DNA of 32,000 bases, taken from NCBI GenBank assembly GCA_050300635.1, contig JBNKYC010000014.1, forward strand, positions 194,175-226,174. Reading direction: 5' to 3'. The notes under the pieces are model-generated. The model ran no database searches, had not been told where the DNA came from, and saw only the letters and a list, made by a program, of their open reading frames with translations. This document shows positions 1 to 32,000 of the stretch, one piece after another. The position numbers and the translations under genes are program-made. How positions within the stretch are numbered: the stretch's first letter is position 1; each line of letters starts with the position of its first letter. This DNA is from Polyangiaceae bacterium (GTDB lineage Bacteria; Myxococcota_A; Polyangia; Polyangiales; Polyangiaceae).

Positions 1-275
1 TCGACTTCAAAGGCATCGACTACGACCAGATCAAAGAGTTCGAAATCAACGTGAATCCGATCGAGAACCTGCTCGGCGTTGGAACTCTCACCGCGTTTTC
101 TGGAGCAACGAACGAAGGCAAGAAAGTTTCGAACCGCTTCGTGGGAATTCCAAAACCTTACGAGGTCTTCAAGATGGTCAAGAAAGTGTCCGTCGACATA
201 AAGACTGACTGGAACTATCCGAACGCCAAGCGTCCCGCCATAAATCCAGGCTACAACACTTCCTACAAACGTTGA
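1..275 (+). CDS. C-terminal fragment of a bacterial PH-domain (bPH_2/YdbT-like) protein; 5' end lies outside the window
   Basis: The frame-3 reading frame is open from the window edge (DFKGIDYDQIKEFEINVNPIENLLGVGTL...) to the stop at 273-275. The family call rests on recalled resemblance only. Confidence 0.4.
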   Translation, partial: DFKGIDYDQIKEFEINVNPIENLLGVGTLTAFSGATNEGKKVSNRFVGIPKPYEVFKMVKKVSVDIKTDWNYPNAKRPAINPGYNTSYKR

Positions 276-525
276 GTCGGGCTTGTCCGCCCGAGGGCGG
301 GCGATCAGATGTCGACCATTGAAACCGAGCTTCGCTCAGCCTCCGACGAGCCTAAGAAATTCAAGCCAACTTCCTTCCGTTAGACCCATCCACAAGGTTT
401 ACGTTCAGGATCTTATGCGTGGTTGAACCGGGGGCCAAGATCGCTGATCGAAAACAAGGCGTGAGTAATTGTTCGGCTTACCTTTTTTGGTGCCGGTGGT
501 GGGTACGGGCGATTCGTGTTGACCG

Positions 526-1398
526 CTAGTCTGGGGGGATTTCGTCGTGAAAGTAGGACTCCTCGGACGGGAGCTGGTCTTGATGGGCGCTTTCGTCGTT
601 GGGGGCGCTGGTCGCGGGGGCCTTGTAGTCGGGGAAGCTCTGGAACTCTGGGTTGGCGGGTGCTCTAGCCTCCGGCGTTGCTGTGGGTTCGTTCTGCTGG
701 GCAGTCGCGAGGGCGATGTTGGGGGCGTCGGACCAGGGTTTGATGTGGCGATCGGGGCTGGAGGCTCGGGGGCTTTCGATGTTGTGGAGGGCGAGGAACG
801 CCTTGGCCTTTTTGGGTTCTTCGATGAGTTCTTCGAAGCGGATGTCGCCGCCGCACTCGCATCTGAGGGCGTCGATGTCGTAGACGCGGTGCAGGAGCGT
901 GGCCCAGTCGAGGCGTCCGCTTTGCCATTGGGCTTCGGTTTGGGTGGCGGCCTGGATTTCGTCGGCTGTTGATTCAGGAGCGTTGCTCTCGGAACTTTCG
1001 GTGCCCTTCGGCTGTGGGCCGGGGACAACCTCGGCGCGCCATTTGCTCGCGGGGCCGAAGACTCCATAAAAACGAATGAGCGGATGTCTTGGGGGAGGGA
1101 TGAGCGCGCAGAGGCGCGCGAGAAACTGGTGAGGTTCCATGACGCGGTGGGTTCGCCCGCGGATGGGATGCTTGAGCTGGTAGACGACCTTGCCGTCTTC
1201 GGAGACGGAAAGTCGCTCAAGACTCAGAGGCGCGCGAGCACAGTAGCGGATGACCTGAGTGACGTACTTGGGTAACCCGCTTTTGTAGTTGTACTCGGAT
1301 GCCTTGAGGAACGACGGGAGATGCTCTTTGACGAGCGAGAAGAGCGGTGTGTCTTCAGGGTGATGCTGCTGATAGCTCCGGGCCTTTGCAGTGGGCAC
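526..1398 (-). mobile_element. IS91-family (HUH Y2) transposase remnant, apparently internally deleted
   Basis: The 290-aa ORF starts like IS91 transposases (YQQHHPEDTPLFSLVKEHLPSFL). It then jumps straight to the C-terminal conserved block (RYCARAPLSLERL...PHQFLARLCALIPPPRHPLIRFYGVFGPASKWRAEV). The zinc-binding and catalytic middle part is missing. Confidence 0.55.
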
Positions 1399-1727
1399 AT
1401 GGCAGCGATTGCGAAAGGCGTGCCGCCTTCACCCCTGCCCAAATTTGCTGACTTTTCGTTCCGCGTGGCTGACGCGCCAGCGGAGATGACCGACGCGCCA
1501 CCAGGACCTCTCGCTCACGCCACCCGTACCTCCAGCTCCACCGCCGGCCCGTAGTACGTCCCGCAAATCGCCCCCGCCCCGATACGTCCAACGTTCGGAC
1601 TCCCCTCTGACTCCACCTCCTGTGATCCGTCGTGATCATGCGTGATCGTGTGAGCGCGTTGCTCATAGAAAACTTGCTGTTTCCTATTTGATCACAGGGT
1701 TACAGGAATATTGCCAAGGTTGACGTC

Positions 1728-1753
1728 GAGGGTTCGAATCCCTTCTCCCGCTC
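1728..1753 (+). other. Orphan tRNA 3' fragment (T arm plus 3' acceptor strand); no matching 5' half upstream
   Basis: It reads GAGGG-TTCGAAT-CCCTT followed by CTCCCGC-T. No complementary GCGGGAG lies within 100 nt upstream. Confidence 0.55.
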
Positions 1754-1802
1754 AGCAACTAAAAAAGGTCCCCACGAAAGTGAGGGACTTTTTTTAGTTG
1801 CT
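1754..1802. terminator. Bidirectional rho-independent terminator
   Basis: Long inverted repeat AGCAACTAAAAAAGGTCCC...GGGACTTTTTTTAGTTGCT, with an A-run and a T-run flanking a GC stem. It lies directly after the tRNA fragment. Confidence 0.7.
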
Positions 1803-1930
1803 GAGGCGGGTTCGGGGCAGGGGTCCCACCCTCGAGTCGAGGGTGGAGCGCCTGCGGCGCTCGGGTCTCCCTGCGGTCGACCACGAATCTCTTAAAACTG
1901 ACCCCTGCTCCGAACGAGCGCGACGAAGGA

Positions 1931-1956
1931 GCGCGAGAGAAGGGATTCGAACCGTT
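1931..1956 (-). other. Inverted, degenerate copy of the same tRNA 3' end
   Basis: The reverse complement reads GGTTCGAATCCCTTCTCTCGCGC, against GGTTCGAATCCCTTCTCCCGCTC at 1731-1753. The T stem has one mismatch and no 5' half was found. Confidence 0.4.
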
Positions 1957-2126
1957 CAGCACACGGTTGGGACGGGCTCGTACCCACGAGGTTCCGGTGA
2001 AAAGGGTTCGACTCGAAGTGGACGGAGTCCGAGCGGAGCGGACGTGAGTCAGCGGAGCCGGACGGAGTCCAGTGAGAGACACGGTCCGACGAGCCCCTGC
2101 GAGTCGGAATCGCCGAAGGCGATAGT

Positions 2127-2144
2127 GAATCCCTTCTCCCGCTC
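2127..2144 (+). repeat. 18/18 direct repeat of 1736-1753 (tRNA 3' end core; candidate att-type repeat)
   Basis: GAATCCCTTCTCCCGCTC occurs at 1736-1753 and again at 2127-2144. The integrase gene starts 53 bp to the right. Confidence 0.8.
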
Positions 2145-2163
2145 TAGAATAACATAAAGAATC

Positions 2164-2197
2164 AACCGGTTGCGGCACTCGCCTCAGCCGGTTTTTT
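2164..2197 (+). terminator. Hairpin plus T-run (terminator-like)
   Basis: AACCGG-18 nt-CCGGTT followed by TTTTT. It abuts the integrase stop codon. Confidence 0.45.
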
Positions 2198-3507
2198 CAT
2201 TTGATCACCACTTCAGACGCCTGATCACCACCATGATCACCACTTGAGGCTTCGGCGGCCTTTTTAGCCCGCTTGGTCATCAAGTTCACCACCTTGCCTA
2301 AGCCCACCTGCTGCTCCTCACCGCGCACCGTCGAGTAGTGGTGCTGCATCCTCTCGGTCAGATGCCCGCTGATGCTGTGGGTCACCAAATCTTGGACTTC
2401 GGCGGCTCGAGCCAGGTCATTGAAGGTGCGGCGCATGCCATGCTGGGTGAAGGCGTAGCCTAGACCCATTTCTTCTGACACTTCGGCAAAGGGCTTGTTG
2501 AGGACGCTAGGGCTGCGGAATCCGCCGGTGAGGGCAGGGAAGAGCAGCTCTGAATCCTTTTGGGCGTCCGCTGTCAGTTGGTCTTCCACGTGCCAGCGCA
2601 GGACGCGAATCACTTCGATAGGCAAGTGGATGCTGTAGCGGGTCTTCTGCTTGGTGGTGTTGAGCACCAAATCACCTCGGGTTTGCGAGCGTCTGACGAG
2701 CAGACGCCCTTCGTCCCAAGGGACATCCGCATTCTCTCCCATGCGGCGCAGGGGACGCATGGTCGATGGGCGAAGCCCGGTACAGAACCCCAGGAAAGCC
2801 ATGGCGTAGTGCTGCGGGTGCAGCTCGCGCAGGAGCTCCAAAAAGACAGGGACCTGCTCGGGAGCGAGGCTATGTGGTGCTTCTTCTGAATAGGTGACGT
2901 GGTCTGAGGTGTCGAAATCACGCACGTCCTCGGTGGGCGAGCGCGAGAGTTCAAATTGACGAACAGCGGCCTTCATGATCACCCGCAGGATGGAAAGCCA
3001 TCCGTTTGCGGTGTTGGGCGAGTAGTCGCCCAGTGCGATCAAGGTCGCCACCCCTTCGCGCCAGCGGTCGACGTGACCCACACGGATCTCATCGACAGCC
3101 AGTTCTCCGAAGCCAGGGACGAAAAAGTCTTCGTCCTTGCTGTGCGTGCCCGCGATGAGATGGTTGAGCGAATGCTTCCACCTATCGCGACCTGCGGGAC
3201 TACGAATGTCTCTCGTCTGGATCTTTTTCTCCAGCAAGGACACCGCGAAGTCGCCGAAGCGCTGCTTCGGAATGGGGTCCGATCCTGTTTGTGACTGGAG
3301 TCGAACTTTCTCGTCCTCCAACCACTCGAAGGCTAACCTCTCCGTTTCCACGTCGAGAACCTTTCTGATCTCGCGCAGCTTCCCGGTCATCGAATCTTTC
3401 ACTCGGGCGCGCACGACGTAGCCTCCTCCTTTCTTCTCGAATACGCCGGGCAGGCGAGTCGGCCTCACCCAGCTGGTTCCTAGTTTCTTGTACTTCTTCT
3501 TGTCCAT
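2197..3507 (-). CDS. int: Tyrosine recombinase / phage-type integrase
   Basis: The ORF contains a C-terminal catalytic-type region (...GLRPSTMRPLR...HGMRRTFNDLA...GHLTERMQHHY). I set the start at MDKKKYKKLGTSW, which has AAGGAG 7 nt upstream, rather than at the track's 3567. Confidence 0.85.
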   Translation of the reverse strand: MDKKKYKKLGTSWVRPTRLPGVFEKKGGGYVVRARVKDSMTGKLREIRKVLDVETERLAFEWLEDEKVRLQSQTGSDPIPKQRFGDFAVSLLEKKIQTRDIRSPAGRDRWKHSLNHLIAGTHSKDEDFFVPGFGELAVDEIRVGHVDRWREGVATLIALGDYSPNTANGWLSILRVIMKAAVRQFELSRSPTEDVRDFDTSDHVTYSEEAPHSLAPEQVPVFLELLRELHPQHYAMAFLGFCTGLRPSTMRPLRRMGENADVPWDEGRLLVRRSQTRGDLVLNTTKQKTRYSIHLPIEVIRVLRWHVEDQLTADAQKDSELLFPALTGGFRSPSVLNKPFAEVSEEMGLGYAFTQHGMRRTFNDLARAAEVQDLVTHSISGHLTERMQHHYSTVRGEEQQVGLGKVVNLMTKRAKKAAEASSGDHGGDQASEVVIK

Positions 3508-3805
3508 CGGGGACTCCTTCAGTTGAAGGCGCACCCGGACGATCCGAGTACAGGTTACCACCGGCACTTCCCGTCAAGAACCGGTCGAGTTCGGCACGCT
3601 CGAATACATGGGTCCCGCGTCCGCCGCGCCGCCCCGCTGCAGCGAGACGCCCCTCCTTCAGGGCCTTCCGGATGGCCCCTGTTGTCCTGAACCCACAATA
3701 CGCAGCAGCCTCCCTCGTCGTGAGGAAAGGCGAGCGAACCGCACCTCCGGCTTCAACCGAACGATGCTGCGCTAGTGGATTTTCGCGGCGTGCCATTGCT
3801 CCCAA
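3200..3805 (-). CDS. xis: Excisionase-family HTH protein (only the N-terminal ~75 aa are recognisable)
   Basis: FLTTREAAAYCGFRTTGAIRKALKEGRL...HVFERAELDRFL resembles excisionase/MerR-type HTH domains. The frame then stays open for about 300 nt across the int start, so the true 3' end and extent are uncertain. Confidence 0.5.
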   Translation of the reverse strand: MGAMARRENPLAQHRSVEAGGAVRSPFLTTREAAAYCGFRTTGAIRKALKEGRLAAAGRRGGRGTHVFERAELDRFLTGSAGGNLYSDRPGAPSTEGVPDGQEEVQETRNQLGEADSPARRIREERRRLRRARPSERFDDREAARDQKGSRRGNGEVSLRVVGGRESSTPVTNRIGPHSEAALRRLRGVLAGEKDPDERHS

Positions 3806-3998
3806 TTATCTGAGAAGCACCGAACCAATTGACAGTCCTTTCCGCACGCTCGCAACGGATACAGCCGGCACTTTAGGGTGCAGTATGAGAACGAGAGCCC
3901 AAAAGAGCTGCCCTCAACACGACCCCCGGAGGGGCTGTTAACTACCGGCTAACCTATCTCATCCACTACTTCTACTAATAGCGGAGTTGCGATTGTTC

Positions 3999-4943
3999 TT
4001 AGCTCAGCAAATAGAACGGCACATCTCCGATGGCGATCTTACTTTGCGTGAGGCGGGAGGGATCGCGGCGGAGGAACTCAGGAACTTCGACGGTTCGCTC
4101 GAAGCTCAATCGACGAGGTAGCGATTCATAGAGCGACCTCGGCGGAGGGTCGTTCTGCATTTCTTTGAATCGCAGGCCGCTGGCGAATGTGTGCATGAAG
4201 ATCTTCTTCAATCCGATATCGCTACGAATGAACTGAATCGTCGCGGCGAGCATCGCTTCGGACCACATCCGTGCGTATGGCTGAAAGAGCTTGGCGTACC
4301 AAAGCAGGTGAGCCCGAGTTACGCCCTCGTGCACATGGCCTGAGCCAACCCAGAGCTTCCCGCTACGGCTTCGCCAGGGGTCCTCGGTCTCGACAGCCTC
4401 CCTCACCTCTTTCGCCCAGTCTGATTGGATCTCTTCGATCAGGGCTTCCCCGGTATCGAGGTCGAAATCGATTCGCGCCCAGGCCAGGGTGCTTCCCTCC
4501 CTAGAGTTGGGATGACAGGACCAAGTAAAGAGTGGTTCTTGGGGCCTAAGCAGTCTTCGATACTCGTGCAGGTGTTCCGCGCCGAGGTTCAGTTGGAGAA
4601 CCAGATTGTAGCCTTTTCGCGAGGTTTGCCCCCACGGCTCTCCAGAAGCGCCGCCGTTCCACGACGTCACGCGCAGGCGGAAGTACTTCGTGCCAGAGGG
4701 ACGAAGTAGCTCGAAGGCCGCTGGCCGCACGACCCCATCTGGGACGGTGCGGAGGAACTGGCGAACAGCCGGCGCCTGAAGCAAACGACCGGCACCAGCA
4801 GCGCGGAGCGCTGACACTTTCTGAGGCTCCTTGCCCACCACCTCTTTCAAACGATGGAGGGCAAACATCCCCGGTGCGTACGAAAACACGCGCTTCTCAT
4901 CTTTGAGGCACTCAAGCGCCTCCCTTATCTGCTGCTTGTCCAC
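3999..4943 (-). CDS. Hypothetical protein (314 aa), no family recognised
   Basis: Long ORF with plausible composition. It sits between xis and the SPFH gene. Confidence 0.5.
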   Translation of the reverse strand: MDKQQIREALECLKDEKRVFSYAPGMFALHRLKEVVGKEPQKVSALRAAGAGRLLQAPAVRQFLRTVPDGVVRPAAFELLRPSGTKYFRLRVTSWNGGASGEPWGQTSRKGYNLVLQLNLGAEHLHEYRRLLRPQEPLFTWSCHPNSREGSTLAWARIDFDLDTGEALIEEIQSDWAKEVREAVETEDPWRSRSGKLWVGSGHVHEGVTRAHLLWYAKLFQPYARMWSEAMLAATIQFIRSDIGLKKIFMHTFASGLRFKEMQNDPPPRSLYESLPRRLSFERTVEVPEFLRRDPSRLTQSKIAIGDVPFYLLS

Positions 4944-5007
4944 AAACGCCTCCCTGAGGCGAAGTGGGGCAGCGTCGCGTCACGAAGAACGATGACGCCG
5001 CCCCTTC

Positions 5008-6123
5008 TTACTTCTGATTGACAGCCCCAGATCCCAGGAACTGCGCTGGCACCAAGGAAGAAAGTCCATCGGCACCGACCACCACTCGGACTTCGGCGAT
5101 GTTCTCGGCGATTTCCTTCATGGCTTCGAGCTCCTTGAGACGGAGCAGGACTGGTTCGGCCGCCATGACCTTGGCCGTGTTGGCGAGAGACCGCGTTGCG
5201 GCCGTCTCTTCACGACGGAGAATCACGTTGGCCTGTGCTTCCTTCTCCGCCTCAATGACGCGGTTCAGAAGCACCTTCATTTCACCGGGGAGGACAACGT
5301 CCTTCACACCGATGTGCTCGACGCGAACACCAATGCCCTCAGCAACAGGCAGAACCTGGGCGATCATTGCACGGGTGAGGGCGTCTCGCCCCTCGAGCAG
5401 TGCATCGAGGGTCACGCCAGCGACATAGTCACGGGCTGCCAGCTGTGCAGCAACGTAGACCGAGTCACGAACACTGGTCACCCGGCGGCTCAGGGCAACA
5501 TCCTCGACTGCGTACTCAACAGAAATGCTGAGGCGCAGCGTGACCTTGTCCCGAGTCATGAGTTCCTGACCGGTAATCGCAAGCTCCGTTCGGCGAACAT
5601 CGACCTTGTCGATGACCACCGGACGGTCGACCGTGTTCCAGAACCGGTAGAGACCTGGTTCGAGAACGCGCTCGAGCTTTCCGCTCACCTTCAGAACCCC
5701 ACGTTCGTGCGGCTGAATCGTTGCTTGAGTGTACTGGCCGGTAGGAACCACCCCTTCGAGCTCTGCGGTCAGAGCAGGAAAGTCAGCGCGCGTGTCGAAC
5801 ACTTCGACGCGAACTGAAGGGTCCATCGTCCAAAATCGCGTCACTCCAGAACGGAGAAACTTGACCGGACGCCCTCCAGCAAACAGCACGGCTCGCTCGT
5901 GGTCGGCAACCTGAACCTCAGCGTACCAATCGGAAGGCAGCACAGCTGCGACCTCTGGGTAGGCATCAAAGATCAGCTCGTCGGCCTTGAAGCGCTGCTC
6001 AGAATAACCGCGTCCCCAAAGGGTGTGGCGACCTGGTCCGAGGGCACGCACGGGCAGACTGTTCTTGAACAGCACGACTCGCTCGTTCAGCTTGACTCGT
6101 AGCGTCTTGTATATTCCAAACAT
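5008..6123 (-). CDS. SPFH/band-7 (slipin-like) domain protein
   Basis: The C-terminal half has a typical SPFH signature (VRVEHIGVKDVVLPGEMKVLLNRVIEAEKEAQANVILRREETAATRSLANTAKVM). Confidence 0.75.
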   Translation of the reverse strand: MFGIYKTLRVKLNERVVLFKNSLPVRALGPGRHTLWGRGYSEQRFKADELIFDAYPEVAAVLPSDWYAEVQVADHERAVLFAGGRPVKFLRSGVTRFWTMDPSVRVEVFDTRADFPALTAELEGVVPTGQYTQATIQPHERGVLKVSGKLERVLEPGLYRFWNTVDRPVVIDKVDVRRTELAITGQELMTRDKVTLRLSISVEYAVEDVALSRRVTSVRDSVYVAAQLAARDYVAGVTLDALLEGRDALTRAMIAQVLPVAEGIGVRVEHIGVKDVVLPGEMKVLLNRVIEAEKEAQANVILRREETAATRSLANTAKVMAAEPVLLRLKELEAMKEIAENIAEVRVVVGADGLSSLVPAQFLGSGAVNQK

Positions 6124-6552
6124 GATTCCGATCTCCTTTCATCGAGATTTCTGAGGCAAAGTTCTTGCTTCGAGAGAATGAGCCTCGCGGTCCATTTCGC
6201 CGCCGAGGCCCCAGGCGACGACCTCCACAAGGAGTCGCGCCGTAAAAGTGGAACTCATTCATCTGACGTGGGGAGCGACACGGGCGAACCCGCTGGGCTC
6301 CGCCGCACCGTGTGGACTCGACGGACTCAGGCCCCGAAAGGCCTTCGCTCGCCTGTCGTTCGGGCCGTGCGGGGAGTCGCCTGCCGGGCTGGTCCGAGAG
6401 CGCCTCATTGAGTGAGGCGTCTGTCAGAAAGCTGGGCAGTCGAGTCCGTCGCGGGCGCGAAAGGAGTCGACGTGAGTGCGGAGCAAGGCGAGCGCTCCCC
6501 TCCCCCGTGGGAAGTTGGCGCGCCTCGCCGACGCTGGATGTTTGAGTTCCTG

Positions 6553-6643
6553 GTTTGGGTAATTTCGCTACCTAAAAGCGTTGCCTTTCGGCACAAGGTT
6601 AAAAGCCTTGTTCTCATGTTCTGACCAACTGAACTACAGCCCC
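6553..6643 (-). pseudogene. Decayed tRNA-Lys(UUU)-like element
   Basis: On the minus strand the 5' half is canonical (GGGGCTG TA GTTC AGTTGGTCA GAAC). The anticodon arm is CAAGG-CTTTTAA-CCTTG. Six extra nt precede the anticodon stem, the T loop is GCGAAAT, and only 4 of 7 acceptor pairs form. Confidence 0.3.
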
Positions 6644-6646
6644 TAG

Positions 6647-6728
6647 TGGAACTGACCGGAATCGAACCGGTGACCGTGAGAGTCTGGTGGACGATACGTT
6701 CGCCTAACGGTGACCACACCATCGCTCC
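6647..6728 (-). other. tRNA-like element with a good T arm but no canonical anticodon arm
   Basis: The T arm is ACCGG-TTCGATT-CCGGT. The acceptor pairs at 5 of 7 positions (GGAGCGA/CAGTTCC). I could not fold the interior as a cloverleaf. Confidence 0.25.
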
Positions 6729-6799
6729 TCAGGACACGAACCACGGACACACAAGGGAGACTGCAAAGAGACCCAAGCGCGCGCCGTCGCACTGACTAA

Positions 6800-6878
6800 A
6801 GAGACGAGAGGGAGTCGAACCCTCTACCCGGAAAGCCCGCCCCAGTCCGATTTGCGGTCGGACCAAGGCGGGCTGGAC
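6800..6878 (-). other. tRNA-like element directly downstream of the HNH gene
   Basis: The T arm is GAGGG-TTCGACT-CCCTC. A long hairpin AGCCCGCC..GTCCGA-CCGCAAA-TCGGAC..GGCGGGCT carries a GCA-containing 7-nt loop. No partner for the acceptor 5' strand was found. Confidence 0.3.
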
Positions 6879-7397
6879 TCAGATCATTCCGTAGGCTTCC
6901 AAGTACGGAAGCCATTCTTCCGGGACGCGGCCGCGGCGCGCGTCGACCATCCCAATCGGGAGGGCCTTGGGCCGCACTGGCTCCATCAGCGGGAACATCC
7001 CCGCTTCGTCACAGCTCAGATTGGCCTTCTTGTTGTTGCAACGCTGACACGCAGCAACGATGTTCTCGAACGTTCGAGGCCCGCCGTGACTCCGAGGAAC
7101 CACATGGTCCATCGTGAGATCACTTCCGGGCAGATGAGCTCCGCAGTACTGGCAGCGGAACTTATCGCGGATCTTCACATTGTGGTCCGAGTACTTGATC
7201 CCCTTCTTGAAACGGGGAGTCATGTGCCGCAGGCGAATGACGGCAGGCACGTTCCAGGTCACGGACGGGGAAGAGACCGTCTCTGAATACTCAGCAATGA
7301 CATCGACCGTTTCCTCGTAGGTCATCTTGATTGCGGCCTGCCAAGGAACCACCTTTATCGGGAAGTACCAGGCCGTGAGGAGCAGTGAATTTCGCAT
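6879..7397 (-). CDS. HNH endonuclease (small McrA/COG1403-like)
   Basis: The motif reads CQYCG...LTMDHVVPRSHGGPRTFENIVAACQRCNNKKAN. The start is set at MRNSLLL, with AAGGAGG upstream. The track's longer N-terminus runs into a non-coding repeat. Confidence 0.8.
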   Translation of the reverse strand: MRNSLLLTAWYFPIKVVPWQAAIKMTYEETVDVIAEYSETVSSPSVTWNVPAVIRLRHMTPRFKKGIKYSDHNVKIRDKFRCQYCGAHLPGSDLTMDHVVPRSHGGPRTFENIVAACQRCNNKKANLSCDEAGMFPLMEPVRPKALPIGMVDARRGRVPEEWLPYLEAYGMI

Positions 7398-7432
7398 CAC
7401 GGCCTCCTTTCCTTTGTTGGTGCGATTGACTG

Positions 7433-7560
7433 TTTCTTTCAGGAGGGCAGAGGCCCTCCTCGTCGCGGGAAGTGAATCCCGGCTCCTCACCTCCACCCAA
7501 GCGACGTGCGCTCCGGCGCCTCCCACTTGGTCGGCGGCGGTACTCGCGCTCTCGTCCCGG
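7433..7560 (-). repeat. Copy 1 of a ~125-bp repeated non-coding element (leader-like, ends ~36 nt before the HNH start)
   Basis: About 88% identical to 8692-8818. Minus-strand hairpins GGAGGGC-CTCT-GCCCTCC and CGGGA-TTCACT-TCCCG are present. Confidence 0.7.
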
Positions 7561-7739
7561 CGCTACCGAGCCTCGTCCTGCCGGTCGCGGAAGACGGGCC
7601 CCGACGCTCCCCGGGCGGAAGGGCGCAGGAAACCACCGGCGACTAAGTAGGAGCCGCTGGATTTCCAGCGGAAGGTGGGGAGGAGAAGCGGAGATTCACT
7701 CTCCGCGACGGAGGGGACGCCGTCCCCTCAAAAAACGAG

Positions 7740-7813
7740 TAGAGCACATGGGAGTTGAACCCATCGCAGGTCCCTTATCAGGAGACCCAGATCAAACCGG
7801 ATCGTCGTGCTCA
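7740..7813 (-). tRNA. tRNA-Ile(GAU)
   Basis: Anticodon arm GTCTC-CTGATAA-GGGAC, T arm ATGGG-TTCAACT-CCCAT. The acceptor forms 6 bp with a U1-U72 mismatch. No CCA is encoded. Confidence 0.65.
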
Positions 7814-7814
7814 G

Positions 7815-7962
7815 TGCTGTCGGCGGGAGTCGTGGCCGAGCCCCGCTAGGGGCGAGCCCCACCGAGATAGTGCGATCGAAGAACGCACTATCGAAGGTCA
7901 CCCGCAATGCCGTGCGGCACGCCGTCTCAGGGCGCTGTGTATGCCTGTTCCACCACGACAGC
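7815..7962 (-). tRNA. tRNA-Leu(GAG)-like, abnormally long (148 nt)
   Basis: Perfect 7-bp acceptor GCTGTCG/CGACAGC with A73. Anticodon arm GCGCC-CTGAGAC-GGCGT and a type II variable arm CCGCA-CGGCAT-TGCGG. About 75 extra nt of hairpins precede the 3' strand, including the motif CTCGGCCACGACTCC. Confidence 0.45.
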
Positions 7963-7963
7963 G

Positions 7964-8081
7964 TGGTACACGCCCTCGGATTCGTGGCCGAGGACGTAGT
8001 CCGAGTCCCGCCGAGCGAAGCGACGGCCACCAGACTTCCCGGGCTTAAACCGGGCACCTCTACCGATTGGGTTAGGCGTGC
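7964..8081 (-). tRNA. tRNA-Leu(UAA), long (118 nt), CCA encoded
   Basis: Acceptor GCACGCC/GGCGTGT followed by ACCA. Anticodon arm CCCGG-TTTAAGC-CCGGG. The variable region is 45 nt and the T arm is CTCGG-CCACGAAT-CCGAG with an 8-nt loop. Confidence 0.55.
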
Positions 8082-8085
8082 CGAG

Positions 8086-8167
8086 CGGAAGGTAGAGAAA
8101 TCGAACCACGCACCTCTCGGTGCCCCTGGTTTTCAAAACCAGTTCGCCTCCATAGGCGGTACCTTCC
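8086..8167 (-). tRNA. tRNA-Ser(UGA)
   Basis: Perfect acceptor GGAAGGT/ACCTTCC with G73. Anticodon arm CTGGT-TTTGAAA-ACCAG and variable arm GCACC-GAGA-GGTGC. The T stem has two mismatches. Confidence 0.6.
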
Positions 8168-8169
8168 GG

Positions 8170-8241
8170 ATGAGGTGACAGGAATTGAACCCGCATCGCC
8201 GGGTTCAAAGCCCAGGGTCTTGACCGTTAGACGACACCTCA
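8170..8241 (-). tRNA. tRNA-Gln(UUG)
   Basis: Perfect acceptor TGAGGTG/CACCTCA, D arm GTCT-AACGGTCA-AGAC, anticodon arm CTGGG-CTTTGAA-CCCGG, T arm GCGGG-TTCAATT-CCTGT. Confidence 0.8.
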
Positions 8242-8394
8242 GAAGTTTTCTTCGCTGCGCAGGCAGCGACGCGCTCAGCACCGCCGACGAGCAAGCCCCA
8301 TTGCGAGTCGCCGGAGCGCCCGCGGAGTTGGGGGGAGGCTCACGCAGCGCTCTGCGCAGAGTGAGGGGGGCTGCATCAGCCCCCGATGAAACAG

Positions 8395-8463
8395 TCGCGA
8401 CGGAAGTATTCGAAACTTCATGCGAGCCCGTATGAAAGGCTGCTCCGACCCTCGGTCGCCGCG
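8395..8463 (-). tRNA. tRNA-Met(CAU), short (69 nt) with a reduced D arm
   Basis: Acceptor CGCGGCG/CGTCGCG, anticodon arm AGCCT-TTCATAC-GGGCT, T arm GAAGT-TTCGAAT-ACTTC. The D region is only CCGA-GGG-TCGG plus a 3-nt connector. A competing 10-bp hairpin lies at 8447-8477. Confidence 0.5.
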
Positions 8464-8540
8464 GTTGCGAGGGTCGGTAATGCTCCGATCTGATCTCCGG
8501 GCCATGAACCCGACGAGCCACTTTTGCTCCATCCTCGCGG

Positions 8541-8613
8541 CGTTTCGGCCAGGACTCGAACCTGAATTTCAGCCTTCGCAGGGCTGCGTCCTGTCCAGTT
8601 GGACGACCAGAAC
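8541..8613 (-). tRNA. tRNA-Arg(GCG)
   Basis: D arm GTCC-AACTGGACA-GGAC, anticodon arm CAGCC-CTGCGAA-GGCTG, T arm TCAGG-TTCGAGT-CCTGG. The acceptor has one mismatch. Confidence 0.75.
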
Positions 8614-8618
8614 AATCG

Positions 8619-8691
8619 CGTTCTCGGCAGGAGTCGAACCTGCACCCATCCGCTTAGAAGGCGGCTGCCCGTCCAATCGAGCCTCGAGAAC
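8619..8691 (-). tRNA. tRNA-Arg(UCU)
   Basis: Perfect acceptor GTTCTCG/CGAGAAC, anticodon loop CTTCTAA, T arm GCAGG-TTCGACT-CCTGC. Confidence 0.8.
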
Positions 8692-8818
8692 TTGTCTTTT
8701 CAGGAGGGCAGAGGCCCTCCTCGTCGTCGGGAGTGAATCCCGACTCCTCACCTCCACCCCTGCGACGTGCGCTCCGGCACCTCCCACTTGGTCGGTGGCG
8801 GTGCTGGCGCTCTCATCA
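8692..8818 (-). repeat. Copy 2 of the ~125-bp repeated element (its end abuts the 5' end of tRNA-Arg(UCU))
   Basis: It aligns with 7433-7560. The internal hairpin is TCGGGA-TTCAC-TCCCGA, with changes at the stem ends that extend the pairing relative to copy 1. Confidence 0.7.
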
Positions 8819-8932
8819 TCGCTTCGCGGTGCTTCGTCCTGGCGGGCGCCGGGCATAAGGGCAGGCCGCAGAACCCGTGAGGGTTCGAGGACCTCGACAA
8901 AAGTTACGGCACGCAGCACACCCGTGGAGGAG

Positions 8933-8983
8933 AGCCGAAGAGGTTTCGCCCTCACTTGTGATGGGGCGGAAACTCGTAGGCCT
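8933..8983 (-). repeat. Copy A of a ~50-nt conserved motif
   Basis: GCCGAAGAGGTTTCGCCCTCACTTGTGATGGGGCGGAAACTCGTAGGCC, compared with 10740-10789. Confidence 0.6.
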
Positions 8984-9058
8984 CCCCCACGGGCAAGCAG
9001 AGTGAAGCGCCATCGTGCACAGTTCGTCGATAAAGGCCGACGGACACGCTGCGCTCGG

Positions 9059-9126
9059 AGATCCGAGTGAGAGTCAAACTCACCCTCGCTGCTTTGCAAC
9101 CAGCGTCGTCCTCGGGACATCGGATC
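9059..9126 (-). tRNA. Short (68 nt) tRNA with a GCA-containing anticodon loop (Cys-like; identity ambiguous)
   Basis: Perfect acceptor GATCCGA/TCGGATC, D region GTCC-CGA-GGAC, anticodon stem CGCTG/CAGCG with the 9-nt loop GTTGCAAAG, a 3-nt variable region, and T arm GTGAG-TTTGACT-CTCAC. Confidence 0.45.
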
Positions 9127-9131
9127 ATTCG

Positions 9132-9203
9132 TACAAGTGGAGGGAATCGAACCCCCGTATCCTGGGTGGAAGCCAGGCATCTTGGCCGCTGGATCACACT
9201 TGC
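9132..9203 (-). tRNA. tRNA-Gly(UCC)
   Basis: Acceptor GCAAGTG/CACTTGT, anticodon arm CCTGG-CTTCCAC-CCAGG, T arm GGGGG-TTCGATT-CCCTC. Confidence 0.75.
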
Positions 9204-9204
9204 T

Positions 9205-9280
9205 TGGAGCCTCTATCGGGATTCAAACCCGAGTCTCTGCCTTACCGGGGCAGCGTTCTGCTCGACTGAACTATGGAGGC
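9205..9280 (-). tRNA. tRNA-Thr(GGU), CCA encoded, C at position 33
   Basis: D arm GTTC-AGTCGAGCA-GAAC, anticodon arm CTGCC-CCGGTAA-GGCAG, T arm TCGGG-TTTGAAT-CCCGA, 3' end TAGAGGC-T-CCA. Confidence 0.7.
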
Positions 9281-9284
9281 ACGG

Positions 9285-9351
9285 AGCCTTATCCCGGAAT
9301 CGAACCGAGTCAGATTGAGTACGAAACAATCCACTTTCCAAAAGCTAAGAC
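9285..9351 (-). tRNA. tRNA-Thr(CGU), short (67 nt) with a reduced D arm
   Basis: Anticodon arm ATTGT-TTCGTAC-TCAAT with a U-U closing pair, T arm CTCGG-TTCGATT-CCGGG, D region CTTT-TGG-AAAG plus TGG. The acceptor pairs at 6 of 7 positions. Confidence 0.5.
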
Positions 9352-9360
9352 AGCACTTTG

Positions 9361-9433
9361 TACACGCTCCCAGATTCGAACTGGGACCTCTCGGGTCTGA
9401 GCCGAGCGCCTCTGCCAGTTGGGCTAAGCGTGC
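9361..9433 (-). tRNA. tRNA with Leu anticodon CAG but a type I (4-nt variable loop) body
   Basis: It folds as GCACGCT TA GCCC AACTGGCAG AGGC G CTCGG-CTCAGAC-CCGAG AGGT CCCAG-TTCGAAT-CTGGG AGCGTGT A. The 5' half is a close paralogue of the Leu(UAA) gene. Confidence 0.65.
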
Positions 9434-9435
9434 AT

Positions 9436-9507
9436 TGGTGGAGCCGTCGGGAATCCAACCCGCAAGCTCTCTGTGCAAGAGAGAGCCGTAGCGCACTACA
9501 CAACCCC
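9436..9507 (-). tRNA. tRNA-Cys(GCA), compact, CCA encoded
   Basis: Anticodon arm CTCTC-TTGCACA-GAGAG. The acceptor GGGGTTG/CGGCTCC has three G-U pairs. D region GTAG-TGCG-CTAC, 3-nt variable region, T loop TTGGATT. Confidence 0.55.
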
Positions 9508-9512
9508 ATCAG

Positions 9513-9578
9513 CAGACCCACAAGGAATCGAACCCTGTCGACAACGGATTTGGAGTCCGTCCGGCGGCCGTCCGATCC
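9513..9578 (-). tRNA. tRNA-Trp(CCA)-like, very short (66 nt)
   Basis: Anticodon arm ACGGA-CTCCAAA-TCCGT and T arm CAGGG-TTCGATT-CCTTG. Only 11 nt lie between the acceptor and the anticodon stem. The acceptor is weak, with three G-U pairs and one mismatch. Confidence 0.4.
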
Positions 9579-9583
9579 CAATC

Positions 9584-9621
9584 GTGCAATGCGAAACGGA
9601 CGCGAGTCCGTGAAGCTGCAC
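9584..9621. repeat. Left copy of a ~38-nt inverted repeat pair (partner at 11308-11346)
   Basis: The reverse complement GTGCAGCTTCACGGACTCGCGTCCGTTTCGCATTGCAC aligns with GTGCAGCTTCACGGACTAGCGTCCGTTCCGCTTTGTCAC. The first 17 nt are identical. Confidence 0.75.
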
Positions 9622-9636
9622 ATGCGATACTACTGA

Positions 9637-9704
9637 CTAAATAAAGGCGCGTCGCGTGTCCTGCGGTAGCAGGCCCCTTTCAATCGCACCGATCCGCGAC
9701 GCGC
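9637..9704 (-). terminator. Terminator-like structure just after tRNA-His
   Basis: On the minus strand a 10-bp stem GCGCGTCGCG/CGCGACGCGC encloses a CCTGC-TACC-GCAGG hairpin and is followed by CTTTATTT. The 38-nt loop is atypical for a terminator. Confidence 0.35.
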
Positions 9705-9705
9705 G

Positions 9706-9773
9706 GGGTGTTGCTGAGGATCGAACTCAATAACCCGGGTCACAACCGAGTTTGCCCCCAGGGCGACAACACC
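9706..9773 (-). tRNA. tRNA-His(GUG), short (68 nt) with a reduced D arm
   Basis: Perfect acceptor GGTGTTG/CAACACC with C73. Anticodon arm CTCGG-TTGTGAC-CCGGG, T arm TTGAG-TTCGATC-CTCAG, D region GCCC-TGG-GGGC plus AAA, 3-nt variable region. No G-1 is encoded. Confidence 0.55.
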
Positions 9774-9774
9774 A

Positions 9775-9861
9775 TGGCGGAAGCTGGACGAGTCGAACGT
9801 CATTCCTTTCGGAACGCACCGATTAGCAGTCGGGCCAAGCGCCACCGCCTGTTCAGCTTCC
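9775..9861 (-). tRNA. tRNA-Ser(GCU), CCA encoded
   Basis: Perfect acceptor GGAAGCT/AGCTTCC followed by GCCA. Anticodon loop CTGCTAA, variable arm TTCC-GAAA-GGAA, T loop TTCGACT. Confidence 0.7.
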
Positions 9862-9865
9862 GTAG

Positions 9866-9937
9866 TCGGAGACCTGGGGGTCGAACCCAGCAGCACACGG
9901 TCCCAAGCCGCGCGGCACACCCCGTGCCTTGACTCCG
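9866..9937 (-). tRNA. tRNA-Pro(UGG)
   Basis: C1-G72 and A73. Anticodon arm CGCGG-CTTGGGA-CCGTG, T arm CTGGG-TTCGACC-CCCAG, compact D arm GGCAC-GGGGT-GTGCC. Confidence 0.7.
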
Positions 9938-9942
9938 AATAG

Positions 9943-10015
9943 TGGATCCCCTCAGTTTCGAACTGAGCTCTCCTGTTCTTCAGACAGGCGCTTTCACCAG
10001 ATTAGCTTGAGATCC
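9943..10015 (-). tRNA. tRNA-Phe(GAA)
   Basis: It folds as GGATCTC AA GCTA ATCTGGTGA AAGC G CCTGT-CTGAAGA-ACAGG AGAG CTCAG-TTCGAAA-CTGAG GGGATCC A. Confidence 0.8.
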
Positions 10016-10019
10016 GTAG

Positions 10020-10092
10020 TACTCGGGGCCGGGAACGATCCAGCAACCGTCTCCTTGTAAGGGAGCTGCGCTACCAATTGCGCCACCCGAGC
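10020..10092 (-). tRNA. tRNA-Val(UAC) with an unusual T loop
   Basis: D arm GCGC-AATTGGTA-GCGC, anticodon loop CTTACAA, T arm GCTGG-ATCGTTC-CCGGC (A54/U58 in place of U54/A58), acceptor GCTCGGG/CCCGAGT. Confidence 0.7.
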
Positions 10093-10093
10093 T

Positions 10094-10169
10094 TGGCGCT
10101 TCGTACGGGAATCGAACCCGTCTCCAAGTGATCGACAATCACCCTGCCTCCCCAGCGGCATCACGAAGC
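10094..10169 (-). tRNA. tRNA-Asp(GUC), CCA encoded
   Basis: Perfect acceptor GCTTCGT/ACGAAGC followed by GCCA. D arm TGCC-GCTGGGGA-GGCA, anticodon loop TTGTCGA, T arm ACGGG-TTCGATT-CCCGT. Confidence 0.85.
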
Positions 10170-10173
10170 ATTC

Positions 10174-10311
10174 ACGCGCCGTAGGGTCACAGACCCGAAG
10201 GCCCGTAAGAAACATGGCGCGTAGCAATTCTGCCCACCAGACCGGAGTGTTCCGTCCTCACCCTTCCGGGGGGCGGAACACGCAGGTCAATGTGTGGCAA
10301 GCAGAATGCAG
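10174..10311 (-). other. Two stem-closed structured elements between tRNA-Asp and tRNA-Glu (not foldable as tRNAs)
   Basis: At 10174-10222 the ends ACGCGCC/GGCGCGT pair around GGCC-TTCG-GGTC and GGGTC-TGT-GACCC hairpins. At 10223-10311 the ends GCATTCTGC/GCAGAATTGC pair around an 8-bp GTGTTCCG/CGGAACAC hairpin. Confidence 0.3.
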
Positions 10312-10383
10312 CACCCCCTGTCGGTATCGATCCGACTCTTTCAGGTTGAAAACCTGACGACCTAGCCAGTAGTCGAAGGGGGC
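10312..10383 (-). tRNA. tRNA-Glu(UUC) with an unusual T loop
   Basis: It folds as GCCCCCT TC GACT ACTGGCTA GGTC G TCAGG-TTTTCAA-CCTGA AAGA GTCGG-ATCGATA-CCGAC AGGGGGT G. Confidence 0.75.
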
Positions 10384-10392
10384 ATAGTTGAC

Positions 10393-10461
10393 TCGCGTGG
10401 CTACGCGACCCGCCTTCGGCGGGCTCGTCGACCTTCATGGACTCCGTCCACCAAGGTGGAC
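10393..10461. other. Cluster of three GC-rich hairpins, including a tandem GTGGACGGAGTCCAC motif
   Basis: The hairpins are TCGCGT-GGCT-ACGCGA, CCCGCC-TTC-GGCGGG and GTCCAC-CAAG-GTGGAC. The 13-mer GGACTCCGTCCAC occurs twice (10439-10451 and 10458-10470). Confidence 0.5.
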
Positions 10462-10475
10462 TCCGTCCACTACGG

Positions 10476-10556
10476 TTCCGGGGGCAGGAATCGTGGCCGA
10501 GCGAAGCGAGCCCCGCCGAGCGGAGCGAAGGCCACCCGCACACGTCGGGCCCCAGG
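10476..10556 (-). other. tRNA-like element sharing the CTCGGCCACGATTCC motif of the long Leu genes
   Basis: Ends CCTGGGG/CCCCGGA pair at 6 of 7 positions, with a C1-A72 mismatch. It has a CCCG-ACGTGTG-CGGG hairpin and a GCGGG/CCTGC stem around an internal GTGGCC...GGCCAC hairpin. No D arm is present. Confidence 0.25.
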
Positions 10557-10562
10557 AGCTTG

Positions 10563-10634
10563 CTTCGGGGATAGGACTCGAACCTATATGAACTCGCTTA
10601 ACAGGCGAGTGCCTTACCAATCGGCCACCCCGAA
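10563..10634 (-). tRNA. tRNA-Asn(GUU)
   Basis: Perfect acceptor TTCGGGG/CCCCGAA with G73. Anticodon arm CTCGC-CTGTTAA-GCGAG, T arm ATAGG-TTCGAGT-CCTAT. Confidence 0.85.
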
Positions 10635-10739
10635 TCATCGCCACACCCTCCTCGGCTAATTGACTTCCAAGCGGCCGCAGGACCTTCGGGTCCGAGGACC
10701 AAAAGAAACAGTTGGCGGGAAGCACACTCAATCAAGAAG

Positions 10740-10789
10740 GCCGAAGAGTACCGCCCTCACTCTGTGATGGGGCGAGACTCGTAGGCCCG
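10740..10789 (-). repeat. Copy B of the ~50-nt conserved motif
   Basis: GCCGAAGAGTACCGCCCTCACTCTGTGATGGGGCGAGACTCGTAGGCC, compared with 8933-8983. Confidence 0.6.
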
Positions 10790-10891
10790 GATGTGGCGAG
10801 CAAAAAATTGCTGAGTATTCAGTTGTCACGGATCAGGAGGAGCGAATGCTCCTGTGACTTGCGAAACGAAGCGTTTCACCTCGTTTCGCAG

Positions 10892-10963
10892 TGGATCTGG
10901 AGGGACTCGAACCCTCGTCCAACCGGGTAAGAACCGGCGACTCTGCCGCTGAGTTACAGATCC
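10892..10963 (-). tRNA. tRNA-Lys(CUU)
   Basis: Perfect acceptor GGATCTG/CAGATCC, D arm ACTC-AGCGGCA-GAGT, anticodon arm GCCGG-TTCTTAC-CCGGT, T arm GAGGG-TTCGAGT-CCCTC. Confidence 0.85.
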
Positions 10964-10967
10964 AAGG

Positions 10968-11005
10968 CCCGGATGAGGTGCCTCCTTGTGTTCACCTCAT
11001 CCGGG
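10968..11005. other. 13-bp perfect hairpin between the two Lys tRNA genes
   Basis: CCCGGATGAGGTG-12 nt-CACCTCATCCGGG. Confidence 0.7.
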
Positions 11006-11036
11006 GAAACGACACTGGATGTGCCGTGGAATTGAG

Positions 11037-11109
11037 TGGGACCAGGGGGCTTCGAACCCCCACCCCCTCGATTAAAAGTCGAGTGCGCTACCAGTTACGC
11101 CACAGTCCC
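11037..11109 (-). tRNA. tRNA-Lys(UUU)
   Basis: It folds as GGGACTG TG GCGT AACTGGTA GCGC A CTCGA-CTTTTAA-TCGAG GGGGT GGGGG-TTCGAAG-CCCCC TGGTCCC A. Confidence 0.85.
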
Positions 11110-11196
11110 AAGTCCAAGCTTGTGACTGCGTTTCTTCATTCGATACATAGTTCTCTCCTGTTCGCGCTCGAGATCGAGCGCGCAATTCACCCTTCG

Positions 11197-11279
11197 TGGA
11201 GCCCCCGAGATTCGAACTCGGCAAGCGCGCTGCGCAGCGGGGTTACAATCCGCTTGAGGTCCCGAGCCTCATGAGCTCC
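11197..11279 (-). tRNA. tRNA-Tyr(GUA), type II
   Basis: Acceptor GGAGCTC/GGGCTCC with A73. D arm GAGG-CTCGGGA-CCTC, anticodon loop TTGTAAC, variable arm GCGC-AGC-GCGC, T arm CCGAG-TTCGAAT-CTCGG. Confidence 0.75.
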
Positions 11280-11307
11280 ATCCTGACTTCAGTCGATGTT
11301 CTGAAGC

Positions 11308-11346
11308 GTGCAGCTTCACGGACTAGCGTCCGTTCCGCTTTGTCAC
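11308..11346. repeat. Right copy of the ~38-nt inverted repeat pair (partner at 9584-9621)
   Basis: See 9584-9621. It contains the hairpin ACGGAC-TAGC-GTCCGT. Confidence 0.75.
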
Positions 11347-11657
11347 TCCAAATCGCTGAGGGCCGCCTTGGTTTCCCAGGGCGGCCCTTCTGCGACACGA
11401 ATGTCTCAGTGGAATGCCAGCCTAGGTATTCTCTCCCCAGGGAGAGCCCAAATCCGTAGCTAGGATGAAGCCCGTGGGCTGTTCACACGCGGACAGCGCC
11501 AATGCACCAACGAGATCCTTCTCGTTCAGATACGCTGCACCTAAATCAAGCGCAGTAGGCCGAAGCTCTGCTTGCGTACTTCTATGGTTCGTCGGTTTCG
11601 TCATCGAGCTTGTGCTCCTAGTTCGGACACCCTCATTGGCATCACGGCGGGGCACAA

Positions 11658-11673
11658 TGCGAGGGGCGTGCCA
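11658..11673 (-). promoter_or_regulatory. Candidate sigma54 (-24/-12) promoter pointing into the tRNA array
   Basis: The minus strand reads TTGGCACGCCCCTCGCATT, i.e. TGGCAC-N5-TCGCA. It lies between the rtcR stop (11755) and tRNA-Tyr (11279). Confidence 0.5.
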
Positions 11674-11727
11674 ACTCTTCTGAACTGAGCTTTTGCCGAC
11701 AAAACTGAAGTTGCATCGCAGTTCGAC

Positions 11728-11743
11728 ATATCTGTACAGATAT
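11728..11743. promoter_or_regulatory. 16-bp perfect palindrome, candidate enhancer-binding (UAS) site
   Basis: ATATCT-GTAC-AGATAT, centred about 64 bp upstream of the -24 element at 11668-11673. It has the same half-site and spacer length as 13340-13355. Confidence 0.45.
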
Positions 11744-11754
11744 TTTTCTATCTC

Positions 11755-13338
11755 TTAGGATATGTCATCCCAGGACAGAGAGTATCGGTTCAAGTACTTC
11801 CGCACCCGGTCTGCGTCATTGACCGACGAACGCCTCTTTCGGGATTCGGCGAATAGAGTGCGGCCTGCCTCCGAAAGAGAGTTTGAGTCCACGCACACCC
11901 GCAGAACCTCGGCCAGCTGAACCCGGTCAAACAGATCAAGGTCGGCGATGACATCGGCTCCGAGGAACCGCGAGAGGATATCGTCCCCCTCCTCACCGCC
12001 TGGCCGCTCCCACGACTCTTTCAGGCGTTCGATCTCTTCCTTGACACCAGCCGCTGTGATCCTGCCCCCCTCTGCGAGGGTCGCCATGCGCTCAAAAGCG
12101 GCACTGTAGTCGCGAAAGTTGCCAGACCAGCTAGTGGACGGCGCCTTGGCAAAATCGAGAAATAGCTTACGGGCCTCACGGTTCATGGTGACGCGTTCGC
12201 CGTGCGTTTCTGCCCATCGCTCAGTTTCGTATTCGAGGTTGGGCTCCATATCCTCGGGCCTATCCCTCAGAGCGGGGAGATGGAACGCCCACAGATTGAT
12301 GCGAGCGAGAAGGTCATCGCGAAAAGTCCCCTGAGCCACAGAGCCGCGCAGATCGCGGTTGGTCCCGCTGATCAGCTGGAAGTCGCTCTCCGCCTCTCGA
12401 TCGGCGCCAACAGGAAGGAACCTCTTCTCCTCGATGGCGCGAAGGAGCATGGCCTGCTCCTCAAGTCCGAGCTCGCCAATTTCATCGAGAAAGAGGATGC
12501 CGCCGTTGGCCTCACGGAGGAGACCCTCACGTGGGCCTGACGCGCCAGTGAACGCGCCCTTCTTATGCCCAAAGAGGGCACTCATGGCGCCGTCGCCTCG
12601 GATAGTGGCACAGTTCACCTCGACAAAGGGCCCGGAAACCTGGCCGCGCAGCTTCTTTAGCTCATAGACCCGTCGCGCCAAATGGCTCTTGCCAGCGCCG
12701 GTCGGACCCATCAAGAGCAGGGGGGACTTCGATGCAATGGCGACCTGCTCGATGCGGTCGATTTGCTTGTTGAACGCCTTGTTCTTTGTAGCGATTCCTG
12801 ACTTGAGGAAGTCCCGGCTCTCCCGCTGCTCGAGTTTGAACCGAGACGCGAGCTTGTCGTACTTGGACAGGTCAAGATCGATGACGCTATAGGAGCCAAC
12901 ATTCCCCTTTTGCCGGGATGGACTCGTCTGAAGCAGCTGACCTGGGATGTGGCGAGACTCCGTCAGCAAGAACTGGCAAATCTGAGCTACGTGCGTCCCG
13001 GTCGTGATGTGGACAAGGTACCTTTCCTTGCTCTGCTTGAACGAGTACTTGGAGGCAAAGTCGTGGAGCGCTGCATAGACCTCCTCAAAGTCCCAGGGGT
13101 CGGTGGTCTCAAGGTGATGCGGACACACCTGGGTTTCGGGCGAGACGGAACGAATATCCTTTGTGATCTGCTCAGCCAGCTTCTCGAACTTCGACTGGTA
13201 CAGAAGCTCGAACCGGTCGACGACCAAGTCCTCGTGCCGACACACGTCAACGGTCGGACGCCACTGAAGCCAACGGTCGCCCCGCTTCTTCATGGCATCC
13301 AGAGTCACGCCCAACATCCCGATGACGACAGTTTTCAT
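11755..13338 (-). CDS. rtcR: Sigma54-dependent transcriptional activator RtcR (CARF-like N-domain, AAA+ domain, C-terminal DNA-binding region)
   Basis: Walker A LLMGPTGAGKSHLA and the GAFTGA motif (HKKGAFTGA). The N-terminal ~185 aa resemble the RtcR sensor domain. The gene is divergent from rtcBA. Confidence 0.85.
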   Translation of the reverse strand: MKTVVIGMLGVTLDAMKKRGDRWLQWRPTVDVCRHEDLVVDRFELLYQSKFEKLAEQITKDIRSVSPETQVCPHHLETTDPWDFEEVYAALHDFASKYSFKQSKERYLVHITTGTHVAQICQFLLTESRHIPGQLLQTSPSRQKGNVGSYSVIDLDLSKYDKLASRFKLEQRESRDFLKSGIATKNKAFNKQIDRIEQVAIASKSPLLLMGPTGAGKSHLARRVYELKKLRGQVSGPFVEVNCATIRGDGAMSALFGHKKGAFTGASGPREGLLREANGGILFLDEIGELGLEEQAMLLRAIEEKRFLPVGADREAESDFQLISGTNRDLRGSVAQGTFRDDLLARINLWAFHLPALRDRPEDMEPNLEYETERWAETHGERVTMNREARKLFLDFAKAPSTSWSGNFRDYSAAFERMATLAEGGRITAAGVKEEIERLKESWERPGGEEGDDILSRFLGADVIADLDLFDRVQLAEVLRVCVDSNSLSEAGRTLFAESRKRRSSVNDADRVRKYLNRYSLSWDDIS

Positions 13339-13339
13339 G

Positions 13340-13355
13340 TTATCCGTGAGGATAT
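13340..13355. promoter_or_regulatory. Dyad related to 11728-11743, candidate UAS
   Basis: TTATCC-GTGA-GGATAT, centred about 105 bp upstream of the rtcB -24 element. It directly abuts the rtcR start codon. Confidence 0.45.
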
Positions 13356-13450
13356 GCTCTTATCTCCTTGAATCCAGGCACGAAGACCCCAATCAGAGTT
13401 CTCTGCATTATTTCAGCGATTTGCGCGCGAGTCGGTCGAGGCGCTGAACT

Positions 13451-13466
13451 TGGCACAACGTCTGCA
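13451..13466 (+). promoter_or_regulatory. Sigma54 (-24/-12) promoter of the rtcBA operon
   Basis: TGGCAC-AACGT-CTGCA in the rtcR-rtcB intergenic region, oriented toward rtcB. Confidence 0.7.
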
Positions 13467-13609
13467 AAGTCTCGGTCACGCTTCTGAAGCTCAACGCGGC
13501 AGAGCACCGGAAAAACACAGGACAAGCCGGGCCTCGAAGGAGGCATGTGGAACCCAGGCGACTGGGGAGCGGCAACGGTTAACAGATTGCACCGAACAGG
13601 GTCCGAGAG

Positions 13610-13685
13610 GGTTCTGAAGGGAAGCAGGTTCCCGAAAGGCCGCCTCATCCACGTGGAGTGGGTTCGATCCCCACCAGAAGCACCA
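13610..13685 (+). ncRNA. tRNA-like element in the rtcB 5' leader (ends in ACCA; no anticodon stem)
   Basis: It folds as GGTTCTG AA GGGA-AGCAGGT-TCCC ... GTGGG-TTCGATC-CCCAC CAGAAGC A CCA. The 24 nt in the anticodon position (GAAAGGCCGCCTCATCCACGTGGA) form no 5-bp stem. A perfect alternative 5' strand GCTTCTG lies at 13483-13489 near the predicted TSS. Confidence 0.5.
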
Positions 13686-13723
13686 GCCATCAAGTTGATT
13701 GTCACTTAGACTGGAGAGAAGAA

Positions 13724-14947
13724 ATGAGTACCTACGAACTGCGCGAACCTCACGGCGGCGTTCCGATCAAGACCTGGACCAAGGGCGTGCCCGTGGAACC
13801 AGAGGCTGTTGATCAGCTCACCAACATCGCGCGCCTGCCCATCGTCCACAAGTGGGTCGCGGCCATGCCGGACGTTCACCTGGGGATCGGTGCGACCGTA
13901 GGCAGCGTTATCCCCACCGTGGGAGCGGTGATTCCTGCAGCAGTCGGCGTGGATATCGGCTGCGGAATGATGGCCGTGGAAACCACGCTGAAGGCCAGCG
14001 ATCTTCCAGATAACCTCGGCCCCATGCGAAGCACCATCGAACGAGCAGTCCCCCATGGGCGCGGACGGTCCGGGCGTCGCGGGGACAAAGGTTCTTGGAG
14101 CGACGTTCCGAACCGCGTCGGAAAGGTCTGGAAAGGGCTAGAATCTGGCTTCAAAGCCATCGTCGACAAGCATCCAGGCGTCGAGAAGAGCAACAATGTC
14201 GTTCATCTCGGGACGCTCGGAACCGGAAACCACTTCATCGAGGTTTGCCTCGATGAAAAGGACAACGTCTGGTTCATGCTGCACAGTGGCTCACGCGGAG
14301 TAGGAAACCGCATCGGTTCGCACTTCATCGCCCTGGCGAAGAAGGACATGCAGCGTCATCAACAGCATCTGCCCGACGCCAACCTTTCCTACTTTGAGGA
14401 AGGGAGCGAACACTTCCACGACTACGTGGAAGCCGTCGAGTGGGCGCAGAGCTTCGCGCGTCATAACCGAGAACTCATGATGCACGCTGTACTCGATTCG
14501 GTTCGCCGGTTGCCCAAGTTTCCGTCTTTCCAAACGGCAAAGAGCGCCGTCAACTGCCACCACAACTACGTTTCACGCGAGTTCCACTACGGAAAGAACG
14601 TGTTCGTGACCCGCAAGGGAGCTGTGCATGCAGGTGAAGGCGTCCTGGGCATCATCCCCGGAAGCATGGGAGCTCGCTCCTACATTGTCCGGGGAAAGGG
14701 AAACCCAGAAAGCTTCTGTAGCTGTAGTCACGGAGCGGGGCGCGTGATGTCCCGTACCAAGGCAAAGAAGAAGTTCTCCTTGGAGGACCATCGCCGAGCG
14801 ACTGAAGGCGTCGAATGCCGCAAGGACAAGGACGTCATCGACGAAACGCCTGGTGCCTACAAGGACATCGACAAGGTGATGGAGGCCCAGAGTGATCTGG
14901 TCGAAATCCTCCACACGCTCAAGCAGGTGGTCTGCGTGAAGGGGTGA
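13724..14947 (+). CDS. rtcB: RNA-splicing ligase RtcB (3'-phosphate/5'-hydroxyl RNA ligase)
   Basis: Typical RtcB sequence blocks (IARLPIVHKWVAAMPDVHLGIGATVGSV, GTLGTGNHFIEV, HSGSRGVGN, NCHHNY, SCSHGAGR). The start is set at MSTYELREP with GGAGAG upstream. The track's 13658 start overlaps the tRNA-like element. Confidence 0.92.
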   Translation: MSTYELREPHGGVPIKTWTKGVPVEPEAVDQLTNIARLPIVHKWVAAMPDVHLGIGATVGSVIPTVGAVIPAAVGVDIGCGMMAVETTLKASDLPDNLGPMRSTIERAVPHGRGRSGRRGDKGSWSDVPNRVGKVWKGLESGFKAIVDKHPGVEKSNNVVHLGTLGTGNHFIEVCLDEKDNVWFMLHSGSRGVGNRIGSHFIALAKKDMQRHQQHLPDANLSYFEEGSEHFHDYVEAVEWAQSFARHNRELMMHAVLDSVRRLPKFPSFQTAKSAVNCHHNYVSREFHYGKNVFVTRKGAVHAGEGVLGIIPGSMGARSYIVRGKGNPESFCSCSHGAGRVMSRTKAKKKFSLEDHRRATEGVECRKDKDVIDETPGAYKDIDKVMEAQSDLVEILHTLKQVVCVKG

Positions 14948-14999
14948 GCGGAGCTCGCCCCTTCACGGGGGGCCATCCTTTCAAGAAAGAGGCTTAGCA

Positions 15000-16028
15000 A
15001 TGCTTACTATCAACGGATCTATGGGAGAGGGCGGTGGCCAGGTCCTGCGTTCATCGCTTGCCCTCTCGGCTGTGACCGGGACTCCGTTTCGCATCGAAGG
15101 GATCCGTGCGAAGCGCAGTCGCCCCGGTCTGCTTCGGCAGCATCTAACCGCTGTTCGGGCTATGGCTGAGGTTTGTTCGGCGCGCGTCTCTGGGGCCGAA
15201 TTGGGCTCGCGAGAGCTTACCTTCGAACCTGGTGTCACCAAGCACGGACACTACGAGTTCGCCGTCGGTACTGCCGGTAGCGCCACGCTCGTCTTTCAGA
15301 CGGTGCTCCCAGCACTGCTCACTACCGCTGGCGAATCTCGACTTGTCTTCGAAGGGGGAACGCACAACGCGTGGGCTCCACCTGTCGACTTCATCCAACA
15401 CACCTTCCTTCCGCTGCTTCATCGCATGGGAGCGACTGTTCAGATCGAATTGGAGCGCCACGGGTTCTACCCGGCTGGTGGCGGGCGCTTCGCAGTACGC
15501 ATCGCCGGCGGCTCACCTCTTTCGGGACTCGAACTTTCAGAGCGCGGGGATATCGAAAGCGTGCTGCTTGACGCATTGGTCAGTCAGATCCCCGAGCATG
15601 TCGCGGAGCGCGAGGTGCGCACGTTGGCTCGTCAACTCGCCGATCTACCCGTCGGCGTCGAGACCCATGCCGTGAACAGCCCAGGCCCAGGAAATGTCGC
15701 GATGGTGAGAGTGCGCTCAGCGCACCTGACTGAGGTGTTCACCTCCTTCGGAGAACGCGGGGAGAAGGCGGAGACGATTGCTCACCGCCTCGTTGGAGAT
15801 GTGCGCAAGTACGTCGCCTCAGAAGTCCCGGTCGGAGAACACCTCGCGGATCAGCTTCTGATCCCACTGGCTCTCGCGGGAGAGGGTGCCTTTGTGACGG
15901 GCGAGCCAAGTCTGCACACAACGACTAACCTCGAGGTGATTGGGATGTTCTTGCCCGGACGGCTCACGCTTGAACGCGGCTCCGCCGGCGCGCGCATTAT
16001 CGCGAAAGGGGGGCGTCATGAGGGCTGA
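15000..16028 (+). CDS. rtcA: RNA 3'-terminal phosphate cyclase RtcA
   Basis: GEGGGQVLRSSLALSAVTGTPFRIEGIRAKRSRPGLLRQHL is typical of RtcA. The gene lies immediately downstream of rtcB. Confidence 0.9.
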   Translation: MLTINGSMGEGGGQVLRSSLALSAVTGTPFRIEGIRAKRSRPGLLRQHLTAVRAMAEVCSARVSGAELGSRELTFEPGVTKHGHYEFAVGTAGSATLVFQTVLPALLTTAGESRLVFEGGTHNAWAPPVDFIQHTFLPLLHRMGATVQIELERHGFYPAGGGRFAVRIAGGSPLSGLELSERGDIESVLLDALVSQIPEHVAEREVRTLARQLADLPVGVETHAVNSPGPGNVAMVRVRSAHLTEVFTSFGERGEKAETIAHRLVGDVRKYVASEVPVGEHLADQLLIPLALAGEGAFVTGEPSLHTTTNLEVIGMFLPGRLTLERGSAGARIIAKGGRHEG

Positions 16029-16070
16029 TATGAGCAAGCTCATCGTGGAGCGTCCCCGGGGCGGGCGCGG

Positions 16071-17156
16071 CTATCCGCAGAGAAGCGAACGCTTCGCTCG
16101 GAACATGGAGGATTGGCCGAGCCGAGCACGCAGAAGGTGCGACGGAAAGAGACGTGAATGCTCAAGAAGCCCCAACGGGCCCTTGAGCCACAGCAGAAAC
16201 AATCGAAGCCGCTTTTGCTTCCGAGTTCTCGCCAACACCACATGGAAGTGAGGCCAGCTCCGACGACGGAGGGTGGCCCCGTTGTAGATAAGTGAGTAGC
16301 AGCTGGGATCGCCGTAGCGTTCCCGCGCCAGCTCCCGAGCTTCGCGGTGCGCGGCGAAAAAGAACTCCTCCTCGTCCTCGGTTCCACCTGTCAGTCTTCC
16401 TTGCGAGATCACGAAATACTCCGTGAGACCCGGCACCTTCTTTTGGATTACTTCCAGCGTCCCTGGGCGTCCTTTCTTGAGGTTCTCCAGTTCCCACTCC
16501 ATGTTCTCGCGCGCCTGTGCCGCGAAAGCGCCCTCGAACAGAGGGTTCGCGTAGAGACTCTTCCTGCGCAGCATTCCCCGAAGGAACCGCCTTCGCCCCC
16601 AGCGATACTCCCAGTTCGCGTATGGGGAATGCTCCTCTCGCACCTGCCGCGCGTATTCCCGGTACCGCTCGGCGGGGCTACCCAGAATCCAGAGATCGGC
16701 GTCGCACATGATGGTGGAGAGCTGCACTCCTCGAGCGTCGTGGTCCTTCGTCTCAAGGATGAGCGAGATGACCCCCTCGATGACTTCTCTCTTTAGCCCG
16801 CCCTCTCTCGCGAGGCTTTGAAACAGTTCAGCACTCCGGTGCTCGTTGTCCTGGGCTCCGGGGTCGTAGACCACGTCGTGAAACCACAAGGCCAGCTCCA
16901 GCTCCCCCGGCACTTCGCCCCAACCCACGATTGCGGCGTATTGCTCCACGATCTGAAGGCACTCCTCGATATGCTGGAGGTTGTGAAAGTGCCGATGTGA
17001 CTGTGAGTAGGCTGACTTCAGGACGCGAAAGACGGCCTGGGCGTTCGGGTCGTTCCCCCATGCGTTCACGAACCTCCGCCCTAACTCAGCCTCGCCGCTA
17101 AGTACCGGTGCGTGAAAGCCCCTTCCGTAGCGCCTCTCGATTTCCTTCGTTTTCAT
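16071..17156 (-). CDS. HD-superfamily phosphohydrolase (COG4339-like) with a ~130-aa C-terminal extension
   Basis: The N-terminal ~225 aa carry RHFHNLQHIEEC...LALWFHDVVYDP...NEHRSAE. The extension contains IYNGATLRRRSWPHFHVVL, a possible degenerate HIT-like motif. Paralogue of 20076-20786. Confidence 0.7.
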   Translation of the reverse strand: MKTKEIERRYGRGFHAPVLSGEAELGRRFVNAWGNDPNAQAVFRVLKSAYSQSHRHFHNLQHIEECLQIVEQYAAIVGWGEVPGELELALWFHDVVYDPGAQDNEHRSAELFQSLAREGGLKREVIEGVISLILETKDHDARGVQLSTIMCDADLWILGSPAERYREYARQVREEHSPYANWEYRWGRRRFLRGMLRRKSLYANPLFEGAFAAQARENMEWELENLKKGRPGTLEVIQKKVPGLTEYFVISQGRLTGGTEDEEEFFFAAHREARELARERYGDPSCYSLIYNGATLRRRSWPHFHVVLARTRKQKRLRLFLLWLKGPLGLLEHSRLFPSHLLRARLGQSSMFRAKRSLLCG

Positions 17157-17178
17157 GCCTCTAGGCTGCGAGGAGTAA

Positions 17179-17196
17179 ATTGGTTATCCAACCAAT
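17179..17196. promoter_or_regulatory. Palindromic operator candidate in the HD/TetR divergent intergenic region
   Basis: ATTGGTT-ATCC-AACCAAT. An identical copy lies at 20809-20826. Confidence 0.55.
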
Positions 17197-17198
17197 CT

Positions 17199-17753
17199 AT
17201 GGGAAGACCGAGCAACCGTGTGGAAAAGCGGCGAGAAATCCTACAGGCCTTTGCCCAGGTGCTCGCCGATCACGGCTACGCTGGGGCCACCGTCGCCAAA
17301 GTCGCGGCAGAGGCCGGGGTCGCTCCGGGGCTCAATCACCACCATTTCAAGAACAAGGAAGAGCTGCTCGGCGCCCTCCTCGACATGCTGATGGGGCGAT
17401 TTCGTTCGAGGTTGCGTGACCAGGGCGCTCAGGGCGGCGGACTCGCCGCGTATGCTGATGCCGCTCTTAAGCTAGATGATAAGGCGGATACAGTCGCGGC
17501 CAAGTGCTGGGTGGGACTCCTCGCAGAGGCGGTACGGAACCCCGACCTGTTCAAGCGAGTGCGTAGGCTACTTGATTCGGAGATTTCCCATATCCAGACC
17601 CTGAGCGGCAATCGCATGAGCGACCACGATGCGAGCCCGGTGCTCGCGTTCGTGATGGGTTCATTGGTGTTTGGGGCGTTTGCCCCGAGGAAGACGGCTG
17701 GCTTCGCGGCGTCTGTGCTCAAACAGTTCGTCGGTAGCCTCGGTGGACTCTAA
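17199..17753 (+). CDS. TetR-family transcriptional regulator
   Basis: TetR_N-type HTH (REILQAFAQVLADHGYAGATVAKVAAEAGVAPGLNHHHFKNKEELL). The start is set at MGRPSNR. Confidence 0.85.
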   Translation: MGRPSNRVEKRREILQAFAQVLADHGYAGATVAKVAAEAGVAPGLNHHHFKNKEELLGALLDMLMGRFRSRLRDQGAQGGGLAAYADAALKLDDKADTVAAKCWVGLLAEAVRNPDLFKRVRRLLDSEISHIQTLSGNRMSDHDASPVLAFVMGSLVFGAFAPRKTAGFAASVLKQFVGSLGGL

Positions 17754-17762
17754 CGCGCTGCG

Positions 17763-18896
17763 TCACCCCATCGCCTCAATCATCTCGAACGCGAATCTGT
17801 CCACCCATTCGTGGTCCACCTCACCAGGGAGCTTCGACTCGCTCGCCGCTTTCTTCATGCGCGTCTCGAGGCGTTCAGATTCCTCGACCAGCTTCTCGTA
17901 AGGCCAAGCGCCTTCACGTATGCGCATGAGTTCTTCGGCGTCGGCTCGGCGCACCAGGAGCTTTCCCGATTCGACTACCTCCAGACCGGTTCGCATCAGC
18001 CGAACGAGGTGAGCGCCGTGCTTCGTATCGAAACCGTGTTTGGCCTCTAGCGCCGCACGCGCCGGATTGCGATTTCTCTTCCAGGCTTGGTACGCGTCCC
18101 ACTGCTTCATCGCACCCCGGTACTTTTTCTCGGCATTCAGTGCCTGGACGACCCCGGCTGGAAGCTGCAGACCGTGGCTGGCGACTGCTCTGAGGCGCTC
18201 TTCCAGGTCGTCAGGGCTAGCCGCAACCGCATCACTCATGAACTCGGCGAGATGCGCCTGGACTTCGATGCGCAGGTCAGCGGGCATGTCGATGTTGTTT
18301 AGTCCGTAGGCCCGAACTCGATCGGCGAGGGCCTGCTCGATACGGTTCTGGTCATCTCTCCCCACGGTCCCGCTCTCAGGGAGACCGAACTCGCCTCGCG
18401 AGGGCTTCTGCTTTGGGGGTGCGAGCAGCCAAGAGCGGTGCGCCTTGATCTTCTTGAGCTGAGCGGTGGCGTAGCCCAGATACGTTTGCGCAATACGCTT
18501 GGTCAGAAAGCGGTCGCGAACCTCGAACAACCTTGCCCACAGCGGAGCCGAGTAGACCCAGTCGCGCTCATCCGCGAAAAGAATTTCGAGCGCGTTTGGG
18601 TTTGCCGACGCGCAGAGCTTCAGGAACTTCGCCACATCGAAGACGACCGACTCGACCTTGTGGCTGAGCCCATGCTGCGCTGTCTGATGGGCCTGGAGCT
18701 TGGGCAGAATCGACTGCCAGAGTTCCTTGGGCAGTTTCTCCTCGCTTTGATCGAAGCTGCGAAACAAGGAGCAGCGCACCGAGAGAGGAGCGACGCAGAC
18801 CCCTCGAAGGTCGACATCACTGCCGGAGGTCGCCGTGCCGCGCGCCTGACTACCGGCAAGCGTGACGAAGATCGTTCGTTCACTCAGAAACGTCAC
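17763..18896 (-). CDS. RlaP-type (PF10127-like, Pol-beta superfamily) nucleotidyltransferase, long form
   Basis: LAGSQARGTATSGSDVDLRGVCVAP nucleotidyltransferase motif. Its start overlaps the stop of the upstream paralogue (ATGA). Confidence 0.65.
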   Translation of the reverse strand: MTFLSERTIFVTLAGSQARGTATSGSDVDLRGVCVAPLSVRCSLFRSFDQSEEKLPKELWQSILPKLQAHQTAQHGLSHKVESVVFDVAKFLKLCASANPNALEILFADERDWVYSAPLWARLFEVRDRFLTKRIAQTYLGYATAQLKKIKAHRSWLLAPPKQKPSRGEFGLPESGTVGRDDQNRIEQALADRVRAYGLNNIDMPADLRIEVQAHLAEFMSDAVAASPDDLEERLRAVASHGLQLPAGVVQALNAEKKYRGAMKQWDAYQAWKRNRNPARAALEAKHGFDTKHGAHLVRLMRTGLEVVESGKLLVRRADAEELMRIREGAWPYEKLVEESERLETRMKKAASESKLPGEVDHEWVDRFAFEMIEAMG

Positions 18897-19675
18897 GTCG
18901 ACCTTTCCAGGCGAACTCGAACGACGAAGTCGTCAAGCGCTTCCTTCGCAGCCGGCTCATCCGGCAGCGAACTCGATTCATGCGCCTTCTGGAGTCGTTC
19001 CTCCAGTCGGTCCAGGTACTTCTCGTGGCTTTCGACTTCCCCGTCCTGGAGCCTCATCTTCTCGGCCCCCTGACGCTTCCTCTCCACGAGGTCCTCGATC
19101 TCGCGAAGACGATAGGCATCATTGAGCGAGGTCAAATTCGCCTCGATACGCCCGGTCTCCATGAGATGGATCCCCGAAAGGTAAACCCGGTAGGCGTACA
19201 AGAGGTGCTTCACCGTAGGCTCCGGCTCATGAAGCCTCTTCCGGCGTCCCCGAGCAAACCCCTGATAGTGGCGCACCATCGGCCGAGTGATGCAGCCTTT
19301 CCCGAGTTCCATCAGTTCTTCGTGGAGCCCAGTCGTCACAACTACGAGCGGCGAGTACAGCTGCTCCATGACGTAGCCATTGTGGCTCACCATCATCTTG
19401 GCGAACTTCCGCAGGTCGTGCGCTACCCAATCGAGCTCAATTGTCGAGTTATCCTCGATGGTGATGGTCTCTTTCAGAGGATGGATCGAAAGCAGTTCCT
19501 TCGCGCTCAGAAGGAACGCACCTCGGAGGTCCACATCGCTATCCGGTGAGGCGAATCCGTAGAGATGGGCGCCACTGATGGTCGCAAAGACGGGGTAGGG
19601 TCCATCAGCAGTGATCTTCGCCAGGTGCTCCTTGTCGAGCATGGACCAGACTTCGGCAATTGCTTGTTCGTCCAT
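18893..19675 (-). CDS. RlaP-type (PF10127/YcgL-like) nucleotidyltransferase
   Basis: ISGAHLYGFASPDSDVDLRGAFL motif. The start is set at MDEQAIAEVW with GGTGAGG upstream. Confidence 0.7.
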   Translation of the reverse strand: MDEQAIAEVWSMLDKEHLAKITADGPYPVFATISGAHLYGFASPDSDVDLRGAFLLSAKELLSIHPLKETITIEDNSTIELDWVAHDLRKFAKMMVSHNGYVMEQLYSPLVVVTTGLHEELMELGKGCITRPMVRHYQGFARGRRKRLHEPEPTVKHLLYAYRVYLSGIHLMETGRIEANLTSLNDAYRLREIEDLVERKRQGAEKMRLQDGEVESHEKYLDRLEERLQKAHESSSLPDEPAAKEALDDFVVRVRLERST

Positions 19676-19749
19676 AATGTACCTCACCCTCTCATGTCGA
19701 AGGAGGGTAGGAGTTTCGACTGCATGCCTGCAAGGGCTCAAGCGGCCAA

Positions 19750-20091
19750 CTACTCAATTCGCTCCCAGATCAAGAATCGCTCGTTACTCGTGCACCCCAT
19801 GGCCTGAATCACGACCTCGTAGTTCAGCCCCGGGAAGTCCTTGATCTGGTCGAGCACCAGTTGACCGAACTTACCGGGGATCACGCATCCGTGATCTCCT
19901 GCGTCGAGGAGCCAGAAGACATCCTCTACAAAGGGCCCTTCGTCCGTGGTGATGATCTCGATGCGGGTCACTTCACCCCACAGGACTTGCTCGGTTCGGC
20001 CGTTCGAGAGCTGCCGCCGGGCTCCTCGATCGTCCACGACGACCGGCGGCGCCAGCTTGGGGCCGAAAGCTCTCTTCAACCAGCCAAGCAC
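19750..20091 (-). CDS. Small hypothetical protein (113 aa)
   Basis: The ORF overlaps the stop of the upstream HD gene by 16 nt. No family was recognised. Confidence 0.45.
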   Translation of the reverse strand: MLGWLKRAFGPKLAPPVVVDDRGARRQLSNGRTEQVLWGEVTRIEIITTDEGPFVEDVFWLLDAGDHGCVIPGKFGQLVLDQIKDFPGLNYEVVIQAMGCTSNERFLIWERIE

Positions 20092-20786
20092 AGACCCCTC
20101 CCTGCATTGAGAGCCTTCACCTCGCTCTGCATGTTCGTTCGGGCCAAGGCTCCAAACTCCTCCTCAAACAGCGGGTTCGTGAATACATGCGTGCCCTTCA
20201 GCATCTCCTGCAGGAAACGAAGGCGCCCCCAGCGGTACTGCCAATTGGAGTACTTCGCGTACTCATCGCGCACCTGCCGGCTGTACTCGCGGTAGCGCCC
20301 CGCCGGGCTACCCAGAATCCAGAGATCGCAGTCGCACATGATGCTGGAGAGCTGCACCCCACATGCCTTGTGATCCGTCGTCTCGAGGATGAGGGCGCTT
20401 GCCCCCTGGATGACGTCAGTCGTCAGCCCGGCCTGCGCTGCCAGAACCTGAAACTGCTCTGCGCTGCGCCGCTCGTTGTCCTTCGCTCCTGGCTCGTAGA
20501 CCATGTCATGAAACCAGAGCGCCAGCTCTAGCTCCAGGGGCACTTCCGGCCACCCGACGATGGCTGCGTACTGGGAAGCGAGCTGAACGCACTCATCGAC
20601 ATGCCGGAGAGTGTGAAAGCGCCGATGGGTCTCGGCGTAGGCGTCCCTCAGAACGTGCCACGCAGCCCCTCCAAGCTCCCGAGTGCCCCAGCGATTCACG
20701 AACCGTCGCTCCAAGGTCGCTCTGCCGCTCAAGACGGGCGCCTGGAAGCCGATTCCGTAGCGCCTCTCGATATCTTCCGTTTCCAT
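20076..20786 (-). CDS. HD-superfamily phosphohydrolase (COG4339-like), short paralogue
   Basis: RRFHTLRHVDEC...LALWFHDMVYEP...NERRSAE. It is first in a codirectional run of four genes. Confidence 0.75.
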   Translation of the reverse strand: METEDIERRYGIGFQAPVLSGRATLERRFVNRWGTRELGGAAWHVLRDAYAETHRRFHTLRHVDECVQLASQYAAIVGWPEVPLELELALWFHDMVYEPGAKDNERRSAEQFQVLAAQAGLTTDVIQGASALILETTDHKACGVQLSSIMCDCDLWILGSPAGRYREYSRQVRDEYAKYSNWQYRWGRLRFLQEMLKGTHVFTNPLFEEEFGALARTNMQSEVKALNAGRGLCLAG

Positions 20787-20808
20787 ACCCCTAGGCTGCG
20801 AGGAGTAA

Positions 20809-20826
20809 ATTGGTTATCCAACCAAT
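20809..20826. promoter_or_regulatory. Second copy of the palindromic operator candidate
   Basis: ATTGGTTATCCAACCAAT, within a ~60-bp stretch identical to 17159-17220. Confidence 0.55.
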
Positions 20827-20828
20827 CT

Positions 20829-21401
20829 ATGGGAAGACCGAGCAACCGTGAGGAAAAGCGGCGAGAAATTCTGCAGGCCTTTGCCCAGGTGCTGGCCGAT
20901 CACGGCTACGCGGGGGCCACCGTCGCCAAAGTCGCGGCAGAGGCCGGGGTAGCTCCGGGGCTCATTCACCACCACTTCAAGAACAAGGAGGAGCTCCTCG
21001 GCGCACTCCTGGACATGCTGATGGGGCGGTTTCGTTCCAGGCTACGCGATCAGGACGCTCAGGAGGGCGGACTCGCTGCGTACGCAGACGCGGCGCTCAA
21101 ACTGGATGAGAAGGCTGACACGGTGGCGGCAAAGTGCTGGGTAGGGCTCCTCGCTGAAGCGGTGAGGAACCCTGACTTGTTCAAACGAGTGCGTAGGCTC
21201 CTCGACTCGGAAATCTCCAATATCCAAGCGCTCAGCGGGAACCGCATGAGCGACCACGATGCGAGCGCTGTGCTCGCGTTTGTGATGGGTTCTTTGGTGT
21301 TTGGGGCGTTTGCGCCAAGGAAGACCGCGGGATTTGCGGCGCCGGCGCTGAAGAGTCTTGTTTCGACGCGAGACCTTCTGATCCCACCGGAGAACAGCTA
21401 G
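20829..21401 (+). CDS. TetR-family transcriptional regulator (paralogue, ~90% identical to 17199-17753)
   Basis: It has the same HTH block. The start is set at MGRPSNREEK. Confidence 0.85.
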   Translation: MGRPSNREEKRREILQAFAQVLADHGYAGATVAKVAAEAGVAPGLIHHHFKNKEELLGALLDMLMGRFRSRLRDQDAQEGGLAAYADAALKLDEKADTVAAKCWVGLLAEAVRNPDLFKRVRRLLDSEISNIQALSGNRMSDHDASAVLAFVMGSLVFGAFAPRKTAGFAAPALKSLVSTRDLLIPPENS

Positions 21402-21447
21402 GGTCCGCAGCGCTGCCCACTGGACGAATCTGCCCAGGAACGAGACG

Positions 21448-22920
21448 ATGAAGACACTGCGCGTCGAACTAAGACACTGTTACGGCATAAAGAAGCTGAG
21501 CACCAAGTTCGAGTTCAGCAAGGACCGCGCGTACGCTGTCTATGCCCCGAATGGCGTGATGAAGTCGTCATTCGCGGAGACGTTCAAGGACATCTCGTTG
21601 GCGAGGTCTTCCCAAGATCGCATCTTCCCGAATCGAGAAACTGTCCGCGGGGTTACGGATGAAAGCGGCACCGACTTACCGGCAGAGTCTGTGCTTGTAC
21701 TCCCACCCTACGACGAAGTTTTTGGGGACTCGGATAGGACAGCCACCCTCCTGGTCGATACCAAACTGCGAAAGGAATATGAGAAGCTTTTCGCAGACAT
21801 CGAGAAGTCCAAGACCGCGTTTCTCAAGCAGATGAAGGCTCAGTCCAAGACCAAGCGCGATCTCGAAAGGGAAATATCGAGCACTTTCACGAGGTCAACT
21901 GACAAATTCTACCAGGCGCTCATCAGGGTGAAGAAGGAGGTTGCAGAGCTTCCTGAACCGCAATTCTCGAATGTGGCCTACGACTTGGTCGCGGACGAAA
22001 AGGTGCGCGCGTTCCTCGAAACCGGAGACGTCAAGCAAGTCCTTCAGGACTACATTGACCAGTACAATAAGCTCCTTGAGCAGTCGAAGTACTTTCGAAA
22101 AGGAACGTTCGACTACTACAACGCCTCCACCATTGCGAAATCCCTCGCAAAGAACGGATTTTTCAAGGCCAAGCACACCGTAACTCTAAACGCGGAGAGC
22201 AAGGTTGAGGTCACCAATGAGAAGCAGTTAGCGAAAGTTGTAGCCGAGGAAAAGGCCGCGATCGTCAAGGACGAAAAACTCAAGAAGACCTTCGACGAGA
22301 TGGAGAAGCGCATCACAAAGAATGAGCTGCTCCGAGGTCTTCAGGAGTTCATTGCGAACAGTCAAGAAGTCCTTGCGCTTCTGGGCAACCTGGAGCAACT
22401 CAAGGAAGACATCTGGAAGTCCTATTTCAAAGAGCATGAATCGCTCTATCTGGAGCTCATTGAGAAGTTCCAGGCGGCAGAGGTACGACAAAAGCAGATC
22501 CTAGCTGAAGCGACGCGGCAGCGGACGGACTGGGAAGATGTCGTGGAGATCTTCAATCGCCGCTTCTTCGTTCCCTTCAAGCTAACGGTCACAAACAGAG
22601 AGTCCGTGATGATAGGTCGCGCCCAAGTCCCCTCGCTTGGGTTCGTCTTTGAGGAGGACGGCCAGACAGCAGATGTCGAGCGTTCAGACCTACTGAAGGT
22701 GTTGAGCACTGGCGAAAAGAAGGCTCTCTACATCCTGAACGTCATTTTTGAAGTAGAGGTCCGTAGGAAAGCCCAAACGCCGACAGTGTTCGTCGTAGAC
22801 GACATCGCGGATTCGTTCGACTACAAGAACAAAGTACGCGATCATTCAGTATCTTAAGGACATCGCCGAAGAATCATGCTTCCGGCAAATCATCCTTACT
22901 CATAATTTCGACTTCTTCAA
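21448..22920 (+). pseudogene. ABC/SMC-type (AAA_13-like) ATPase, frameshifted and 3'-truncated
   Basis: Degenerate P-loop YAPNGVMKSS, signature LSTGEKKALYIL and Walker B VFVVDDIADSFD. The natural continuation KYAIIQYLKDIAEESCFRQIILTHNFDFF is in the +1 frame after an extra G at about 22834. Similarity ends at about 22920. GC content is visibly lower than in neighbouring genes. Confidence 0.6.
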
Positions 22921-23666
22921 CCGGAGAGCCGGAGGTGCTCACCTTCTTGAGCACGATGGTCCTCGGCATGGTGGCGCACGATCGCATCGCCCTGTTCTTC
23001 TCCCGTCGGGCGACGGAGCGGGCTGAGTCAGAGAGGGTAGCCGCATTATTTGAGAAGGACTCCCACGACGACGAATGCATTCGACCGGAGGAGGGGGCCC
23101 CGGCGTAGTTGGCCGGGGCCTGCTTCCCATGAGGTGCGCTGGGTGGCGTCCGTTCAACCAATGAGTCGGTAGGTCTCCCGGCGCCCCAGGATGCGATGGT
23201 TAGCGTTGGTCGCCCTCGAGCGCCGATCAGTTTGCCTCGTGGGCGCCAGCAAAAACAACCGCTTGTCGCTCTACTGGGACTTGAAAATAGCATGTCCCAG
23301 CAAACGGTAACCAACTACACACGCTAAACATACCAAACGCAGGCTTTTCCTAGGTCGAGCCCTCGCCCCGACAGGGGTGAGACCTAGGAAAGGCCGTTCC
23401 CTGTCATTGCAAGCGGCTGTAGACACATTTTTCCTCTCGGTGCCACCCATTCTTTCACGGGAAACGCGATTGAAGCGACCTTGCAATATCGGGGACCCCG
23501 GGGCCCTTCCTCAGAGTAAAAACAAGACGATCTCGGAATTTCCCCCGGCTTCTACGTTCAGATCGTTTCCTCGCTAGTGTAGTACGTCGAACTAATGACG
23601 ACCGGCGCGAACTCCCTCACGATGTTTCGCCGCTCCGGCCGCCGCTTGGAATCGAGACTCTGACCT

Positions 23667-25124
23667 ATGCAACCTGAACCCGGAATGCTCATCACTCCGA
23701 CCATCCGTCTAGAACACCTGCTCGGCCAGGGTGGAATGGGGAGCGTTTGGGTAGCCACCCACCTGAAGTTCTACATCAAGGTCGTCGTGAAGTTCATGGC
23801 GGAAGACTTCGCCGAAAACACGGAGGCCCTTGGTCGCTTCGAAAGAGAAGCCGCCCTCGCGGCTCAGGCGAAGAGCCCTCATGTGGTTCATATCTACGAC
23901 CACGGCGTCTCGGACATTGGCCTCCCCTATATCGCGATGGAGCTCCTCGAGGGCGAAGACCTCGCGTCACGGATGGAACGCGAAGGCCCCATTTCCCCCG
24001 CAGTCTACGCCGGTTGGCTCTGGCAGGCTTGTTCGGGCCTATCCAAGGCCCACGCCAAAGGGATCGTTCACCGCGACGTCAAACCCGAAAACATCTTTCT
24101 CTGCAGCGACGATGAAGAAACGCTGGTCAAGGTGCTCGACTTCGGAATCGCCAAGAGTCACACGCAGACGGGCGGATTCTCTGCAACTCGTACCGGGGTC
24201 ATGATGGGCACCGCCTATTATATGAGCCCCGAGCAGACCATGGGGTCGAAAGAAATCGACCAACGAACGGACATCTGGGCCCTAGGGGCCACGACTTATC
24301 ATGCTCTTACCGGCAAACGTCCCTTCGACGCCGACTCGCTGGGAGCTTTGGTCTATGCCATCACAGTCGGCCCCATCGCCCCACCCAGCTTCCACAACCC
24401 TGCTCTCTCCTCGGAGGTCGACGCTTGGATGGAAAAAGCCCTGGCACGCAAGCCGGCTGAACGATTCGCCTCGACCAAAGAAATGGCCGAAGCCTTCTTG
24501 GCAGCCGTCGCGGGCAGCGAAGAAACAACCGGCAAGGCGGCGGTCTTGGGCGGCATTCACGCCGTGCGTGCTCGCGCGGGAACCGCACCCGGTTTTGAGA
24601 GCGCACGGCCCCAAACGAGCACGAGGACGCCCACGGCAGCCTCCGGAAGCACCATGCCCGGATGGGGGCAGACCGCCGCTCCTCCGCTTAGGAAGCGCAA
24701 CTGGCCACTCATCGGCGCTGCCGGTGCACTAGCTGCAGCAGCCCTAGCCACCGGGGCTCTCGTCTTCAGCGGAAACCATGAGGAGCCCCCTGAGCTCCTC
24801 GTTTCCGAATTCGTGCTTGCAGCCGAACCAGACAAGACCCAACTATCAGCACCCGCCTCAAAAGAGGAGGAGCCGGCTCGAGCAGAGCCCGAACCCAAAC
24901 CCGCCGTCGCTCAACCCGCCGCGCCTGAACCCGCCGCGCCTGAACCCGCCGCGCCCGAACCCGCCGCGCCCGAACCCGCCGTCGCTCAACCCGCCGCGCC
25001 CCCAATCACCCCGCTGCCCCAGCCCGCCCCACGACCGGTTGTTCGTCCCCAAGCAGCACTCAAGGCCAAGCCTAAGCCTCGACCCAAGCCCACCCCCGCC
25101 TCAGCCTTCGGCGGTCGCCTCTAG
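23667..25124 (+). CDS. Hanks-type Ser/Thr protein kinase with a TM segment and Pro/Ala-rich tail
   Basis: GQGGMGSVW, HRDVKPENIF, DFGIAK and YMSPEQ motifs. Confidence 0.9.
   Translation: MQPEPGMLITPTIRLEHLLGQGGMGSVWVATHLKFYIKVVVKFMAEDFAENTEALGRFEREAALAAQAKSPHVVHIYDHGVSDIGLPYIAMELLEGEDLASRMEREGPISPAVYAGWLWQACSGLSKAHAKGIVHRDVKPENIFLCSDDEETLVKVLDFGIAKSHTQTGGFSATRTGVMMGTAYYMSPEQTMGSKEIDQRTDIWALGATTYHALTGKRPFDADSLGALVYAITVGPIAPPSFHNPALSSEVDAWMEKALARKPAERFASTKEMAEAFLAAVAGSEETTGKAAVLGGIHAVRARAGTAPGFESARPQTSTRTPTAASGSTMPGWGQTAAPPLRKRNWPLIGAAGALAAAALATGALVFSGNHEEPPELLVSEFVLAAEPDKTQLSAPASKEEEPARAEPEPKPAVAQPAAPEPAAPEPAAPEPAAPEPAVAQPAAPPITPLPQPAPRPVVRPQAALKAKPKPRPKPTPASAFGGRL
24897..25001 (+). repeat. 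15-bp tandem repeat (about 7 units) encoding (A/V)AQ/EPAAP repeats
   Basis: GAACCCGCCGCGCC(T/C) units lie inside the kinase tail. Confidence 0.8.
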
Positions 25125-25239
25125 CCGATGCAGTTCGTTCAGCACGACTCATCATCCACTACCAATTCTTATCGTCAACTGGGTCGTCACTCTCCCGAGC
25201 CCCGGCGCGCCCAGCTGCGATCAAAATAAAGGAGACATC

Positions 25240-26256
25240 GTGAAGTTACTTAACTTGGTCCTGCCGCTCACTCTACTTTTTTATGCCCCCAACGCCTGGG
25301 CGGGCTCCATGGAGCGAGCTGCGGCCATCACGGCCTTCGACGAAGCCCAAGCGATGATGGAAAAGGGCGCTATTTCAAGCGCCTGCGCTAAATTCCAGGA
25401 GAGCTACGATCTGGACGCACAACTGGGCTCTCTCCTGCATCTCGCCGATTGTCGTCAACAGAACGGCCAAATCGCCTCCGCCTGGAGCGGCTTTCTCAGT
25501 GCCGCCGAATGGGCTGAAAAGAACGGCGACGAGCGCGCGGACGTGGCGCAGCAACGTGCGGCAGAGCTGGCCCCTCAGCTCAGTCATCTCACTCTAAAAT
25601 TCGCAGCACCTCTACCTCAGGGTGCCGTCCTCACACGCAACGGCAAAGAAGTCCCGCAAGCAATGTGGACCCGAGACATCCCCCTCGATCCAGGCGCGTA
25701 TCGGTTCGAAGCCACGGCCGAGGGCTATCAACCCTGGACAGCCGAAGTTACGATCCAAGGCAAGGGCAGCTCCTCCACTTTACAAGTTCCGGCACTCGTC
25801 GCGATCGCTCCCGACGAAAAGAAAAGCTCAAACTCCACTACGGCCGCGACCAGCGACGACTCGAACAAGGACAAAACCCTGCTCGCTAACAAGTGGCCTG
25901 CCTTGGTCGCGGCCGGCGTCGGGGTTGCAGGTGGCGTGGTCTGGGGCATCTTTGGAGCTCAGTCGATGCAGGCTAAATCGGACGCCGACGAGCTTTGTGG
26001 CAAGGGCTTCAAGTGTATCGACGCGAGCGGTACGGATTTACGCGACAAGGCGTTCAAGACCGGCAACCTAGCCACCATCGGAACCATCGTCACCGGCGTC
26101 GGCATAGCCACGGCGGGCGTTCTTTGGTTCGTGCTGCCCAACAGCCGCTCGAAGGAAACCATCGCCCGCCGCTCTCGTCCTCTGGTAGCACAGACCCCTG
26201 TGCGCTTCAGGCTCGGCGTGCACGCCACCGGCGCCAGCCTCCAGGGCTCCTTCTGA
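25240..26256 (+). CDS. Secreted/membrane protein with an N-terminal helical domain and a C-terminal TM segment
   Basis: GTG start after AAGGAG, with signal peptide VKLLNLVLPLTLLFYAPNAWA. The upstream part of the track's ORF (24778) overlaps the kinase and is Pro-rich out-of-frame sequence. Confidence 0.65.
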   Translation: MKLLNLVLPLTLLFYAPNAWAGSMERAAAITAFDEAQAMMEKGAISSACAKFQESYDLDAQLGSLLHLADCRQQNGQIASAWSGFLSAAEWAEKNGDERADVAQQRAAELAPQLSHLTLKFAAPLPQGAVLTRNGKEVPQAMWTRDIPLDPGAYRFEATAEGYQPWTAEVTIQGKGSSSTLQVPALVAIAPDEKKSSNSTTAATSDDSNKDKTLLANKWPALVAAGVGVAGGVVWGIFGAQSMQAKSDADELCGKGFKCIDASGTDLRDKAFKTGNLATIGTIVTGVGIATAGVLWFVLPNSRSKETIARRSRPLVAQTPVRFRLGVHATGASLQGSF

Positions 26257-26322
26257 GCCCCTATTCGCCACTCATTTCCGTGAACGAGCGCCACCAGCCC
26301 TTCCCCCACCAAGGCTCTTAGA

Positions 26323-28221
26323 ATGAAGCAGATCTTGAGAATCACATCACTCACCACACTCTCCACCCTGAGCCTCTTGTCAGGGTGCAACGCAATTCTT
26401 GGCAACGAGTCCCCCGACAATCTGAAGGACCAAAACCTGGGAGGCGGAAGCAACGACACCACCACTGGCGGAGGCAGCTCAAACACGAGTTCGAGCGGTG
26501 ATGGTGATGATGGTGATAGCAGTGCTGGCGACAGCGGCGACGGCAGCGACGGCGATACGAACGATTTCACGACCGGGGACGGCGGCTCGAGTCTCGCAGT
26601 TGGCGGTTCATCATCAGGTCATGGGAACAGCACTTCAGGAGACGGCGATTTGACCACAGATCAACCTGACTCCCCCTGCTTCGACGACGATCCGGACACC
26701 GCTTGCGGCGATTGGACCAACTGCGCACCAGGGACCTATGTCGAAAGCGACGGCACCCACGACCAAGATCGCGTTTGCGGCGCATGCGATCCTGGCTACT
26801 TCAGCGACAACGTGAACGCAGGCGTCTGCTCCAAATGCCCGGACCAAACGTATACATCTGACTTCGGCTCGGACCACTGCCAAGATTGGACCGTCTGTGG
26901 CTGGGAAGAGGAAGTCGAGTCCAAAGGAACCAGTACCAAGGATCAAATCTGCACCGACGGAAGCATCTATCGCGTCATCGATACGAACGTCGCCGACTCC
27001 GCTCGGACCGTCACCGTAGATCCAGACGACAACGTCTACCATGTGACCTACGGAAAGGTGGATCCCTCCACCGACACGACCTATTCAGCCTATCAAATCT
27101 ACGTCACCAAGTACGACACCAACGGCGAGCTGCTCTGGCAGAAGCGTTATGGGGACAAAAAGAACACTTCCGTCCCCTATGCGGCGGACACCGATAGTGA
27201 GGGCAACCTCTTCGTCACTGGCTATACCAGCGGCGATTGGGAAGGGGGAACATCTACTGGCAAGAGTGACGGCTTCCTGGCGAAGATCGAGCCAAACGGC
27301 GAGCTCTCTTGGGTCGATACCTTCGGAATGGCCTCCCGCTACACCTACGCTCCCGGCATCACGGTCGACAACAAGGACGCCGTCTATGTAGCTGGATACA
27401 CCAACGGCGCCCTAGGCAAGGAGGGCAACCAGGGCGGCTACGACATGATCGCCCGCAAATACTCCACGACCGGCACCGTCGCTTGGACCCATCAATTCGG
27501 CGACCGTACTGAGGACTACGCCCACTCGATCCAGGTCAACGATTCCGGCATCGTCTATCTCTTAGGCCAGGCGACAGCGTCGAACAAACCTGACTTCTAC
27601 GGTACAAAGGTGAAAGGCCGTTCCGATATCGCACTGCTCATCTTCGACCCGGACGACAAGAAGATCGTTCCCATCGCCGAGCTCTACTCCTCTTCTTATC
27701 GAGGATACGGCCGCGAAATTCGCCTCACTGATAACGGGGACGCCATCATCGCTGGCTACCTCCGCAATAACTCAAGCTACTACCTCTACACGCACCGCGT
27801 CACTTCGAGCGGTATCCCCGTCTGGAGTGCGCCGCTCACCTCCAGCGCCAACTCCACCACCCTCGCAGAGGCCATGGTACTGGGCGCCGCAGGCAACCCG
27901 ACTCTGATCGGATACACCTCTGTGTCCCCCACCTTCGGTGGTGAACCGAACCTGGGCGGCTCCGGGGCACTCATTCGCAAGATCTCCTCCGAGAAAGCCA
28001 ATCTGTGGACGCGCATCTACAATTCTGAAGACGACGGGAACAACACCTTTTACGATGATAGATGTTACGATGGGGCCGTCGACTCGAAAGGACGACTCTT
28101 CCTTTCTTGCACCAGTACCGGCACCTTCATCGGTGATGGCCCAGCAGTGGGTAAGCAACAAGCGGTCCTCATCATGGTCGACATGCCCTCTATCGACGCA
28201 GCGGAAGCCCCCGCCGACTGA
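26323..28221 (+). CDS. Lipoprotein with a Cys-rich region and SBBP-like beta-propeller repeats
   Basis: Lipobox LLSGC. Repeated motifs (GYTSGDWEG, VAGYTNGALG, IAGYLRN, IGYTSVS). Confidence 0.7.
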   Translation: MKQILRITSLTTLSTLSLLSGCNAILGNESPDNLKDQNLGGGSNDTTTGGGSSNTSSSGDGDDGDSSAGDSGDGSDGDTNDFTTGDGGSSLAVGGSSSGHGNSTSGDGDLTTDQPDSPCFDDDPDTACGDWTNCAPGTYVESDGTHDQDRVCGACDPGYFSDNVNAGVCSKCPDQTYTSDFGSDHCQDWTVCGWEEEVESKGTSTKDQICTDGSIYRVIDTNVADSARTVTVDPDDNVYHVTYGKVDPSTDTTYSAYQIYVTKYDTNGELLWQKRYGDKKNTSVPYAADTDSEGNLFVTGYTSGDWEGGTSTGKSDGFLAKIEPNGELSWVDTFGMASRYTYAPGITVDNKDAVYVAGYTNGALGKEGNQGGYDMIARKYSTTGTVAWTHQFGDRTEDYAHSIQVNDSGIVYLLGQATASNKPDFYGTKVKGRSDIALLIFDPDDKKIVPIAELYSSSYRGYGREIRLTDNGDAIIAGYLRNNSSYYLYTHRVTSSGIPVWSAPLTSSANSTTLAEAMVLGAAGNPTLIGYTSVSPTFGGEPNLGGSGALIRKISSEKANLWTRIYNSEDDGNNTFYDDRCYDGAVDSKGRLFLSCTSTGTFIGDGPAVGKQQAVLIMVDMPSIDAAEAPAD

Positions 28222-28416
28222 TCCAATCAACCCTGCCGAGAGCAACTCGCCGCAGTAAGCCAGCACAAGCAGCCTCTAGGTAGGCGAGACCAAGGAGCCC
28301 CGCGATGATTCGTTGGGGCTCCGGGCTTTTTTAGGGGGCCAGCCCGCTGAACGCTCAAGACGGCCTAGGCCAGGTCGCCCCCAAAGCCTTCAAGGTTGAT
28401 CATATAACACAAATGC

Positions 28417-28776
28417 CTACTGAAAGAGCGCCGAGACGGAGGTCCCATCGTGGATACTCCGAATGGCGTCGGCCAAAAGCTTGTCGACGCTGAGCACCCG
28501 CATCTTGTCGAGACGCTGGGCTTCTTCAGGCAACGGTATCGTGTCCGTTACAATCACCTCCGCAACCCGCGCCGCCGAGGCACTCCTGAGCGCATCGATC
28601 ATGATCAACAATTCAAAGATATTCTGATGCAGCGGAGGCGCCGCGGTCTGCACGACGAACACATCCGCTTCTCGAACGTTCTCGTGGATCTGGACCATCA
28701 AGTTCTCGTTCGAAAACTTGGTCGTCGTGCTCTCCCCAAGTCGCAACCCGAGCTTTCCGCATATGCTTTGGGCCAA
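28417..28776 (-). pseudogene. prs: Ribose-phosphate pyrophosphokinase (prs) remnant with a large internal deletion
   Basis: The N-terminal ~70 aa (DVFVVQTAAPPLHQNIFELLIMIDALRSASAARV) are fused directly to the C-terminal ~48 aa (VIVTDTIPLPEE...VLSVDKLLADAIRSIHDGTSVSALF). About 170 aa of a normal Prs are missing. Confidence 0.65.
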
Positions 28777-29082
28777 CTCCCGATGACTCTCGCCGCTGAA
28801 TATAAGGAATTTCCCGTATATATGTGTGCTGGCTACCTAGCGCATCCACGTCGTCAAGCCGCCCTCCGACAGGGGACAGCTCAAGCGCATCGGGGACGCG
28901 CACTCGTGGGGTGCTTTTCTCGCAGATCGTCAAGCATGTGCCGTGGGCCTTGCCCGTGTTTGTTCTCGGTCAGGTGTTGAGTCTCGTGTTGCACCGAAAA
29001 GACCCCTGTAGGGGATCCCCTACAGCCATGCGGGGGACTACCGGACCTCCTTCGGAAGGACATCGGATATTGCTATTTCACT

Positions 29083-29622
29083 ATGCGATACCGACCCAGT
29101 CCCGCGCGGATTTTCCCGGCCATGCTCTTCACAGTCGGCCTCTCATGGGGGATTGCCGCGATTGGTTGCAGTAGTCAAAGCGAAGATGGCAGTGGGGATA
29201 GCTCCATCGGAGGTGCGGGAGGCGCCGGAGATACGGAAAGCGCCGGTGGTGCTGGTGGTGCTGAAAATACGGAAAGTGCGGATGGTAGTGCGAGGCGCCC
29301 GTTCGAACTTTCAGATGTCGTCGATGTCCTCCAAGGCGTGCTGGACCTGCTAGACGACGACGACGCCTCGAAGGATTCCTCCCCCGTCACTCGCACTCGA
29401 GCGAAGAAGCCCGAGACACGATGCATTCCGGGGACGCGTGCCTGCGAATGCACCGCGAATCACACCTGCGATGAGGGCATGGACTGTATTGAAAACGTGT
29501 GCGGGCGTGCCTCTCGCTGGGGACCGTGGACCGAAGGGGCAGGATGGCCCGAATCTCAGGGGCTCGTTTGGGGCGAGTCCGGAATGGGCGGCGCGCCGCC
29601 GGTCAACGGAGTGTGGGAATAA
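29083..29622 (+). CDS. Small Gly/Cys-rich lipoprotein
   Basis: Lipobox AAIGCSS. The stop overlaps the next start (TAATG). Confidence 0.55.
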   Translation: MRYRPSPARIFPAMLFTVGLSWGIAAIGCSSQSEDGSGDSSIGGAGGAGDTESAGGAGGAENTESADGSARRPFELSDVVDVLQGVLDLLDDDDASKDSSPVTRTRAKKPETRCIPGTRACECTANHTCDEGMDCIENVCGRASRWGPWTEGAGWPESQGLVWGESGMGGAPPVNGVWE

Positions 29623-32000
29623 TGAAGCCCTGGTCAAAGCTACTGAGCACCGCGCTTGCTGCATCACTCCTTCTTGCTTGCAGCGACAAGGGGGGGGACT
29701 CCCCCGACGGGAGCGAGAAGGATCCCCGTTCCGGCGACGAGAAGGATCCCCGTTCTAGCGACGAGGGAGATCCCCAACCTGACGAAGGTGGAGAACTCCG
29801 TGGGACATCGAGCTGCGAAGAGAACCCCACGGAAACGGCCGGGGGGGCCTGTGTCGCTACTGATGATTGCCCTTGCGGTACCCACTGCAGTTATGGTCAT
29901 TGTGCGGTCACTTGCCTCGATTCCACGGACTGTGACGGCGAGCAGAGCTGCAACCGATTCGGCTACTGTTCTCCTACTGAGTCGGGCGGTGACCTCGACG
30001 ACGCTAAAGAGACGTCTTCAGGTGGTGTTGATGCGTCCGAGGGGGATATTCCTCCTCTAGTTGAGGCGACAGATGACAGAATTCGCCTGGCTCCAGCGGC
30101 CTCGACACTGGGTTTCTCCGGCTCGTCGAGATTCGTCCTCACGGTCGAGGCGCCGACTCAGGTGCGAGTCGAGGTGAGTCGGCCCTTCGTGGTGCGCTGT
30201 CGCCCCGACGACGTCTATGCCCCGCGTTGTGCGGTGCGCGCCGATGAACTTACAAATCTCACGGCGTCTGTTGATGTTCGACTGGGCGATGAGGCCGAGT
30301 CGGGGAACATTGCCGGAGAGCTGATTGTCTTTACGAAAAACCGGCGCGCGACAAGCTCTCTGGAAGCGAGGAGTTGGCCGAAGCGTCAGGCGAAAGTGGT
30401 CGCTGGATTGTACAAGGGGCGTTTCAATGTCGAGGCGATGGGAAGACCAGAGACCCCCACTCGCGCACTTAACATCAGCCCCTACGTGGAGCTTGAAGTC
30501 TTCGAGACCGGGGAAGTGCGCCTGCGGAACCCTTCAGCCGCTCTTGGTTTTGCCGAAGGCGGCGAGTTAGTCGGGACGATTGAAGGAAGTGCAGAGGAGG
30601 GCTTCGTTCTTGATCTGATGTCCACACATCTGCTCGGGAGAGACCGCCTTTTGAACGAAGCAGAAGTCGTGATCGACTTTCCACCCACTCCACTTTCAGT
30701 CGGGGGCGGTTACCTCAGTGCTCAGATGCAAGCGCAGTATCTAGGCATTTCTGCGCAGAGCGACCTGGAGCATGCGCCCGGAATCTACGGGACCTTGAGC
30801 GTCAGCCGCCATGCCGCTCTGCCCCCCGACGCTACACCACCGGTGTTTGAAGAGTCGTACCTGTCACTGAACCCGCTGGAGCGATCCAAATCACGCACCA
30901 ACGTCGAAAAGGCACTCGACCTTCAGGGACGCTGCCTTCAGGGTCCAGAGATCTGCGCCCAGCACATCATCTGTCGCCAGGAGGACGCGCCGCTCAGTCT
31001 CGGGGAAGAGGACACCCCCTACCTGCTCACCACCGAGACGGATGGCCCTCACGGCGAGTTGCTCTGTACGACGGGGCGCCAGCAGGCCTTTCCGCTCTTC
31101 GCTCCAGAACCAGGGGAGCCGCCCCAAAAACTCGCCGCGACCATGGAGGCATGCGTTCGCGACCTACAGGACTTCTCGGACGAAAGCCTCGATGATTCGG
31201 TCGTTTCGGAGGACGAACTGGATAGCTTCCTCAGCAATAACGGATGTGTCTCTATCTACCGATTTTGGGCAGCTCTCGGCGCGCTTCAGGGGCAAACGCA
31301 GGCTGGGGGAAACACCTTTCCACTCACGAATCGTCTATGGAGCCAGTGGTTTCAAACGCTCACCTTCTTGGTCAACAGTCGCAGCGAGATTTCCCGGGCG
31401 GCGGACGTGGCGGAAGGCGGTGAAGTTGACGAGCCCAACCTCACCCTTGCCGAAACGGTCGATCTGACGCTTTCGGCAGCCGAGATGGTTCTACACCCTC
31501 GACTCAATCGCACACTGATCGAGCAAGGTGGGTCCAGCTTGGCTGCGACTGACTACCGGGTCGCCCTTGGAGCGGATGCGCCAGACGTCCCAGAGCTTTA
31601 CCGGCAACCGGTCTTTGCTCGAATGCTCGATCTGCTGAGTGCCCAGGCAAGAGCAATAGCGCGTGGAGGAAACAAGCTCTGTGGTGGTACCTCGGTGCAG
31701 GACCAGGAAGAGGTAGTTTCGCGCGGGGATCGTTTCTTGGCGCGGGCCGCCCCCATTCTTGCCACGACCGAGCTCCTCAAGACCCGAGCCATGGCGGTAG
31801 ATCCTTCCGGCGTGTGGGTCAACGCGTGGGAACGCTCGGTATCACTGCATGTCGCCGCTCGTAACGAACTATCGGAAGTGCTGGAAGCATGTCGCGAGAA
31901 CCGCAATCCTATCGGCATTTCGGACGCAGATTTGCCCTTGGTGTTTCGCAATCCTGAGGGTTCCTCCCAGCGATTTTCTGCGATATCTGACTTCCTCATC
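29622..32000 (+). CDS. Large lipoprotein (more than 793 aa), 3' end outside the window; absent from the supplied ORF track
   Basis: ATG at 29622, signal and lipobox MKPWSKLLSTALAASLLLACSD. I read frame 3 codon by codon to position 32000 and found no stop. Confidence 0.7.
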   Translation, partial: MKPWSKLLSTALAASLLLACSDKGGDSPDGSEKDPRSGDEKDPRSSDEGDPQPDEGGELRGTSSCEENPTETAGGACVATDDCPCGTHCSYGHCAVTCLDSTDCDGEQSCNRFGYCSPTESGGDLDDAKETSSGGVDASEGDIPPLVEATDDRIRLAPAASTLGFSGSSRFVLTVEAPTQVRVEVSRPFVVRCRPDDVYAPRCAVRADELTNLTASVDVRLGDEAESGNIAGELIVFTKNRRATSSLEARSWPKRQAKVVAGLYKGRFNVEAMGRPETPTRALNISPYVELEVFETGEVRLRNPSAALGFAEGGELVGTIEGSAEEGFVLDLMSTHLLGRDRLLNEAEVVIDFPPTPLSVGGGYLSAQMQAQYLGISAQSDLEHAPGIYGTLSVSRHAALPPDATPPVFEESYLSLNPLERSKSRTNVEKALDLQGRCLQGPEICAQHIICRQEDAPLSLGEEDTPYLLTTETDGPHGELLCTTGRQQAFPLFAPEPGEPPQKLAATMEACVRDLQDFSDESLDDSVVSEDELDSFLSNNGCVSIYRFWAALGALQGQTQAGGNTFPLTNRLWSQWFQTLTFLVNSRSEISRAADVAEGGEVDEPNLTLAETVDLTLSAAEMVLHPRLNRTLIEQGGSSLAATDYRVALGADAPDVPELYRQPVFARMLDLLSAQARAIARGGNKLCGGTSVQDQEEVVSRGDRFLARAAPILATTELLKTRAMAVDPSGVWVNAWERSVSLHVAARNELSEVLEACRENRNPIGISDADLPLVFRNPEGSSQRFSAISDFLI

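Follow-up and report, generated by a model that had tools for sequence, protein, structure and literature searches.

Translational stress induces the otherwise silent tRNA L-array of Anabaena (Santamaria-Gomez et al. 2021, PMC8421152), and TrcR, a regulator described as 'equivalent to RtcR', co-regulates it with rtcB, HNH endonucleases and slipin/Band-7 (PMC10272220). In Salmonella, RtcR is activated by tRNA fragments (Hughes et al. 2020, PMC7790460). Phages use tRNA arrays to withstand the anticodon nucleases of their hosts (van den Berg et al. 2023, PMC10264068; Azam et al. 2024, PMC11555353), and homing by segB beside the T4 tRNA cluster is mentioned in the account given in PMC8421152. Here, 32 kb of DNA (the window) was analyzed from a member of the Polyangiaceae, a myxobacterium known solely from metagenome assemblies (features in Table 1). 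We favour, with moderate confidence, the reading that it carries a horizontally exchanged, accessory L-array built into its Rtc locus as a second RtcR/sigma-54-dependent transcription unit. What appears to be new, judging from sequence, is the wiring, with the array placed directly after rtcR, behind a predicted sigma-54 promoter and palindromes.

Like the L-array of Anabaena PCC 7120, the array consists of about 26 co-oriented, tightly packed, non-periodic genes, some of them aberrant, and is supernumerary, horizontally spread, HNH-linked and functionally tied to rtcB and slipin/Band-7. Unlike the Anabaena array, it is physically part of the rtc locus, its host is a myxobacterium, its unit begins with a 60-aa ORF followed by an invariant hairpin, T-loop inserts are present in several of its tRNAs, and it is apparently governed by the activator RtcR with sigma-54, as opposed to the repressor TrcR acting at a sigma-70-type promoter that has direct repeats. 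The Salmonella rsr-yrlBA-rtcBA operon (Hughes et al. 2020, PMC7790460) is similar in its divergent rtcR, its sigma-54 promoter and the tRNA-like non-coding RNAs co-transcribed with the repair genes, damaged-tRNA sensing by RtcR being the assumed trigger; by contrast, the Polyangiaceae locus has an apparent second RtcR-type promoter, for true tRNA genes and not Y RNAs, and the tested ORFs of the window included no Rsr/Ro60 gene. The RtcB/Band-7/tRNA-like-RNA system, as presented in secondary descriptions, also unites RtcB, Band-7 and tRNA-like genes in one neighbourhood; these accounts give it a single predicted tRNA-like RNA, with a YrlA-type RNA beside Band-7 as an occasional variant, against the near-complete set of 26 plus a Y-RNA-like gene found here. 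Phage arrays are likewise compact and nearly one-per-amino-acid, include a homing-type endonuclease and have a proposed role in replacing nuclease-cleaved tRNAs, but the Polyangiaceae array, which has no sequence relationship to them beyond individual tRNAs, is chromosomal, seems to be under the control of a host damage sensor, and lies in a window without phage genes.

Table 1. Features of the Rtc locus and its surroundings (positions in the window; strand in brackets)
Feature	Position	Strand	Evidence or remark
Y2 transposase	526-1398		
Integrase	2197-3567		about 4-7 kb beyond the array, with the Y2 transposase
Band-7/SPFH protein	5008-6123	(-)	Pfam Band_7 2.9e-24; downstream of the Y-RNA-like gene
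Y-RNA-like (YrlA-type) RNA	about 6566-6738	(-)	Rfam YrlA 32.6 bits, E 3e-4, below gathering score
Two hairpins past HNH	6800-6875	(-)	neither a tRNA
HNH endonuclease, 172 aa, last gene of array unit	6879-7397	(-)	Pfam HNH 1.7e-16
tRNA/tRNA-like array, 26 genes	7739-11279	(-)	ARAGORN, Rfam, orthology
67-nt hairpin insert, tRNA-Leu(GAG), same T-loop position as in Leu(UAA)	7833-7899	(-)	absent from L002 orthologue
44-nt hairpin insert, T-loop of tRNA-Leu(UAA), between T54 and C56	7985-8028	(-)	absent from otherwise identical L002 gene
Third insert-family copy, in T-arm fragment between Asn and Glu	10494-10533	(-)	insert families D7, D10
Invariant leader segment	11359-11421	(-)	hairpin GGGCCGCC-N12-GGCGGCCC at 11360-11387
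Conserved 60-aa ORF, first gene of array unit	11422-11604	(-)	gene call
Predicted sigma-54 promoter (-24/-12) of array unit, TGGCACGCCCCTCGCA	11658-11673	(-)	best consensus match in window, 1 mismatch
Two TATC-N6-GATA palindromes, candidate RtcR upstream activating sequence of array promoter	11729-11762	(.)	
rtcR, sigma-54 enhancer-binding activator with RtcR/CARF sensor domain	11755-13338	(-)	Pfam RtcR 1.7e-81, Sigma54_activat 1.1e-48
TATC-N6-GATA palindrome upstream of rtcBA promoter	13341-13354	(.)	invariant in 7 loci
Predicted sigma-54 promoter of rtcBA, TGGCACAACGTCTGCA	13451-13466	(+)	
tRNA-like leader of rtcBA	13481-13695	(+)	acceptor stem, D-arm, T-arm, ACCA
rtcB (RNA ligase) and rtcA (RNA 3'-phosphate cyclase)	13724-16028	(+)	Pfam RtcB 2.4e-130, RTC 3.8e-78; starts from gene calls
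Two RlaP nucleotidyltransferase genes (RNA-ligase-associated Pol-beta family)	17763-19741	(-)	Pfam RlaP 2.3e-43, 7e-17

Every tRNA call of the window falls on the minus strand within 7739-11279, giving 26 genes in 3.5 kb: 20 were detected by ARAGORN at default settings on the 32-kb window, three at relaxed thresholds (Met 8463-8539, Cys 9057-9126, Ser-GCU 9775-9861), two Leu genes were assigned by orthology, and one is a doubtful Trp-like element. A sequence-only reading had already delimited 26 tRNA genes on one strand by hand, a count that ARAGORN and orthology with L002, a relative that bears an array at the same locus, bear out for tRNA or tRNA-like genes, one of them doubtful. Its two Leu intervals are true Leu genes: inserts of 44 and 67 nt aside, 7964-8082 (UAA) and 7815-7962 (GAG) align base for base to intact L002 genes of 74 and 83 nt. 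The spacings of 1-5 nt that it noted between neighbours (7813/7815, 7962/7964, 9203/9205, 10092/10094) and the restriction of encoded CCA to five genes were confirmed as well. The array had been drawn from 6553 to 11279; this holds for 7739-11279, and the remainder (6553-7738) contains the HNH ORF, terminator-like hairpins and the Y-RNA-like RNA. The order is Tyr-GUA, Lys-UUU, Lys-CUU, Asn, Glu-UUC, Asp, Val-UAC, Phe, Pro-UGG, Ser-GCU, His, Trp-like, Ala-UGC, Leu-CAG, Thr-CGU, Thr-GGU, Gly-UCC, Cys, Arg-UCU, Arg-GCG, Met, Gln-UUG, Ser-UGA, Leu-UAA and Leu-GAG (both with a T-loop insert), and Ile-GAU. The gene at 9436-9507 had been taken for a second Cys, an identity that we rejected: its 7-nt loop CUUGCAC, G3:U70 pair, A73 and CCA, read from the ARAGORN structure, are those of Ala(UGC), and its acceptor end was aligned in the covariance-model search. 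Therefore all 20 amino acids are nominally covered, and not 19 without Ala. The Trp gene of the earlier reading was counted at 9515-9577, but it is doubtful as a tRNA gene, being 63 nt long with no D-arm and a weak acceptor stem, and having as its sole covariance-model match tRNA-Sec (21 bits, E 0.1).

The Rfam model RF00005, proposed with the earlier reading as a check, recovered the array in part: 12 of the 26 genes reached the gathering score and one more scored 23 bits, while about half failed, including His, Pro, Ser-GCU and Ala, which were missed even when the search was narrowed to 531 nt. About half of the set is therefore non-canonical, the aberrant members including Met (degenerate T-loop), the Trp-like element (D-arm missing) and two interrupted genes, and part of it may be non-functional or unused in translation. 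The RNAs could even work mainly outside translation, binding anticodon nucleases as decoys or sponges, or renewing the supply of the nicked-tRNA ligand that keeps RtcR on. This would suit the many non-canonical members, the T-loop inserts of Tyr, Lys and two Leu genes, which would be expected to disturb the elbow, and the presence in the same locus of a tRNA-like rtcB leader and of a YrlA-like RNA whose anticodon hairpin is Lys-UUU-like; a sponge has been proposed for both the Anabaena array (PMC8421152) and YrlA (PMC7790460). We consider it quite unlikely, as a tRNA with an intact anticodon loop for every one of the 20 amino acids suggests a set meant for decoding, identity elements are kept (Ala G3:U70 and A73; Asp G73; possibly G-1/C73 in His; our own reading), and scores of 49-64 bits, as for ordinary tRNAs, are reached by at least 12 members. 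When the window and L002 were compared with L004, 93% of cells paired and compensatory changes were present in 21 of 85 pairs, against 1-4 in slid alignments and none of 500 shuffles reaching the observed value, which indicates in silico that the array tRNAs are real and that their cloverleaf structure is under selection.

Hairpins of 34-67 nt interrupt several of the tRNAs at one fixed T-loop position. In Archaea, non-canonical tRNA introns are of variable length and occupy fixed non-anticodon positions, and the T-loop inserts resemble them in being short and variable in length, in their fixed non-anticodon site and in the rtcB ligase gene nearby. They differ in that their ends, as read from the sequences, pair into an uninterrupted simple stem that has no bulge-helix-bulge motif, and in being present or absent between near-identical genes, as with mobile DNA. 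Clean removal would leave a T-loop of 6 nt, and no splicing endonuclease was found.

The gene rtcR lies directly upstream of the array unit on the common strand, and the predicted array promoter lies between its stop codon and the first tRNA; the second-best sigma-54 match of the whole window is the one before rtcB. TATC-N6-GATA, which we regard as a candidate RtcR site, has exactly three copies in the 32 kb: two precede the array promoter by 56-89 nt, and the third precedes the rtcB promoter by ~100 nt. In 47 of 77 loci, drawn from many phyla, a copy lies no more than 50 nt ahead of rtcR (background 0.066 per kb). Both the promoter and its palindrome are invariant in the alignment of the window, L002, L003 and L004. 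The 60-aa ORF keeps its frame and stop codon in the same four loci (alignment read by eye), has eight homologues of 54-60 aa confined to a narrow clade, and gave no match in family searches; the leader segment behind it is fully conserved in all four, where coding DNA is ~80% identical, and likewise across L174-L179. Promoter, palindrome, ORF and leader hairpin recur in six further contigs (L174-L179), with the exception that L175 has no exact palindrome copy. The hairpin is possibly an attenuator or processing signal, and might stop transcription ahead of the tRNAs.

The array itself is variable among relatives. With rtcR upstream and HNH downstream, ~24 tRNAs are present in L002, ~7 in L004 and ~2 in L003 (a 2.86-Mb contig), and the more distant L005-L007 have none at this position. 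Window and L002 are 96.2% identical in tRNAs and 92.9% in spacers, whereas the 4-fold degenerate sites of the flanking genes are identical at only 36% (rtcR) to 69% (HNH), a contrast that points in silico to recent horizontal exchange of the array; the spacer identity could reflect this transfer rather than function. By inference from these relatives, the array can be excluded as the sole genomic source of its isoacceptors. A role as the organism's core tRNA operon is extremely improbable: the nominal coverage of 20 amino acids with little redundancy would fit, but the array is reduced or missing at the corresponding locus of close relatives, half of it fails RF00005, two genes are interrupted, and several codons expected to be common at 60% G+C, e.g., CGG, have no reader in the anticodon list.

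The sequence-only reading had compared the array with those of phages and mobile elements rather than with core operons. Its accessory, mobile nature is supported by the variation among relatives, the identity contrast, the HNH gene within the region and the integrase and Y2 transposase in its vicinity; the interpretation is incomplete in that database searches speak against phage cargo and the array is built into an Rtc RNA-repair locus. Cargo of a prophage or integrative element, with tRNAs matched to the codon usage of the element, is very unlikely, even with an integrase and a Y2 transposase nearby and with HNH homologues in viral tRNA arrays: no phage structural or conjugation genes were found among the window ORFs, phage and plasmid records held nothing resembling the array beyond single tRNAs, the L002 array sits between rtcR and RlaP with no integrase, and G+C is uniform across the window.

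Another alternative is a selfish, hitch-hiking L-array that spread through recombination aided by HNH, landed by chance behind a former RlaP promoter and, being normally silent, was tolerated with no benefit to the host. In the more distant L006, RlaP genes are directly under the sigma-54 promoter that follows rtcR, and the array may simply have landed behind such a pre-existing promoter; erosion in relatives (Tyr and Lys truncated in L004 and L174, ~2 tRNAs left in L003), near-identity to L002 despite saturated flanks and the HNH gene embedded in the unit fit as well. Long-term selection is nevertheless indicated by the compensatory stem evolution, and extra operator palindromes have been retained (two in the window, L002, L174 and L176; one in L003, L004 and L177-L179). 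Moreover, Anabaena runs an equal gene set as one regulon, and modules of tRNAs plus Band-7 are found independently within the Rtc operons of a different phylum: in a Sedimentisphaerales genome (L017), the order behind a sigma-54 promoter that diverges from rtcR is four tRNAs, Band-7, five tRNAs, rtcA and rtcB. By our own tally, a tRNA or tRNA-like ARAGORN call heads the divergent operon in ~17 of 60 RtcR loci, and such independent cases support a functional link. We regard the selfish alternative as rather unlikely.

Further tRNA-like RNAs are encoded in the neighbourhood of the array. In the rtcBA leader, a domain of roughly 150 nt replaces the anticodon arm; compensatory changes affect its acceptor and T stems (L002, L005), a compact form is present in L004, and an Rfam search gave no family match. 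At the other end, homologues of the HNH endonuclease (35-40% identity) lie inside tRNA arrays of some metagenomic and viral contigs. The first hairpin past it is terminator-like, being GC-rich and followed by TTT, and the second has a T-arm-like loop, although the L003 equivalent has no T-loop sequence. The Y-RNA-like RNA folds in the order T-arm, loop-closed acceptor stem, UA, D-arm and Lys-UUU-like anticodon hairpin, and its 5' and 3' ends pair in a stem around the whole; in L002 the sequence of its acceptor hairpin is wholly replaced with the pairing retained.

For the favoured reading, an accessory L-array within the Rtc locus, we propose that tRNAs cut by anticodon nucleases or other ribotoxins would become nicked, with 2',3'-cyclic phosphate ends, and would activate RtcR via its CARF domain, a step that we infer for this bacterium from Salmonella (Hughes et al. 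2020, PMC7790460). Bound to the palindromes, RtcR would fire two sigma-54 promoters, one yielding the tRNA-like leader, rtcB and rtcA for RNA repair, and the other, located shortly after the stop codon of rtcR, yielding the 60-aa ORF, ~26 tRNAs and the HNH endonuclease. The tRNAs, nominally serving 20 amino acids with mostly a single U34 or G34 isoacceptor apiece, would after processing and CCA addition be charged and used as spare tRNAs that refill the pool, or act as decoys soaking up nuclease, and the cassette would be moved between lineages by the HNH endonuclease and homologous flanks. Since the array is apparently switched on by RtcR, a sensor of broken tRNAs, it would provide this myxobacterium with a spare set for times of tRNA damage.

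The array is most likely an L-type tRNA array, that is, a long tRNA gene array as in the Anabaena case, wired into the RtcR RNA-repair regulon. Arrays of this class comprise some 20 or more co-oriented, co-transcribable and non-periodic tRNA genes, and here 26 lie on one strand within 3541 nt, with tRNA accounting for 58% of the length, gaps of 0-5 nt in most runs and a 152-nt pair (D1) as the sole long repeat. Linked HNH and RNA-processing neighbours (rtcB) are present as well, and the loci of relatives display the patchy distribution and horizontal acquisition typical of L-arrays. The surroundings are an RNA-repair locus: on the array strand the order is rtcR, array, HNH endonuclease, Band-7 protein, a 314-aa ORF, integrase and Y2 transposase, while rtcB and rtcA are divergent from rtcR with two RlaP genes beyond, and rtcB, rtcA and RlaP are all found within 10 kb of the array.

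Coordinates of the promoters, genes, RNA elements and inserts of the tRNA array locus
Feature	Position	Strand	Remark
Y2-type (IS91-like) transposase fragment and tyrosine integrase	526-3567	-	far end of locus
314-aa ORF	3999-4943	-	after Band-7 on array strand
Band-7/SPFH protein	5008-6123	-	after HNH
Y-RNA-like gene	6566-6738	-	between HNH terminator and Band-7
HNH endonuclease	6879-7397	-	after array
67-nt insert, Leu-GAG	7833-7899	-	T-loop
44-nt insert, Leu-UAA	7985-8028	-	T-loop
Trp-like element	9515-9577	-	no D-arm, weak acceptor stem
Third insert copy	10494-10533	-	T-arm fragment
Sigma-54 -24/-12 promoter of array unit	11673-11658	-	TGGCACGCCCCTCGCA, 1 mismatch to consensus
Palindrome TATC-N6-GATA, two copies	11729-11762		just upstream of array promoter
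rtcR	11755-13338	-	array strand, before array
Palindrome TATC-N6-GATA, one copy	13341-13354		~100 nt upstream of rtcB promoter
Sigma-54 site before rtcB	13451-13466	+	2 mismatches

ARAGORN with default settings called 20 tRNA genes in the 32 kb, all on the minus strand at 7739-11279 and none elsewhere, and relaxed thresholds added Met (8463-8539), Cys (9057-9126) and Ser-GCU (9775-9861). Two further genes, at 7964-8082 and 7815-7962, align base for base, a single internal insertion aside, with the intact 74-nt tRNA-Leu(UAA) and 83-nt tRNA-Leu(GAG) of L002, a relative's locus with the same flanking genes. Together with the Trp-like element, which is doubtful as a tRNA gene and whose sole covariance-model match was tRNA-Sec (21 bits), these restore the count of 26 made in the sequence-only reading; the 1-nt gaps that it quoted between neighbours and its five CCA-encoding genes were likewise correct, the other 21 genes having no encoded CCA. 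Its span of 6553-11279 stands for 7739-11279, as the lower 1.2 kb (6553-7738) holds no tRNA genes. The gene at 9436-9507, previously claimed as Cys, is a tRNA-Ala(UGC) according to its ARAGORN structure and acceptor-end alignment (7-nt loop CUUGCAC, G3:U70 in the acceptor stem, A73, CCA), and thus all 20 amino acids are nominally represented instead of 19 without Ala, mostly by U34 or G34 anticodons with one or two per amino acid. With the covariance model, only 12 of the 26 pass Rfam RF00005 (gathering threshold 29 bits) at 49-64 bits, one more scores 23 bits, and the others were recognized by ARAGORN or orthology. His, Pro, Ser-GCU and Ala were missed by this general tRNA model even when searched within 531 nt; since their orthologues in L004, another locus with the same flanks, have canonical D-arms, the copies in the window and L002 are derived. 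A long variable arm is usual in bacterial tRNA-Leu, and Leu(CAG), Leu(UAA) and Leu(CAA) of these arrays (window 9360-9433; L002 6686-6759; L009 6602-6837) have a short variable region, a length of 74-76 nt and a preserved A73. Two calls obtained with relaxed ARAGORN thresholds, a 'tRNA-Thr' (6646-6728) and an intron-containing 'tRNA-Pro' (6799-7002), were rejected, as the supposed acceptor strand is replaced in L002 by sequence whose only pairing is within a local hairpin.

Array size varies at the same locus among relatives, from ~24 tRNAs in L002 to ~7 plus truncated remnants in L004 and two Lys genes in L003, and the more distant loci L005-L007 have no tRNAs at the array position. The window agrees with L002 at 96.2% of tRNA positions and 92.9% of spacer positions, compared with 36% at 4-fold sites of rtcR, ~40% of RlaP, 55% of rtcB, 63% of Band-7 and 69% of HNH. 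Such a difference (93-96% vs. 36-69%) points to a recent exchange of the array between otherwise well-diverged genomes, which fits homing or recombination via the conserved flanks. The variable size, together with an array identity far above that of the flanking 4-fold sites, bears out the earlier view of an accessory array, and we consider it very likely that the window holds an accessory L-array. A phage or plasmid origin is unsupported, as megablast and blastn searches of phage and plasmid collections returned nothing or single-tRNA matches only. The main rival to the spare-tRNA model given below is a reading of the array as a purely selfish cassette. Given the recent exchange, spacer identity is not readable as functional constraint. 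The cloverleaves are maintained by selection: for Phe, Pro, Ser-GCU and His compared across the window, L002 and L004 (three sequences, two of them nearly identical, hence one divergence event per pair), standard pairs occupied 93% of the cells and 21 of 85 pairs had changed on both sides, as opposed to 1-4 pairs when partners were slid by 1-3 columns, and the observed covariation value was reached by none of 500 shuffles.

Several repeated elements were seen within and beside the array. The 152-nt direct repeat (7437-7588 and 8698-8849 on the minus strand, 85% identical) flanks an eight-tRNA segment from Arg-UCU to Ile, and is present as one copy in L002 and as a partial copy before HNH in L003; the repeat, which closes with a hairpin showing compensatory changes, may be a cassette boundary or a structured RNA. 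A spacer hairpin motif (..CCGCCCC..loop..GTGAGG(A/G)CGG..) recurs on the minus strand at ~8930-8990, 10200-10285 and 10730-10790, and one copy is kept in L003 at 89% identity.

The best match to the sigma-54 consensus in the whole window lies between the rtcR stop and the first tRNA, and this site (TTGGCAC-N5-TCGCA) is identical in the window, L002, L003 and L004; the site before rtcB was the sole one with two mismatches and an intact TGGCAC in a scan of the window. Exact copies of the palindrome TATC-N6-GATA occur in the 32 kb only at these two promoters. In 47 of 77 RtcR loci (Proteobacteria, Planctomycetota, Myxococcota and other groups) an exact copy precedes the rtcR start by ≤ 50 nt, against a background of 0.066 per kb, which makes the palindrome very probably the RtcR operator, kept across phyla and a candidate for a universal one. 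RtcR would bind to it, and the array probably shares its regulation with rtcBA by way of the common operator and sigma-54. Past HNH, the array unit is closed by a GC-rich hairpin with TTT after it. In L006 the sigma-54 promoter after rtcR directly drives the RlaP genes, whereas in L002 it is followed by array, HNH, Band-7 and RlaP, and thus the array seems to have been inserted into an already existing second RtcR unit. Directly before the first tRNA, a conserved 60-aa ORF (11422-11604, minus strand) is followed by a ~60-nt invariant stretch with a GC-rich hairpin (11359-11421). Six short contigs found via this ORF (L174-L179) repeat the arrangement of sigma-54 promoter, palindrome (of which L175 has no exact copy), ORF and invariant hairpin-bearing leader, and Tyr and Lys genes come next in those long enough. 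That ORF and leader might form a translation-coupled attenuator sensing tRNA shortage is pure speculation.

The internal insertions of the two Leu genes, formerly read as giant variable arms, are better explained as T-loop inserts, which the L002 alignment favours. They belong to a set of 34-67-nt GC-rich hairpins found in Tyr, Lys-UUU, Leu-UAA and Leu-GAG genes, of which near-identical copies may have or lack the hairpin: Lys-UUU of L003 (~13686-13730) and L174 has a related insert, as does Tyr of L176 and L179, and the window, L175 and L178 have intact versions of these genes. All lie between T54 and C56 with U55 replaced, start with G(A/G)CC(T/G)TCG and end with (C)GGC(C)A/G, the two ends pairing with each other. 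No copies outside tRNA genes were found in the 2.2 Mb of fetched DNA, and a regex search of the same loci gave no further convincing ones. The inserts behave like a small site-specific mobile element. Alternatively, they could be excised from the RNA as intervening sequences, with an endonuclease producing 2',3'-cyclic phosphate and 5'-OH ends and the co-regulated RtcB joining them; if true, this would be a bacterial counterpart of archaeal/eukaryotic enzymatic tRNA splicing and the inserts a physiological substrate for bacterial RtcB. Such splicing is very improbable, because precise excision leaves a 6-nt T-loop and the junctions, read manually, have no bulge-helix-bulge motif, the ends forming an uninterrupted stem from U54 onward that lacks 3-nt bulges; no tRNA splicing endonuclease was matched by Pfam among the window ORFs. 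As nothing relevant on bacterial tRNAs with introns or inserts in the T-loop came up in a search of the literature, the mobile-element-like hairpins appear to be a previously undescribed family.

Two other tRNA-like RNAs are predicted at the locus. The Y-RNA-like gene consists of a T-arm (ACCGG TTCGATT CCGGT), a loop-closed acceptor stem, UA, a D-arm (GTTC AGTTGGTCA GAAC, with GG) and a last hairpin whose loop CUUUUAA resembles the Lys-UUU anticodon loop, all enclosed by a predicted stem of the 5' and 3' ends. T-arm, acceptor-like stem, UA, D-arm and enclosing stem are the architecture of YrlA, and in L002 the acceptor hairpin has a wholly different sequence that still pairs (a whole-stem compensatory replacement). 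Rfam RF02553 (YrlA) matched with 32.6 bits (E 3e-4) over model positions 23-87 only, below its gathering score of 69, and no rsr (Ro60/TROVE) was detected among the 25 window ORFs scanned, the neighbour being Band-7. The gene appears to work like a YrlA-type RNA, for which it is a candidate. The rtcBA transcript, in turn, seems to begin with a tRNA-like RNA (13481-13695, plus strand). It combines an acceptor stem (GCTTCTG/CAGAAGC) with D-arm, T-arm (GTGGG-TTCGATC-CCCAC) and ACCA, and ~150 nt replace the anticodon arm. Compensatory changes were present in the acceptor and T stems of L002 and L005, L004 has a compact form, and no Rfam family matches this leader.

Concerning the proteins, RtcR is 94%, 91% and 91% identical to RtcR of uncultured Polyangiaceae and related MAGs, and HNH is 100% identical to a protein in assembly GCA_050300095.1. 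HNH relatives in metagenome and viral scans were only 31-61% identical, except for one 2.5-kb contig (L091). HNH is no specific marker of the array system, because about a dozen of the 89 are placed in tRNA arrays and homologues at 60-71% identity stand alone. The 60-aa and 314-aa ORFs, as well as ORFs of 361 aa (16071-17156) and 236 aa (20076-20786), had no match in Pfam, NCBIfam or PADLOC. Further along, a 469-aa protein (21448-22857, plus strand) matches the PADLOC candidate defence family PDC-S46 (E 4.6e-161) and adjoins a TetR regulator and a Ser/Thr kinase; at the other end, where the transposase fragment and integrase lie, the NCBI contig with the same genes stops near window position 2063.

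An association of tRNA genes with Rtc operons extends beyond the window. In a Sedimentisphaerales chromosome (L017, 696-10000), a sigma-54 promoter divergent from rtcR is followed by four tRNAs, Band-7, five tRNAs, rtcA, rtcB, a PcfJ-like protein and a PrfH-like release factor, and in a manual tally ~17 of 60 RtcR loci had an ARAGORN tRNA or tRNA-like call at the head of the divergent operon. Published work describes RtcB / Band-7 / 'b7a-tRNA' operons and YrlA beside Band-7. What long bacterial tRNA arrays do has been uncertain so far; the only experimental case, to our knowledge, is Anabaena. Its L-array belongs to a single stress-induced regulon with rtcB, two HNH genes and a slipin, which ties arrays to translational stress and, by way of a repressor specific to cyanobacteria, to rtcB (PMC8421152, PMC10272220). 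The window has the same module of array, HNH, Band-7 and RtcB, but physically joined, and instead of that repressor the array is apparently under RtcR, a widespread sensor of damaged tRNA that in Salmonella is activated by cleaved tRNAs (PMC7790460). The promoter and gene architecture is plain in the DNA, and on this basis damaged tRNA would activate RtcR, both sigma-54 promoters would fire, and repair enzymes would be produced together with a spare, near-minimal tRNA set, whose transcripts would be induced, processed, supplied with CCA and charged. We favour this full damage-inducible spare-tRNA model only cautiously; a serious variant, given that many array members are aberrant, is that the array RNAs act as decoys or as a source of ligand. 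Control by RtcR predicts that spare tRNAs are made while tRNAs are being cut; a single response to ribotoxins would then combine repair (RtcB, RtcA, RlaP) with replacement (the array).

Follow-up and report, generated by a model that had tools for sequence, protein, structure and literature searches.

The window analysed in this study, a stretch of 32,000 nucleotides from a Polyangiaceae bacterium, contains a long tRNA gene array on the minus strand (positions 7739–11279). ARAGORN called 20 tRNA genes in this array, and the interrupted or otherwise odd tRNA genes come in addition, giving 20 called and at least four uncalled tRNA genes in 3.5 kb. Along the minus strand, with coordinates falling, the gene order is rtcR (11755–13338, upstream of the array on the same strand), a sigma-54-type promoter, a conserved leader of ~380 nt, the array, an HNH endonuclease gene flanking the array (6879–7526, minus strand, Pfam HNH), a small open reading frame, an SPFH/Band-7 gene and a tyrosine integrase gene. 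The promoter (TGGCACGCCCCTCGCA, 11658–11673, minus strand) is the only such match in the window, against 0.05 expected, and is kept in the related genomes L002 and L003. Divergent from rtcR lie rtcB (13658–14947) and rtcA (15000–16028), which are followed by two RlaP genes. The RtcR protein of the window is 91–94% identical to proteins from MAGs of Polyangiaceae and a 'delta proteobacterium', and orthologous arrays were found in L001 and L002.

The gene content was compared with that of the L-arrays. Passages of one published study describe L-arrays of cyanobacteria and other phyla as long runs of tRNA genes accompanied by an HNH 'homing endonuclease' gene, rtcB and a slipin gene; they also present the HNH gene as conserved beside L-arrays, and rtcB linkage as a general property of long tRNA arrays (PMC8421152). 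In Anabaena, according to passages of that study and of a second one, the trn operon, rtcB, the HNH gene and the slipin gene belong to one stress regulon (PMC8421152; PMC10272220). At the window locus, HNH, SPFH, rtcR, rtcB, rtcA and RlaP genes are adjacent, and the resemblance to the L-arrays in those passages extends to more than 20 dense tRNA genes, adjacent HNH and SPFH/slipin genes, the rtcB linkage and the presence of some pseudogenes (PMC8421152; PMC10272220). Unlike the arrays described there, the window array follows rtcR and a sigma-54-type promoter, not TrcR repeats. Because its gene set matches that of the L-arrays, the host locus belongs to a type of system already described, which in this case is connected to RtcR and sigma-54.

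In the segment 7815–8081, no tRNA was reported by ARAGORN or by the Rfam tRNA models, even at E≤10. The sequence-only reading had recognized two oversized Leu tRNA genes of 148 and 118 nt here, and these lengths are correct: the two minus-strand genes, tRNA-Leu(GAG) of type II (7815–7962) and tRNA-Leu(UAA) with an encoded CCA (7964–8081), are ordinary tRNA genes with T-loops interrupted by inserts of 67 and 44 nt. When a single T was placed in silico at the position of either insert, ARAGORN called tRNA-Leu(gag) and tRNA-Leu(taa), in agreement with the orthologues of L002, a Polyangiaceae MAG with an RtcR 94% identical to that of the window, which served as the comparison genome for the array. 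The cloverleaf outside the insert is intact, and Leu-GAG keeps a normal 13-nt variable arm of its own.

Alignment with L002 confirmed the extra sequence and placed it inside the T-loop, not before the T arm as had been proposed. In Leu-GAG, insert W2 (7833–7899, minus strand, 67 nt, GACCTTCG...GGGGCTCGGCCA) lies between T54 (7900) and C56 (7832) and replaces T55, giving GCGGG-T54-[67 nt, 7899 to 7833]-C56GACT-CCCGC. The three-way alignment shows GCGGG-TT-CGACT-CCCGC for L002 and GCGGG-T-[GACCTTCG...GGGGCTCGGCC-A]-CGACT-CCCGC for the window. In Leu-UAA, where insert W1 (7985–8028, minus strand, 44 nt, GGCCGTCGCTTCGCTCGGCGGGACTCGGACTACGTCCTCGGCCA) runs from 8028 to 7985, L002 reads AAGT-CTCGG-TT-CGAAT-CCGAG and the window reads AAGT-CT.GG-T-[GGCC...CTCGGCC-A]-CGAAT-CCGAG; alongside the insert, one C is missing from the 5' strand of the T-stem compared with L002.

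A third insert, W3 (10494–10533, minus strand, 40 nt), is ~90% identical to W1 over its first 27–30 nt, with 30 nt in common at 90% identity. Its context is GCGGG-T-[..]-CGATT-CCTGC-CCCCGGA. The region 10476–10556 had been read as a tRNA-like element sharing the insertion; it does hold a copy of the insert, but the element itself is the old 3' half of a tRNA-Asn gene (10476–10541, minus strand), consisting of the T arm GCGGG/CCTGC with W3 and the acceptor 3' strand CCCCGGA. After removal of W3, this displaced half is identical to the 3' half of the L002 tRNA-Asn (GCGGGTTCGATTCCTGCCCCCGGA). The current tRNA-Asn(GUU) (10562–10634, minus strand), identified by ARAGORN and alignment, has a new 3' half (TTCATATAGGTTCGAGTCCTATCCCCGAA) inserted just upstream of the old, W3-bearing one. 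L002 has no Asn-Glu spacer, and its Asn gene directly abuts Glu. Apparently the tRNA-Asn gene was rescued when a replacement 3' half was acquired upstream of the one that had been disabled.

The motif shared by the three inserts is real. The 15-mer CTCGGCCACGAnTCC occurs exactly three times in the window, always on the minus strand (7826–7840, 7978–7992 and 10487–10501), and four times when up to two mismatches are allowed, compared with 0.62 expected from shuffles. The conserved block described in the sequence-only reading turned out to be composite: CTCGGCCA is indeed the 3' end of the insert, but the following CGAnTCC, written CGA(n)T-CC across the loop-stem boundary, belongs to the T-loop and T-stem of the host, since it varies among hosts just as in their uninterrupted orthologues. 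A 12-mer at 2029–2040, previously noted beside the integrase, is not a further copy: it lies on the opposite strand within a different repeat (GGACGGAGTCC...) and is unrelated to W. That repeat adjoins a tRNA 3' fragment, and the region may be an att site; the tyrosine integrase gene and a T-loop fragment are found at 1995–3567. Within the 32-kb window, no W copies were found outside T-loops.

W2 is built as a core with a nested palindrome, ATAGTGCGTT/ATCGCACTAT, around CTTCG, and it folds into two hairpins with a z-score of -3.2. The structure of W1 and W3 is weaker, and none of the three short W copies is individually more stable than shuffled sequence. The ends of W have a terminal complementarity of just 4–6 bp (TGGCC/GGCCA).

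The Leu pair of L002 lies between Ser(UGA) and Ile(GAU), and both genes are uninterrupted, with lengths of 74 nt for Leu-UAA (6686–6759) and 83 nt for Leu-GAG (6763–6845). An extended variable or T region, one of the options offered earlier, is refuted by these insert-free orthologues. They also bear on the simplest explanation, namely that nothing unusual is present, only normal type II Leu genes whose variable arm is long, a motif shared by chance, or an error of assembly. In its favour, a long variable arm is usual in bacterial tRNA-Leu, and the short W copies are no more stable than shuffles. However, type II tRNAs carry their conserved extra nucleotides between positions 44 and 48, whereas those found here lie at 54–56 and are absent from the orthologues; the Rfam covariance models, which might have folded the genes as ordinary type II tRNAs, miss both filled genes; the three exact 15-mers are far above chance; and the filled form was recovered in independent assemblies and runs (L001, X2, X4, X8 and L003). 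These findings refute this explanation, which we regard as extremely improbable.

Contigs from public sequencing runs were compared with the window region, and those with empty alleles matched its flanks at 99–100% identity. Three salt-marsh DNA runs (X6, X8 and X9) contained empty W alleles with 0–1 mismatches in the flanks. The empty W2 allele in these contigs skips exactly 7833–7899 and has a single T instead, and in the empty W1 allele 7985–8031 is replaced by CGGTT. In X8, Leu-GAG is empty and Leu-UAA is filled. Joined forms were also found in metatranscriptome contigs of four runs (X3, X43, X44 and X45). All joined forms carry T55, and the filled W allele has A at that place. Since T55 is not encoded by the filled allele, and since the joined form is present in DNA (runs X6, X8, X9, X27 and X30; genomes L002 and L351), the joined forms in RNA libraries are not splice products. 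They are transcripts, or DNA carry-over, of empty alleles. One RNA-library contig, X11, keeps W1, which may indicate transcription or, alternatively, DNA carry-over.

W is not confined to Leu and Asn genes. In the runs of the source study (X1, X2 and X10), W2-like sequence was attached to the bodies of further tRNAs, whose genes have no insert in the window: Phe-GAA (junctions ..GAGCTCAGT^GACC.. and ..GCGCTCGGCCA^CGAAACTGAG, the caret marking the junction), Ser-UGA (..GGTGCGTGGT^GACCACCGAGATAG..), a Leu-CAG-like tRNA and a Trp-like tRNA with a UCA anticodon. The MAG L003, with an RtcR of 91% identity, has a W copy of 45 nt within its tRNA-Lys(UUU) T-loop, and a C61T change in this gene gives a G53-U61 pair. 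Alignment of the insertions, as had been suggested, showed that the full W copies (n=4) form one family with conserved ends and the consensus GGT^G(G/A)C(C/T)nTCG-CTyCG-CTyGGyGGGrCTCG...CTCGGCC(A/G)^C(G/A)A. Compensatory variation is scarce, the one hint being a matched 1-nt loss on both sides of the 3' hairpin in L003. On the left flank just RGT is conserved, and on the right each host keeps its own CGAnT, with no co-conversion seen; the homology between different tRNA genes at the insert sites amounts to only ~3 + 7 nt. The earlier idea of a mobile hairpin in tRNA genes is supported by orthologous empty sites, by copies in at least eight different tRNA genes and by polymorphism between co-occurring strains.

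A second family was found in a sister lineage. In the Myxococcales MAG L009, with an RtcR 79% identical to that of the window, tRNA-Glu(UUC) and tRNA-Ser(CGA) each contain a 69-nt insert, M, exactly between T54 and T55, and the two copies are 93% identical to each other. In DNA contigs of runs X27 and X30, whose flanks are 99–100% identical, exactly 69 nt are missing at each of the two M sites, and in L351 the Ser-CGA and Glu-UUC genes are uninterrupted where L009 has M; a further M copy follows T54 of tRNA-Gly(GCC) in X29. Removal of M restores GGTTCGA exactly (GGT^TCGA). M and W have no sequence in common. The layout of the longer W and of M is the same, with 6–7 nt, hairpin 1, a spacer of ~12 nt, hairpin 2 and 7–8 nt, and the two hairpins of W2 and M have z-scores of -3.2 to -3.75. 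M has no terminal complementarity. Neither family shows target duplication, and W loses T55. The interrupted tRNA-Glu of L009 lies 66 nt upstream of a gene judged from its translation to be TROVE/Ro-like, and a weak YrlA-like match (28.6 bits, compared with a gathering score of 69) is located nearby, beside the inserts and not inside them. Duplicated tRNA 3' halves occur in both arrays, for Asn in the window and for Glu-CUC in L009 (5149–5223).

At least eight W and three M sites, at least 11 in all, lie between positions 54 and 56, where 'T-loop only' and 'array only' refer to ~11 contexts drawn from array regions and short run contigs. Empty alleles were obtained for five of these sites. The inserts are DNA-level and multi-copy, they occupy the same inter-nucleotide position whatever the tRNA identity, and near-identical strains have or lack them independently at each site.

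Further searches were made in viral and metagenomic sequences. The specific W and M patterns gave no matches in viral contigs, the array gave no megablast match to phage records, and 120 matches of the 15-mer in viral contigs were due to chance, none of them in a tRNA context. Likewise, all 120 of 120 matches to the metagenome-wide pattern GGTGRCCKTCGN{18,48}CTCGGCCACGA were chance matches in high-GC coding DNA. HNH homologues adjoin tRNA arrays in viral contigs; used as anchors, HNH homologues led to no further insert-bearing arrays, L336 being a rearranged array tail. With RtcR homologues as anchors, the array was absent or decayed at most loci (L337–L350), and L351 provided the empty M sites. 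A relaxed script for T-loop inserts produced many false chimeras of neighbouring tRNAs, and only the W and M cases held up.

The exact restoration of the T-loop by M removal brings up the possibility of protein-spliced tRNA introns, in which an unknown endoribonuclease would cut the pre-tRNA and the neighbouring RtcB would re-join the halves. The W and M arrays both adjoin rtcR-rtcB-rtcA and RlaP genes, the remaining cloverleaf is intact, and one position is used in different tRNAs, similar to archaeal intron transposition (PMC4033280). According to a review, however, protein-spliced and sometimes 'transposing' tRNA introns are confined to Archaea, and in bacteria the sole interruptions of tRNA genes are group I introns, which lie in the anticodon loop (PMC4033280). 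The closest parallel in the passages of that review is the non-canonical introns of Thermoproteales (Fujishima et al. 2010, via PMC4033280), which are shorter than 100 nt, lie at non-anticodon positions including the T arm, occur as related inserts in different tRNA species and are heterogeneous in natural populations. They differ in that they have a bulge-helix-bulge (BHB) motif and are spliced by EndA and RtcB, whereas neither BHB nor EndA was found here; in addition, U55 would still be missing after removal of W, the forms without insert exist as DNA alleles and the host is bacterial.

The junctions themselves also argue against splicing. Archaeal introns have a BHB with the junctions in 3-nt bulges 4 bp apart, but inspection by hand revealed none at the W2 or M1 junctions, minimum free energy folds contained none, and the 4 nt after the 5' junction (CCUU and AACU) cannot pair with exon C56-N59 in W2 and M1. 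No EndA-like gene is present among the annotated open reading frames of the window, although RtcB is. Once W is removed, the T-loop would either lack U55 and have 6 nt or carry A55. A spliced product would be confined to RNA and be a strict subset of its precursor, whereas every joined form in the RNA libraries has the uncoded T55 and the same form occurs in DNA runs. The Asn gene was replaced rather than spliced, and the rtcB linkage is shared by long tRNA arrays in general, as the passages of PMC8421152 state. We therefore consider splicing by an endoribonuclease and RtcB quite unlikely, and the wider idea of enzymatically processed bacterial tRNA introns, with 2',3'-cyclic-phosphate and 5'-OH ends joined by the adjacent RtcB/RtcA, is just as doubtful. 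The intron-like element named in the sequence-only reading is likewise not supported, and is improbable for mature RNA, as the joined forms exist in DNA with a nucleotide missing from the filled allele. Group I introns likewise interrupt bacterial tRNA genes (Leu UAA, fMet, Arg and Ile), including tRNA-Leu(UAA), but they exceed 200 nt and have a catalytic core; the inserts here are 40–69 nt long, short of the ~100+ nt P3-P9 core, and lie in the T-loop rather than the anticodon loop. No Rfam intron match was obtained at E≤10 in the window or at E≤1 in L009. Readings as hammerhead or other small ribozymes were dropped, with both the motifs and Rfam matches absent.

The hairpins could instead be kept in the mature RNA and have a new role as a tRNA-nuclease decoy or sponge, a Y-RNA-like partner of Ro/Rsr or a signal for RtcR. 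The RNA-library contig with W1 is consistent with this, as are the position of the L009 tRNA-Glu near the putative TROVE/Ro-like gene with the weak YrlA-like match and the conservation of the W 3' end CTCGGCC(A/G) beyond the need of pairing; passages of PMC8421152 also propose operonic tRNAs as sponges for toxin RNases. On the other hand, every site is facultative even among near-identical strains, the same site is filled by two unrelated sequences, and the hosts are arbitrary (Leu, Asn, Lys, Phe, Ser, Glu and Gly). The inserts have no Rfam family match, the window has no Ro gene, and the variation is little compensatory. The Y-RNA version was dropped because the YrlA match lies beside the inserts and far below the gathering score. 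A retained functional hairpin is distinctly improbable.

Site-specific mobile DNA is indicated by the at least 11 sites at positions 54–56, in unrelated tRNA hosts and facultative among near-identical strains. W and M probably represent two families, unrelated to each other, of short DNA insertion elements (40–69 nt) that are non-autonomous, form hairpins and insert specifically in the T-loop. MITEs, the PATEs of IS200/IS605 and the REP/REPIN sequences moved by RAYTs are tens of nucleotides long, multi-copy, strongly folding and non-coding, and show presence/absence polymorphism. W and M consist, in the same way, of related copies at multiple loci with site polymorphism. They resemble IS200/IS605-type elements in the absence of target duplication and the precise empty sites, and PATE/REP-type elements in having subterminal hairpins, 6–8 nt from the ends in W2 and M, without terminal inverted repeats; in contrast, the terminal inverted repeats and target-site duplication of classical MITEs are seen in neither W nor M. 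Known families of hairpin elements land in intergenic DNA or 3' of a 4–5 nt motif, and we know of no family that lands inside a tRNA T-loop. W differs further by replacing a target nucleotide, and no cognate transposase was found here.

Another comparison is offered by the intervening sequences of 23S rRNA, which are facultative, strain-variable hairpin inserts in place of the loop of a conserved stem-loop. Both cases involve a facultative hairpin replacing the loop of a stem-loop in a stable RNA gene. However, RNase III cuts out the rRNA inserts, the ends are not re-ligated and the rRNA remains functional, whereas a tRNA nicked or expanded at its elbow is expected to be inactive. In the literature searched, T-loop inserts were described neither for bacterial tRNA genes nor for L-arrays, which is not proof of novelty, and the passages of PMC8421152 and PMC10272220 on T-loops, introns, pseudogenes and HNH genes make no mention of such inserts in L-arrays. 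Viewed against these known systems, the finding is best described as a non-autonomous mobile element of small size whose target is new and highly specific, residing in a locus of familiar type.

Both W and M are far too small to encode anything, and they must therefore be moved in trans. The integration target would be the T-loop-coding sequence of tRNA genes, within G53-T54^T55-C56. An enzyme acting in trans would make the copies and would recognize the conserved T-loop or T-arm, possibly as a single-stranded DNA hairpin, together with the ends and hairpins of the element. The lack of target duplication, the precise empty sites and the subterminal hairpins recall, by analogy, HUH-type movement on single-stranded DNA. 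The left-flank rule of 3–4 nt (RGT) cannot alone explain the T-loop specificity. The only transposase-like gene of the window is an IS91-type Y2 fragment, for which the known IS91 target rule does not fit; no Y1 transposase is present in the window, and no transposase, RAYT or other mobilizing enzyme for W was found among its genes. The array HNH protein is at most a weak candidate for a role in mobility. Models based on IS91 (target GTTC), Tc1/IS630 (TA), integrons (G^TT) and the cores of serine or tyrosine recombinases were considered by reasoning, and none of them reproduces the observed junctions. A weaker reading is a previously undescribed mechanism of DNA mobility that recognizes the folded T-arm of tRNA genes.

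The replacement of T55 by A in W and the additional 1-nt deletion in Leu-UAA run counter to a clean cut-and-paste process. These 'messy' W junctions are a point in favour of the main mechanistic rival, in which the inserts are traces left by recurrent illegitimate repair or recombination where T-loop DNA is fragile or cut, for instance after cleavage by the array-linked HNH endonuclease or a T-loop-specific integrase, with filled copies spreading in a homing-like manner by short-homology repair. The tRNA 3' halves duplicated in the same arrays, the HNH genes that accompany the arrays (also in passages of PMC8421152) and the tyrosine integrase with its T-loop fragment are in line with this view. 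Nevertheless, an enzyme cutting the universal GGTTCGA in DNA would hit all tRNA genes, which seems untenable; the homology available between tRNA genes is very short; the right flanks keep the host CGAnT without co-conversion; and L002 has the HNH gene and yet no inserts. We consider repair footprints unlikely.

Under the preferred reading of W and M as mobile elements, the consequences for the host tRNA can be considered. The T-loop is built from U54-A58, Psi55 and C56, which also make its contacts to the D-loop residues G18 and G19, and the resulting elbow is needed by RNase P, synthetases, EF-Tu and the ribosome. The insert would remove U55 (W) or split T54 from Psi55 (M), and the T-loop/D-loop elbow would be destroyed; because of this, and from established tRNA structure, an interrupted gene most likely gives a non-functional tRNA. 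Judged from the sequences, the replaced Asn half, the T-stem deletion in Leu-UAA and the G53-U61 pair of the L003 Lys gene agree with such a loss of function. Inserts may be tolerated in the redundant genes of the accessory RtcR/sigma-54-linked array and would be purged from housekeeping tRNA genes; hits in T-loops would persist because the array is an accessory, redundant tRNA set.

In summary, tiny elements belonging to two families with no sequence in common enter the most conserved tRNA loop at a single inter-nucleotide position, and natural populations hold filled and empty alleles with identical flanks, so that the elements appear caught in the act. As tRNA finders miss the insert-bearing genes, tRNA counts of arrays and 'missing' isoacceptors need care. 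If the inserts are RNA-processed, they would supply bacterial RtcB, an enzyme with no agreed physiological substrates, with a natural target for splicing, and if they are true introns, the induction of the array by RtcR would be tied to tRNA maturation. If they are selfish DNA, they represent a new target specificity, and accessory tRNA arrays would be safe havens that absorb the hits, where swaps of 3' halves may repair the array genes.

The tRNA array contains, in addition to the genes annotated by ARAGORN, two tRNA-like genes that the program missed, located at about 9864-9775 and about 9590-9515 on the minus strand. One of them, with the anticodon GCU, has an acceptor stem of 8 bp (GGAAGCTG/CAGCTTCC) and the shape of an allo-tRNA- or Sec-like molecule. 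The other is Trp-like with the anticodon CCA; this anticodon is UCA in one strain of the public sequencing run X2, and the UCA version would be expected to decode UGA. Two of the array tRNA-Leu genes are also unusual. Both tRNA-Leu(CAG) (9360-9433, minus strand) and tRNA-Leu(UAA) (7964-8081, minus strand; 6686-6759 in L002, the Polyangiaceae MAG with uninterrupted Leu genes) are of class I size, 74 nt, with a short variable loop, which is uncommon among bacterial Leu tRNAs. The long variable arm is retained in tRNA-Leu(GAG).

Another repeated element, designated B and roughly 140 nt in length, occurs in the array spacers; it has the pattern CTGCTTGCC..GGCCTACGAG..CCGCCCCATCACA.GTGAGGGCG..CTTCGGC..GGTCCTCGAACCC..GGGTTCTGCGGC. 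Copies were found on the minus strand at 10815-10636, 10320-10165, and 9020-8850, and outside the window in L336 (40-200), a rearranged array tail, and in L003 (about 14100-14200), a MAG with insert W in tRNA-Lys(UUU). Because the copy at 10815-10636 is missing from contig L001, which shows no other difference, and from L002, element B is polymorphic, as the T-loop inserts are.

A tRNA 3' fragment, GGGTTCGACTC, followed by GTGGACGGAGTCC repeats, lies at 1995-2090 on the plus strand and adjoins the integrase gene (2197-3567, minus strand). The GTGGACGGAGTCC repeats also occur in the Asn-Glu spacer (10470-10420) and downstream of tRNA-Ile in L002, and the arrangement at 1995-2090 could mark the att site or the edge of the island. 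Elsewhere in the window, an ORF at 21448-22857 (plus strand), with a TetR gene on one side and a Ser/Thr kinase gene on the other, showed a full-length match (E = 5e-161) to PDC-S46, a candidate defence family in PADLOC.

L009, a Myxococcales MAG with M inserts, carries a 73-nt duplicate of the tRNA-Glu(CUC) 3' end (CAAGTCTCCCCAG.GACACCA; 5223-5149, minus strand) with a 52-nt spacer; the duplicate, which runs X27 and X31 lack, resembles a tRNA 3'-half replacement comparable to the Asn case in the window. The same L009 array, on the minus strand, contains a weak YrlA (Y RNA-like) match (5715-5626; 28.6 bits, E = 0.003) and a gene (4940-3360) whose translation, judged by eye, looks like a putative TROVE/Ro60 (rsr) protein. 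In L351, a genome with empty M sites, the region that separates rtcR from the M-lineage tRNA array encodes a 200-aa reverse-transcriptase (RVT_1) fragment (15539-16141, minus strand).

Of the nine viral contigs scanned for tRNAs, six (L323 and L325-L329) have homologues of the HNH endonuclease (36-40% identity to that of the array) no more than a few kb from tRNA arrays, so the HNH-array linkage reaches phage-like contigs as well.

The minus-strand stretch that separates rtcR from the first tRNA of the array carries a sigma-54-type promoter, TGGCACGCCCCTCGCA (11658-11673), and a leader (11650-11290, about 380 nt); both are kept in L002 and L003. This layout suggests that RtcR governs transcription of the entire tRNA array, in which case tRNA damage would be the inducer.

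Follow-up and report, generated by a model that had tools for sequence, protein, structure and literature searches.

Six compact tRNA-like genes with a miniature D arm in a mobile tRNA array of a Polyangiaceae bacterium

The initial annotation of a 32,000-nt stretch of a Polyangiaceae genome (contig JBNKYC010000014.1; hereafter, the window) described six tRNA-like genes in which the D arm is reduced to a 4-bp stem closed by a very small loop. The question raised by this locus is whether such genes are genuine tRNA genes of a reduced design, decaying copies, tRNA mimics, or sequences read in a wrong register.

Detection and architecture of the compact genes

All six genes were present at the coordinates given in the initial annotation, which named no strand; they lie on the minus strand, and a single structural descriptor recovered every one of them. 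The descriptor consisted of a 7-bp acceptor stem with at least six pairs, a connector of 0–2 nt, a fully paired D stem of 3–4 bp with a D loop of 3–5 nt, a 5-bp anticodon stem with U33 and R37, a variable loop of 3–6 nt, and a 5-bp T stem with a T loop of the form TTNRANN. Applied to both strands of the 32-kb window, it gave exactly six matches and no others, at the positions listed below (for Ala and Trp, at 9439–9507 and 9513–9578):

8395..8463, minus strand: compact tRNA with anticodon CAU (Met-type), 69 nt; descriptor and ARAGORN in mitochondrial mode
9059..9126, minus strand: compact tRNA-Cys(GCA), 68 nt, discriminator U73; descriptor and ARAGORN in mitochondrial mode
9285..9351, minus strand: compact tRNA-Thr(CGU), 67 nt; ARAGORN and descriptor
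9436..9507, minus strand: compact tRNA-Ala(UGC), 69 nt plus encoded CCA; ARAGORN and descriptor
9513..9579, minus strand: damaged compact tRNA-Trp(CCA); ARAGORN in mitochondrial mode and descriptor
9706..9773, minus strand: compact tRNA-His(GUG), 68 nt; ARAGORN and descriptor

Dinucleotide-preserving shuffles of the window (n = 100) yielded a mean of 0.01 descriptor matches. ARAGORN in default mode found three of the genes (Thr-CGU, Ala-UGC, and His-GUG), and its mitochondrial mode found all six, as the initial annotation had predicted. Short D loops were rare among ARAGORN-called tRNAs: only 8 of 174 from 110 sequences had a D loop below 7 nt, and five of these eight belonged to the window array or to its sister locus. 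With the Rfam tRNA model (RF00005, cut-off 29 bits), only 12 members of the surrounding array passed. Thr-CGU scored 23.4 bits, and the other five compact genes gave no match even at E ≤ 10; the Trp gene matched only the related tRNA-Sec model (21.3 bits).

The reading that ordinary D arms are present in another register, or that the matches are chance resemblances, has two points in its favor: the default register of ARAGORN for Thr and Ala differs from that of the initial annotation, and the mitochondrial mode gives some spurious matches in GC-rich DNA. It is already contradicted by the evidence, and we regard it as extremely improbable. The gap between acceptor and anticodon arms is only 11–16 nt, so a D loop of 7–11 nt cannot fit; the shuffled windows were practically devoid of matches; compensatory changes fix the register; and the Rfam covariance models offered no standard-D-arm alternative for any compact gene, the kind of finding that the initial annotation had named as a refutation. 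The compact genes are real, and their architecture is non-random.

The acceptor, anticodon (7-nt loop, U33, R37), and T arms follow the canonical layout in all six genes. The canonical D loop of 7–11 nt and connector nucleotides 8 and 9 are absent; instead, a 4-bp D stem carries a loop of 3–4 nt, and the 8/9 connector is reduced to 0–2 nt (in the best descriptor parse, 1 nt in Met, Cys, Ala, and Trp, 0 nt in Thr, and 2 nt in His). Position 26 is usually paired with 44, which extends the anticodon helix to 6 bp and leaves 3–4 variable nucleotides; this pair occurs in Ala, His, Cys, and Thr and is absent from Met. Single mismatches affect the stems of Thr, Cys, Ala, and Trp, and Ala and Cys have a base other than C at position 56.

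In every miniature D loop, a G precedes a nucleotide complementary to position 56 of the T loop. Compact genes with C56 all have GG in the D loop, Ala with G56 has GC, and Cys with U56 has GA, so that a small D loop with GG or a co-varying equivalent is present in all six window genes. Because the loop holds G and the complement of nucleotide 56, the putative elbow contact (G18–Psi55 and 19:56) is probably kept, although a 3-nt D loop might not reach the T loop geometrically.

The Met-type gene has the layout CGCGGCG A CCGA-GGG-TCGG AGC AGCCT-TTCATAC-GGGCT CGCAT GAAGT-TTCGAAT-ACTTC CGTCGCG A, with C1-G72; at minimum energy it folds into a cloverleaf that includes the mini D hairpin. The gene at 9059–9126, previously described only as a GCA-loop gene, is a true Cys(GCA) gene with D arm GTCC-CGA-GGAC, T loop TTTGACT, a G31/G39 mismatch, and a cloverleaf as centroid fold. 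The gene at 9436–9507 had been called Cys; its anticodon loop CUUGCAC makes it Ala(UGC), and it carries G3:U70, A73, and an encoded CCA. Its D arm is GTAG-TGCG-CTAC, its T loop TTGGATT, and its anticodon helix 6–8 bp long; its acceptor/T branch also allows an 8/4 reading. In the His gene, an encoded G-1 faces C73, the D arm is GCCC-TGG-GGGC, the anticodon helix measures 6–7 bp, and the T stem has 4 bp. Minimum-energy folds of both Ala and His are four-arm cloverleaves with a mini D hairpin. Thr(CGU) lacks the 8/9 connector and has D arm CTTT-TGG-AAAG and mismatches U31/U39 and G7/A66; the window copy folds weakly and does not form a cloverleaf at minimum energy. All five D-arm strings quoted in the initial annotation are correct.

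The Trp gene was counted there as a sixth member with only a short linker. It does belong to the compact type, as the intact copy of the sister locus demonstrates; the window copy, however, is damaged. Its anticodon and T arms are intact, and an insertion of approximately 60–75 nt relative to the intact copy has replaced the 5' acceptor strand and the D arm. The short linker is thus a product of the insertion, and no cloverleaf fold was obtained (z = +0.54). Of the window copies, four (Met, Cys, Ala, and His) seem intact, whereas Thr(CGU) is marginal and Trp is damaged.

The tRNA array and its genomic setting

The compact genes lie in a tRNA array on the minus strand (7739–11279) that runs from Tyr-GUA to Ile-GAU, a context that the initial annotation did not mention. 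It contains approximately 27 genes in 3,541 bp (roughly 7 per kb): approximately 25 recognizable tRNA genes and two interrupted Leu genes, in addition to remnants, one of them truncated. With the compact genes included, the array serves all 20 amino acids, Trp being damaged here and intact in the sister locus; His, Ala, Cys, and Trp are represented in the array by compact genes only. Both Ser tRNAs look 8/4. The insertion site, in a Polyangiaceae-like chromosome, lies between a Band_7 gene and rtcR; the latter is on the same strand, directly upstream of the array. The neighboring features were as follows:

6879..7526, minus strand: HNH endonuclease gene (Pfam HNH, E = 1.7e-16), directly after the last tRNA of the array
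11755..13338, minus strand: rtcR, sigma-54 activator of the RNA-repair operon (Pfam RtcR and Sigma54_activat domains)
13451–13466: sigma-54-type promoter on the rtcBA side (rtcB/rtcA, 13658..16028)
13658–14947, plus strand: rtcB, divergent from rtcR
15000–16028, plus strand: rtcA, divergent from rtcR

Two RlaP-like genes, an integrase, and a transposase were also present in the window. A promoter search upstream of the array found neither a sigma-70-like nor a sigma-54 promoter.

One mark of L-arrays is a silent operon that translational stress induces and whose tRNAs are aminoacylated in vivo. An L-array, or tRNA array unit, is defined by a minimum of 20 tRNA genes and of 2 tRNA genes per kb (PMC4758250), and the window array exceeds both values. 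It also has the one-strand layout, the coverage of most amino acids, and the variable or mobile context with RNA-processing genes such as rtcB (PMC8421152) that define these arrays. We take the carrier of the compact genes to be a laterally mobile, phage-type tRNA array.

The sole experimentally studied L-array is that of Anabaena, which is genetically linked to rtcB; published work covers L-arrays and how they are co-regulated with rtcB, and reports that 23 of 26 Anabaena array tRNAs are charged in vivo (PMC8421152). Like L-arrays, the window array combines approximately 27 tRNA genes in 3.5 kb with a near-complete amino-acid set, a mobile or variable context, and a nearby rtcB; with the Anabaena array it shares the one-strand layout, an adjacent HNH gene, and short Leu variable loops. 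In contrast, all D loops of the Anabaena array are normal (7–11 nt) and no compact D arms occur there, whereas 6 of the approximately 27 members are compact in the window. The window array further differs in its myxobacterial host, in its position directly downstream of rtcR, and in that four amino acids need compact genes.

The position directly downstream of rtcR and beside rtcBA could also suggest that the compact genes are tRNA mimics, serving as nuclease decoys or sponges, or as sources of cyclic-phosphate tRNA fragments that activate RtcR. Array tRNAs have been proposed as sponges of toxin RNases (PMC8421152), phage tRNAs have been proposed to counter tRNA-cleaving defenses (PMC10264068, PMC11555353, PMC11464382), and short D arms might change nuclease recognition. 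We consider this explanation quite improbable. The genes keep elements of synthetase identity and a correct anticodon loop (U33, R37), which a decoy would not need; the compact genes complete a decoding set for 20 amino acids; their phage homologues are not linked to rtc genes; and the upstream promoter search gave no sigma-54 promoter.

Conservation in the sister locus and in phages

A counterpart of the array was found in the sister locus L001 (4181–7083), with all six compact genes kept. Met (98.6%), Cys (100%), Ala (97%, with the differences confined to the variable loop), and His (97%) are 97–100% identical between the two loci, like most canonical members. In Thr, the acceptor stem changed from U-A to C-G at 4:69 and from A-U to G-C at 6:67, and these compensatory changes fix the register of this gene; the Trp anticodon stem has a compensatory change at 28:42. 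The intact Trp gene of L001 (5364–5434) has D arm GCAA-TGG-TTGC, and the His and Thr genes of L001 have one broken anticodon-stem pair each. Since the arrays are 91–100% alike and the flanking genes only 79–85%, this similarity reflects a recent shared origin as much as selection. The array is missing or reduced in close relatives (L002, L081, and L085) and is thus dispensable.

Compact Thr(CGU), His, Ala, Met, and Trp genes were also found in unrelated metagenome and phage contigs. Contig L090 has a compact Thr(CGU) gene (9072–9138) and a compact Trp gene; L111 has compact His, Thr(CGU) (791–858), Thr(GGU), and Met genes. The L111 His gene (3328–3395, phage) has D stem GCTC/GAGC and encodes CCA directly after C73, which supports the G-1 numbering of the window gene. 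The phage contig L147 carries compact Met and Ala genes, the latter (6793–6860) also with G3:U70. Compact CAU tRNAs occur in L111, L118, L129, and L147; C1-G72 is shared by L129 and L147, the latter also having the loop UUCAUAC. For Cys, the only homologue was a looser one, in L118, with a D loop of 5 nt. At least ten compact phage Trp genes were found, the IMG/VR Trp family included. Approximately 168 mycobacteriophage records match a related compact phage tRNA-Trp, of which the one inspected, Mycobacterium phage Yucca (KX721255.1, 91597–91667; GGGTCTG T GCAC-AGG-GTGC ..., 68 nt plus CCA), is compact. Overall, D loops of at most 5 nt made up approximately 2.5% of 326 tRNAs called by ARAGORN in default mode in metagenome and IMG/VR loci.

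The mini D stem was paired in 68 of 68 alignment cells across homologues. Its pairs co-vary, a check that the initial annotation had proposed: both sides changed in three of four pairs in Thr, three of four in Trp, and one of four in His. The Trp alignment A2 was 97% paired, with a covariation score of 0.815 versus 0.22 in shuffles (0 of 500 shuffles reached the observed value). The phage-type families (Trp, Thr-CGU, His, Ala, and Met) combine the isoacceptors of the window with its compact layout, and their stems diverge through compensatory substitutions.

These data bear on the possibility that the compact genes are pseudogenes, i.e., disused members of a redundant array that lost D-loop nucleotides under relaxed selection. 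Damage is indeed visible: the window Trp gene, the two interrupted Leu genes and the truncated remnant, and the stem mismatches in Thr (7:66, 31:39), Cys (G31/G39), and L001 His are all consistent with decay, as are the loss of most or all of the array in relatives and the rejection of all six genes by the Rfam tRNA model. Nevertheless, decay appears an unlikely explanation. The same isoacceptors are compact in unrelated arrays and phages, where compensatory changes keep the D, acceptor, anticodon, and T stems; GG is conserved in D loops of 3–5 nt, with apparent covariation between positions 19 and 56; random deletions would not leave 4-bp hairpins without a single mismatch in five genes out of six; identity elements are intact, and four amino acids rely on compact genes alone. 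Judging from this recurrence in phage genomes with compensating mutations, the compact design is a maintained tRNA class rather than random decay. Retention in L001 and the compensatory changes in independent homologues bear out the same argument of the initial annotation.

Relation to known compact tRNAs and possible function

The initial annotation regarded D regions this short as known mainly from organelles, a view that overlooks tRNAPyl and GenBank-annotated phage tRNAs such as the Trp gene of Yucca. In the literature, we found no paper treating compact phage tRNAs as a class. These have the same isoacceptors and architecture as in the window, occurring there as scattered single members and here concentrated in a chromosomal array.

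The architecture resembles the type I compact core of tRNAPyl and mammalian mitochondrial tRNASer(UCN), in which 0–1 nt separate the acceptor stem from the D stem, the D loop is small, the anticodon stem has 6 bp, and the variable loop has 3 nt (PMC7609411); with tRNAPyl the likeness is confined to this core. Like the mitochondrial tRNASer(UCN), the window genes retain D-loop GG and a TTC-type T loop; their D loops are 3–4 nt versus 4–5 nt. tRNAPyl lacks G18G19 and T-Psi-C, whereas the window genes have both. An identity as tRNAPyl was rejected on the basis of these motifs and of the anticodons (CAU, GCA, CGU, UGC, CCA, and GUG; no CUA). The compact genes have six ordinary specificities and belong to a bacterial or phage array, neither to an organelle nor to a dedicated orthogonal pair.

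D-armless metazoan mitochondrial tRNAs depend on co-evolved mitochondrial factors. Together with armless ones, they are likewise miniaturized and deviate from the cloverleaf on the D side (PMC6158502; bioRxiv 10.64898/2026.06.12.731814). They lack the D stem and the D-loop/T-loop contact, whereas the window genes retain a covarying 4-bp D stem and GG, and this class was rejected. For window Ala and His, a drawing with eight acceptor pairs and four T-stem pairs is possible, as in allo-tRNAs (8/4, 9/3; PMC5389517). Allo-tRNAs combine a Ser- or Sec-like character with a long variable arm and a D stem that is ordinary or long; the window genes have variable loops of 3–5 nt and Ala and His identities, and assignment to this class was rejected as well.

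Taken together, the explanation that we favor, and hold to be fairly probable, is that the compact genes are bona fide tRNA genes, carried by a mobile array and belonging to a class with a structurally reduced, compact core. Identity elements outside the D arm are intact (G3:U70 and A73 in Ala, G-1:C73 in His, U73 and GCA in Cys, G73 and anticodon CCA in Trp, and anticodon CAU in Met), and we therefore propose charging and decoding by the host. Transcription of the whole array, compact genes included, would give a polycistronic precursor, from which RNase P and 3' processing enzymes would release the tRNAs. Host synthetases could then charge them, as their identity elements suggest, and the charged tRNAs would act on the ribosome as spare decoders beside the canonical array members. 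More speculatively, the rtc neighborhood and the published work on L-array and phage tRNAs suggest that the array may be a backup tRNA set in tRNA damage or translational stress.

A more far-reaching version, about which we are doubtful, is that the compact genes form a distinct, selected class of phage and mobile arrays, with many specificities used on ordinary bacterial ribosomes, a new core geometry keeping the 18:55 and 19:56 contacts, an adaptive D arm, and a role, in the myxobacterium, as the replacement arm of an Rtc-centered response to tRNA damage. Escape from host tRNA-targeting nucleases and independence from D-loop modification are examples of what such an adaptive D arm could provide.

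If the compact tRNAs are uncharged, they would represent ordinary gene decay in a dispensable array. If they are charged and used, a D arm consisting of an 11-nt hairpin would be shown to be acceptable to the bacterial ribosome, EF-Tu, RNase P, and no fewer than five or six synthetases, a tolerance so far documented mainly in organelles and for tRNAPyl, and minimal or orthogonal tRNAs could be built on these genes as natural scaffolds. The decoding capacity of arrays and phages would then be systematically undercounted, because covariance-model pipelines miss all six genes. Since a near-complete spare set adjoins rtcR and rtcBA, the suspected link between array tRNAs and tRNA damage is directly testable in this locus.

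Six compact tRNA genes in a chromosomal array

ARAGORN placed 20 tRNA genes in 7739–11279, on the minus strand throughout. Its relaxed and mitochondrial settings added a compact Met(CAU), a second CAU tRNA, Cys(GCA), Trp(CCA), and Ser(GCU). Only 12 members of the array passed the Rfam tRNA model. The six compact genes, in which the D arm is a mini hairpin, are members of this chromosomal tRNA array, not isolated genes. The neighboring features were as follows:

6879–7526: HNH endonuclease gene, after the last tRNA of the array
11755–13338, minus strand: rtcR, with the array directly downstream
13451–13466: sigma-54-type promoter, upstream of rtcB
13658–14947: rtcB, divergent from the array
15000–16028: rtcA, divergent from the array

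The sigma-54 promoter upstream of rtcB was the single one found; no such promoter was detected upstream of the array, and a simple scan for sigma-70 promoters found nothing there. Two RlaP-like nucleotidyltransferase genes, an integrase, and a Y2-type transposase were located farther from the array. The RlaP-family genes (annotated as 'RNA repair pathway DNA polymerase beta family') are adjacent (17763–18896 and 18893–19741, minus strand) and lie near rtcBA, extending the RNA-repair gene neighborhood.

The initial annotation had described six tRNA genes with a 4-bp D stem and a very short D loop. On the minus strand, all six parsed as described, with corrections of identity.

Parses of the six compact genes (minus strand; acceptor, connector, D arm, link, anticodon arm, variable region, T arm, acceptor, discriminator)
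8463–8395, minus, Met(CAU): CGCGGCG A CCGA-GGG-TCGG AGC AGCCT-TTCATAC-GGGCT CGCAT GAAGT-TTCGAAT-ACTTC CGTCGCG A
9126–9059, minus, Cys(GCA): GATCCGA T GTCC-CGA-GGAC GA CGCTG-G-TTGCAAA-G-CAGCG AGG GTGAG-TTTGACT-CTCAC TCGGATC T
9351–9285, minus, Thr(CGU): GTCTTAG CTTT-TGG-AAAG TG GATTG-T-TTCGTAC-T-CAATC TGA CTCGG-TTCGATT-CCGGG ATAAGGC T
9507–9436, minus, Ala(UGC): GGGGTTG T GTAG-TGCG-CTAC GG CTCTCT-CTTGCAC-AGAGAG CTT GCGGG-TTGGATT-CCCGA CGGCTCC A CCA
9579–9513, minus, Trp(CCA): damaged copy
9773–9706, minus, His(GUG): G GTGTTGT C GCCC-TGG-GGGC A ACTCGG-TTGTGAC-CCGGGT TAT TGAG-TTCGATC-CTCA GCAACAC C

The gene at 9436–9507, previously called Cys, is Ala(UGC), with the anticodon loop CUUGCAC, G3:U70, A73, and an encoded CCA. 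The gene at 9059–9126 had been recognized as a tRNA gene but named only by its GCA loop; it is the true Cys and carries U73, the standard discriminator for CysRS. For Thr, the ARAGORN register (9283–9354) was rejected in favor of 9285–9351, which is fixed by compensatory changes relative to the sister locus L001 (4:69 is U-A in the window and C-G in L001; 6:67 is A-U and G-C, respectively).

A structural descriptor (3–4-bp D stem and 3–5-nt D loop within a tRNA layout), applied to both strands of the 32-kb window, matched exactly the six compact genes with the boundaries assigned in the initial annotation, and dinucleotide shuffles of the window gave 0.01 hits per window. D loops shorter than 7 nt occurred in 8 of the 174 ARAGORN tRNAs from the loci then collected, five of them from this array or L001. 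With Rfam, Thr(CGU) scored 23.4 bits against a cut-off of 29, Trp matched the tRNA-Sec model alone (21.3 bits), and Met, Cys, Ala, Trp, and His did not match the tRNA model. None of the six genes was aligned with a standard D arm, either at the gathering threshold or at E ≤ 10. These scores and missing matches indicate that there is no standard-D-arm alternative. The shuffle controls, together with a D region only 11–16 nt long, exclude an annotation artefact.

For Met, Ala, and His, the RNAfold minimum-energy structure was a cloverleaf of four arms that included the mini D hairpin, as it was for Trp of L001 and for Thr and His of two metagenomic and phage loci (L090 and L111, respectively). 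Cys formed this structure in the centroid fold; window Thr did not form it. A 26:44 pair in Ala, His, Cys, and Thr extends the anticodon helix to 6 bp and leaves 3–4 variable nucleotides, and the acceptor and T helices of His and Ala also admit an 8/4 reading. The layout corresponds to the compact core of tRNAPyl and mammalian mitochondrial tRNASer(UCN), which have one connector nucleotide, a small D loop, a 6-bp anticodon stem, and a 3-nt variable loop (PMC7609411). In their likeness to mitochondrial tRNASer(UCN), the window genes also keep GG and a TTC-type T loop (PMC7609411). Wherever a compact gene carries C56, its 3–5-nt D loop contains GG. The window genes departing at position 56 are Ala and Cys, and both have the matching D-loop dinucleotide: TGCG and the T loop TTGGATT give C19:G56 in Ala, and CGA and TTTGACT give A19:U56 in Cys (chance of both matches roughly estimated at ~2%). 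The elbow contact (18:55 and 19:56) is thus probably preserved, presumably also where the D loop has only 3 nt.

Relatives of the array and maintenance of the compact class

RtcR-anchored searches yielded 80 genome loci and 9 contigs and affiliated the window with Polyangiaceae-like Myxococcota. Among all of these, the same array was present only in L001, a Polyangiaceae metagenome-assembled genome with an RtcR protein 94% identical; gene order was the same, and all six compact genes were present. Met, Cys, Ala, and His were 97–100% identical between the two loci, likewise most canonical members. Thr(CGU) and Trp had diverged, and pair 28:42 of the Trp anticodon stem covaries. DNA identity was 91–100% for the arrays (7739–11279), 79% for rtcR (11361–13376), and 85% for the downstream genes (4959–7428), which points to recent common origin as much as selection behind the likeness of the arrays, probably through lateral exchange. 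Gln, Asn, the second Met, Thr-CGU, and Trp were far more diverged from L001 than the neighboring array genes; the sequences suggest recent lateral exchange with gene-by-gene replacement within arrays.

Locus L003 contained a short homologous array with a normal His of 75 nt. The other RtcR-anchored loci had a PcfJ gene or remnants; in close relatives, these stood in place of the array between rtcR and the Band_7 gene. At the corresponding sites (L081, 3097–4434; L085, 11602–12879; L002, 13200–14350) there was a PcfJ-domain gene and, in L002, a single tRNA-Lys with scraps of array spacers. This interval, from rtcR to the Band_7 gene, is a hot spot of gain and loss. Between rtcR and the first tRNA lies an element of 130 nt (11359–11488, minus strand) that terminates in a GC-rich hairpin (GGGCCGCC...GGCGGCCC); it was 80–94% conserved in relatives with and without the array alike and may represent a regulatory RNA or the terminator of rtcR. 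The start of the HNH gene and the sequence upstream of it (7437–7588) recur as a direct repeat of 152 nt, at 85% identity, in a long spacer within the array (8698–8849), possibly a trace of the endonuclease gene having moved inside the array.

With the whole array and single compact genes as BLAST queries, phages and plasmids gave matches to canonical members only. Window Cys and a compact phage His (L111) had no BLAST match, and that of window Met was marginal and partial. A match of the Ala 3' half to a phage tmRNA 3' end was attributed to shared Ala acceptor features, not homology. Exact-core scans found neither the Cys and His cores in viral contigs nor the Ala 3' half in metagenome contigs. 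A covariance model of the compact class from a MAFFT alignment was dropped because the alignment was structurally wrong; the descriptor scan with shuffle controls was used in its place. Unrelated metagenomic arrays were recruited by a scan for the conserved Lys T arm, and IMG/VR phage contigs by patterns leaving the D arm free. In both, the descriptor detected compact genes of the same isoacceptors:

L090: Thr(CGU), 67 nt, no connector, CGGT-TGG-ACCG, U31/U39 mismatch as in the window; Trp
L111 (182-kb viral contig): His GCTC-TGG-GAGC; Thr(CGU) CTGA-ATGG-TCAG; Thr(GGU); Met
L118: Cys, 5-nt D loop
L126–L135: Trp family, A8, GGCU-N5-AGCC
L147: Ala CTAA-TGGG-TTAG, G3:U70; Met with C1-G72 and loop UUCAUAC, window-like

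In L111 His, the encoded CCA follows C73 directly, in support of the G-1 numbering. One compact phage Trp gene used as a BLAST query matched tRNA-Trp features in ~168 mycobacteriophage records; in the sole record inspected, Mycobacterium phage Yucca, tRNA-Trp was 68 nt plus CCA with the D arm GCAC-AGG-GTGC. About 1.1 kb downstream of it, Yucca has an amber-reading tRNA (2691–2764 of locus L136, 'tRNA-Pyl (cta)' in GenBank) adjoining a peptidyl-tRNA hydrolase gene.

Across the homologue sets, the mini D stem was paired in 68 of 68 cells. Its pairs had changed on both sides in Thr (3/4), His (1/4), and Trp (3/4), and the remaining stems covaried as tRNAs should. Eight phage Trp genes, aligned without gaps, showed 97% pairing and a covariation score of 0.815 (shuffles 0.22; 0 of 500 reached 0.815), and sliding the 3' partners lowered pairing to 42–51%. 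The pairing, two-sided changes, and Trp covariation argue that the class is evolutionarily maintained. Compact tRNAs are a minority class: D loops of ≤5 nt occurred in ~2.5% of 326 tRNAs from the metagenome and phage loci (ARAGORN default mode). Decay certainly accounts for window Trp and two Leu genes and possibly for window Thr, but as a class-wide account it cannot explain the recurrence and covariation. The initial reading of the pattern as more than random decay is thus borne out for the class and fails for window Trp.

Damaged and unusual members of the array

In window Trp, the acceptor strand on the 5' side and the D arm had been lost to an insertion of ~60–75 nt (in the interval 9566–9643) that has no counterpart in L001. 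The insertion includes one half of an inverted repeat of 35 nt (9587–9621), whose 91% complementary partner is at 11308–11342, just upstream of the first tRNA (Tyr). No cloverleaf fold was obtained for window Trp (z = +0.54); Trp of L001 did form a cloverleaf, in which the D arm is GCAA-TGG-TTGC. Leu(UAA) and Leu(GAG), intact in L001, were interrupted in the window (~7975–8084 and ~7825–7962, minus strand) by 44 and 66 nt, respectively, placed precisely in the T loop between T54 and C56. A truncated tRNA remnant (~10470–10561) has a third related insert of 40 nt in the T arm. The inserts start with GRCC(T/G)TCG and end with CTCGGCCA, and may represent a small element targeting T loops. An intron-like reading is conceivable, given rtcB next door; the Leu insertions were rejected as bulge-helix-bulge introns, as RNAfold structures contained no such motif.

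Ser(UGA) and Ser(GCU) (8085–8167 and 9775–9861, minus strand) have an apparent 8-bp acceptor stem and 4-bp T stem, the 8/4 layout of allo-tRNAs. Ser(GCU) was missed by ARAGORN in default mode, and Ser(UGA) was a weak Rfam match to tRNA-Sec (36.8 bits). The second CAU tRNA (8466–8538, minus strand) combines a normal D arm with the T loop AGCATTA, which lacks T-Psi-C; like that of initiator tRNAs, its anticodon stem has three G-C pairs at the base. Compensatory changes in its D and T stems relative to L001 indicate conservation of the unusual T arm. A long variable arm is usual in bacterial Leu tRNAs. Leu tRNAs of 74–78 nt with short variable loops were found in the window (9360–9433), L001 (6686–6759 and 7008–7083), and the Anabaena L-array (L154, 1054–1590).

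Possible role of the compact tRNAs

The existence of the genes, their non-random architecture, and the conservation of the class with covariation are established. By the accepted rules of synthetase recognition, the identity elements that lie outside the D arm are intact: G3:U70 and A73 in Ala, G-1:C73 in His, U73 and GCA in Cys, G73 and CCA in Trp, and CAU in Met. His, Ala, Cys, and Trp have no second gene in the array. These two observations suggest that the compact genes would be transcribed together with the array and the tRNAs then processed, charged, and used in translation. A role as decoy or RtcR ligand would fit the location, but leaves the retained identity elements unexplained.

The array is a known kind of system. 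Compact-core tRNAs are already present, unremarked, in phage annotations; we found no description of them as a class, or of D-arm compaction in phage or array tRNAs, in the searchable literature. The Anabaena L-array differs in having normal D loops only and was rejected as experimental support, since a scan of its sequence revealed no compact genes. Cyanobacterial L-arrays are silent until translation is inhibited and are co-regulated with rtcB, and 23 of 26 tRNAs were charged in vivo (PMC8421152). Mycobacterial array units are discussed as anti-defence devices (PMC12803027), and phage tRNAs can stand in for host tRNAs cut by defence nucleases (PMC10264068, PMC11555353, PMC11464382). By analogy with these systems, the array could, speculatively, supply spare tRNAs when tRNAs are damaged or translation is under stress.

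Follow-up and report, generated by a model that had tools for sequence, protein, structure and literature searches.

In textbook accounts, tRNA genes are transcribed from sigma-70 promoters and controlled by growth rate. The locus analysed here raises the question of whether a tRNA array can be served by a sigma-54 promoter and its activator. In a 32,000-nt stretch of DNA from a Polyangiaceae bacterium (the window, with positions counted from its first letter), an array of tRNA genes follows rtcR on the same strand, and the original prediction was that a second sigma-54-type promoter points from the rtcR side into this array. We call this site P2, and the sigma-54 promoter of the rtcB operon P1. 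The features on which the question turns are the following.

11755..13338, minus strand: rtcR, sigma-54 activator with a CARF-type sensor domain (Pfam RtcR, 1.7e-81; Sigma54_activat, 1.1e-48)
13451..13466, plus strand: P1, sigma-54 promoter of the rtcB operon, TGGCACAACGTCTGCA (motif match; 20.9 bits)
11673..11658, minus strand: P2 core, putative sigma-54 -24/-12 elements TGGCACGCCCCTCGCA (motif matches, weight matrix, conservation)
11645..11648 (near 11647), minus strand: predicted P2 transcription start, 12 nt past the C of the -12 GC, the standard sigma-54 spacing
7739..11279, all on the minus strand: array of 20 tRNA genes, Tyr to Ile (ARAGORN)
11279..11196, minus strand: tRNA-Tyr, the first gene of the array (ARAGORN)

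The P2 core promoter

Sigma-54 promoters carry GG at -24 and GC at -12, with transcription starting about 12 nt after the GC. Initiation depends on rpoN, which the window does not contain, and on ATP hydrolysis by an activator, and the sites bound by such enhancer-binding proteins lie roughly 70–150 nt upstream. The P2 core, TGGCACGCCCCTCGCA, differs by one mismatch from TGGCACG-N4-TTGCW and has its GG and GC dinucleotides correctly spaced, ten bases apart. It is found 82 nt past the rtcR stop codon, facing tRNA-Tyr. The match to the -24/-12 pattern, the position between rtcR and the array and the orientation were all as first described, as was the rtcB promoter at 13451-13466 (TGGCACAACGTCTGCA) with which P2 had been compared. 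If P2 follows the standard sigma-54 spacing, its transcripts should begin near 11647.

It had also been cautioned that a match of this kind may arise by chance. This holds for a loose form of the motif, as five matches to TGGCACG-N4-TTGCW with up to two mismatches occur in the window versus 4.5 expected, but not for the strict forms. With at most one mismatch, P2 is the single match in the window versus 0.28 expected, and it is also the single match to TGGCAC-N5-TNGCW, versus 0.09 expected. The original prediction had further proposed that the site be scored with a weight matrix against a shuffled background. We built a sigma-54 weight matrix of 28 columns from 30 rtcB-side promoters of other rtcR loci, excluding the closest relatives; the training promoters themselves score 15.6–32.1 bits. 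P2 scored 23.8 bits, within the training range and the top of the window on both strands. The window's rtcB promoter scored 20.9 bits and the next-best site 11.6. In 300 random 32-kb sequences with the dinucleotide make-up of the window, the best score averaged 10.8 (sd 3.0), and 23.8 bits was attained in none of the 300.

Candidate RtcR-binding palindromes

Upstream of both promoters we found palindromes of the form TATCY-N4-RGATA.

11729..11762, no strand assigned: putative P2 upstream activating sequence, two palindromes (TATCY-N4-RGATA pattern, conserved half-sites)
13341..13365, plus strand: putative P1 upstream activating sequence TATCCGTGAGGATATGCTCTTATCT, abutting the rtcR start codon and kept in L001-L007, the related loci introduced below
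13341-13354: third palindrome, TATCCGTGAGGATA, directly next to the rtcR start and some 105 nt upstream of P1

The two P2 palindromes, TATCTGTACAGATA (11729-11742) and TATCTCTTAGGATA (11749-11762), have their midpoints roughly 64 and 84 nt upstream from the -24 GG, and the latter overlaps the rtcR stop codon. Exactly three copies of TATCY-N4-RGATA occur in the 32-kb window, versus 0.01 expected, two of them before P2 and one before P1. A tripartite form that fits the P1 and P2 regions, TATCY-N4-RGATA-N6-TATCT, has three matches where none is expected. Beyond the window, 53 of 76 loci have the palindrome (at most one mismatch) no more than 120 nt from the rtcR start, with 0.012 expected per such stretch. 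The loci that bear it come from Myxococcota, Planctomycetota, Sphingomonadales, Chlorobi-like genomes and many Gammaproteobacteria, including one enterobacterium (L044). From this co-occurrence we infer that TATCY-N4-RGATA is a putative RtcR box; the literature searched held no definition of one. No other single argument for P2 as a target of RtcR is as strong as the presence of two copies at a suitable distance from the promoter. The rtcR translation carries KKGAFTGA, that is, an intact GAFTGA loop for contact with sigma-54. Together, these features suggest that P2 is, with high probability, an RtcR-dependent sigma-54 promoter.

Conservation of P2 across related loci

An RtcR scan with one genome per species gave 80 loci. 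Eight of them (L001-L008) belong to Polyangiaceae or Myxococcales genomes and encode RtcR proteins that are 73–94% identical; protein look-ups added six further short contigs with the same downstream element. A sigma-54 motif lies on the rtcR strand beyond the rtcR stop in six of the eight loci, directly after the stop in L001, L003, L004, L005 and L008 and 1.4 kb downstream of it in L002. A second putative promoter after rtcR is, by this comparison, characteristic of the clade. In L004, L005 and L008 the site just past the rtcR stop sits directly before a gene for the nucleotidyltransferase RlaP, and the last 260 nt of rtcR hold no palindrome near this promoter.

Across the ten homologous loci from Polyangiaceae-like genomes, the core TTGGCAC-N5-TCGCA is unchanged (10/10). 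Between the window and L001, L002 or L003, pS in rtcR is about 0.7 (approximately 70% of synonymous sites) with pN/pS of 0.06–0.09; the rtcR comparison overall gives pN/pS of 0.06–0.12, and the variable columns of rtcR number 16–35 at each of the first two codon positions and 264 at the third. The conservation of P2 is more than recent common descent, since the adjacent rtcR has diverged at about 70% of its synonymous sites. In a footprint alignment (A3) from the rtcR stop to the predicted +1, conservation is confined to the palindrome half-sites and the -24/-12 elements and skips the roughly 50 nt that separate them. Sequence and comparison support the putative promoter, its candidate activating sites and, as a conserved unit, the leader that follows them.

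The leader RNA

Between the predicted start and tRNA-Tyr lies a leader of about 290 nt, from near 11647 to 11360 on the minus strand, which is common to all ten loci. Its parts are these.

11626..11643, minus strand: 5'-terminal hairpin GAUGCC-N6-GGUGUC (helix 1 in RNAalifold)
11422..11619, minus strand: ribosome-binding site AGGAG (11619-11615) and 60-codon frame, ATG 11604 to TAG 11422
11390..11409, minus strand: invariant 3' block CUGAGACAUUCGUGUCGCAG, a hairpin with a UUCG loop, identical in nine loci and with one change in L003
11360..11387, minus strand: terminal GC-rich hairpin GGGCCGCCCUGG-GAAA-CCAAGGCGGCCC, 11 pairs and a GAAA loop, where the leader ends

The 5' hairpin begins 2–5 nt after the predicted start. 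Across loci it reads GAUGCC-N6-GGYRUC, its changes (RNAalifold) being only from U.G to U-A and from G.U to G-C, and in L003 it takes the form GAUGC-N6-GCAUC. The terminal hairpin has a pairing probability of approximately 1.0 in every fold, including those in which a ribosome footprint was masked. As a whole the window's leader folds better than its shuffles (z = -2.5), and 95% of the cells of the leader structure pair. Compensatory changes are confined to one variable hairpin (5 pairs) in a set of few, very similar sequences, and the remaining helices are invariant or show one-sided changes. We considered covariation as proof of the structure and rejected it, as the sequences are too few and too similar and only a single hairpin is informative. 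The secondary structure of the leader is plausible, not proven.

The leader did not resemble RNAs of known families. At Rfam gathering thresholds the window yielded tRNAs only, and a permissive Rfam scan of 11150-13800 gave nothing meaningful for the leader or for the rtcB leader. With nhmmer, the leader alignment had no match beyond the ten loci among 87 sequences, and exact-pattern scans for the invariant 3' block returned zero matches in metagenome contigs and viral contigs. The leader appears to be a unit in its own right, as it is present without an adjacent tRNA-Tyr in L002 and L085.

The 60-codon frame of the leader

The AGGAG of the leader is kept in seven of nine aligned loci, L001 and L002 having GGGAG instead, and the ATG is kept in every one of the nine. 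The frame itself (frame 1) is free of stops in all ten loci, versus 1–5 stops in each of frames 2 and 3. Among close relatives it has suffered a single indel, of 18 nt, with single-base indels falling outside it; in L003 the frame is 30 nt longer. Its variable columns show no preference among codon positions (23/24/25), most pairs have a pN/pS of about 0.5–1.3, and pS versus the window is 0.15–0.23. Judged by third-position excess together with low pN/pS, purifying selection on the leader peptide was not detected. The pN/pS values, and a pS of 0.15–0.23 versus 0.7 in rtcR, argue that the leader is constrained as nucleic acid and that the peptide is not conserved. A Pfam search with the 60-residue peptide found no family, and its homologues among 5.8 billion proteins are only eight, all close.

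From the leader into the tRNA array

Downstream of the leader, the same strand carries the spacer, the array and two further genes.

11280..11359, minus strand: spacer between the terminal hairpin and tRNA-Tyr, with hairpin ACGGAC-GCUA-GUCCGU (11333-11318)
6882..7526, minus strand: HNH endonuclease gene (Pfam HNH, 1.7e-16; same position in L001 and L003)
5011..6123, minus strand: SPFH/Band 7 gene (Pfam Band_7; same order in L001)

The array holds 20 genes in 3.54 kb, which makes it an L-array (at least 20 tRNA genes at no fewer than 2 per kb; PMC4758250). Twelve of the 20 attain the Rfam tRNA gathering score, and the array is collinear with the 21-gene array of L001. The window also encodes rtcB, rtcA and two RlaP genes (Pfam), giving the linked HNH gene and the neighbourhood of RNA-repair or translation genes typical of L-arrays (PMC8421152), which is likewise present in L001 and L003. 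An integrase (2200-3567) and a transposase-like ORF (529-1398) lie near the array.

On one strand, the order P2–leader–tRNAs–HNH–SPFH is common to the window and L001, and P2–leader–tRNAs–HNH is found in L003; in L001 the full same-strand series is P2–leader–21 tRNAs–HNH–SPFH–RlaP–RlaP. For the HNH gene, the SPFH gene or the RlaP pair we found no sigma-54 site of their own above 11.6 bits in the window, a value in the range of the random sequences. Gene number in the array varies from 21 through 7 and 1 to 0 among the loci of close relatives. The window's array is putatively supernumerary and on a likely mobile segment, and the simplest history would be an insertion of leader, array, HNH and SPFH genes into a pre-existing P2–RlaP operon.

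The idea of a sigma-54 promoter opening onto the array needs amending in one respect. The promoter appears genuine, has its own candidate activating sites and is found in 10/10 loci, but about 290 nt of leader precede tRNA-Tyr (11279..11196). Whether P2 serves the array thus depends on what happens at the end of the leader. tRNA-Tyr comes after the leader in seven of the ten loci; in L002 and L085 the leader has no adjacent tRNA-Tyr. In the window tRNA-Tyr begins about 80 nt after the terminal hairpin, and this 80-nt spacer is kept in the window, L082, L083, L084 and L086. Its hairpin, ACGGAC-GNNA-GUCCGU, persists with loop variants, so the spacer looks like transcribed RNA rather than a promoter. 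In L001 and L081 the spacer is missing, and the approximately 23 nt from the terminal hairpin to tRNA-Tyr leave no room for a further promoter. L003 has about 350 nt between leader and tRNAs, with a second terminator-like hairpin, GAGGG-CAGG-CCCTC, then GCTTTT.

In the window the stem of the terminal hairpin is followed by TCAGCGAUUU, which is not a U tract, and the tail UCAGCGAUUU has interrupted T runs only; a terminator scan did not call the hairpin at 11387-11360. Short T runs follow it elsewhere (TTTATCGC in L001 and L081, TTCTGCTTTT in L002), and the tails in L001 and L002 are somewhat better, that is T-richer, than the window's. The hairpin may stop most transcripts, as it is very stable and has short T runs after its stem, and we regard it as a possible weak terminator or a protective 3' hairpin. 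A separate sigma-70 promoter for the array was considered and set aside: a scan of 7000-14000 gave no site, although so simple a scan may miss myxobacterial or alternative-sigma promoters and does not exclude unusual ones. By eye the conserved spacer has neither a -35/-10 pair nor an ECF-type pair, with unusual promoters still possible. From these observations we judge it slightly the better bet that transcription from P2 would read through into the tRNA array.

The alternative that survives best accepts P2 as real and has its transcript stop at the terminal hairpin (11387-11360), with the leader acting as a small RNA or as mRNA for the 60-residue peptide and the array transcribed from a separate, unrecognised promoter. 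The stability of the hairpin (approximately 1.0) and the T-rich stretches after it in several loci favour this explanation, as do L002 and L085, the loci in which the leader has no tRNA-Tyr next to it and the T tract is best. A myxobacterial precedent exists in Pxr, apparently made from a sigma-54 promoter just downstream of nla19 (PMC5568312), and the conserved ribosome-binding site and ATG, together with a frame that is open in ten loci, would suit an mRNA. Yet the peptide shows no purifying selection (pN/pS about 0.5–1.3 in most pairs), and the promoter that this explanation calls for has no space in the 23 nt or so of L001 and L081 and no sigma-70-like site in 7000-14000. The spacer is kept as an RNA hairpin, and the window's stem, followed by TCAGCGAUUU with no U tract, drew no call in the terminator scan. 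We consider this explanation unlikely, though it deserves to be taken seriously.

Ribosome sensing offers another explanation: stalling on the 60-codon frame upon tRNA damage would set termination before the array. In its favour, the frame is open in all ten loci versus 1–5 stops in the other frames, changing by in-frame indels (18 nt in close relatives, 30 nt longer in L003) with single-base ones outside it, and keeping its AGGAG (GGGAG in L001 and L002) and ATG. An unconstrained amino-acid sequence over constrained synonymous sites is, moreover, the pattern expected of a leader peptide within a regulatory RNA. Classical attenuation nevertheless failed when we folded the leaders of the window, L001, L003 and L084 with a ribosome footprint masked. 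Wherever the footprint was placed, the terminal hairpin still formed with a pair probability of 0.995–1.0 and no antiterminator alternative appeared, which leaves a terminator/antiterminator switch unsupported. The stop codon of the frame lies about 35 nt upstream of the terminal hairpin, and the hairpin lacks a proper U tract. We consider an attenuator of this kind improbable.

A further possibility is that the P2 motif arose by chance, or that sigma-54 binds it unproductively and no transcript starts there. We hold this to be very improbable. Loose versions do arise randomly (five found versus 4.5 expected at two mismatches) and E. coli commonly has unproductive sigma-54 sites inside genes (PMC4591121), but P2 is intergenic, its score was attained by 0/300 random sequences, it is invariant in 10/10 loci versus a neutral divergence of about 0.7, and it has its own pair of candidate RtcR boxes and a conserved 5' hairpin 2–5 nt after the predicted start.

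Proposed mechanism

The reading that we prefer is that P2 is a second RtcR-activated sigma-54 promoter whose transcription yields first the leader and then, by read-through, the array. Taken as a whole we hold it to be rather more probable than not to be right, with the start point, activation by RtcR, read-through and processing each proposed from the features described above. RtcR would bind the two TATCY-N4-RGATA palindromes at 11729-11762 and, once bound, open the complex of sigma-54 holoenzyme at 11673..11658, so that minus-strand transcription would start near 11647. The first product would be the leader of about 290 nt, comprising the 5' hairpin, the ribosome-binding site, the 60-codon frame, the UUCG hairpin and the terminal hairpin. 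The terminal hairpin has no proper U tract, and a fraction of transcripts would continue beyond it through all 20 tRNA genes, beginning with tRNA-Tyr; the same-strand HNH and SPFH genes would probably be reached as well. Cleavage by RNase P at tRNA-Tyr would then release the leader as an RNA of its own, shielded by the hairpin at its 3' end. In such a scheme, tRNA damage would call forth both repair through P1 (a tRNA-like RNA, RtcB and RtcA) and replacement tRNAs through P2.

This wiring of RtcR to the array fits a biological logic on two counts. The ligand of RtcR is cleaved tRNA, its Salmonella homologue oligomerising on 5' tRNA halves with a 2',3'-cyclic phosphate end (PMC7790460), and Anabaena co-regulates a tRNA array with rtcB, HNH and slipin genes (PMC8421152, PMC10272220). 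We tentatively extend this reading, with less confidence than we place in P2 and its read-through, to a mobile 'repair and replace' module. Here RtcR would sense cleaved tRNA halves and fire two divergent sigma-54 promoters, one for the ligase, the cyclase and the tRNA-like RNA, the other for the leader, a near-complete tRNA set and the HNH and SPFH genes.

Such a module would contain the first tRNA operon known to be enhancer-dependent (sigma-54), and would form a direct loop from sensor to supply for tRNA damage by anticodon nucleases or toxins. If the array is under RtcR control, cells would be able to answer tRNA damage through replacement as well as repair, and the regulon of RtcR would extend beyond rtcBA. 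TATCY-N4-RGATA provides a candidate RtcR DNA-binding motif usable across phyla, and the leader RNA is a new element whose frame is kept open while its peptide is unconstrained.

Comparison with known systems

In E. coli and Salmonella, RtcR acts with sigma-54 on an RNA-repair operon, rtcBA or rsr-yrlBA-rtcBA (Genschik 1998, as cited in PMC10272220; Hughes 2020, PMC7790460). The activator encoded in the window belongs to the same family, with a CARF-like RtcR domain, an AAA+ sigma-54 domain and GAFTGA, and acts on the same promoter class by our reading. The palindromic box at P2 is the same as at the window's rtcB promoter and at 53/76 other rtcR loci. A non-coding RNA comes first in each case, namely YrlA/YrlB in Salmonella and, here, a tRNA-like RNA at P1 and the leader at P2. 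Unlike in E. coli and Salmonella, P2 would be a second promoter, downstream of rtcR and on the rtcR strand, with a new leader RNA and then genuine tRNA genes as its cargo in place of repair enzymes. Neither a second target promoter of RtcR nor a tRNA gene under RtcR control is described in the literature searched. The nearest arrangement among our own loci is that of L004, L005 and L008, with the same RtcR clade (79% identity) and a same-strand sigma-54 site just past the rtcR stop. There the cargo differs, being the gene for the tRNA-repair enzyme RlaP, a nucleotidyltransferase whose biochemistry has been described (PMC12776372), and no palindrome stands by the promoter.

For the leader, the closest likeness within the phylum is Pxr, a small RNA of 108 nt that controls development in Myxococcus xanthus. 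Pxr is also a multi-stem-loop RNA encoded directly downstream of a sigma-54 activator gene, nla19, and is apparently transcribed from a sigma-54 promoter in the intergenic region after that gene (PMC5568312). The two share no sequence or Rfam match, and the leader is longer (about 290 nt), contains an open frame and has tRNA genes after it.

The closest precedent for the array is the tRNA operon of Anabaena, co-regulated with rtcB through a repressor. L-arrays spread horizontally with an HNH gene conserved beside them, and translational stress induces both rtcB and the trn array of Anabaena PCC 7120 (PMC8421152). That array, rtcB, the HNH gene all8564 and a slipin gene belong to the regulon of the repressor TrcR, which acts on sigma-70 promoters through direct repeats over the -10 box, and according to the authors Anabaena has no RtcR (PMC10272220). 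The original prediction had called a sigma-54 tRNA operon unusual. That view needs tempering, as stress-inducible arrays linked to rtcB are already known; in Anabaena the wiring consists of sigma-70 promoters and a repressor. Both systems have an array of at least 20 genes, a neighbouring HNH gene, a link to rtcB and a slipin/SPFH gene, and the genes that make up the Anabaena regulon are, as the same set, physically clustered in the window. Myxobacterial arrays are not mentioned in that work (PMC8421152, PMC10272220). Common to both is the idea that tRNA supply is induced when translation or tRNAs are damaged. Unlike the sigma-70-based repression of Anabaena, which involves no sigma-54, the control proposed here is positive, enhancer-dependent and linked to rtcR, and a structured leader RNA precedes the first tRNA. 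What we propose as new is this positive, enhancer-dependent wiring of a tRNA array to a sensor of tRNA damage, together with a new leader RNA. If correct, it would be an independent positive counterpart to the repressor control of Anabaena, which would argue for damage-inducible sets of spare tRNAs as a recurrent solution.

A candidate RtcR box and weak sigma-54-like sites

In the rtcR-rtcB intergenic regions of loci from other genomes (L001-L080), the rtcR start is preceded, at a distance of 16-57 nt, by the palindrome TATCY-N4-RGATA in 53 of 76 cases, which come from many phyla; an extra TATCT half-site often stands 6 nt from the palindrome. We propose this palindrome as a candidate universal RtcR DNA box, and found no paper defining it. 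In the window, two weak sites were detected with a matrix built from 30 rtcB-side sigma-54 promoters:

1410-1425 (-): weak sigma-54-like site CGGCACGCCTTTCGCA, 11.4 bits
21116-21131 (+): weak sigma-54-like site TGACACGGTGGCGGCA, 11.6 bits

Both probably reflect chance, since their scores fall within the best-site range of random sequence (mean 10.8).

Composition of the tRNA array and divergent leader loci

The Rfam tRNA gathering score was reached by only 12 of the 20 tRNAs that ARAGORN identified in the window array (7739-11279, -). The array, which is without tRNA-Met, Trp and Cys, is interrupted by gaps of 180-440 nt (e.g. 8692-9130, 10635-10890 and 10384-10561) that the collinear array of L001, a related locus, lacks or has only as short stretches. 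Compared with the window, the L001 array carries four additional Leu genes and lacks His and Thr-CGT. One element follows the first gene directly:

11156-11186 (-): near-perfect GC-rich palindrome GCGCGCTCGA-TC-TCGAGCGCG, directly after tRNA-Tyr

This palindrome is kept in L001, L003 and the short contig L086, and may have a role in processing or structure within the array.

The arrangement around the leader, the conserved RNA predicted to start at the second sigma-54 promoter (P2), differs in L003 and L082. In L003 (5108-5456), the stretch from the leader hairpin to the first intact tRNA holds a tRNA 3'-half remnant (GGTTCGGATTCC...) and a hairpin, GAGGG-CAGG-CCCTC, that looks like a terminator and has GCTTTT after it; the tRNA-Tyr known from other loci has apparently decayed in this one. 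On L082 (58-330), a short metagenome contig, a zf-HC2 anti-sigma-like ORF takes the place of rtcR ahead of P2 and the leader, the RtcR box is absent, and similarity to L001 starts ~45 nt upstream of the promoter; this reflects a true rearrangement or else a chimeric assembly.

Possible operon rearrangement and mobility

RlaP and recombinase-type genes lie at these positions:

17766-19741 (-): two RlaP nucleotidyltransferase genes, convergent to rtcBA
L001, 9659-11568 (+): the same RlaP pair, last in the same-strand series after the array
2200-3567 (-): tyrosine-recombinase (phage integrase family) gene
529-1398 (-): Y2-transposase-like ORF

No sigma-54 site was found in front of the window RlaP pair, and an RlaP gene lies directly behind the second promoter in L004, L005 and L008. 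These placements therefore suggest that an ancestral P2-RlaP operon has been rearranged. Because the recombinase gene and the Y2-transposase-like ORF lie just past the SPFH side of the cluster, the data are consistent with the entire tRNA and RNA-repair block residing on an integrative element.

A tRNA-like rtcB leader

13478-13692 (+): leader of rtcB, downstream of its promoter and ahead of the likely start codon at 13724

The ATG at 13724 is probably where rtcB begins; the mechanical ORF call opens instead at a GVG (13658). Judged from its sequence, the leader RNA is tRNA-like: an acceptor-type stem (GCUUCUG/CAGAAGC, then ACCA) is separated by a large insertion from a T arm (GUGGG-GUUCGAU-CCCAC). 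No Rfam family matched the leader. It is kept in L001 and L004, with a miniature version in L003. Although no Ro/Rsr gene was seen here, the predicted RNA resembles YrlA-type Y RNAs.

What the first reader, a model, noticed from the sequence alone, without database searches (positions are those of the whole stretch)
11728..13355. The same 16-bp AT-rich dyad lies upstream of both sigma54 promoters
ATATCT-GTAC-AGATAT (11728-11743, a perfect palindrome) lies about 64 bp upstream of the array-facing -24 element. TTATCC-GTGA-GGATAT (13340-13355) lies about 105 bp upstream of the rtcB -24 element and abuts the rtcR start codon. Both share the half-site (A/T)TATC(T/C) with a 4-bp GTNN spacer, and both stand out as AT-rich islands in GC-rich DNA. 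Those distances are typical for enhancer-binding-protein sites. This suggests one regulator, most simply RtcR, controls rtcBA, the tRNA array and possibly itself.
Basis: partly seen in the sequence, partly recalled or inferred. Interest (0 to 1): 0.8.

Follow-up and report, generated by a model that had tools for sequence, protein, structure and literature searches.

The report
Predicted RtcR enhancers at two promoters
The two AT-rich dyads are real and belong to conserved clusters of GATA/TATC half-sites that most likely bind the tRNA-damage sensor RtcR, so one regulator appears to switch on both RNA-repair genes and a spare set of 20 tRNA genes.

Summary
Both dyads sit exactly where stated, and none is expected by chance.

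They are not isolated 16-bp sites. Each belongs to a run of alternating TATC/GATA half-sites spaced exactly 10 bp apart:
- Distal module: four half-sites at 11729-11762. The outermost overlaps the rtcR stop codon.
- Proximal module: three half-sites at 13341-13364, ending one base from the rtcR start codon.

Each module lies 74-100 bp upstream of the -24 GG of the only two perfect sigma54 promoter matches in the window.

The motif is not a local quirk:
- 89 of 145 non-redundant rtcR loci from Myxococcota, Alpha- and Gammaproteobacteria and Planctomycetota carry at least two phased half-sites in the last 60 bp before rtcR. Shuffles give 0.8%.
- A weight matrix trained only on distant loci ranks the two modules as the top four hits of the 32-kb window.
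- Away from rtcR the box occurs almost only 55-113 bp upstream of an outward sigma54 promoter. Such pairs precede tRNAs, a conserved leader RNA, Band_7, Ro60 or PcfJ genes in about a dozen loci.

The most likely reading is that these are RtcR enhancers. RtcR binding is inferred, not shown. The array promoter first transcribes a conserved leader, and read-through into the array is also inferred. The RtcR enhancer was listed as unknown in 2016. The link to a tRNA array appears new.

The parts
11729..11762 (.). Distal RtcR-box module. Four alternating half-sites, TATC 11729, GATA 11739, TATC 11749 and GATA 11759, with exactly 10 bp from start to start.
   Evidence: The matrix trained on distant loci scores 27.4 and 20.0 bits here, the two best hits of the window. 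The same module lies at the rtcR stop codon in L001 and L003.
11658..11673 (-). Sigma54 -24/-12 promoter TGGCACGCCCCTCGCA facing the leader and the tRNA array. Predicted transcription start is near 11647.
   Evidence: zero mismatches. GG and GC are conserved while the spacer varies in L001, L002, L003, L162, L164, L006 and L084. The module centre lies 74 bp from the GG.
11691..11704 (.). T-tract/A-tract inverted repeat TTTTGCCGACAAAA between the box and the promoter. It may be a bending element or the site of a second protein.
   Evidence: Read. Analogous TTTT...AAAA elements sit at the same place in L001, L002, L162 and L164. No IHF consensus match. Function is inferred only.
11280..11647 (-). 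Conserved leader transcribed first from the array-facing promoter. It holds a 60-aa ORF (11422-11604) and invariant 3' hairpins, including GGGCCGCC...GGCGGCCC near 11346-11376.
   Evidence: Conserved in L001, L002, L003, L162 and L164, with or without tRNAs downstream.
7739..11279 (-). Array of 20 tRNA genes in the same orientation as the promoter, at 5.6 genes per kb.
   Evidence: No sigma70-like promoter was found in 3900-11700, and terminator-like sites are at chance level.
11755..13338 (-). rtcR. It encodes a CARF-type RtcR domain, a sigma54-interaction AAA+ domain with GPTGAGKS and GAFTGA, and a C-terminal helical DNA-binding region.
13341..13364 (.). Proximal RtcR-box module. Three alternating half-sites, TATC 13341, GATA 13351 and TATC 13361, in 10-bp phase.
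13451..13466 (+). Sigma54 -24/-12 promoter TGGCACAACGTCTGCA facing rtcBA. Predicted transcription start is near 13477.
   Evidence: Conserved in L001, L002, L003, L162 and L164 at 99-102 bp from the box centre (coordinates).
13480..13685 (+). tRNA-like leader RNA ahead of rtcB, with an acceptor-like stem GCUUCUG/CAGAAGC, a T-arm, and A-CCA at the 3' end.
   Evidence: Not recognised by ARAGORN or Rfam.
13724..16028 (+). rtcB (13724-14947) and rtcA (15000-16028).
   Evidence: The rtcB start is taken from the gene call and the sequence.

Best explanation
The two dyads are parts of two enhancer (upstream activating) modules for RtcR, the sigma54-dependent activator encoded between them.

**Module structure.** Each module is a run of 3-4 half-sites, WTATCY and RGATAW, alternating in orientation at 10-bp intervals. 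All half-sites therefore lie on one face of the helix. This would suit several helix-turn-helix domains of an RtcR oligomer.

**Proposed mechanism (inferred).**
- RtcR is activated by damaged tRNA. [quoted passage not shown]
- Activated RtcR assembles on the modules and loops to the sigma54 holoenzyme bound about 75-100 bp away.
- It then opens both promoters.

**Proximal module.** It drives a tRNA-like leader RNA followed by rtcB and rtcA. Because it covers the rtcR ribosome-binding region, it probably also lets RtcR limit its own synthesis.

**Distal module.** It drives a conserved leader (small ORF plus hairpins). By read-through it then drives the 20-gene tRNA array and probably the HNH and Band_7 genes beyond it.

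**Net effect.** tRNA damage would induce both repair (RtcB/RtcA) and replacement (spare tRNAs).

**Shown versus inferred.**
- Shown: sequence architecture, conservation, and the association of boxes with sigma54 promoters.
- Inferred: RtcR binding, looping, autoregulation, and read-through into the array.
For: **1. The sites are real and specific.**
- No match is expected by chance, and these are the only two perfect sigma54 promoter matches in the window.

**2. Architecture.**
- Half-sites lie at exactly 10-bp steps in both modules.

**3. Conservation at rtcR.**
- In 145 non-redundant rtcR loci, 89 have at least two and 56 have at least three phased alternating half-sites in the last 60 bp before the start codon.
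- Shuffles give 0.8% and 0.01%. The control window at -320 to -260 gives 0 of 142.
- The strict core TATCY-N4-RGATA occurs in 78 of 145 loci, usually ending 2-8 nt before the start codon.
- E. coli K-12 has GATA-N6-TATC-N12-GATA at the same place.

**4.
- In 124 loci below 70% RtcR identity, the most enriched 6-mers before rtcR are GGATAA/TTATCC (37 loci against 0 controls) and ATATCC/GGATAT (42 against 1).
- A matrix trained only on those loci puts the two modules as the top four hits of the window: 27.4, 20.0, 16.7 and 10.9 bits. The next best is 5.0.

**5. Boxes away from rtcR travel with sigma54 promoters.**
- Of 14 clusters of at least three half-sites away from rtcR in 1.8 Mb, 8 have an outward sigma54 promoter 55-113 bp away. 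The promoter regex density is 0.09 per kb.
- The other 6 lie inside one conserved gammaproteobacterial gene.
- Further box-plus-promoter pairs occur in L084, L162, L169 and L170.
- Box centre to GG is 75-79 bp in WIN, L001, L002, L003, L006 and L060 (coordinates).

**6. Co-occurrence.**
- L002 (91% RtcR identity) has no box at its rtcR stop codon. The box-promoter-leader-tRNA-Lys unit sits 1.4 kb further on, between two divergent sigma54 promoters.

**7. RtcR itself.**
- It has GAFTGA and a Walker A motif.
- It has a nearly invariant putative recognition helix NDADR(L/V)RKYL.

**8. No obvious barrier before the array.**
- No consensus sigma70 promoter or intrinsic terminator lies between the distal promoter and the array, or within the array.

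**9. Literature.**
- RtcR binds a UAS upstream of rtcBA, and a multicopy PrtcBA plasmid titrates it (PMC5175333, PMC9650030).
- The enhancer sequence is listed as not known (PMC4987338).
Against: - No binding or expression data exist for this organism or for this motif.
- The C-terminal region matches no Pfam HTH model and no solved structure. The DNA-binding fold rests on the literature and on a moderate-confidence helical model.
- About 40% of rtcR loci lack two phased half-sites, although their recognition helix looks the same. Examples are Achromobacter, Sandaracinaceae and some Planctomycetes.
- In L004, L005, L008, L168 and L171 a sigma54 promoter directly after the rtcR stop codon drives RlaP with no box nearby. 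A box is therefore not needed at every promoter of the neighbourhood.
- A strong conserved hairpin, followed by TTT in most relatives, lies between the leader and the array and could terminate part of the transcription.
- The E. coli-type consensus scan may miss myxobacterial promoters inside the array.
Confidence: 0.7

Rival explanations
1. The boxes are RtcR enhancers, but the distal one controls only the conserved leader (small ORF or ncRNA). The tRNA array is a later insertion with its own unrecognised promoters, or it is insulated by the leader hairpin. RtcR would then not control the array.
For: - The box-promoter-leader unit exists without any tRNA in L162 and L164, and with a single distant tRNA in L002.
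- The invariant GC-rich hairpin is followed by TTT in most relatives.
- Myxobacterial sigma70 promoters fit the E. coli consensus poorly, so cannot exclude internal promoters.
Against: - In the window the hairpin is followed by CTCAGCG, not a T-run. No terminator or sigma70-like promoter is found from 11700 down to 3900.
- Box-plus-sigma54 units directly precede tRNA or tRNA-like genes in independent lineages: L006, L084, L169, L015/L096 and L038.
Confidence: 0.2
2. A different DNA-binding protein recognises the GATA/TATC arrays, for example a nucleoid-associated or bending protein or an unknown repressor. RtcR would act from another site or from solution.
For: - No direct evidence links RtcR to the motif.
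- The box is AT-rich, as many sites for architectural proteins are.
- Some sigma54 promoters next to rtcR have no box.
Against: - The motif follows rtcR across phyla in which rtcR (and usually rtcB) is the only shared gene.
- It is essentially absent from the 1.8 Mb of flanking DNA except beside sigma54 promoters.
- It is no Fur box: the best match is 9 of 19, no better than shuffles. It has no IHF consensus.
Confidence: 0.1
3. The proximal dyad acts at the RNA level, as a hairpin in the rtcR 5' UTR that masks the ribosome-binding site. The distal copy would be unrelated.
For: The inverted repeat lies 2-8 nt before the start codon and includes GGA.
Against: - Conservation is of specific bases (TATC/GATA), not of pairing.
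- A third half-site in 10-bp phase has no role in a hairpin.
- The same module recurs upstream of promoters, where it would not be transcribed as a 5' UTR.
- The stem would be only 5 AU-rich pairs.
Confidence: 0.04
4. The two AT-rich palindromes resemble each other by chance.
For: None beyond the short length of the motif.
Confidence: 0.01

Closest known systems
RtcR/sigma54 control of rtcBA in E. coli and of rsr-yrlBA-rtcBA in Salmonella
   Same: - The activator has the same domain order: CARF-type domain, AAA+ domain with GAFTGA, C-terminal DNA-binding region.
- rtcR is divergent from a sigma54 promoter that drives rtcB and rtcA.
- A tRNA-like RNA lies at the head of the operon.
- E. coli has GATA/TATC half-sites at the same position before rtcR.
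   Different: - A second enhancer-promoter unit lies on the other side of rtcR and drives a leader plus 20 tRNA genes.
- No Ro60 gene is in the operon.
- The literature searched gives no enhancer sequence: it is marked NK in PMC4987338, and only a computed profile image exists in PMC4888284.
Upstream activating sequences of other bacterial enhancer-binding proteins (NtrC, NifA TGT-N10-ACA, PspF, FhlA)
   Same: - Dyad-symmetric sites lie about 80-150 bp upstream of a -24/-12 promoter.
- There are several sites per promoter.
- A site overlaps the activator's own gene start, which in other activators I recall (PspF, NtrC) gives autoregulation.
   Different: - The half-site sequence is different.
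- The layout is 3-4 alternating half-sites at a strict 10-bp phase, not two separated 17-bp dyads.
- One half-site is embedded in the activator's stop codon and last codons.
Anabaena TrcR regulon (trn long tRNA array, rtcB, HNH all8564, slipin alr0740)
   Same: - A long tRNA array is co-regulated with rtcB by one factor through a repeated motif in both promoters.
- HNH and SPFH/Band_7 genes are in the same set. In the window these are HNH 6879-7526 and Band_7 5008-6123.
   Different: - TrcR is a repressor acting on sigma70 promoters through 9-nt direct repeats over the -10 box.
- Here the regulator is an activator with a known RNA-damage-sensing domain, acting on sigma54 promoters from a distance.
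- The resemblance is by analogy, not common descent.
tRNA array units / L-arrays (Tran et al. 2016; Santamaria-Gomez et al. 2021)
   Same: - There are 20 tRNA genes at 5.6 per kb on one strand, next to an HNH gene and rtcB.
- The array lies near an integrase and a transposase.
   Different: - The host is a Polyangiaceae-like myxobacterium.
- The array sits downstream of a sigma54 promoter with an RtcR-type enhancer.

Membership tests
Enhancer (UAS) of a sigma54 activator | Lies roughly 70-200 bp upstream of a -24/-12 (GG-N10-GC) promoter | tested here: met
   Module centres lie 74 bp and 100 bp from the GG of the only two perfect sigma54 matches. In relatives the distance is 75-79 bp for distal modules and 99-102 bp for proximal ones.
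Enhancer (UAS) of a sigma54 activator | Repeated or dyad-symmetric half-sites suited to a dimeric or oligomeric helix-turn-helix protein | tested here: met
   There are 3-4 alternating TATC/GATA half-sites at exactly 10-bp steps.
Enhancer (UAS) of a sigma54 activator | Conserved with the cognate activator gene across species while the flanking intergenic DNA diverges | tested here: met
Enhancer (UAS) of a sigma54 activator | Bound by the activator's DNA-binding domain | not testable with these tools
   Needs EMSA, footprinting or DAP-seq. No solved structure or Pfam HTH match exists for the domain.
Enhancer (UAS) of a sigma54 activator | Required for activation of the promoter | not testable with these tools
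   Needs reporter fusions with mutated half-sites.
Sigma54 promoter | TGGCAC-N5-TTGCW-like -24/-12 elements, with GG and GC conserved in orthologues | tested here: met
   Orthologous promoters keep TGGCA(C/T) and (C/T)GCA while the spacers vary.
RtcR (Pfam PF06956 plus Sigma54_activat) | N-terminal RtcR/CARF domain, AAA+ domain with Walker A and GAFTGA, C-terminal DNA-binding region | tested here: met
   RtcR 1.7e-81, Sigma54_activat 1.1e-48. GPTGAGKS and GAFTGA. The C-terminal helices are only modelled, with mean pLDDT 80.
tRNA array unit (Tran et al. 2016, PMC4758250) | At least 20 tRNA genes at two or more per kb | tested here: met
   Twenty genes in 3.54 kb, or 5.6 per kb. Only 12 reach the Rfam tRNA threshold.
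Fur box | Match to GATAATGATAATCATTATC | tested here: not met
   The best match is 9 of 19 in either module, no better than shuffles.
IHF site | WATCAR-N4-TTR | tested here: not met
   No match in the boxes or between box and promoter.
Intrinsic terminator of rtcR | GC-rich stem followed by a T-run after the stop codon | tested here: not met
   No terminator-like site in 11150-13750. The palindrome is AT-rich.

The most novel reading that the evidence does not exclude
RtcR runs a 'repair or replace' response. The sensor of cleaved tRNA induces the RtcB/RtcA repair enzymes and also a full spare set of tRNAs, which may double as decoys for anticodon nucleases. Entry into the array is gated by the conserved leader. 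Its small ORF is rich in A/U-ending codons that are presumably rare in this GC-rich genome (AAA, AAC, CAT, AGA, AGT, CAA). The hairpins that follow would act as a translation-sensing attenuator that reads tRNA availability directly.
Probability: 0.12. Interest if true: 0.85.

Novelty: new variant of a known kind. Interest (0 to 1): 0.66.

Why it matters
**A candidate enhancer sequence.** RtcR is the best-understood bacterial sensor of tRNA damage. Its enhancer sequence was listed as unknown in the 2016 review I could read. I found no experimentally defined sequence in the library searched, only a computed profile for Pectobacterium. The phased GATA/TATC box gives a concrete cross-phylum candidate. 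It can be tested in E. coli or Salmonella tomorrow and used to predict RtcR regulons from sequence.

**A wider regulon.** In Polyangiaceae-like genomes the box predicts that RtcR controls more than rtcBA. The predicted targets are a tRNA array, a conserved leader RNA or small ORF, and Band_7, PcfJ and Ro60 genes.

**A link to an open question.** What long tRNA arrays are for is unsettled. Here an array is tied to a defined signal, tRNA halves with cyclic phosphate ends. [quoted passage not shown]

Tried and rejected
- **Fur box and IHF site.** No better than shuffles, or no match at all.
- **rtcR terminator or a sigma70 promoter at the dyads.** None found.
- **Rfam families for either leader.** Only weak sub-threshold hits.
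- **Fold of the RtcR C-terminal domain.**
  - No Pfam model matched at E up to 1.
  - No PDB sequence hit.
  - An AlphaFold model with mean pLDDT 80 is all-helical, but Foldseek against the PDB gave nothing below E = 4.8. The fold could not be named.
- **Covariation between the DNA-binding domain and the motif.** The recognition helix is nearly invariant in loci with and without the box, so this test is uninformative.
- **Second dyads 0.9-1.5 kb upstream of rtcR in Gammaproteobacteria.** They lie inside a conserved 384-aa gene and reflect coding conservation, not regulation.
- **A sigma54-like match inside L008.** It lies in what reads as coding sequence and was discarded.
- **A long-range 5'-3' helix in the array leader.** 85% of cells pair, but there are no compensatory changes, so the result is inconclusive. 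The RNAalifold covariation term was about zero.
- **Literature.** No paper in the searched library links RtcR to tRNA arrays or gives an experimentally defined enhancer sequence. Two possibly relevant papers, PMC6222203 and PMC5062991, are not held.
Full report
**1. The observation**

ATATCTGTACAGATAT (11728-11743) is a perfect palindrome. TTATCCGTGAGGATAT (13340-13355) has 5 of 6 arm positions complementary. The pattern WTATCYGTNNRGATAT, with one mismatch allowed, matches nowhere else in 32 kb. It matched in none of 100 dinucleotide-preserving shuffles.

The only perfect matches to a sigma54 -24/-12 consensus are these two:
- TGGCACGCCCCTCGCA on the minus strand (11673-11658).
- TGGCACAACGTCTGCA on the plus strand (13451-13466).

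Centre-to-GG distances are 64 and 105 bp, as stated.

- rtcR is 11755-13338 on the minus strand. It matches Pfam RtcR at 1.7e-81 and Sigma54_activat at 1.1e-48, and has GPTGAGKS and GAFTGA.
- rtcB and rtcA follow on the plus strand.
- Twenty tRNA genes lie at 7739-11279 on the minus strand.

Both dyads are AT-rich islands. GC is 0.25 and 0.41, against 0.594 for the window.

**2. Anatomy beyond the 16 bp**

Each dyad is followed after exactly 5 nt by another TATC. Half-site cores start at 11729 (TATC), 11739 (GATA), 11749 (TATC) and 11759 (GATA). In the other module they start at 13341 (TATC), 13351 (GATA) and 13361 (TATC). That is a strict 10-bp phase with alternating orientation.

The distal module therefore holds two dyads. 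The second, TATCTCTTAGGATA (11749-11762), overlaps the rtcR stop codon (11755-11757). Read in the rtcR direction the two modules have the same layout:
- Proximal: AGATAA-gagc-ATATCC-tcac-GGATAA-c-ATG.
- Distal: TATCC-taag-AGATA-gaaaaa-TATCT-gtac-AGATA.

Module centres lie at about -98 and -124 from the predicted transcription starts.

**3. Conservation next to rtcR**

I fetched 80 rtcR loci from genomes, 80 from metagenomes and a dozen more by exact protein look-up.

In close relatives (73-94% RtcR identity, Polyangiaceae/Polyangiales) the intergenic DNA has diverged. The three half-sites ending 1-3 nt before the ATG are nevertheless kept. L001 has GATAggagtgTATCctttggGATAat-ATG. L002 has GATAaaagtaTATCctgacgGATAag-ATG. 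L005, L007 and others are similar.

The same arrangement appears before rtcR in these groups:
- Sphingomonas and Novosphingobium.
- Pseudoalteromonas, Alteromonas, Vibrio, Shewanella and Leclercia.
- A Phycisphaerales genome.

E. coli K-12 has GATAatgaaaTATCgtcttttataagGATAtctaag-ATG.

Counts in 145 non-redundant loci:
- 89 have at least two and 56 at least three phased alternating half-sites in the last 60 bp before the start codon.
- Shuffles give 0.8% and 0.01%.
- A control window at -320 to -260 gives 0 of 142.

To avoid circularity I ran an unbiased k-mer comparison on the 124 loci below 70% identity. The most enriched 6-mers are GGATAA/TTATCC (37 loci against 0 of 496 controls) and ATATCC/GGATAT (42 against 1). 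A 30-column weight matrix trained only on those distant loci puts the two modules as the top four hits of the whole window: 27.4, 20.0, 16.7 and 10.9 bits. The next best is 5.0, and the background is -46.7 with sd 11.2.

**4. The box away from rtcR**

In 1.8 Mb of fetched DNA there are only 14 non-redundant clusters of at least three half-sites outside the rtcR-proximal position. Eight of them have an outward-facing sigma54 promoter 55-113 bp away. The promoter pattern occurs at only 0.09 per kb. The other six lie inside one conserved 384-aa gammaproteobacterial gene and reflect coding conservation.

Instances with a promoter:

| Locus | Position of the box | What the sigma54 promoter drives |
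|---|---|---|
| Window, L001, L003 | At the rtcR stop codon | Leader, then 20, 21 and 7 tRNAs |
| L002 | 1.4 kb downstream of rtcR, between two divergent sigma54 promoters | A PcfJ-like gene on one side; the leader and tRNA-Lys on the other |
| L006 | Distal | tRNA-Phe and PcfJ |
| L084 | Distal (two-half-site dyad) | tRNA-Asn, -Asp, -Gly, -Glu |
| L169 | Distal | tRNA-Asp, tRNA-His, a Ro60/TROVE gene, tRNA-Gln |
| L170 | Distal | Band_7 |
| L162 | A dyad between divergent promoters | Leader on one side, PcfJ gene on the other |
| L060, L114, L160 | Distal | Not examined further |

Box-centre-to-GG spacing is 75-79 bp in six of these (coordinates).

L002 is a useful natural control. It has no box at its rtcR stop codon, and its RtcR ends in DFA*. 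Where a half-site overlaps the stop codon, RtcR ends in DIS*, DISQ* or DLS*.

**5. Who binds**

A sigma54 promoter needs an enhancer-binding ATPase. RtcR is the one encoded between the modules. It is also the only gene, with rtcB, that the box follows across phyla.

Its C-terminal segment LSEAGRxLF...NDADR(L/V)RKYL is nearly invariant. This fits a conserved DNA specificity, and for the same reason it makes a covariation test uninformative.

I could not name the fold:
- No Pfam HTH model matched.
- No PDB sequence hit was found.
- The AlphaFold model (mean pLDDT 80) is helical but has no significant Foldseek match.

Published work states that RtcR has a helix-turn-helix domain and binds a UAS upstream of rtcBA, and that a multicopy rtcBA promoter titrates it (PMC7790460, PMC5175333, PMC9650030). 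The enhancer sequence is given as 'NK' in a 2016 review table (PMC4987338). A computed RtcR profile for Pectobacterium exists only as an image (PMC4888284).

The boxes are neither Fur boxes nor IHF sites, and they are not a terminator.

**6. What the promoters drive**

The rtcB-facing promoter is followed by a tRNA-like RNA of about 205 nt (13480-13685). It has a 7-bp acceptor-like stem, a T-arm and an encoded A-CCA. rtcB (start 13724) and rtcA follow.

The array-facing promoter is followed by a leader of about 370 nt. The leader is conserved in L001, L002, L003, L162 and L164 whether or not tRNAs follow. Its features:
- A conserved 5' block.
- A 60-aa ORF (11422-11604, minus strand) that stays in frame despite internal deletions. 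It has only eight close homologues among 5.8 billion proteins.
- Invariant 3' hairpins.

In L162 and L164 a Band_7 gene follows the leader. In the window the array, an HNH gene and then Band_7 follow. The array therefore looks like an insertion into an older RtcR-dependent unit.

No consensus sigma70 promoter or convincing terminator lies between 11700 and 3900. Read-through into the array is thus the simplest reading, but it is an inference.

tRNA or tRNA-like genes directly behind RtcR-linked sigma54 promoters are common elsewhere:
- Three tRNAs in Phycisphaerales (L015, L096).
- Nine in a Sedimentisphaerales genome (L016).
- Two or three tandem tRNA-like genes with aberrant anticodons in many Alteromonadales.

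**7. Mechanism proposed**

Steps shown:
- The modules, their phasing and their conservation.
- Their pairing with sigma54 promoters.
- The gene content downstream.

Steps inferred:
- RtcR, activated by damaged tRNA as published for Salmonella, assembles on the phased half-sites.
- It contacts the sigma54 holoenzyme by looping. A conserved T-tract/A-tract element at 11691-11704 may help bending.
- It then opens both promoters.
- The proximal module overlaps the rtcR ribosome-binding region. Bound RtcR probably damps its own expression there, as I recall for other activators of this class.
- The outcome would be simultaneous induction of repair enzymes and of replacement tRNAs.

**8. Comparison with what is known**

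- The regulator and the rtcBA promoter are the known RtcR system.
- The box is a new, testable candidate for its unknown enhancer.
- The second module and its tRNA array extend the regulon in a way I did not find described.
- The nearest analogue is the Anabaena TrcR regulon. There a repressor co-regulates the trn array, rtcB, an HNH gene and a slipin gene through direct repeats in sigma70 promoters (PMC8421152, PMC10272220). The logic is the same, but the regulator and the promoter type differ.

**9. Weak points**

- No binding or expression data exist.
- About 40% of rtcR loci lack two phased sites.
- Some sigma54 promoters directly after rtcR, which drive RlaP in L004, L005, L008, L168 and L171, have no box.
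- The leader hairpin may terminate part of the transcripts.
- E. coli-type promoter scans may miss myxobacterial promoters.

**10. Verdict**

The finding is a new variant of a known kind. Confidence that these are RtcR enhancers serving both promoters is about 0.7. Confidence that the array itself is under this control is about 0.6. Interest is 0.66.

Noticed in passing
window 13480-13685 (+): A tRNA-like RNA lies between the rtcB sigma54 promoter and rtcB. GCUUCUG pairs with CAGAAGC, followed by A-CCA, and there is a T-arm GUGGGUUCGAUCCCCAC. The MFE z-score is -2.2. ARAGORN and Rfam do not call it. From memory it resembles YrlA-type bacterial Y RNAs, but no Ro60 gene is in the operon.
   Followed up: partly
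window 11280-11647 (-); ORF 11422-11604 (-): A conserved leader lies behind the array-facing promoter. It has a 60-aa ORF that is kept in frame through deletions in L162 and L164 and has only 8 close homologues in the protein database. Invariant hairpins follow the ORF. It could be a small protein, an ncRNA or an attenuator. A proposed 5'-3' helix shows no covariation.
   Followed up: partly
window 11691-11704: The inverted repeat TTTTGCCGACAAAA lies between the distal box and the -24 element. Similar TTTT...AAAA elements sit at the same place in L001, L002, L162 and L164. It may be a bend or the site of a second protein.
   Followed up: no
window 5008-7526 (-): An HNH endonuclease gene (6879-7526), a 105-aa ORF and an SPFH/Band_7 gene (5008-6123) lie downstream of the array on the same strand. 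HNH and slipin genes are also members of the Anabaena TrcR regulon, together with rtcB and the trn array. In L162, L164 and L170 a Band_7 gene follows the box-promoter-leader unit directly.
   Followed up: partly
window 17763-19741 (-): Two adjacent RlaP-family nucleotidyltransferase genes (PF10127) lie near rtcA, with no sigma54 match upstream. In L004, L005, L008, L168 and L171 an RlaP gene sits right after rtcR, behind a sigma54 promoter that starts 2-6 bp after the rtcR stop codon and has no box nearby.
   Followed up: partly
window 526-3567 (-): A Y2-transposase-like ORF (526-1398) and a phage-integrase-family ORF (2197-3567) lie beyond the Band_7 end of the region. The array region may be part of a mobile island. 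The arrays differ between L001 (21 genes in the same order) and L003 (7 genes).
   Followed up: no
window 11755-11766 and the rtcR 3' ends of L001, L003, L002, L162, L164: Where a half-site overlaps the stop codon, RtcR ends in DIS*, DISQ* or DLS*. Where it does not, RtcR ends in DFA* or DFG*. The last codons appear to have been shaped by the binding site.
   Followed up: partly
L038, L052, L126, L127, L132, L134, L135, L139 (about 330-480 bp upstream of rtcR, on the strand of the divergent operon); L015, L096, L016: Many gammaproteobacterial loci carry 2-3 tandem tRNA-like genes with odd anticodons (tta 'stop', 4-nt loops) just behind the divergent sigma54 promoter. Phycisphaerales loci carry three ordinary tRNA genes there. 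A Sedimentisphaerales locus carries nine.
   Followed up: partly
window 6807-6825 (-): An isolated T-arm-like hairpin, AGAGGGTTCGACTCCCTCT, lies between the HNH gene and the next ORF. It may be a tRNA remnant.
   Followed up: no

Follow-up and report, generated by a model that had tools for sequence, protein, structure and literature searches.

Genomic context of the leader RNA

The window analysed here, a 32,000-nt stretch of contig JBNKYC010000014.1 from a Polyangiaceae bacterium, encodes the RNA repair operon rtcBA and its divergently oriented regulator rtcR, with the leader RNA described in this work placed between the RtcR-dependent sigma54 promoter and rtcB. The features that frame this RNA are the following:

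11755-13338, minus strand: rtcR, divergent from rtcB (Pfam RtcR 1.7e-81, Sigma54_activat 1.1e-48)
13341-13354: inverted repeat TATCC-N4-GGATA, read from the sequence, adjoining the rtcR start
13451-13466, plus strand: sigma54 promoter TGGCAC-N5-CTGCA (TGGCAC at 13451-13456, CTGCA at 13462-13466)
13686-13723, plus strand: 38-nt spacer with the ribosome-binding site GGAGAGA (13713-13719) and no terminator
13724-14947, plus strand: rtcB, RNA ligase gene (Pfam RtcB 2e-130)
15000-16028, plus strand: rtcA, RNA 3'-phosphate cyclase gene (Pfam RTC 3.8e-78)

By Pfam, the rtcR product is a sigma54 activator whose N-terminal domain is of the RtcR/CARF type. Motifs similar to TATCC..GGATA are found at the matching place in relatives, and we infer that the inverted repeat is likely to be the RtcR upstream activating site. 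The promoter carries its GG at 13452-13453 and its GC at 13464-13465, with a predicted transcription start at about 13477. The original prediction had placed a sigma54-type promoter upstream of a tRNA-like element, and such a promoter is present; when five loci are aligned, its TGGCA and TGC show no variation. The distance between the -12 element and the first base of the leader RNA is 13-17 nt in every locus. Neither a sigma70-like promoter nor a terminator-like site was found in 13300-13800, and the leader RNA is predicted to be co-transcribed with rtcB.

The leader RNA is part of a genomic island that has an integrase, an array of 20 tRNAs (called in the window by ARAGORN), HNH, Band_7, two RlaP genes and a YrlA-like RNA. 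This last RNA is separate from the leader and lies beside the Band_7 gene (5008-6123), which is 7.3 kb away from the leader RNA. No TROVE or vWA_Ro60 gene (rsr) was seen in the window or within 10 kb of the leader RNA in the source contig.

Architecture of the leader RNA

The conserved unit is a 206-nt RNA on the plus strand (13480-13685), defined with the help of four other distinct full-length versions. Its 5' end is placed about 3 nt past the predicted sigma54 start and its 3' ACCA 38 nt before the rtcB ATG, a gap that varies between 26 and 39 nt across loci. The folding energy of this segment is better than expected (z-score of -2.67, with 1 of 200 shuffled sequences equally good), and the minimum-energy fold of the window RNA agrees with the consensus structure obtained from five full-length homologs. 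The fold consists of a tRNA-like frame (7-bp acceptor stem, D arm, 4-bp anticodon-like hairpin, T arm, discriminator A and CCA) with an extra structure of about 145 nt at the position of the variable loop, closed by an 8-bp helix. In the window RNA the extra helices occupy 13532-13655 and include two GNRA hairpins. The individual parts, all on the plus strand, are:

13480-13486, plus strand: 5' strand of the acceptor stem, GCUUCUG, pairing with 13675-13681 (7/7 pairs in 5/5 sequences)
13489-13505, plus strand: D arm, GCUC-AACGCGGCA-GAGC, stem invariant in the five full-length sequences
13507-13530, plus strand: anticodon-like hairpin, CCGG / 16-nt loop starting AAAAACA / CCGG, stem invariant in the five sequences
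13532-13543, plus strand: GNRA-tetraloop hairpin, CCUC-GAAG-GAGG, stem covarying from U-A to C-G, loop GAAA in homologs
13544-13551, plus strand: 5' strand of the long-range helix, CAUGUGGA, pairing with 13648-13655
13552-13647, plus strand: inner domain, from the minimum-energy and consensus folds
13597-13616, plus strand: hairpin CAGGGUCC-GAGA-GGGUUCUG, with tetraloops GAGA, GCGA and GCAA among homologs
13619-13633, plus strand: hairpin GGGA-AGCAGGU-UCCC, folding by itself as a simple hairpin in the minimum-energy structure of the window RNA
13648-13655, plus strand: 3' strand of the long-range helix, UCCACGUG, ending 2 nt short of the T arm
13658-13674, plus strand: T arm, GUGGG-UUCGAUC-CCCAC, with the canonical G53, U54, U55, C56, R57, A58 and C61
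13675-13685, plus strand: 3' strand of the acceptor, CAGAAGC, discriminator A (13682) and CCA (13683-13685), seen in the sequence

The structural model shows how the 5' end of the RNA, formed by the acceptor strand and the D arm, would join the 3' end in an acceptor/T minihelix with a D/T-loop elbow. The D arm holds A14, G18, G19 and A21, with AA rather than UA at positions 8-9, and aligns with the D arms of genuine tRNAs under R1, a covariance model built only from these leader RNAs that gives the window RNA 222.6 bits. The anticodon-like loop is enlarged and A-rich, with a conserved 5' part, and the stem of this hairpin reads CCGC...GCGG, a compensatory change, in the diverged homolog L168. 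The NCCA end is kept in 5/5 full-length homologs, against CCA encoded by only 3 of the 20 tRNA genes of the adjacent array.

The inner domain contains a variable hairpin (13553-13567), the pairing of GCGGC (13569-13573) with GCCGC (13639-13643), and the hairpins at 13597-13616 and 13619-13633. Its model is provisional because the few compensatory changes found there almost all separate the window from the rest. The hairpin at 13619-13633 displays one-sided changes only, and part of it has other partners in the consensus fold. The stem of the hairpin at 13597-13616 is rich in G.U pairs, so that an alternative pairing with 13675-13681 is possible; its 3' strand is the segment that had been taken in the original prediction for the 5' strand of an acceptor stem.

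That prediction had described a 76-nt tRNA-like element at 13610-13685, and all of its motifs were found in the sequence. The T arm (GTGGG-TTCGATC-CCCAC) and the A-CCA end are those listed above, and the proximal acceptor, GGTTCTG (13610-13616) with CAGAAGC (13675-13681), does form 6/7 pairs, with a G.G mismatch at the second pair. The letters of the proposed D arm (GGGA-AGCAGGT-TCCC) are in place, but they form the plain hairpin of the inner domain. A distal GCTTCTG, noted as an alternative partner of the 3' acceptor strand, is indeed a perfect one, although it lies at 13480-13486 and not at 13483-13489, and is not an alternative but the real 5' acceptor strand, as indicated by two independent events of covariation with the 3' strand and by the canonical D arm that comes next. 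The 24 nt in which no 5-bp anticodon stem could be formed include the 3' strand of the long-range 8-bp helix. The 76-nt stretch is not the unit, but only the 3' part of a conserved unit of 206 nt. Taken alone it does not stand out (z-score of -0.50, with 60 of 200 shuffled sequences folding as well), and its minimum-energy fold is no cloverleaf. In the scan with Rfam models that had been suggested for this region, no tRNA, YrlA, tmRNA or T-box match was obtained at E<=10, and ARAGORN was silent. The original observation is thus partly confirmed, and its interpretation partly supported.

Covariation and sequence conservation

Covariation was assessed with five distinct full-length sequences (the window, L173, L183, L169 and L184) that represent two or three lineages. 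For the four helices of the frame, every cell (100%) is paired and both partners have changed at 7 pairs, a result reached by 0 of 500 shuffles. Pairs 3 and 4 of the acceptor stem went from U-A to C-G, two compensatory changes that are independent of each other, and the T arm shows a further one (U-A to C-G); in the 8-bp long-range helix 4 pairs are changed on both sides, with three versions of the helix among the homologs. In comparison, the model of the 76-nt element pairs 92.5% of cells and its two-sided change is found only in the shared T arm.

The RNAs of the window and L173 are 70% identical, a 32-nt indel included. The first 38 nt of the window RNA are 92-97% identical to distant homologs, whereas in those same comparisons the four-fold sites of rtcB are 35-43% the same and the flanking spacers 49-56% identical. 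Likewise, L169 and L184 share 96% of the RNA and 64% of the rtcB four-fold sites. The leader RNA, being far more conserved than the synonymous sites of rtcB, is by this sequence comparison under purifying selection. The constraint is strongest on nt 1-38, single-stranded loop bases included, and this most conserved part looks like a 5' tRNA half. The proposal of a cis-encoded tRNA mimic in the rtcB leader was accordingly well founded, in that the RNA is conserved, covarying and under purifying selection.

No conserved open reading frame was found on either strand of the leader region. A minus-strand protein gene (ORF 13340-13705) was considered as the cause of the conservation and rejected, as L173 lacks this frame and the lengths of the indels are not divisible by three. 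An integration-site remnant of a tRNA 3' end was also discarded, given that the window contains no second copy of the T arm and acceptor, and that the 5' strand covaries with the 3' end.

Homologs, deletion derivatives and losses

The full-length homologs come from L173, L183, L169 and L184, whose RtcB proteins are 83-86% identical to that of the window. The length of the RNA among homologs ranges from 206 to 304 nt, and in L169 and L184 the T loop contains 67 inserted nt. In the four closest RtcB relatives (L163, L166, L175 and L168; 88-93% identical) a different deletion derivative is found in each case. Only nt 1-40 are retained in L175-178, and nt 1-35 plus the T arm in L166, which makes the latter a natural 65-nt mini form without any anticodon arm; the 5' part is thereby the best kept. 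The RNA is missing from L179, L180, L083 and L084. This variety of deletion derivatives and absences among relatives indicates that the leader RNA is often lost and dispensable in many lineages.

In L138 a 233-nt RNA of the same architecture is situated directly between a Band_7 gene and rtcB, the only Band_7-adjacent case. An rsr gene is present only in L183, which has its own Y RNA. None of the 80 genome and 80 metagenome loci retrieved by means of RtcB contained a further full-length homolog, and both a pattern scan of viral contigs and a BLAST search of plasmids gave 0 matches. The sampled family is small and comprises a few myxobacterial metagenome bins and one possible betaproteobacterial case.

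Likeness to genuine tRNAs

The leader RNA matches a genuine tRNA in its acceptor stem with discriminator and CCA, in its D arm and in its T arm. Of the conserved elbow bases, A14, G18, G19, A21, G53, U54, U55, C56, R57, A58 and C61 are present; position 8, a near-universal U in tRNAs, is A in every homolog, an observation against a strict tRNA fold, and the T loop is interrupted by the 67 nt of L169 and L184, which counts against an essential D/T elbow. The anticodon arm of tRNA (RF00005), in which a 5-bp stem carries a 7-nt loop that includes U33, differs from the 4-bp stem and 13-16-nt loop without U33 of the leader RNA. Between this hairpin and the T arm the leader RNA accommodates about 124-156 nt, in contrast to the 4-21 nt of the tRNA variable region; class II tRNAs have their long variable arm at the place of this extra structure.

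Model R1 matches genuine tRNA genes end to end, with 33.6 bits for one in L018, 26 bits for a tRNA-Lys in L166 and 24.5 bits for the window's own tRNA-Thr. The frame is most similar to the array-type tRNA-Lys(CUU), with which it has GAGCGGCAGAG-N-ACCGG in common; Phe, Thr and Asp tRNAs score nearly as high as tRNA-Lys, and the evidence for an origin from tRNA-Lys is suggestive only.

A genuine tRNA gene was rejected, as neither ARAGORN nor the Rfam tRNA model makes a call at the leader RNA, and no tRNA match was obtained for the 65-nt mini form of L166. A tRNA with an intron was dismissed as well: ARAGORN calls introns only at the 80% threshold and the supposed introns differ between homologs. 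For a group I intron there was no intron-model match; in tRNA genes of that kind an intact anticodon stem flanks the insertion, whereas the L166 mini form has no anticodon arm.

Comparison with YrlA, b7a-tRNA, tmRNA and T-box RNAs

YrlA is a circularly permuted tRNA mimic, in which the T arm is followed by a closed acceptor stem-loop and the D arm, without a free CCA, and it has a Ro-binding stem with a GNCGAA motif. Unlike YrlA, the leader RNA is unpermuted, with the order acceptor 5' strand, D arm, T arm, acceptor 3' strand and free NCCA. In Salmonella, tRNA-like Y RNAs are co-transcribed with rtcBA (PMC4201824), the YrlA RNA arising from the RtcR/sigma54 promoter of rsr-yrlBA-rtcBA (PMC4201824, PMC7790460). 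YrlA (RF02553) and the leader RNA are both non-coding, possess D and T arms like those of tRNA as well as a stem that resembles an acceptor, and are placed immediately 5' of rtcB; true YrlAs occupy this position in L011, L022, L033, L035, L052, L055 and L068. The comparison with a Salmonella-type Y RNA made in the original prediction does not extend to identity. The Rfam YrlA model finds the controls L022 (74.1 bits) and L035 (69.8 bits) but has no match in the window leader and gives 16.5 bits in L183, against a gathering score of 69. No GCGAAUG...ACUACA Ro-binding stem was detected in 13470-13723. The inner domain taken separately as a YrlA-like permuted module has a similar order of branches, but its first hairpin lacks a T-loop sequence and the YrlA model is silent, so that this reading finds no support.

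The b7a-tRNA was reportedly predicted by Burroughs and Aravind in 2016 as a Band-7-associated RNA in RtcB systems with SPFH/Band-7 and RlaP. In bioRxiv 10.1101/312249 it is a second tRNA-like RNA predicted beside RtcB. RtcB, SPFH/Band-7 and RlaP proteins are all encoded in the window too. tRNA-like genes of 72-77 nt were located beside Band_7 in 12 loci, 230-470 nt upstream of the Band_7 gene; they have odd anticodon loops and are otherwise ordinary, several encoding CCA and others not. These b7a-tRNA-like genes and the leader RNA are both unpermuted. The leader RNA differs from these candidates in its length (206-304 nt) and in its location as the rtcB leader. Model R1 gave 18.9 and 11.9 bits on b7a-tRNA-like genes, no better than on ordinary tRNAs, and no Band_7 gene was found within the fetched flanks of L173, L183 or L169.

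The leader RNA recalls tmRNA in its layout: the 5' and 3' ends are brought together in a tRNA-like domain that has a T arm and ACCA, and a long helix beside the T arm closes a large internal domain. The leader RNA differs from tmRNA in having a true D stem and no G3.U70, the pair 3:70 being U-A or C-G. The UAA in the inner domain of the window is not conserved, and neither is any tag reading frame. A tmRNA was rejected, with nothing found by ARAGORN -m at the 80% threshold and no Rfam match, and so was a T-box leader, for which there is no T-box match at E<=10 and no terminator-like site in 13300-13800.

RtcB/RtcA repair operons are widespread. To our knowledge, there is no agreed function for YrlA, and b7a-tRNA is still a prediction. 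The leader RNA looks like a previously undescribed third kind of RtcB-linked tRNA mimic and adds to the known ones a structurally distinct form that is unpermuted, CCA-ended and provided with a large extra structure.

Proposed function and alternative explanations

On balance, the reading that we favour is that the rtcBA transcript, which depends on RtcR and sigma54, may well begin with a large tRNA mimic of 206 nt that acts in the response to tRNA damage. tRNA-processing enzymes would recognise the leader RNA, RNase P would trim the 5' leader of about 3 nt, and a 3' cut after CCA would free it from the rtcBA message. It would then act as a tRNA surrogate in a damage response that is sensed by RtcR and repaired by RtcB, in line with what has been proposed for YrlA and b7a-tRNA.

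Several other explanations were weighed against this tRNA mimic. The RNA could be a cis-acting mRNA leader only, whose fold protects the rtcBA message from 5'-end-dependent decay or sets its translation, the tRNA resemblance being inherited from an ancestral tRNA gene. A 5'-terminal stem is the classic position for message stabilisation, and in every locus the acceptor helix starts within 1-6 nt of the predicted 5' end; there is no terminator, only 26-39 nt lie between CCA and ATG, the T loop of L169 and L184 accepts a 67-nt insertion, and the truncated forms retain the 5' stem-forming piece. For a stabiliser a stem suffices, yet the GG of the D loop, the T-loop UUCGAUC, the discriminator and the CCA are all kept, the constraint peaks on nt 1-38 with single-stranded loop bases included, and no conserved pairing of the spacer and ribosome-binding-site region with the leader RNA was found, all of which makes this explanation rather unlikely, although it deserves consideration. 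It is improbable that the element at 13610-13685 is a functional alternative conformer of a switch, in which 13610-13616 and 13480-13486 compete for the 3' acceptor strand. The strands GCYYCUG, CAGGGUY, GGUUCUG and CAGRRGY can pair in two registers, the proximal strand pairs at 6/7 in all five sequences, positions 8-9 of the proximal version are the canonical UA in 4/5 homologs, and the homologous proximal stretches reach 21.7 bits (L173) and 22.0 bits (L183) with the Rfam tRNA model, for a gathering score of 29. The proximal pairing persists because U tolerates the A-to-G changes of the 3' strand. Against this conformer, the G.G mismatch is conserved and no two-sided change is seen beyond the shared T arm. 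Such a conformer must in addition break or cross the long-range helix, which has the best covariation support; in the window it has an ordinary fold energy and no Rfam or ARAGORN call, and the relaxed ARAGORN calls vary between homologs.

The chance that the RNA is a decaying relic without present function, left when insertions disrupted a tRNA gene that was perhaps tRNA-Lys-like and came from the neighbouring array, appears smaller still. The patchy distribution with many independent deletions among close relatives, the foreign 67-nt insertion in the T loop of L169 and L184, the closeness of the frame to array-type tRNA-Lys(CUU) and the genomic island with its integrase and 20-tRNA array would fit a relic; a relic would not be expected to stay well above neutral sites in conservation across lineages with saturated synonymous sites, to maintain at least four helices by compensatory changes, to vary within GNRA loops in two hairpins or to retain CCA. 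The least probable explanation is a diverged member of one of the named families of RtcB-linked mimics, the YrlA Y RNA or b7a-tRNA. It is suggested by the common genomic theme of a tRNA-like RNA just 5' of rtcB, by the 233-nt RNA of L138 between Band_7 and rtcB, and by the Band_7 protein encoded in the window. Against YrlA stand the silent model in the window with its low score in L183, the D-then-T order of unpermuted arms, and the lack of a GNCGAA Ro-binding stem in the leader and of rsr in the window, which has its own YrlA-like RNA beside Band_7; against b7a-tRNA, the short length of the b7a-tRNA-like genes, their position upstream of Band_7 and their low R1 scores.

Within the favoured reading of a tRNA mimic in the damage response, the preferred specific version, put forward tentatively, is that of a bait for tRNA-cleaving nucleases. 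Nuclease attack on the AAAAACA loop, which is exposed, would set free a fragment from nt 1 to about nt 38 that resembles a 5' tRNA half and ends in a 2',3'-cyclic phosphate. [quoted passage not shown] The link to RtcR is drawn from a single observation, the likeness of nt 1-38 to a 5' tRNA half. A more elaborate and more doubtful version describes the leader as a damage sentinel of the operon, a decoy derived from tRNA-Lys and cut by the anticodon-type nucleases to which cellular tRNAs also fall victim, in which the piece of about 38 nt with its cyclic phosphate would be a built-in RtcR ligand with a feed-forward effect, and re-ligation by RtcB could end the signal. In L175, which has the 5'-half version only, the RNA adjoins a truncated rtcR, an observation against the bait version.

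The leader RNA heads a message whose transcription is activated by RtcR, a regulator that 5' tRNA halves in turn activate. If true, the sentinel version would amount to a new class of large RNA mimics of tRNA, with sensing, regulation and repair combined in a single transcript. The placement of the leader RNA in an island together with the 20-tRNA array, HNH, Band_7, two RlaP genes and a YrlA-like RNA suggests that tRNA supply, mimicry and repair may travel together, and they may constitute one mobile module against ribotoxins.

Genomic context of the rtcB leader

Comparison of related loci showed a conserved, covarying, tRNA-framed RNA at the predicted 5' end of the RtcR-dependent rtcBA transcript. 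This leader RNA (about 206 nt, window 13480-13685, forward strand) lies within the 385-nt gap between the divergent rtcR and rtcB genes, and the position of the sigma54 promoter places the predicted transcription start at about 13477. Neither a sigma70-like promoter nor an intrinsic terminator was found in 13300-13800, and therefore transcription into rtcB must traverse the leader element.

Features of the locus
11755-13338, reverse strand: rtcR (RtcR/CARF and sigma54-activator domains)
13451-66, forward strand: sigma54 promoter TGGCAC-N5-CTGCA, invariant among relatives
13724-14947, forward strand: rtcB, with rtcA next downstream
15000-16028, forward strand: rtcA, after rtcB
7739-11279, reverse strand: 20-tRNA array, adjoining an HNH endonuclease gene (6879-7526) and rtcR/rtcBA

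The island around the leader RNA comprises an integrase, a Band_7/SPFH gene, the HNH endonuclease, the 20-tRNA array and two RlaP nucleotidyltransferase genes. The stretch is matched by contig JBNKXD010000018.1 of a Polyangiaceae-type metagenome bin (GCA_050300095.1), and the best genome matches of its RtcB are Polyangiaceae. An inverted repeat, TATCC-N4-GGATA, is placed at the rtcR start codon (13341-13354; also 13359-13364), with like motifs at the equivalent place in other rtcB loci (L163, L166, L169, L173, L175, L083 and L084; L-numbers denote loci fetched for comparison), and is probably an RtcR binding site (upstream activating site). Two ORFs without Pfam match lie inside the repair island on the reverse strand, at 16071-17156 (361 aa) and 3999-4943 (314 aa), the former being found downstream of rtcA in contigs identical to the window as well.

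Consensus fold of the leader RNA

Among contigs carrying RtcB homologs 79-93% identical to that of the window, a full-length homologous leader was found in four further distinct loci (RtcB 83-86% identical): L173 (238 nt), L183 (235 nt), and L169 and L184 (about 304 nt, the extra length being 67 nt within the T loop). At every one of these loci the RNA starts 13-17 nt past the -12 promoter element. The 5' consensus is GCYYCUG-AA-GCUC-AACNNGGCA-GAGC-A-CCGG-AAAAACA and the 3' consensus GYGGG-UUCGAUC-CCCRY-CAGRRGY-N-CCA, ending 26-39 nt ahead of the rtcB ATG.

Elements of the RNAalifold consensus (all forward strand)
acceptor helix: distal 5' strand with 3' strand
D arm: 5' part of the leader RNA
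CCGG...CCGG hairpin: 13-16-nt loop
GNRA hairpin: within the leader RNA
8-bp long-range helix: 13544-51 with 13648-55, stopping 2 nt before the T arm and enclosing an inner domain
T arm: 3' part of the leader RNA

The frame formed by the acceptor, D arm, long helix and T arm is paired in 100% of cells across the five sequences, with 7 pairs changed on both sides, a value matched by none of 500 shuffles. Two independent compensatory events fall in the acceptor helix, and the long helix occurs in three differing versions, each fully paired. The minimum-energy fold of the window's 206 nt reproduces the consensus (z -2.67). The 67-nt T-loop insertion (L169 3464-3530; equivalent position in L184) sits between UU and CGAUC and is predicted to form two hairpins; its sequence is identical in both loci, which share only 64% of rtcB four-fold sites, and it may be a functional extension of the RNA or a small mobile insert.

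The original prediction placed a tRNA mimic in the rtcB leader, as a 76-nt unit at 13610-13685. All the motifs described are present, with the alternative acceptor partner GCTTCTG at 13480-86 rather than 13483-89, and the reading as a tRNA mimic holds, but the element actually extends over 13480-13685, and this longer unit has the stronger support. By itself the 76-nt stretch is inconspicuous: neither ARAGORN nor Rfam called it (Rfam even at E<=10), its fold is not a cloverleaf and its folding energy is close to that of shuffled sequence (z -0.50). The pairing model first proposed, in which 13610-16 is the proximal acceptor strand and 13619-33 the D arm, is paired in 92.5% of cells over the five sequences, with a conserved G.G mismatch and no two-sided changes except in the shared T arm; its D arm is a simple inner-domain hairpin in the 206-nt minimum-energy fold. 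A 10-nt direct repeat, G[C/G]TTCTGAAG, starts both the 5' acceptor strand (13480-13489) and the proximal strand (13610-13619), and might reflect an internal duplication or belong to a switch.

Sequence conservation

Four-fold degenerate sites of rtcB are essentially saturated between the window and L173, L183 and L169 (35-43% identical), and the spacers from rtcR to the promoter and from CCA to ATG are 49-56% identical in the same comparisons. The leader RNA is 70% identical to those of L173 and L183 in spite of a 32-nt indel, and its nt 1-38 are 92-97% identical between the window and distant homologs. Between L169 and L184, identity is 96% in the RNA against only 64% at four-fold sites. No conserved ORF crosses the leader on either strand.

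Relation to tRNA and to known RNA classes

A covariance model (R1) built solely from the five leader RNAs, which it scores at 222-284 bits, also matched truncated or diverged relatives (L175, 35 bits; L166, 31; L168, 26) and, in end-to-end alignments that skip the centre, dozens of true tRNA genes (for example one in L018, 33.6 bits; the L166 tRNA-Lys, 26; the window tRNA-Thr, 24.5). The leader RNA holds the elbow and frame nucleotides A14, G18, G19, A21, G53, U54, U55, C56, G57, A58 and C61, while position 8 is A, not U. NCCA is retained in all five leader RNAs, whereas CCA is encoded by only 3 of the 20 array tRNAs. The frame is closest to array-type tRNA-Lys(CUU), by a slight margin over some Phe, Thr and Asp tRNAs.

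A genuine tRNA is rejected: an anticodon arm of 5 bp with a 7-nt loop is lacking, the variable position takes up about 124-156 nt and the detectors are silent. An intron-bearing tRNA fares no better, the 'introns' of relaxed ARAGORN searches differing among homologs and the L166 mini form having no anticodon arm. The Rfam YrlA model, which detects the YrlAs of L022 and L035, has no match to the leader RNA in the window and in L183 reaches 16.5 bits (threshold 69); the RNA is unpermuted and has no Ro-binding stem. YrlA-type RNAs with rsr do lie upstream of rtcB in seven other loci. ARAGORN made no tmRNA call, and a T-box is likewise rejected (no Rfam match; no terminator in 13300-13800). Judged from the few sequences behind it, the leader RNA is a new variety among RtcB-attached tRNA mimics, adding to those already described, YrlA and, as known from a citing preprint, b7a-tRNA.

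Distribution and loss

The distribution of the leader RNA is patchy. L163 (RtcB 93%) retains no more than the 3' strand and a degenerate T hairpin; L166 (91%) has a 65-nt mini form (acceptor, D arm, 9-nt linker, T arm), L175-178 (90%) nt 1-40 only, next to an apparently truncated rtcR, and L168 (88%) a diverged 171-nt form with the closing helix kept and a compensatory change in a CCGC...GCGG hairpin. Among the rtcB loci inspected it is absent in L179, L180 and L084, with a trace only in L083. These truncated and absent forms suggest that it was probably present in the ancestor of this RtcB clade and then lost repeatedly. In L175-L178, about 230-530 nt upstream of rtcB, what remains of rtcR seems to be the beginning of the gene and a short, diverged fragment; the sigma54 promoter, leader nt 1-40 and an intact rtcB are retained, with identical RtcB on nine contigs.

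A candidate for a more distant relative is a 233-nt RNA in L138 (3722-3954), flanked by a Band_7 gene and an rtcB of betaproteobacterial type. Its tRNA-like ends, GGGCACG...GCGGG-UUCGAAU-CCCGC-CGUGUCC-ACCA, surround a large structured centre, and its minimum-energy fold follows the same plan as the window RNA (AAAAAUG loop, long helix, canonical T arm); R1 gives it 22.8 bits, and it has no match in Rfam. GTTCTGAAGG occurs directly upstream of it too. The related locus L072 has Band_7 then rtcB without the 233-nt RNA.

Possible processing and role

In M. smegmatis, YrlA with its 7-bp acceptor stem is an RNase P substrate and receives CCA (PMC4201824). By analogy, RNase P would trim the leader RNA at 13480 and 3' processing would release it from the message. 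Known ligands of the RtcR CARF domain are 5' tRNA halves with a cyclic-phosphate terminus (PMC7790460). The best-conserved part of the leader RNA, nt 1-38 (acceptor strand, D arm, anticodon-stem strand and loop start), resembles such a half; the leader RNA could thus be a bait, with its cleavage acting back on RtcR. A role as RtcB decoy or cofactor, as proposed for YrlA and, according to the preprint, for b7a-tRNA, is just as possible. The T-loop insertion in L169/L184 and the frequent losses count against a strict tRNA-elbow function.

Other tRNA-like elements in RtcB loci

Genes of tRNA-like form, 72-77 nt long and occurring singly or in pairs, were seen 230-470 nt upstream of Band_7 genes in L003, L016, L039, L062, L067, L071, L072, L075, L076, L085, L141 and L154, many with non-standard anticodon loops ('tRNA-???' in ARAGORN). 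They probably correspond to b7a-tRNA, a Band-7-associated tRNA-like RNA beside RtcB predicted by Burroughs and Aravind 2016, as far as the citing preprint describes it (bioRxiv 10.1101/312249); neither their size nor their position is that of the leader RNA, and their R1 scores do not exceed those of ordinary tRNAs.

The window, which lacks rsr, also has a permuted tRNA module resembling YrlA, located between the HNH and Band_7 genes (6590-6740, reverse strand; Rfam YrlA 32.6 bits, E 4e-5, gathering score 69). In its core (6612-6679) the T arm, ACCGG-UUCGAUU-CCGGU, is followed by a closed acceptor stem-loop and then, after UA, by the D arm GUUC-AGUUGGUCA-GAAC, with a GGCGAACG motif just 5' of it; another hairpin resembling a T arm (GAGGG-UUCGACU-CCCUC) occupies 6808-6824 on the reverse strand. 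In L183 a short sequence resembling a Y RNA, GGCGAAUGCC...ACUACA...UUGGUCGCC (1237-1400), precedes the rsr (Ro60) gene, and the tRNA-like rtcB leader is in the same locus (4727-4961); the two RNA kinds are therefore not mutually exclusive.

The tRNA array beside HNH and rtcR/rtcBA corresponds to the 'L-array' neighbourhood of PMC8421152. Only 12 of its 20 tRNAs reach the Rfam tRNA gathering score and several have unusual acceptor ends; comparable arrays are found in L022, L049, L056, L062, L075, L139, L141 and L166.
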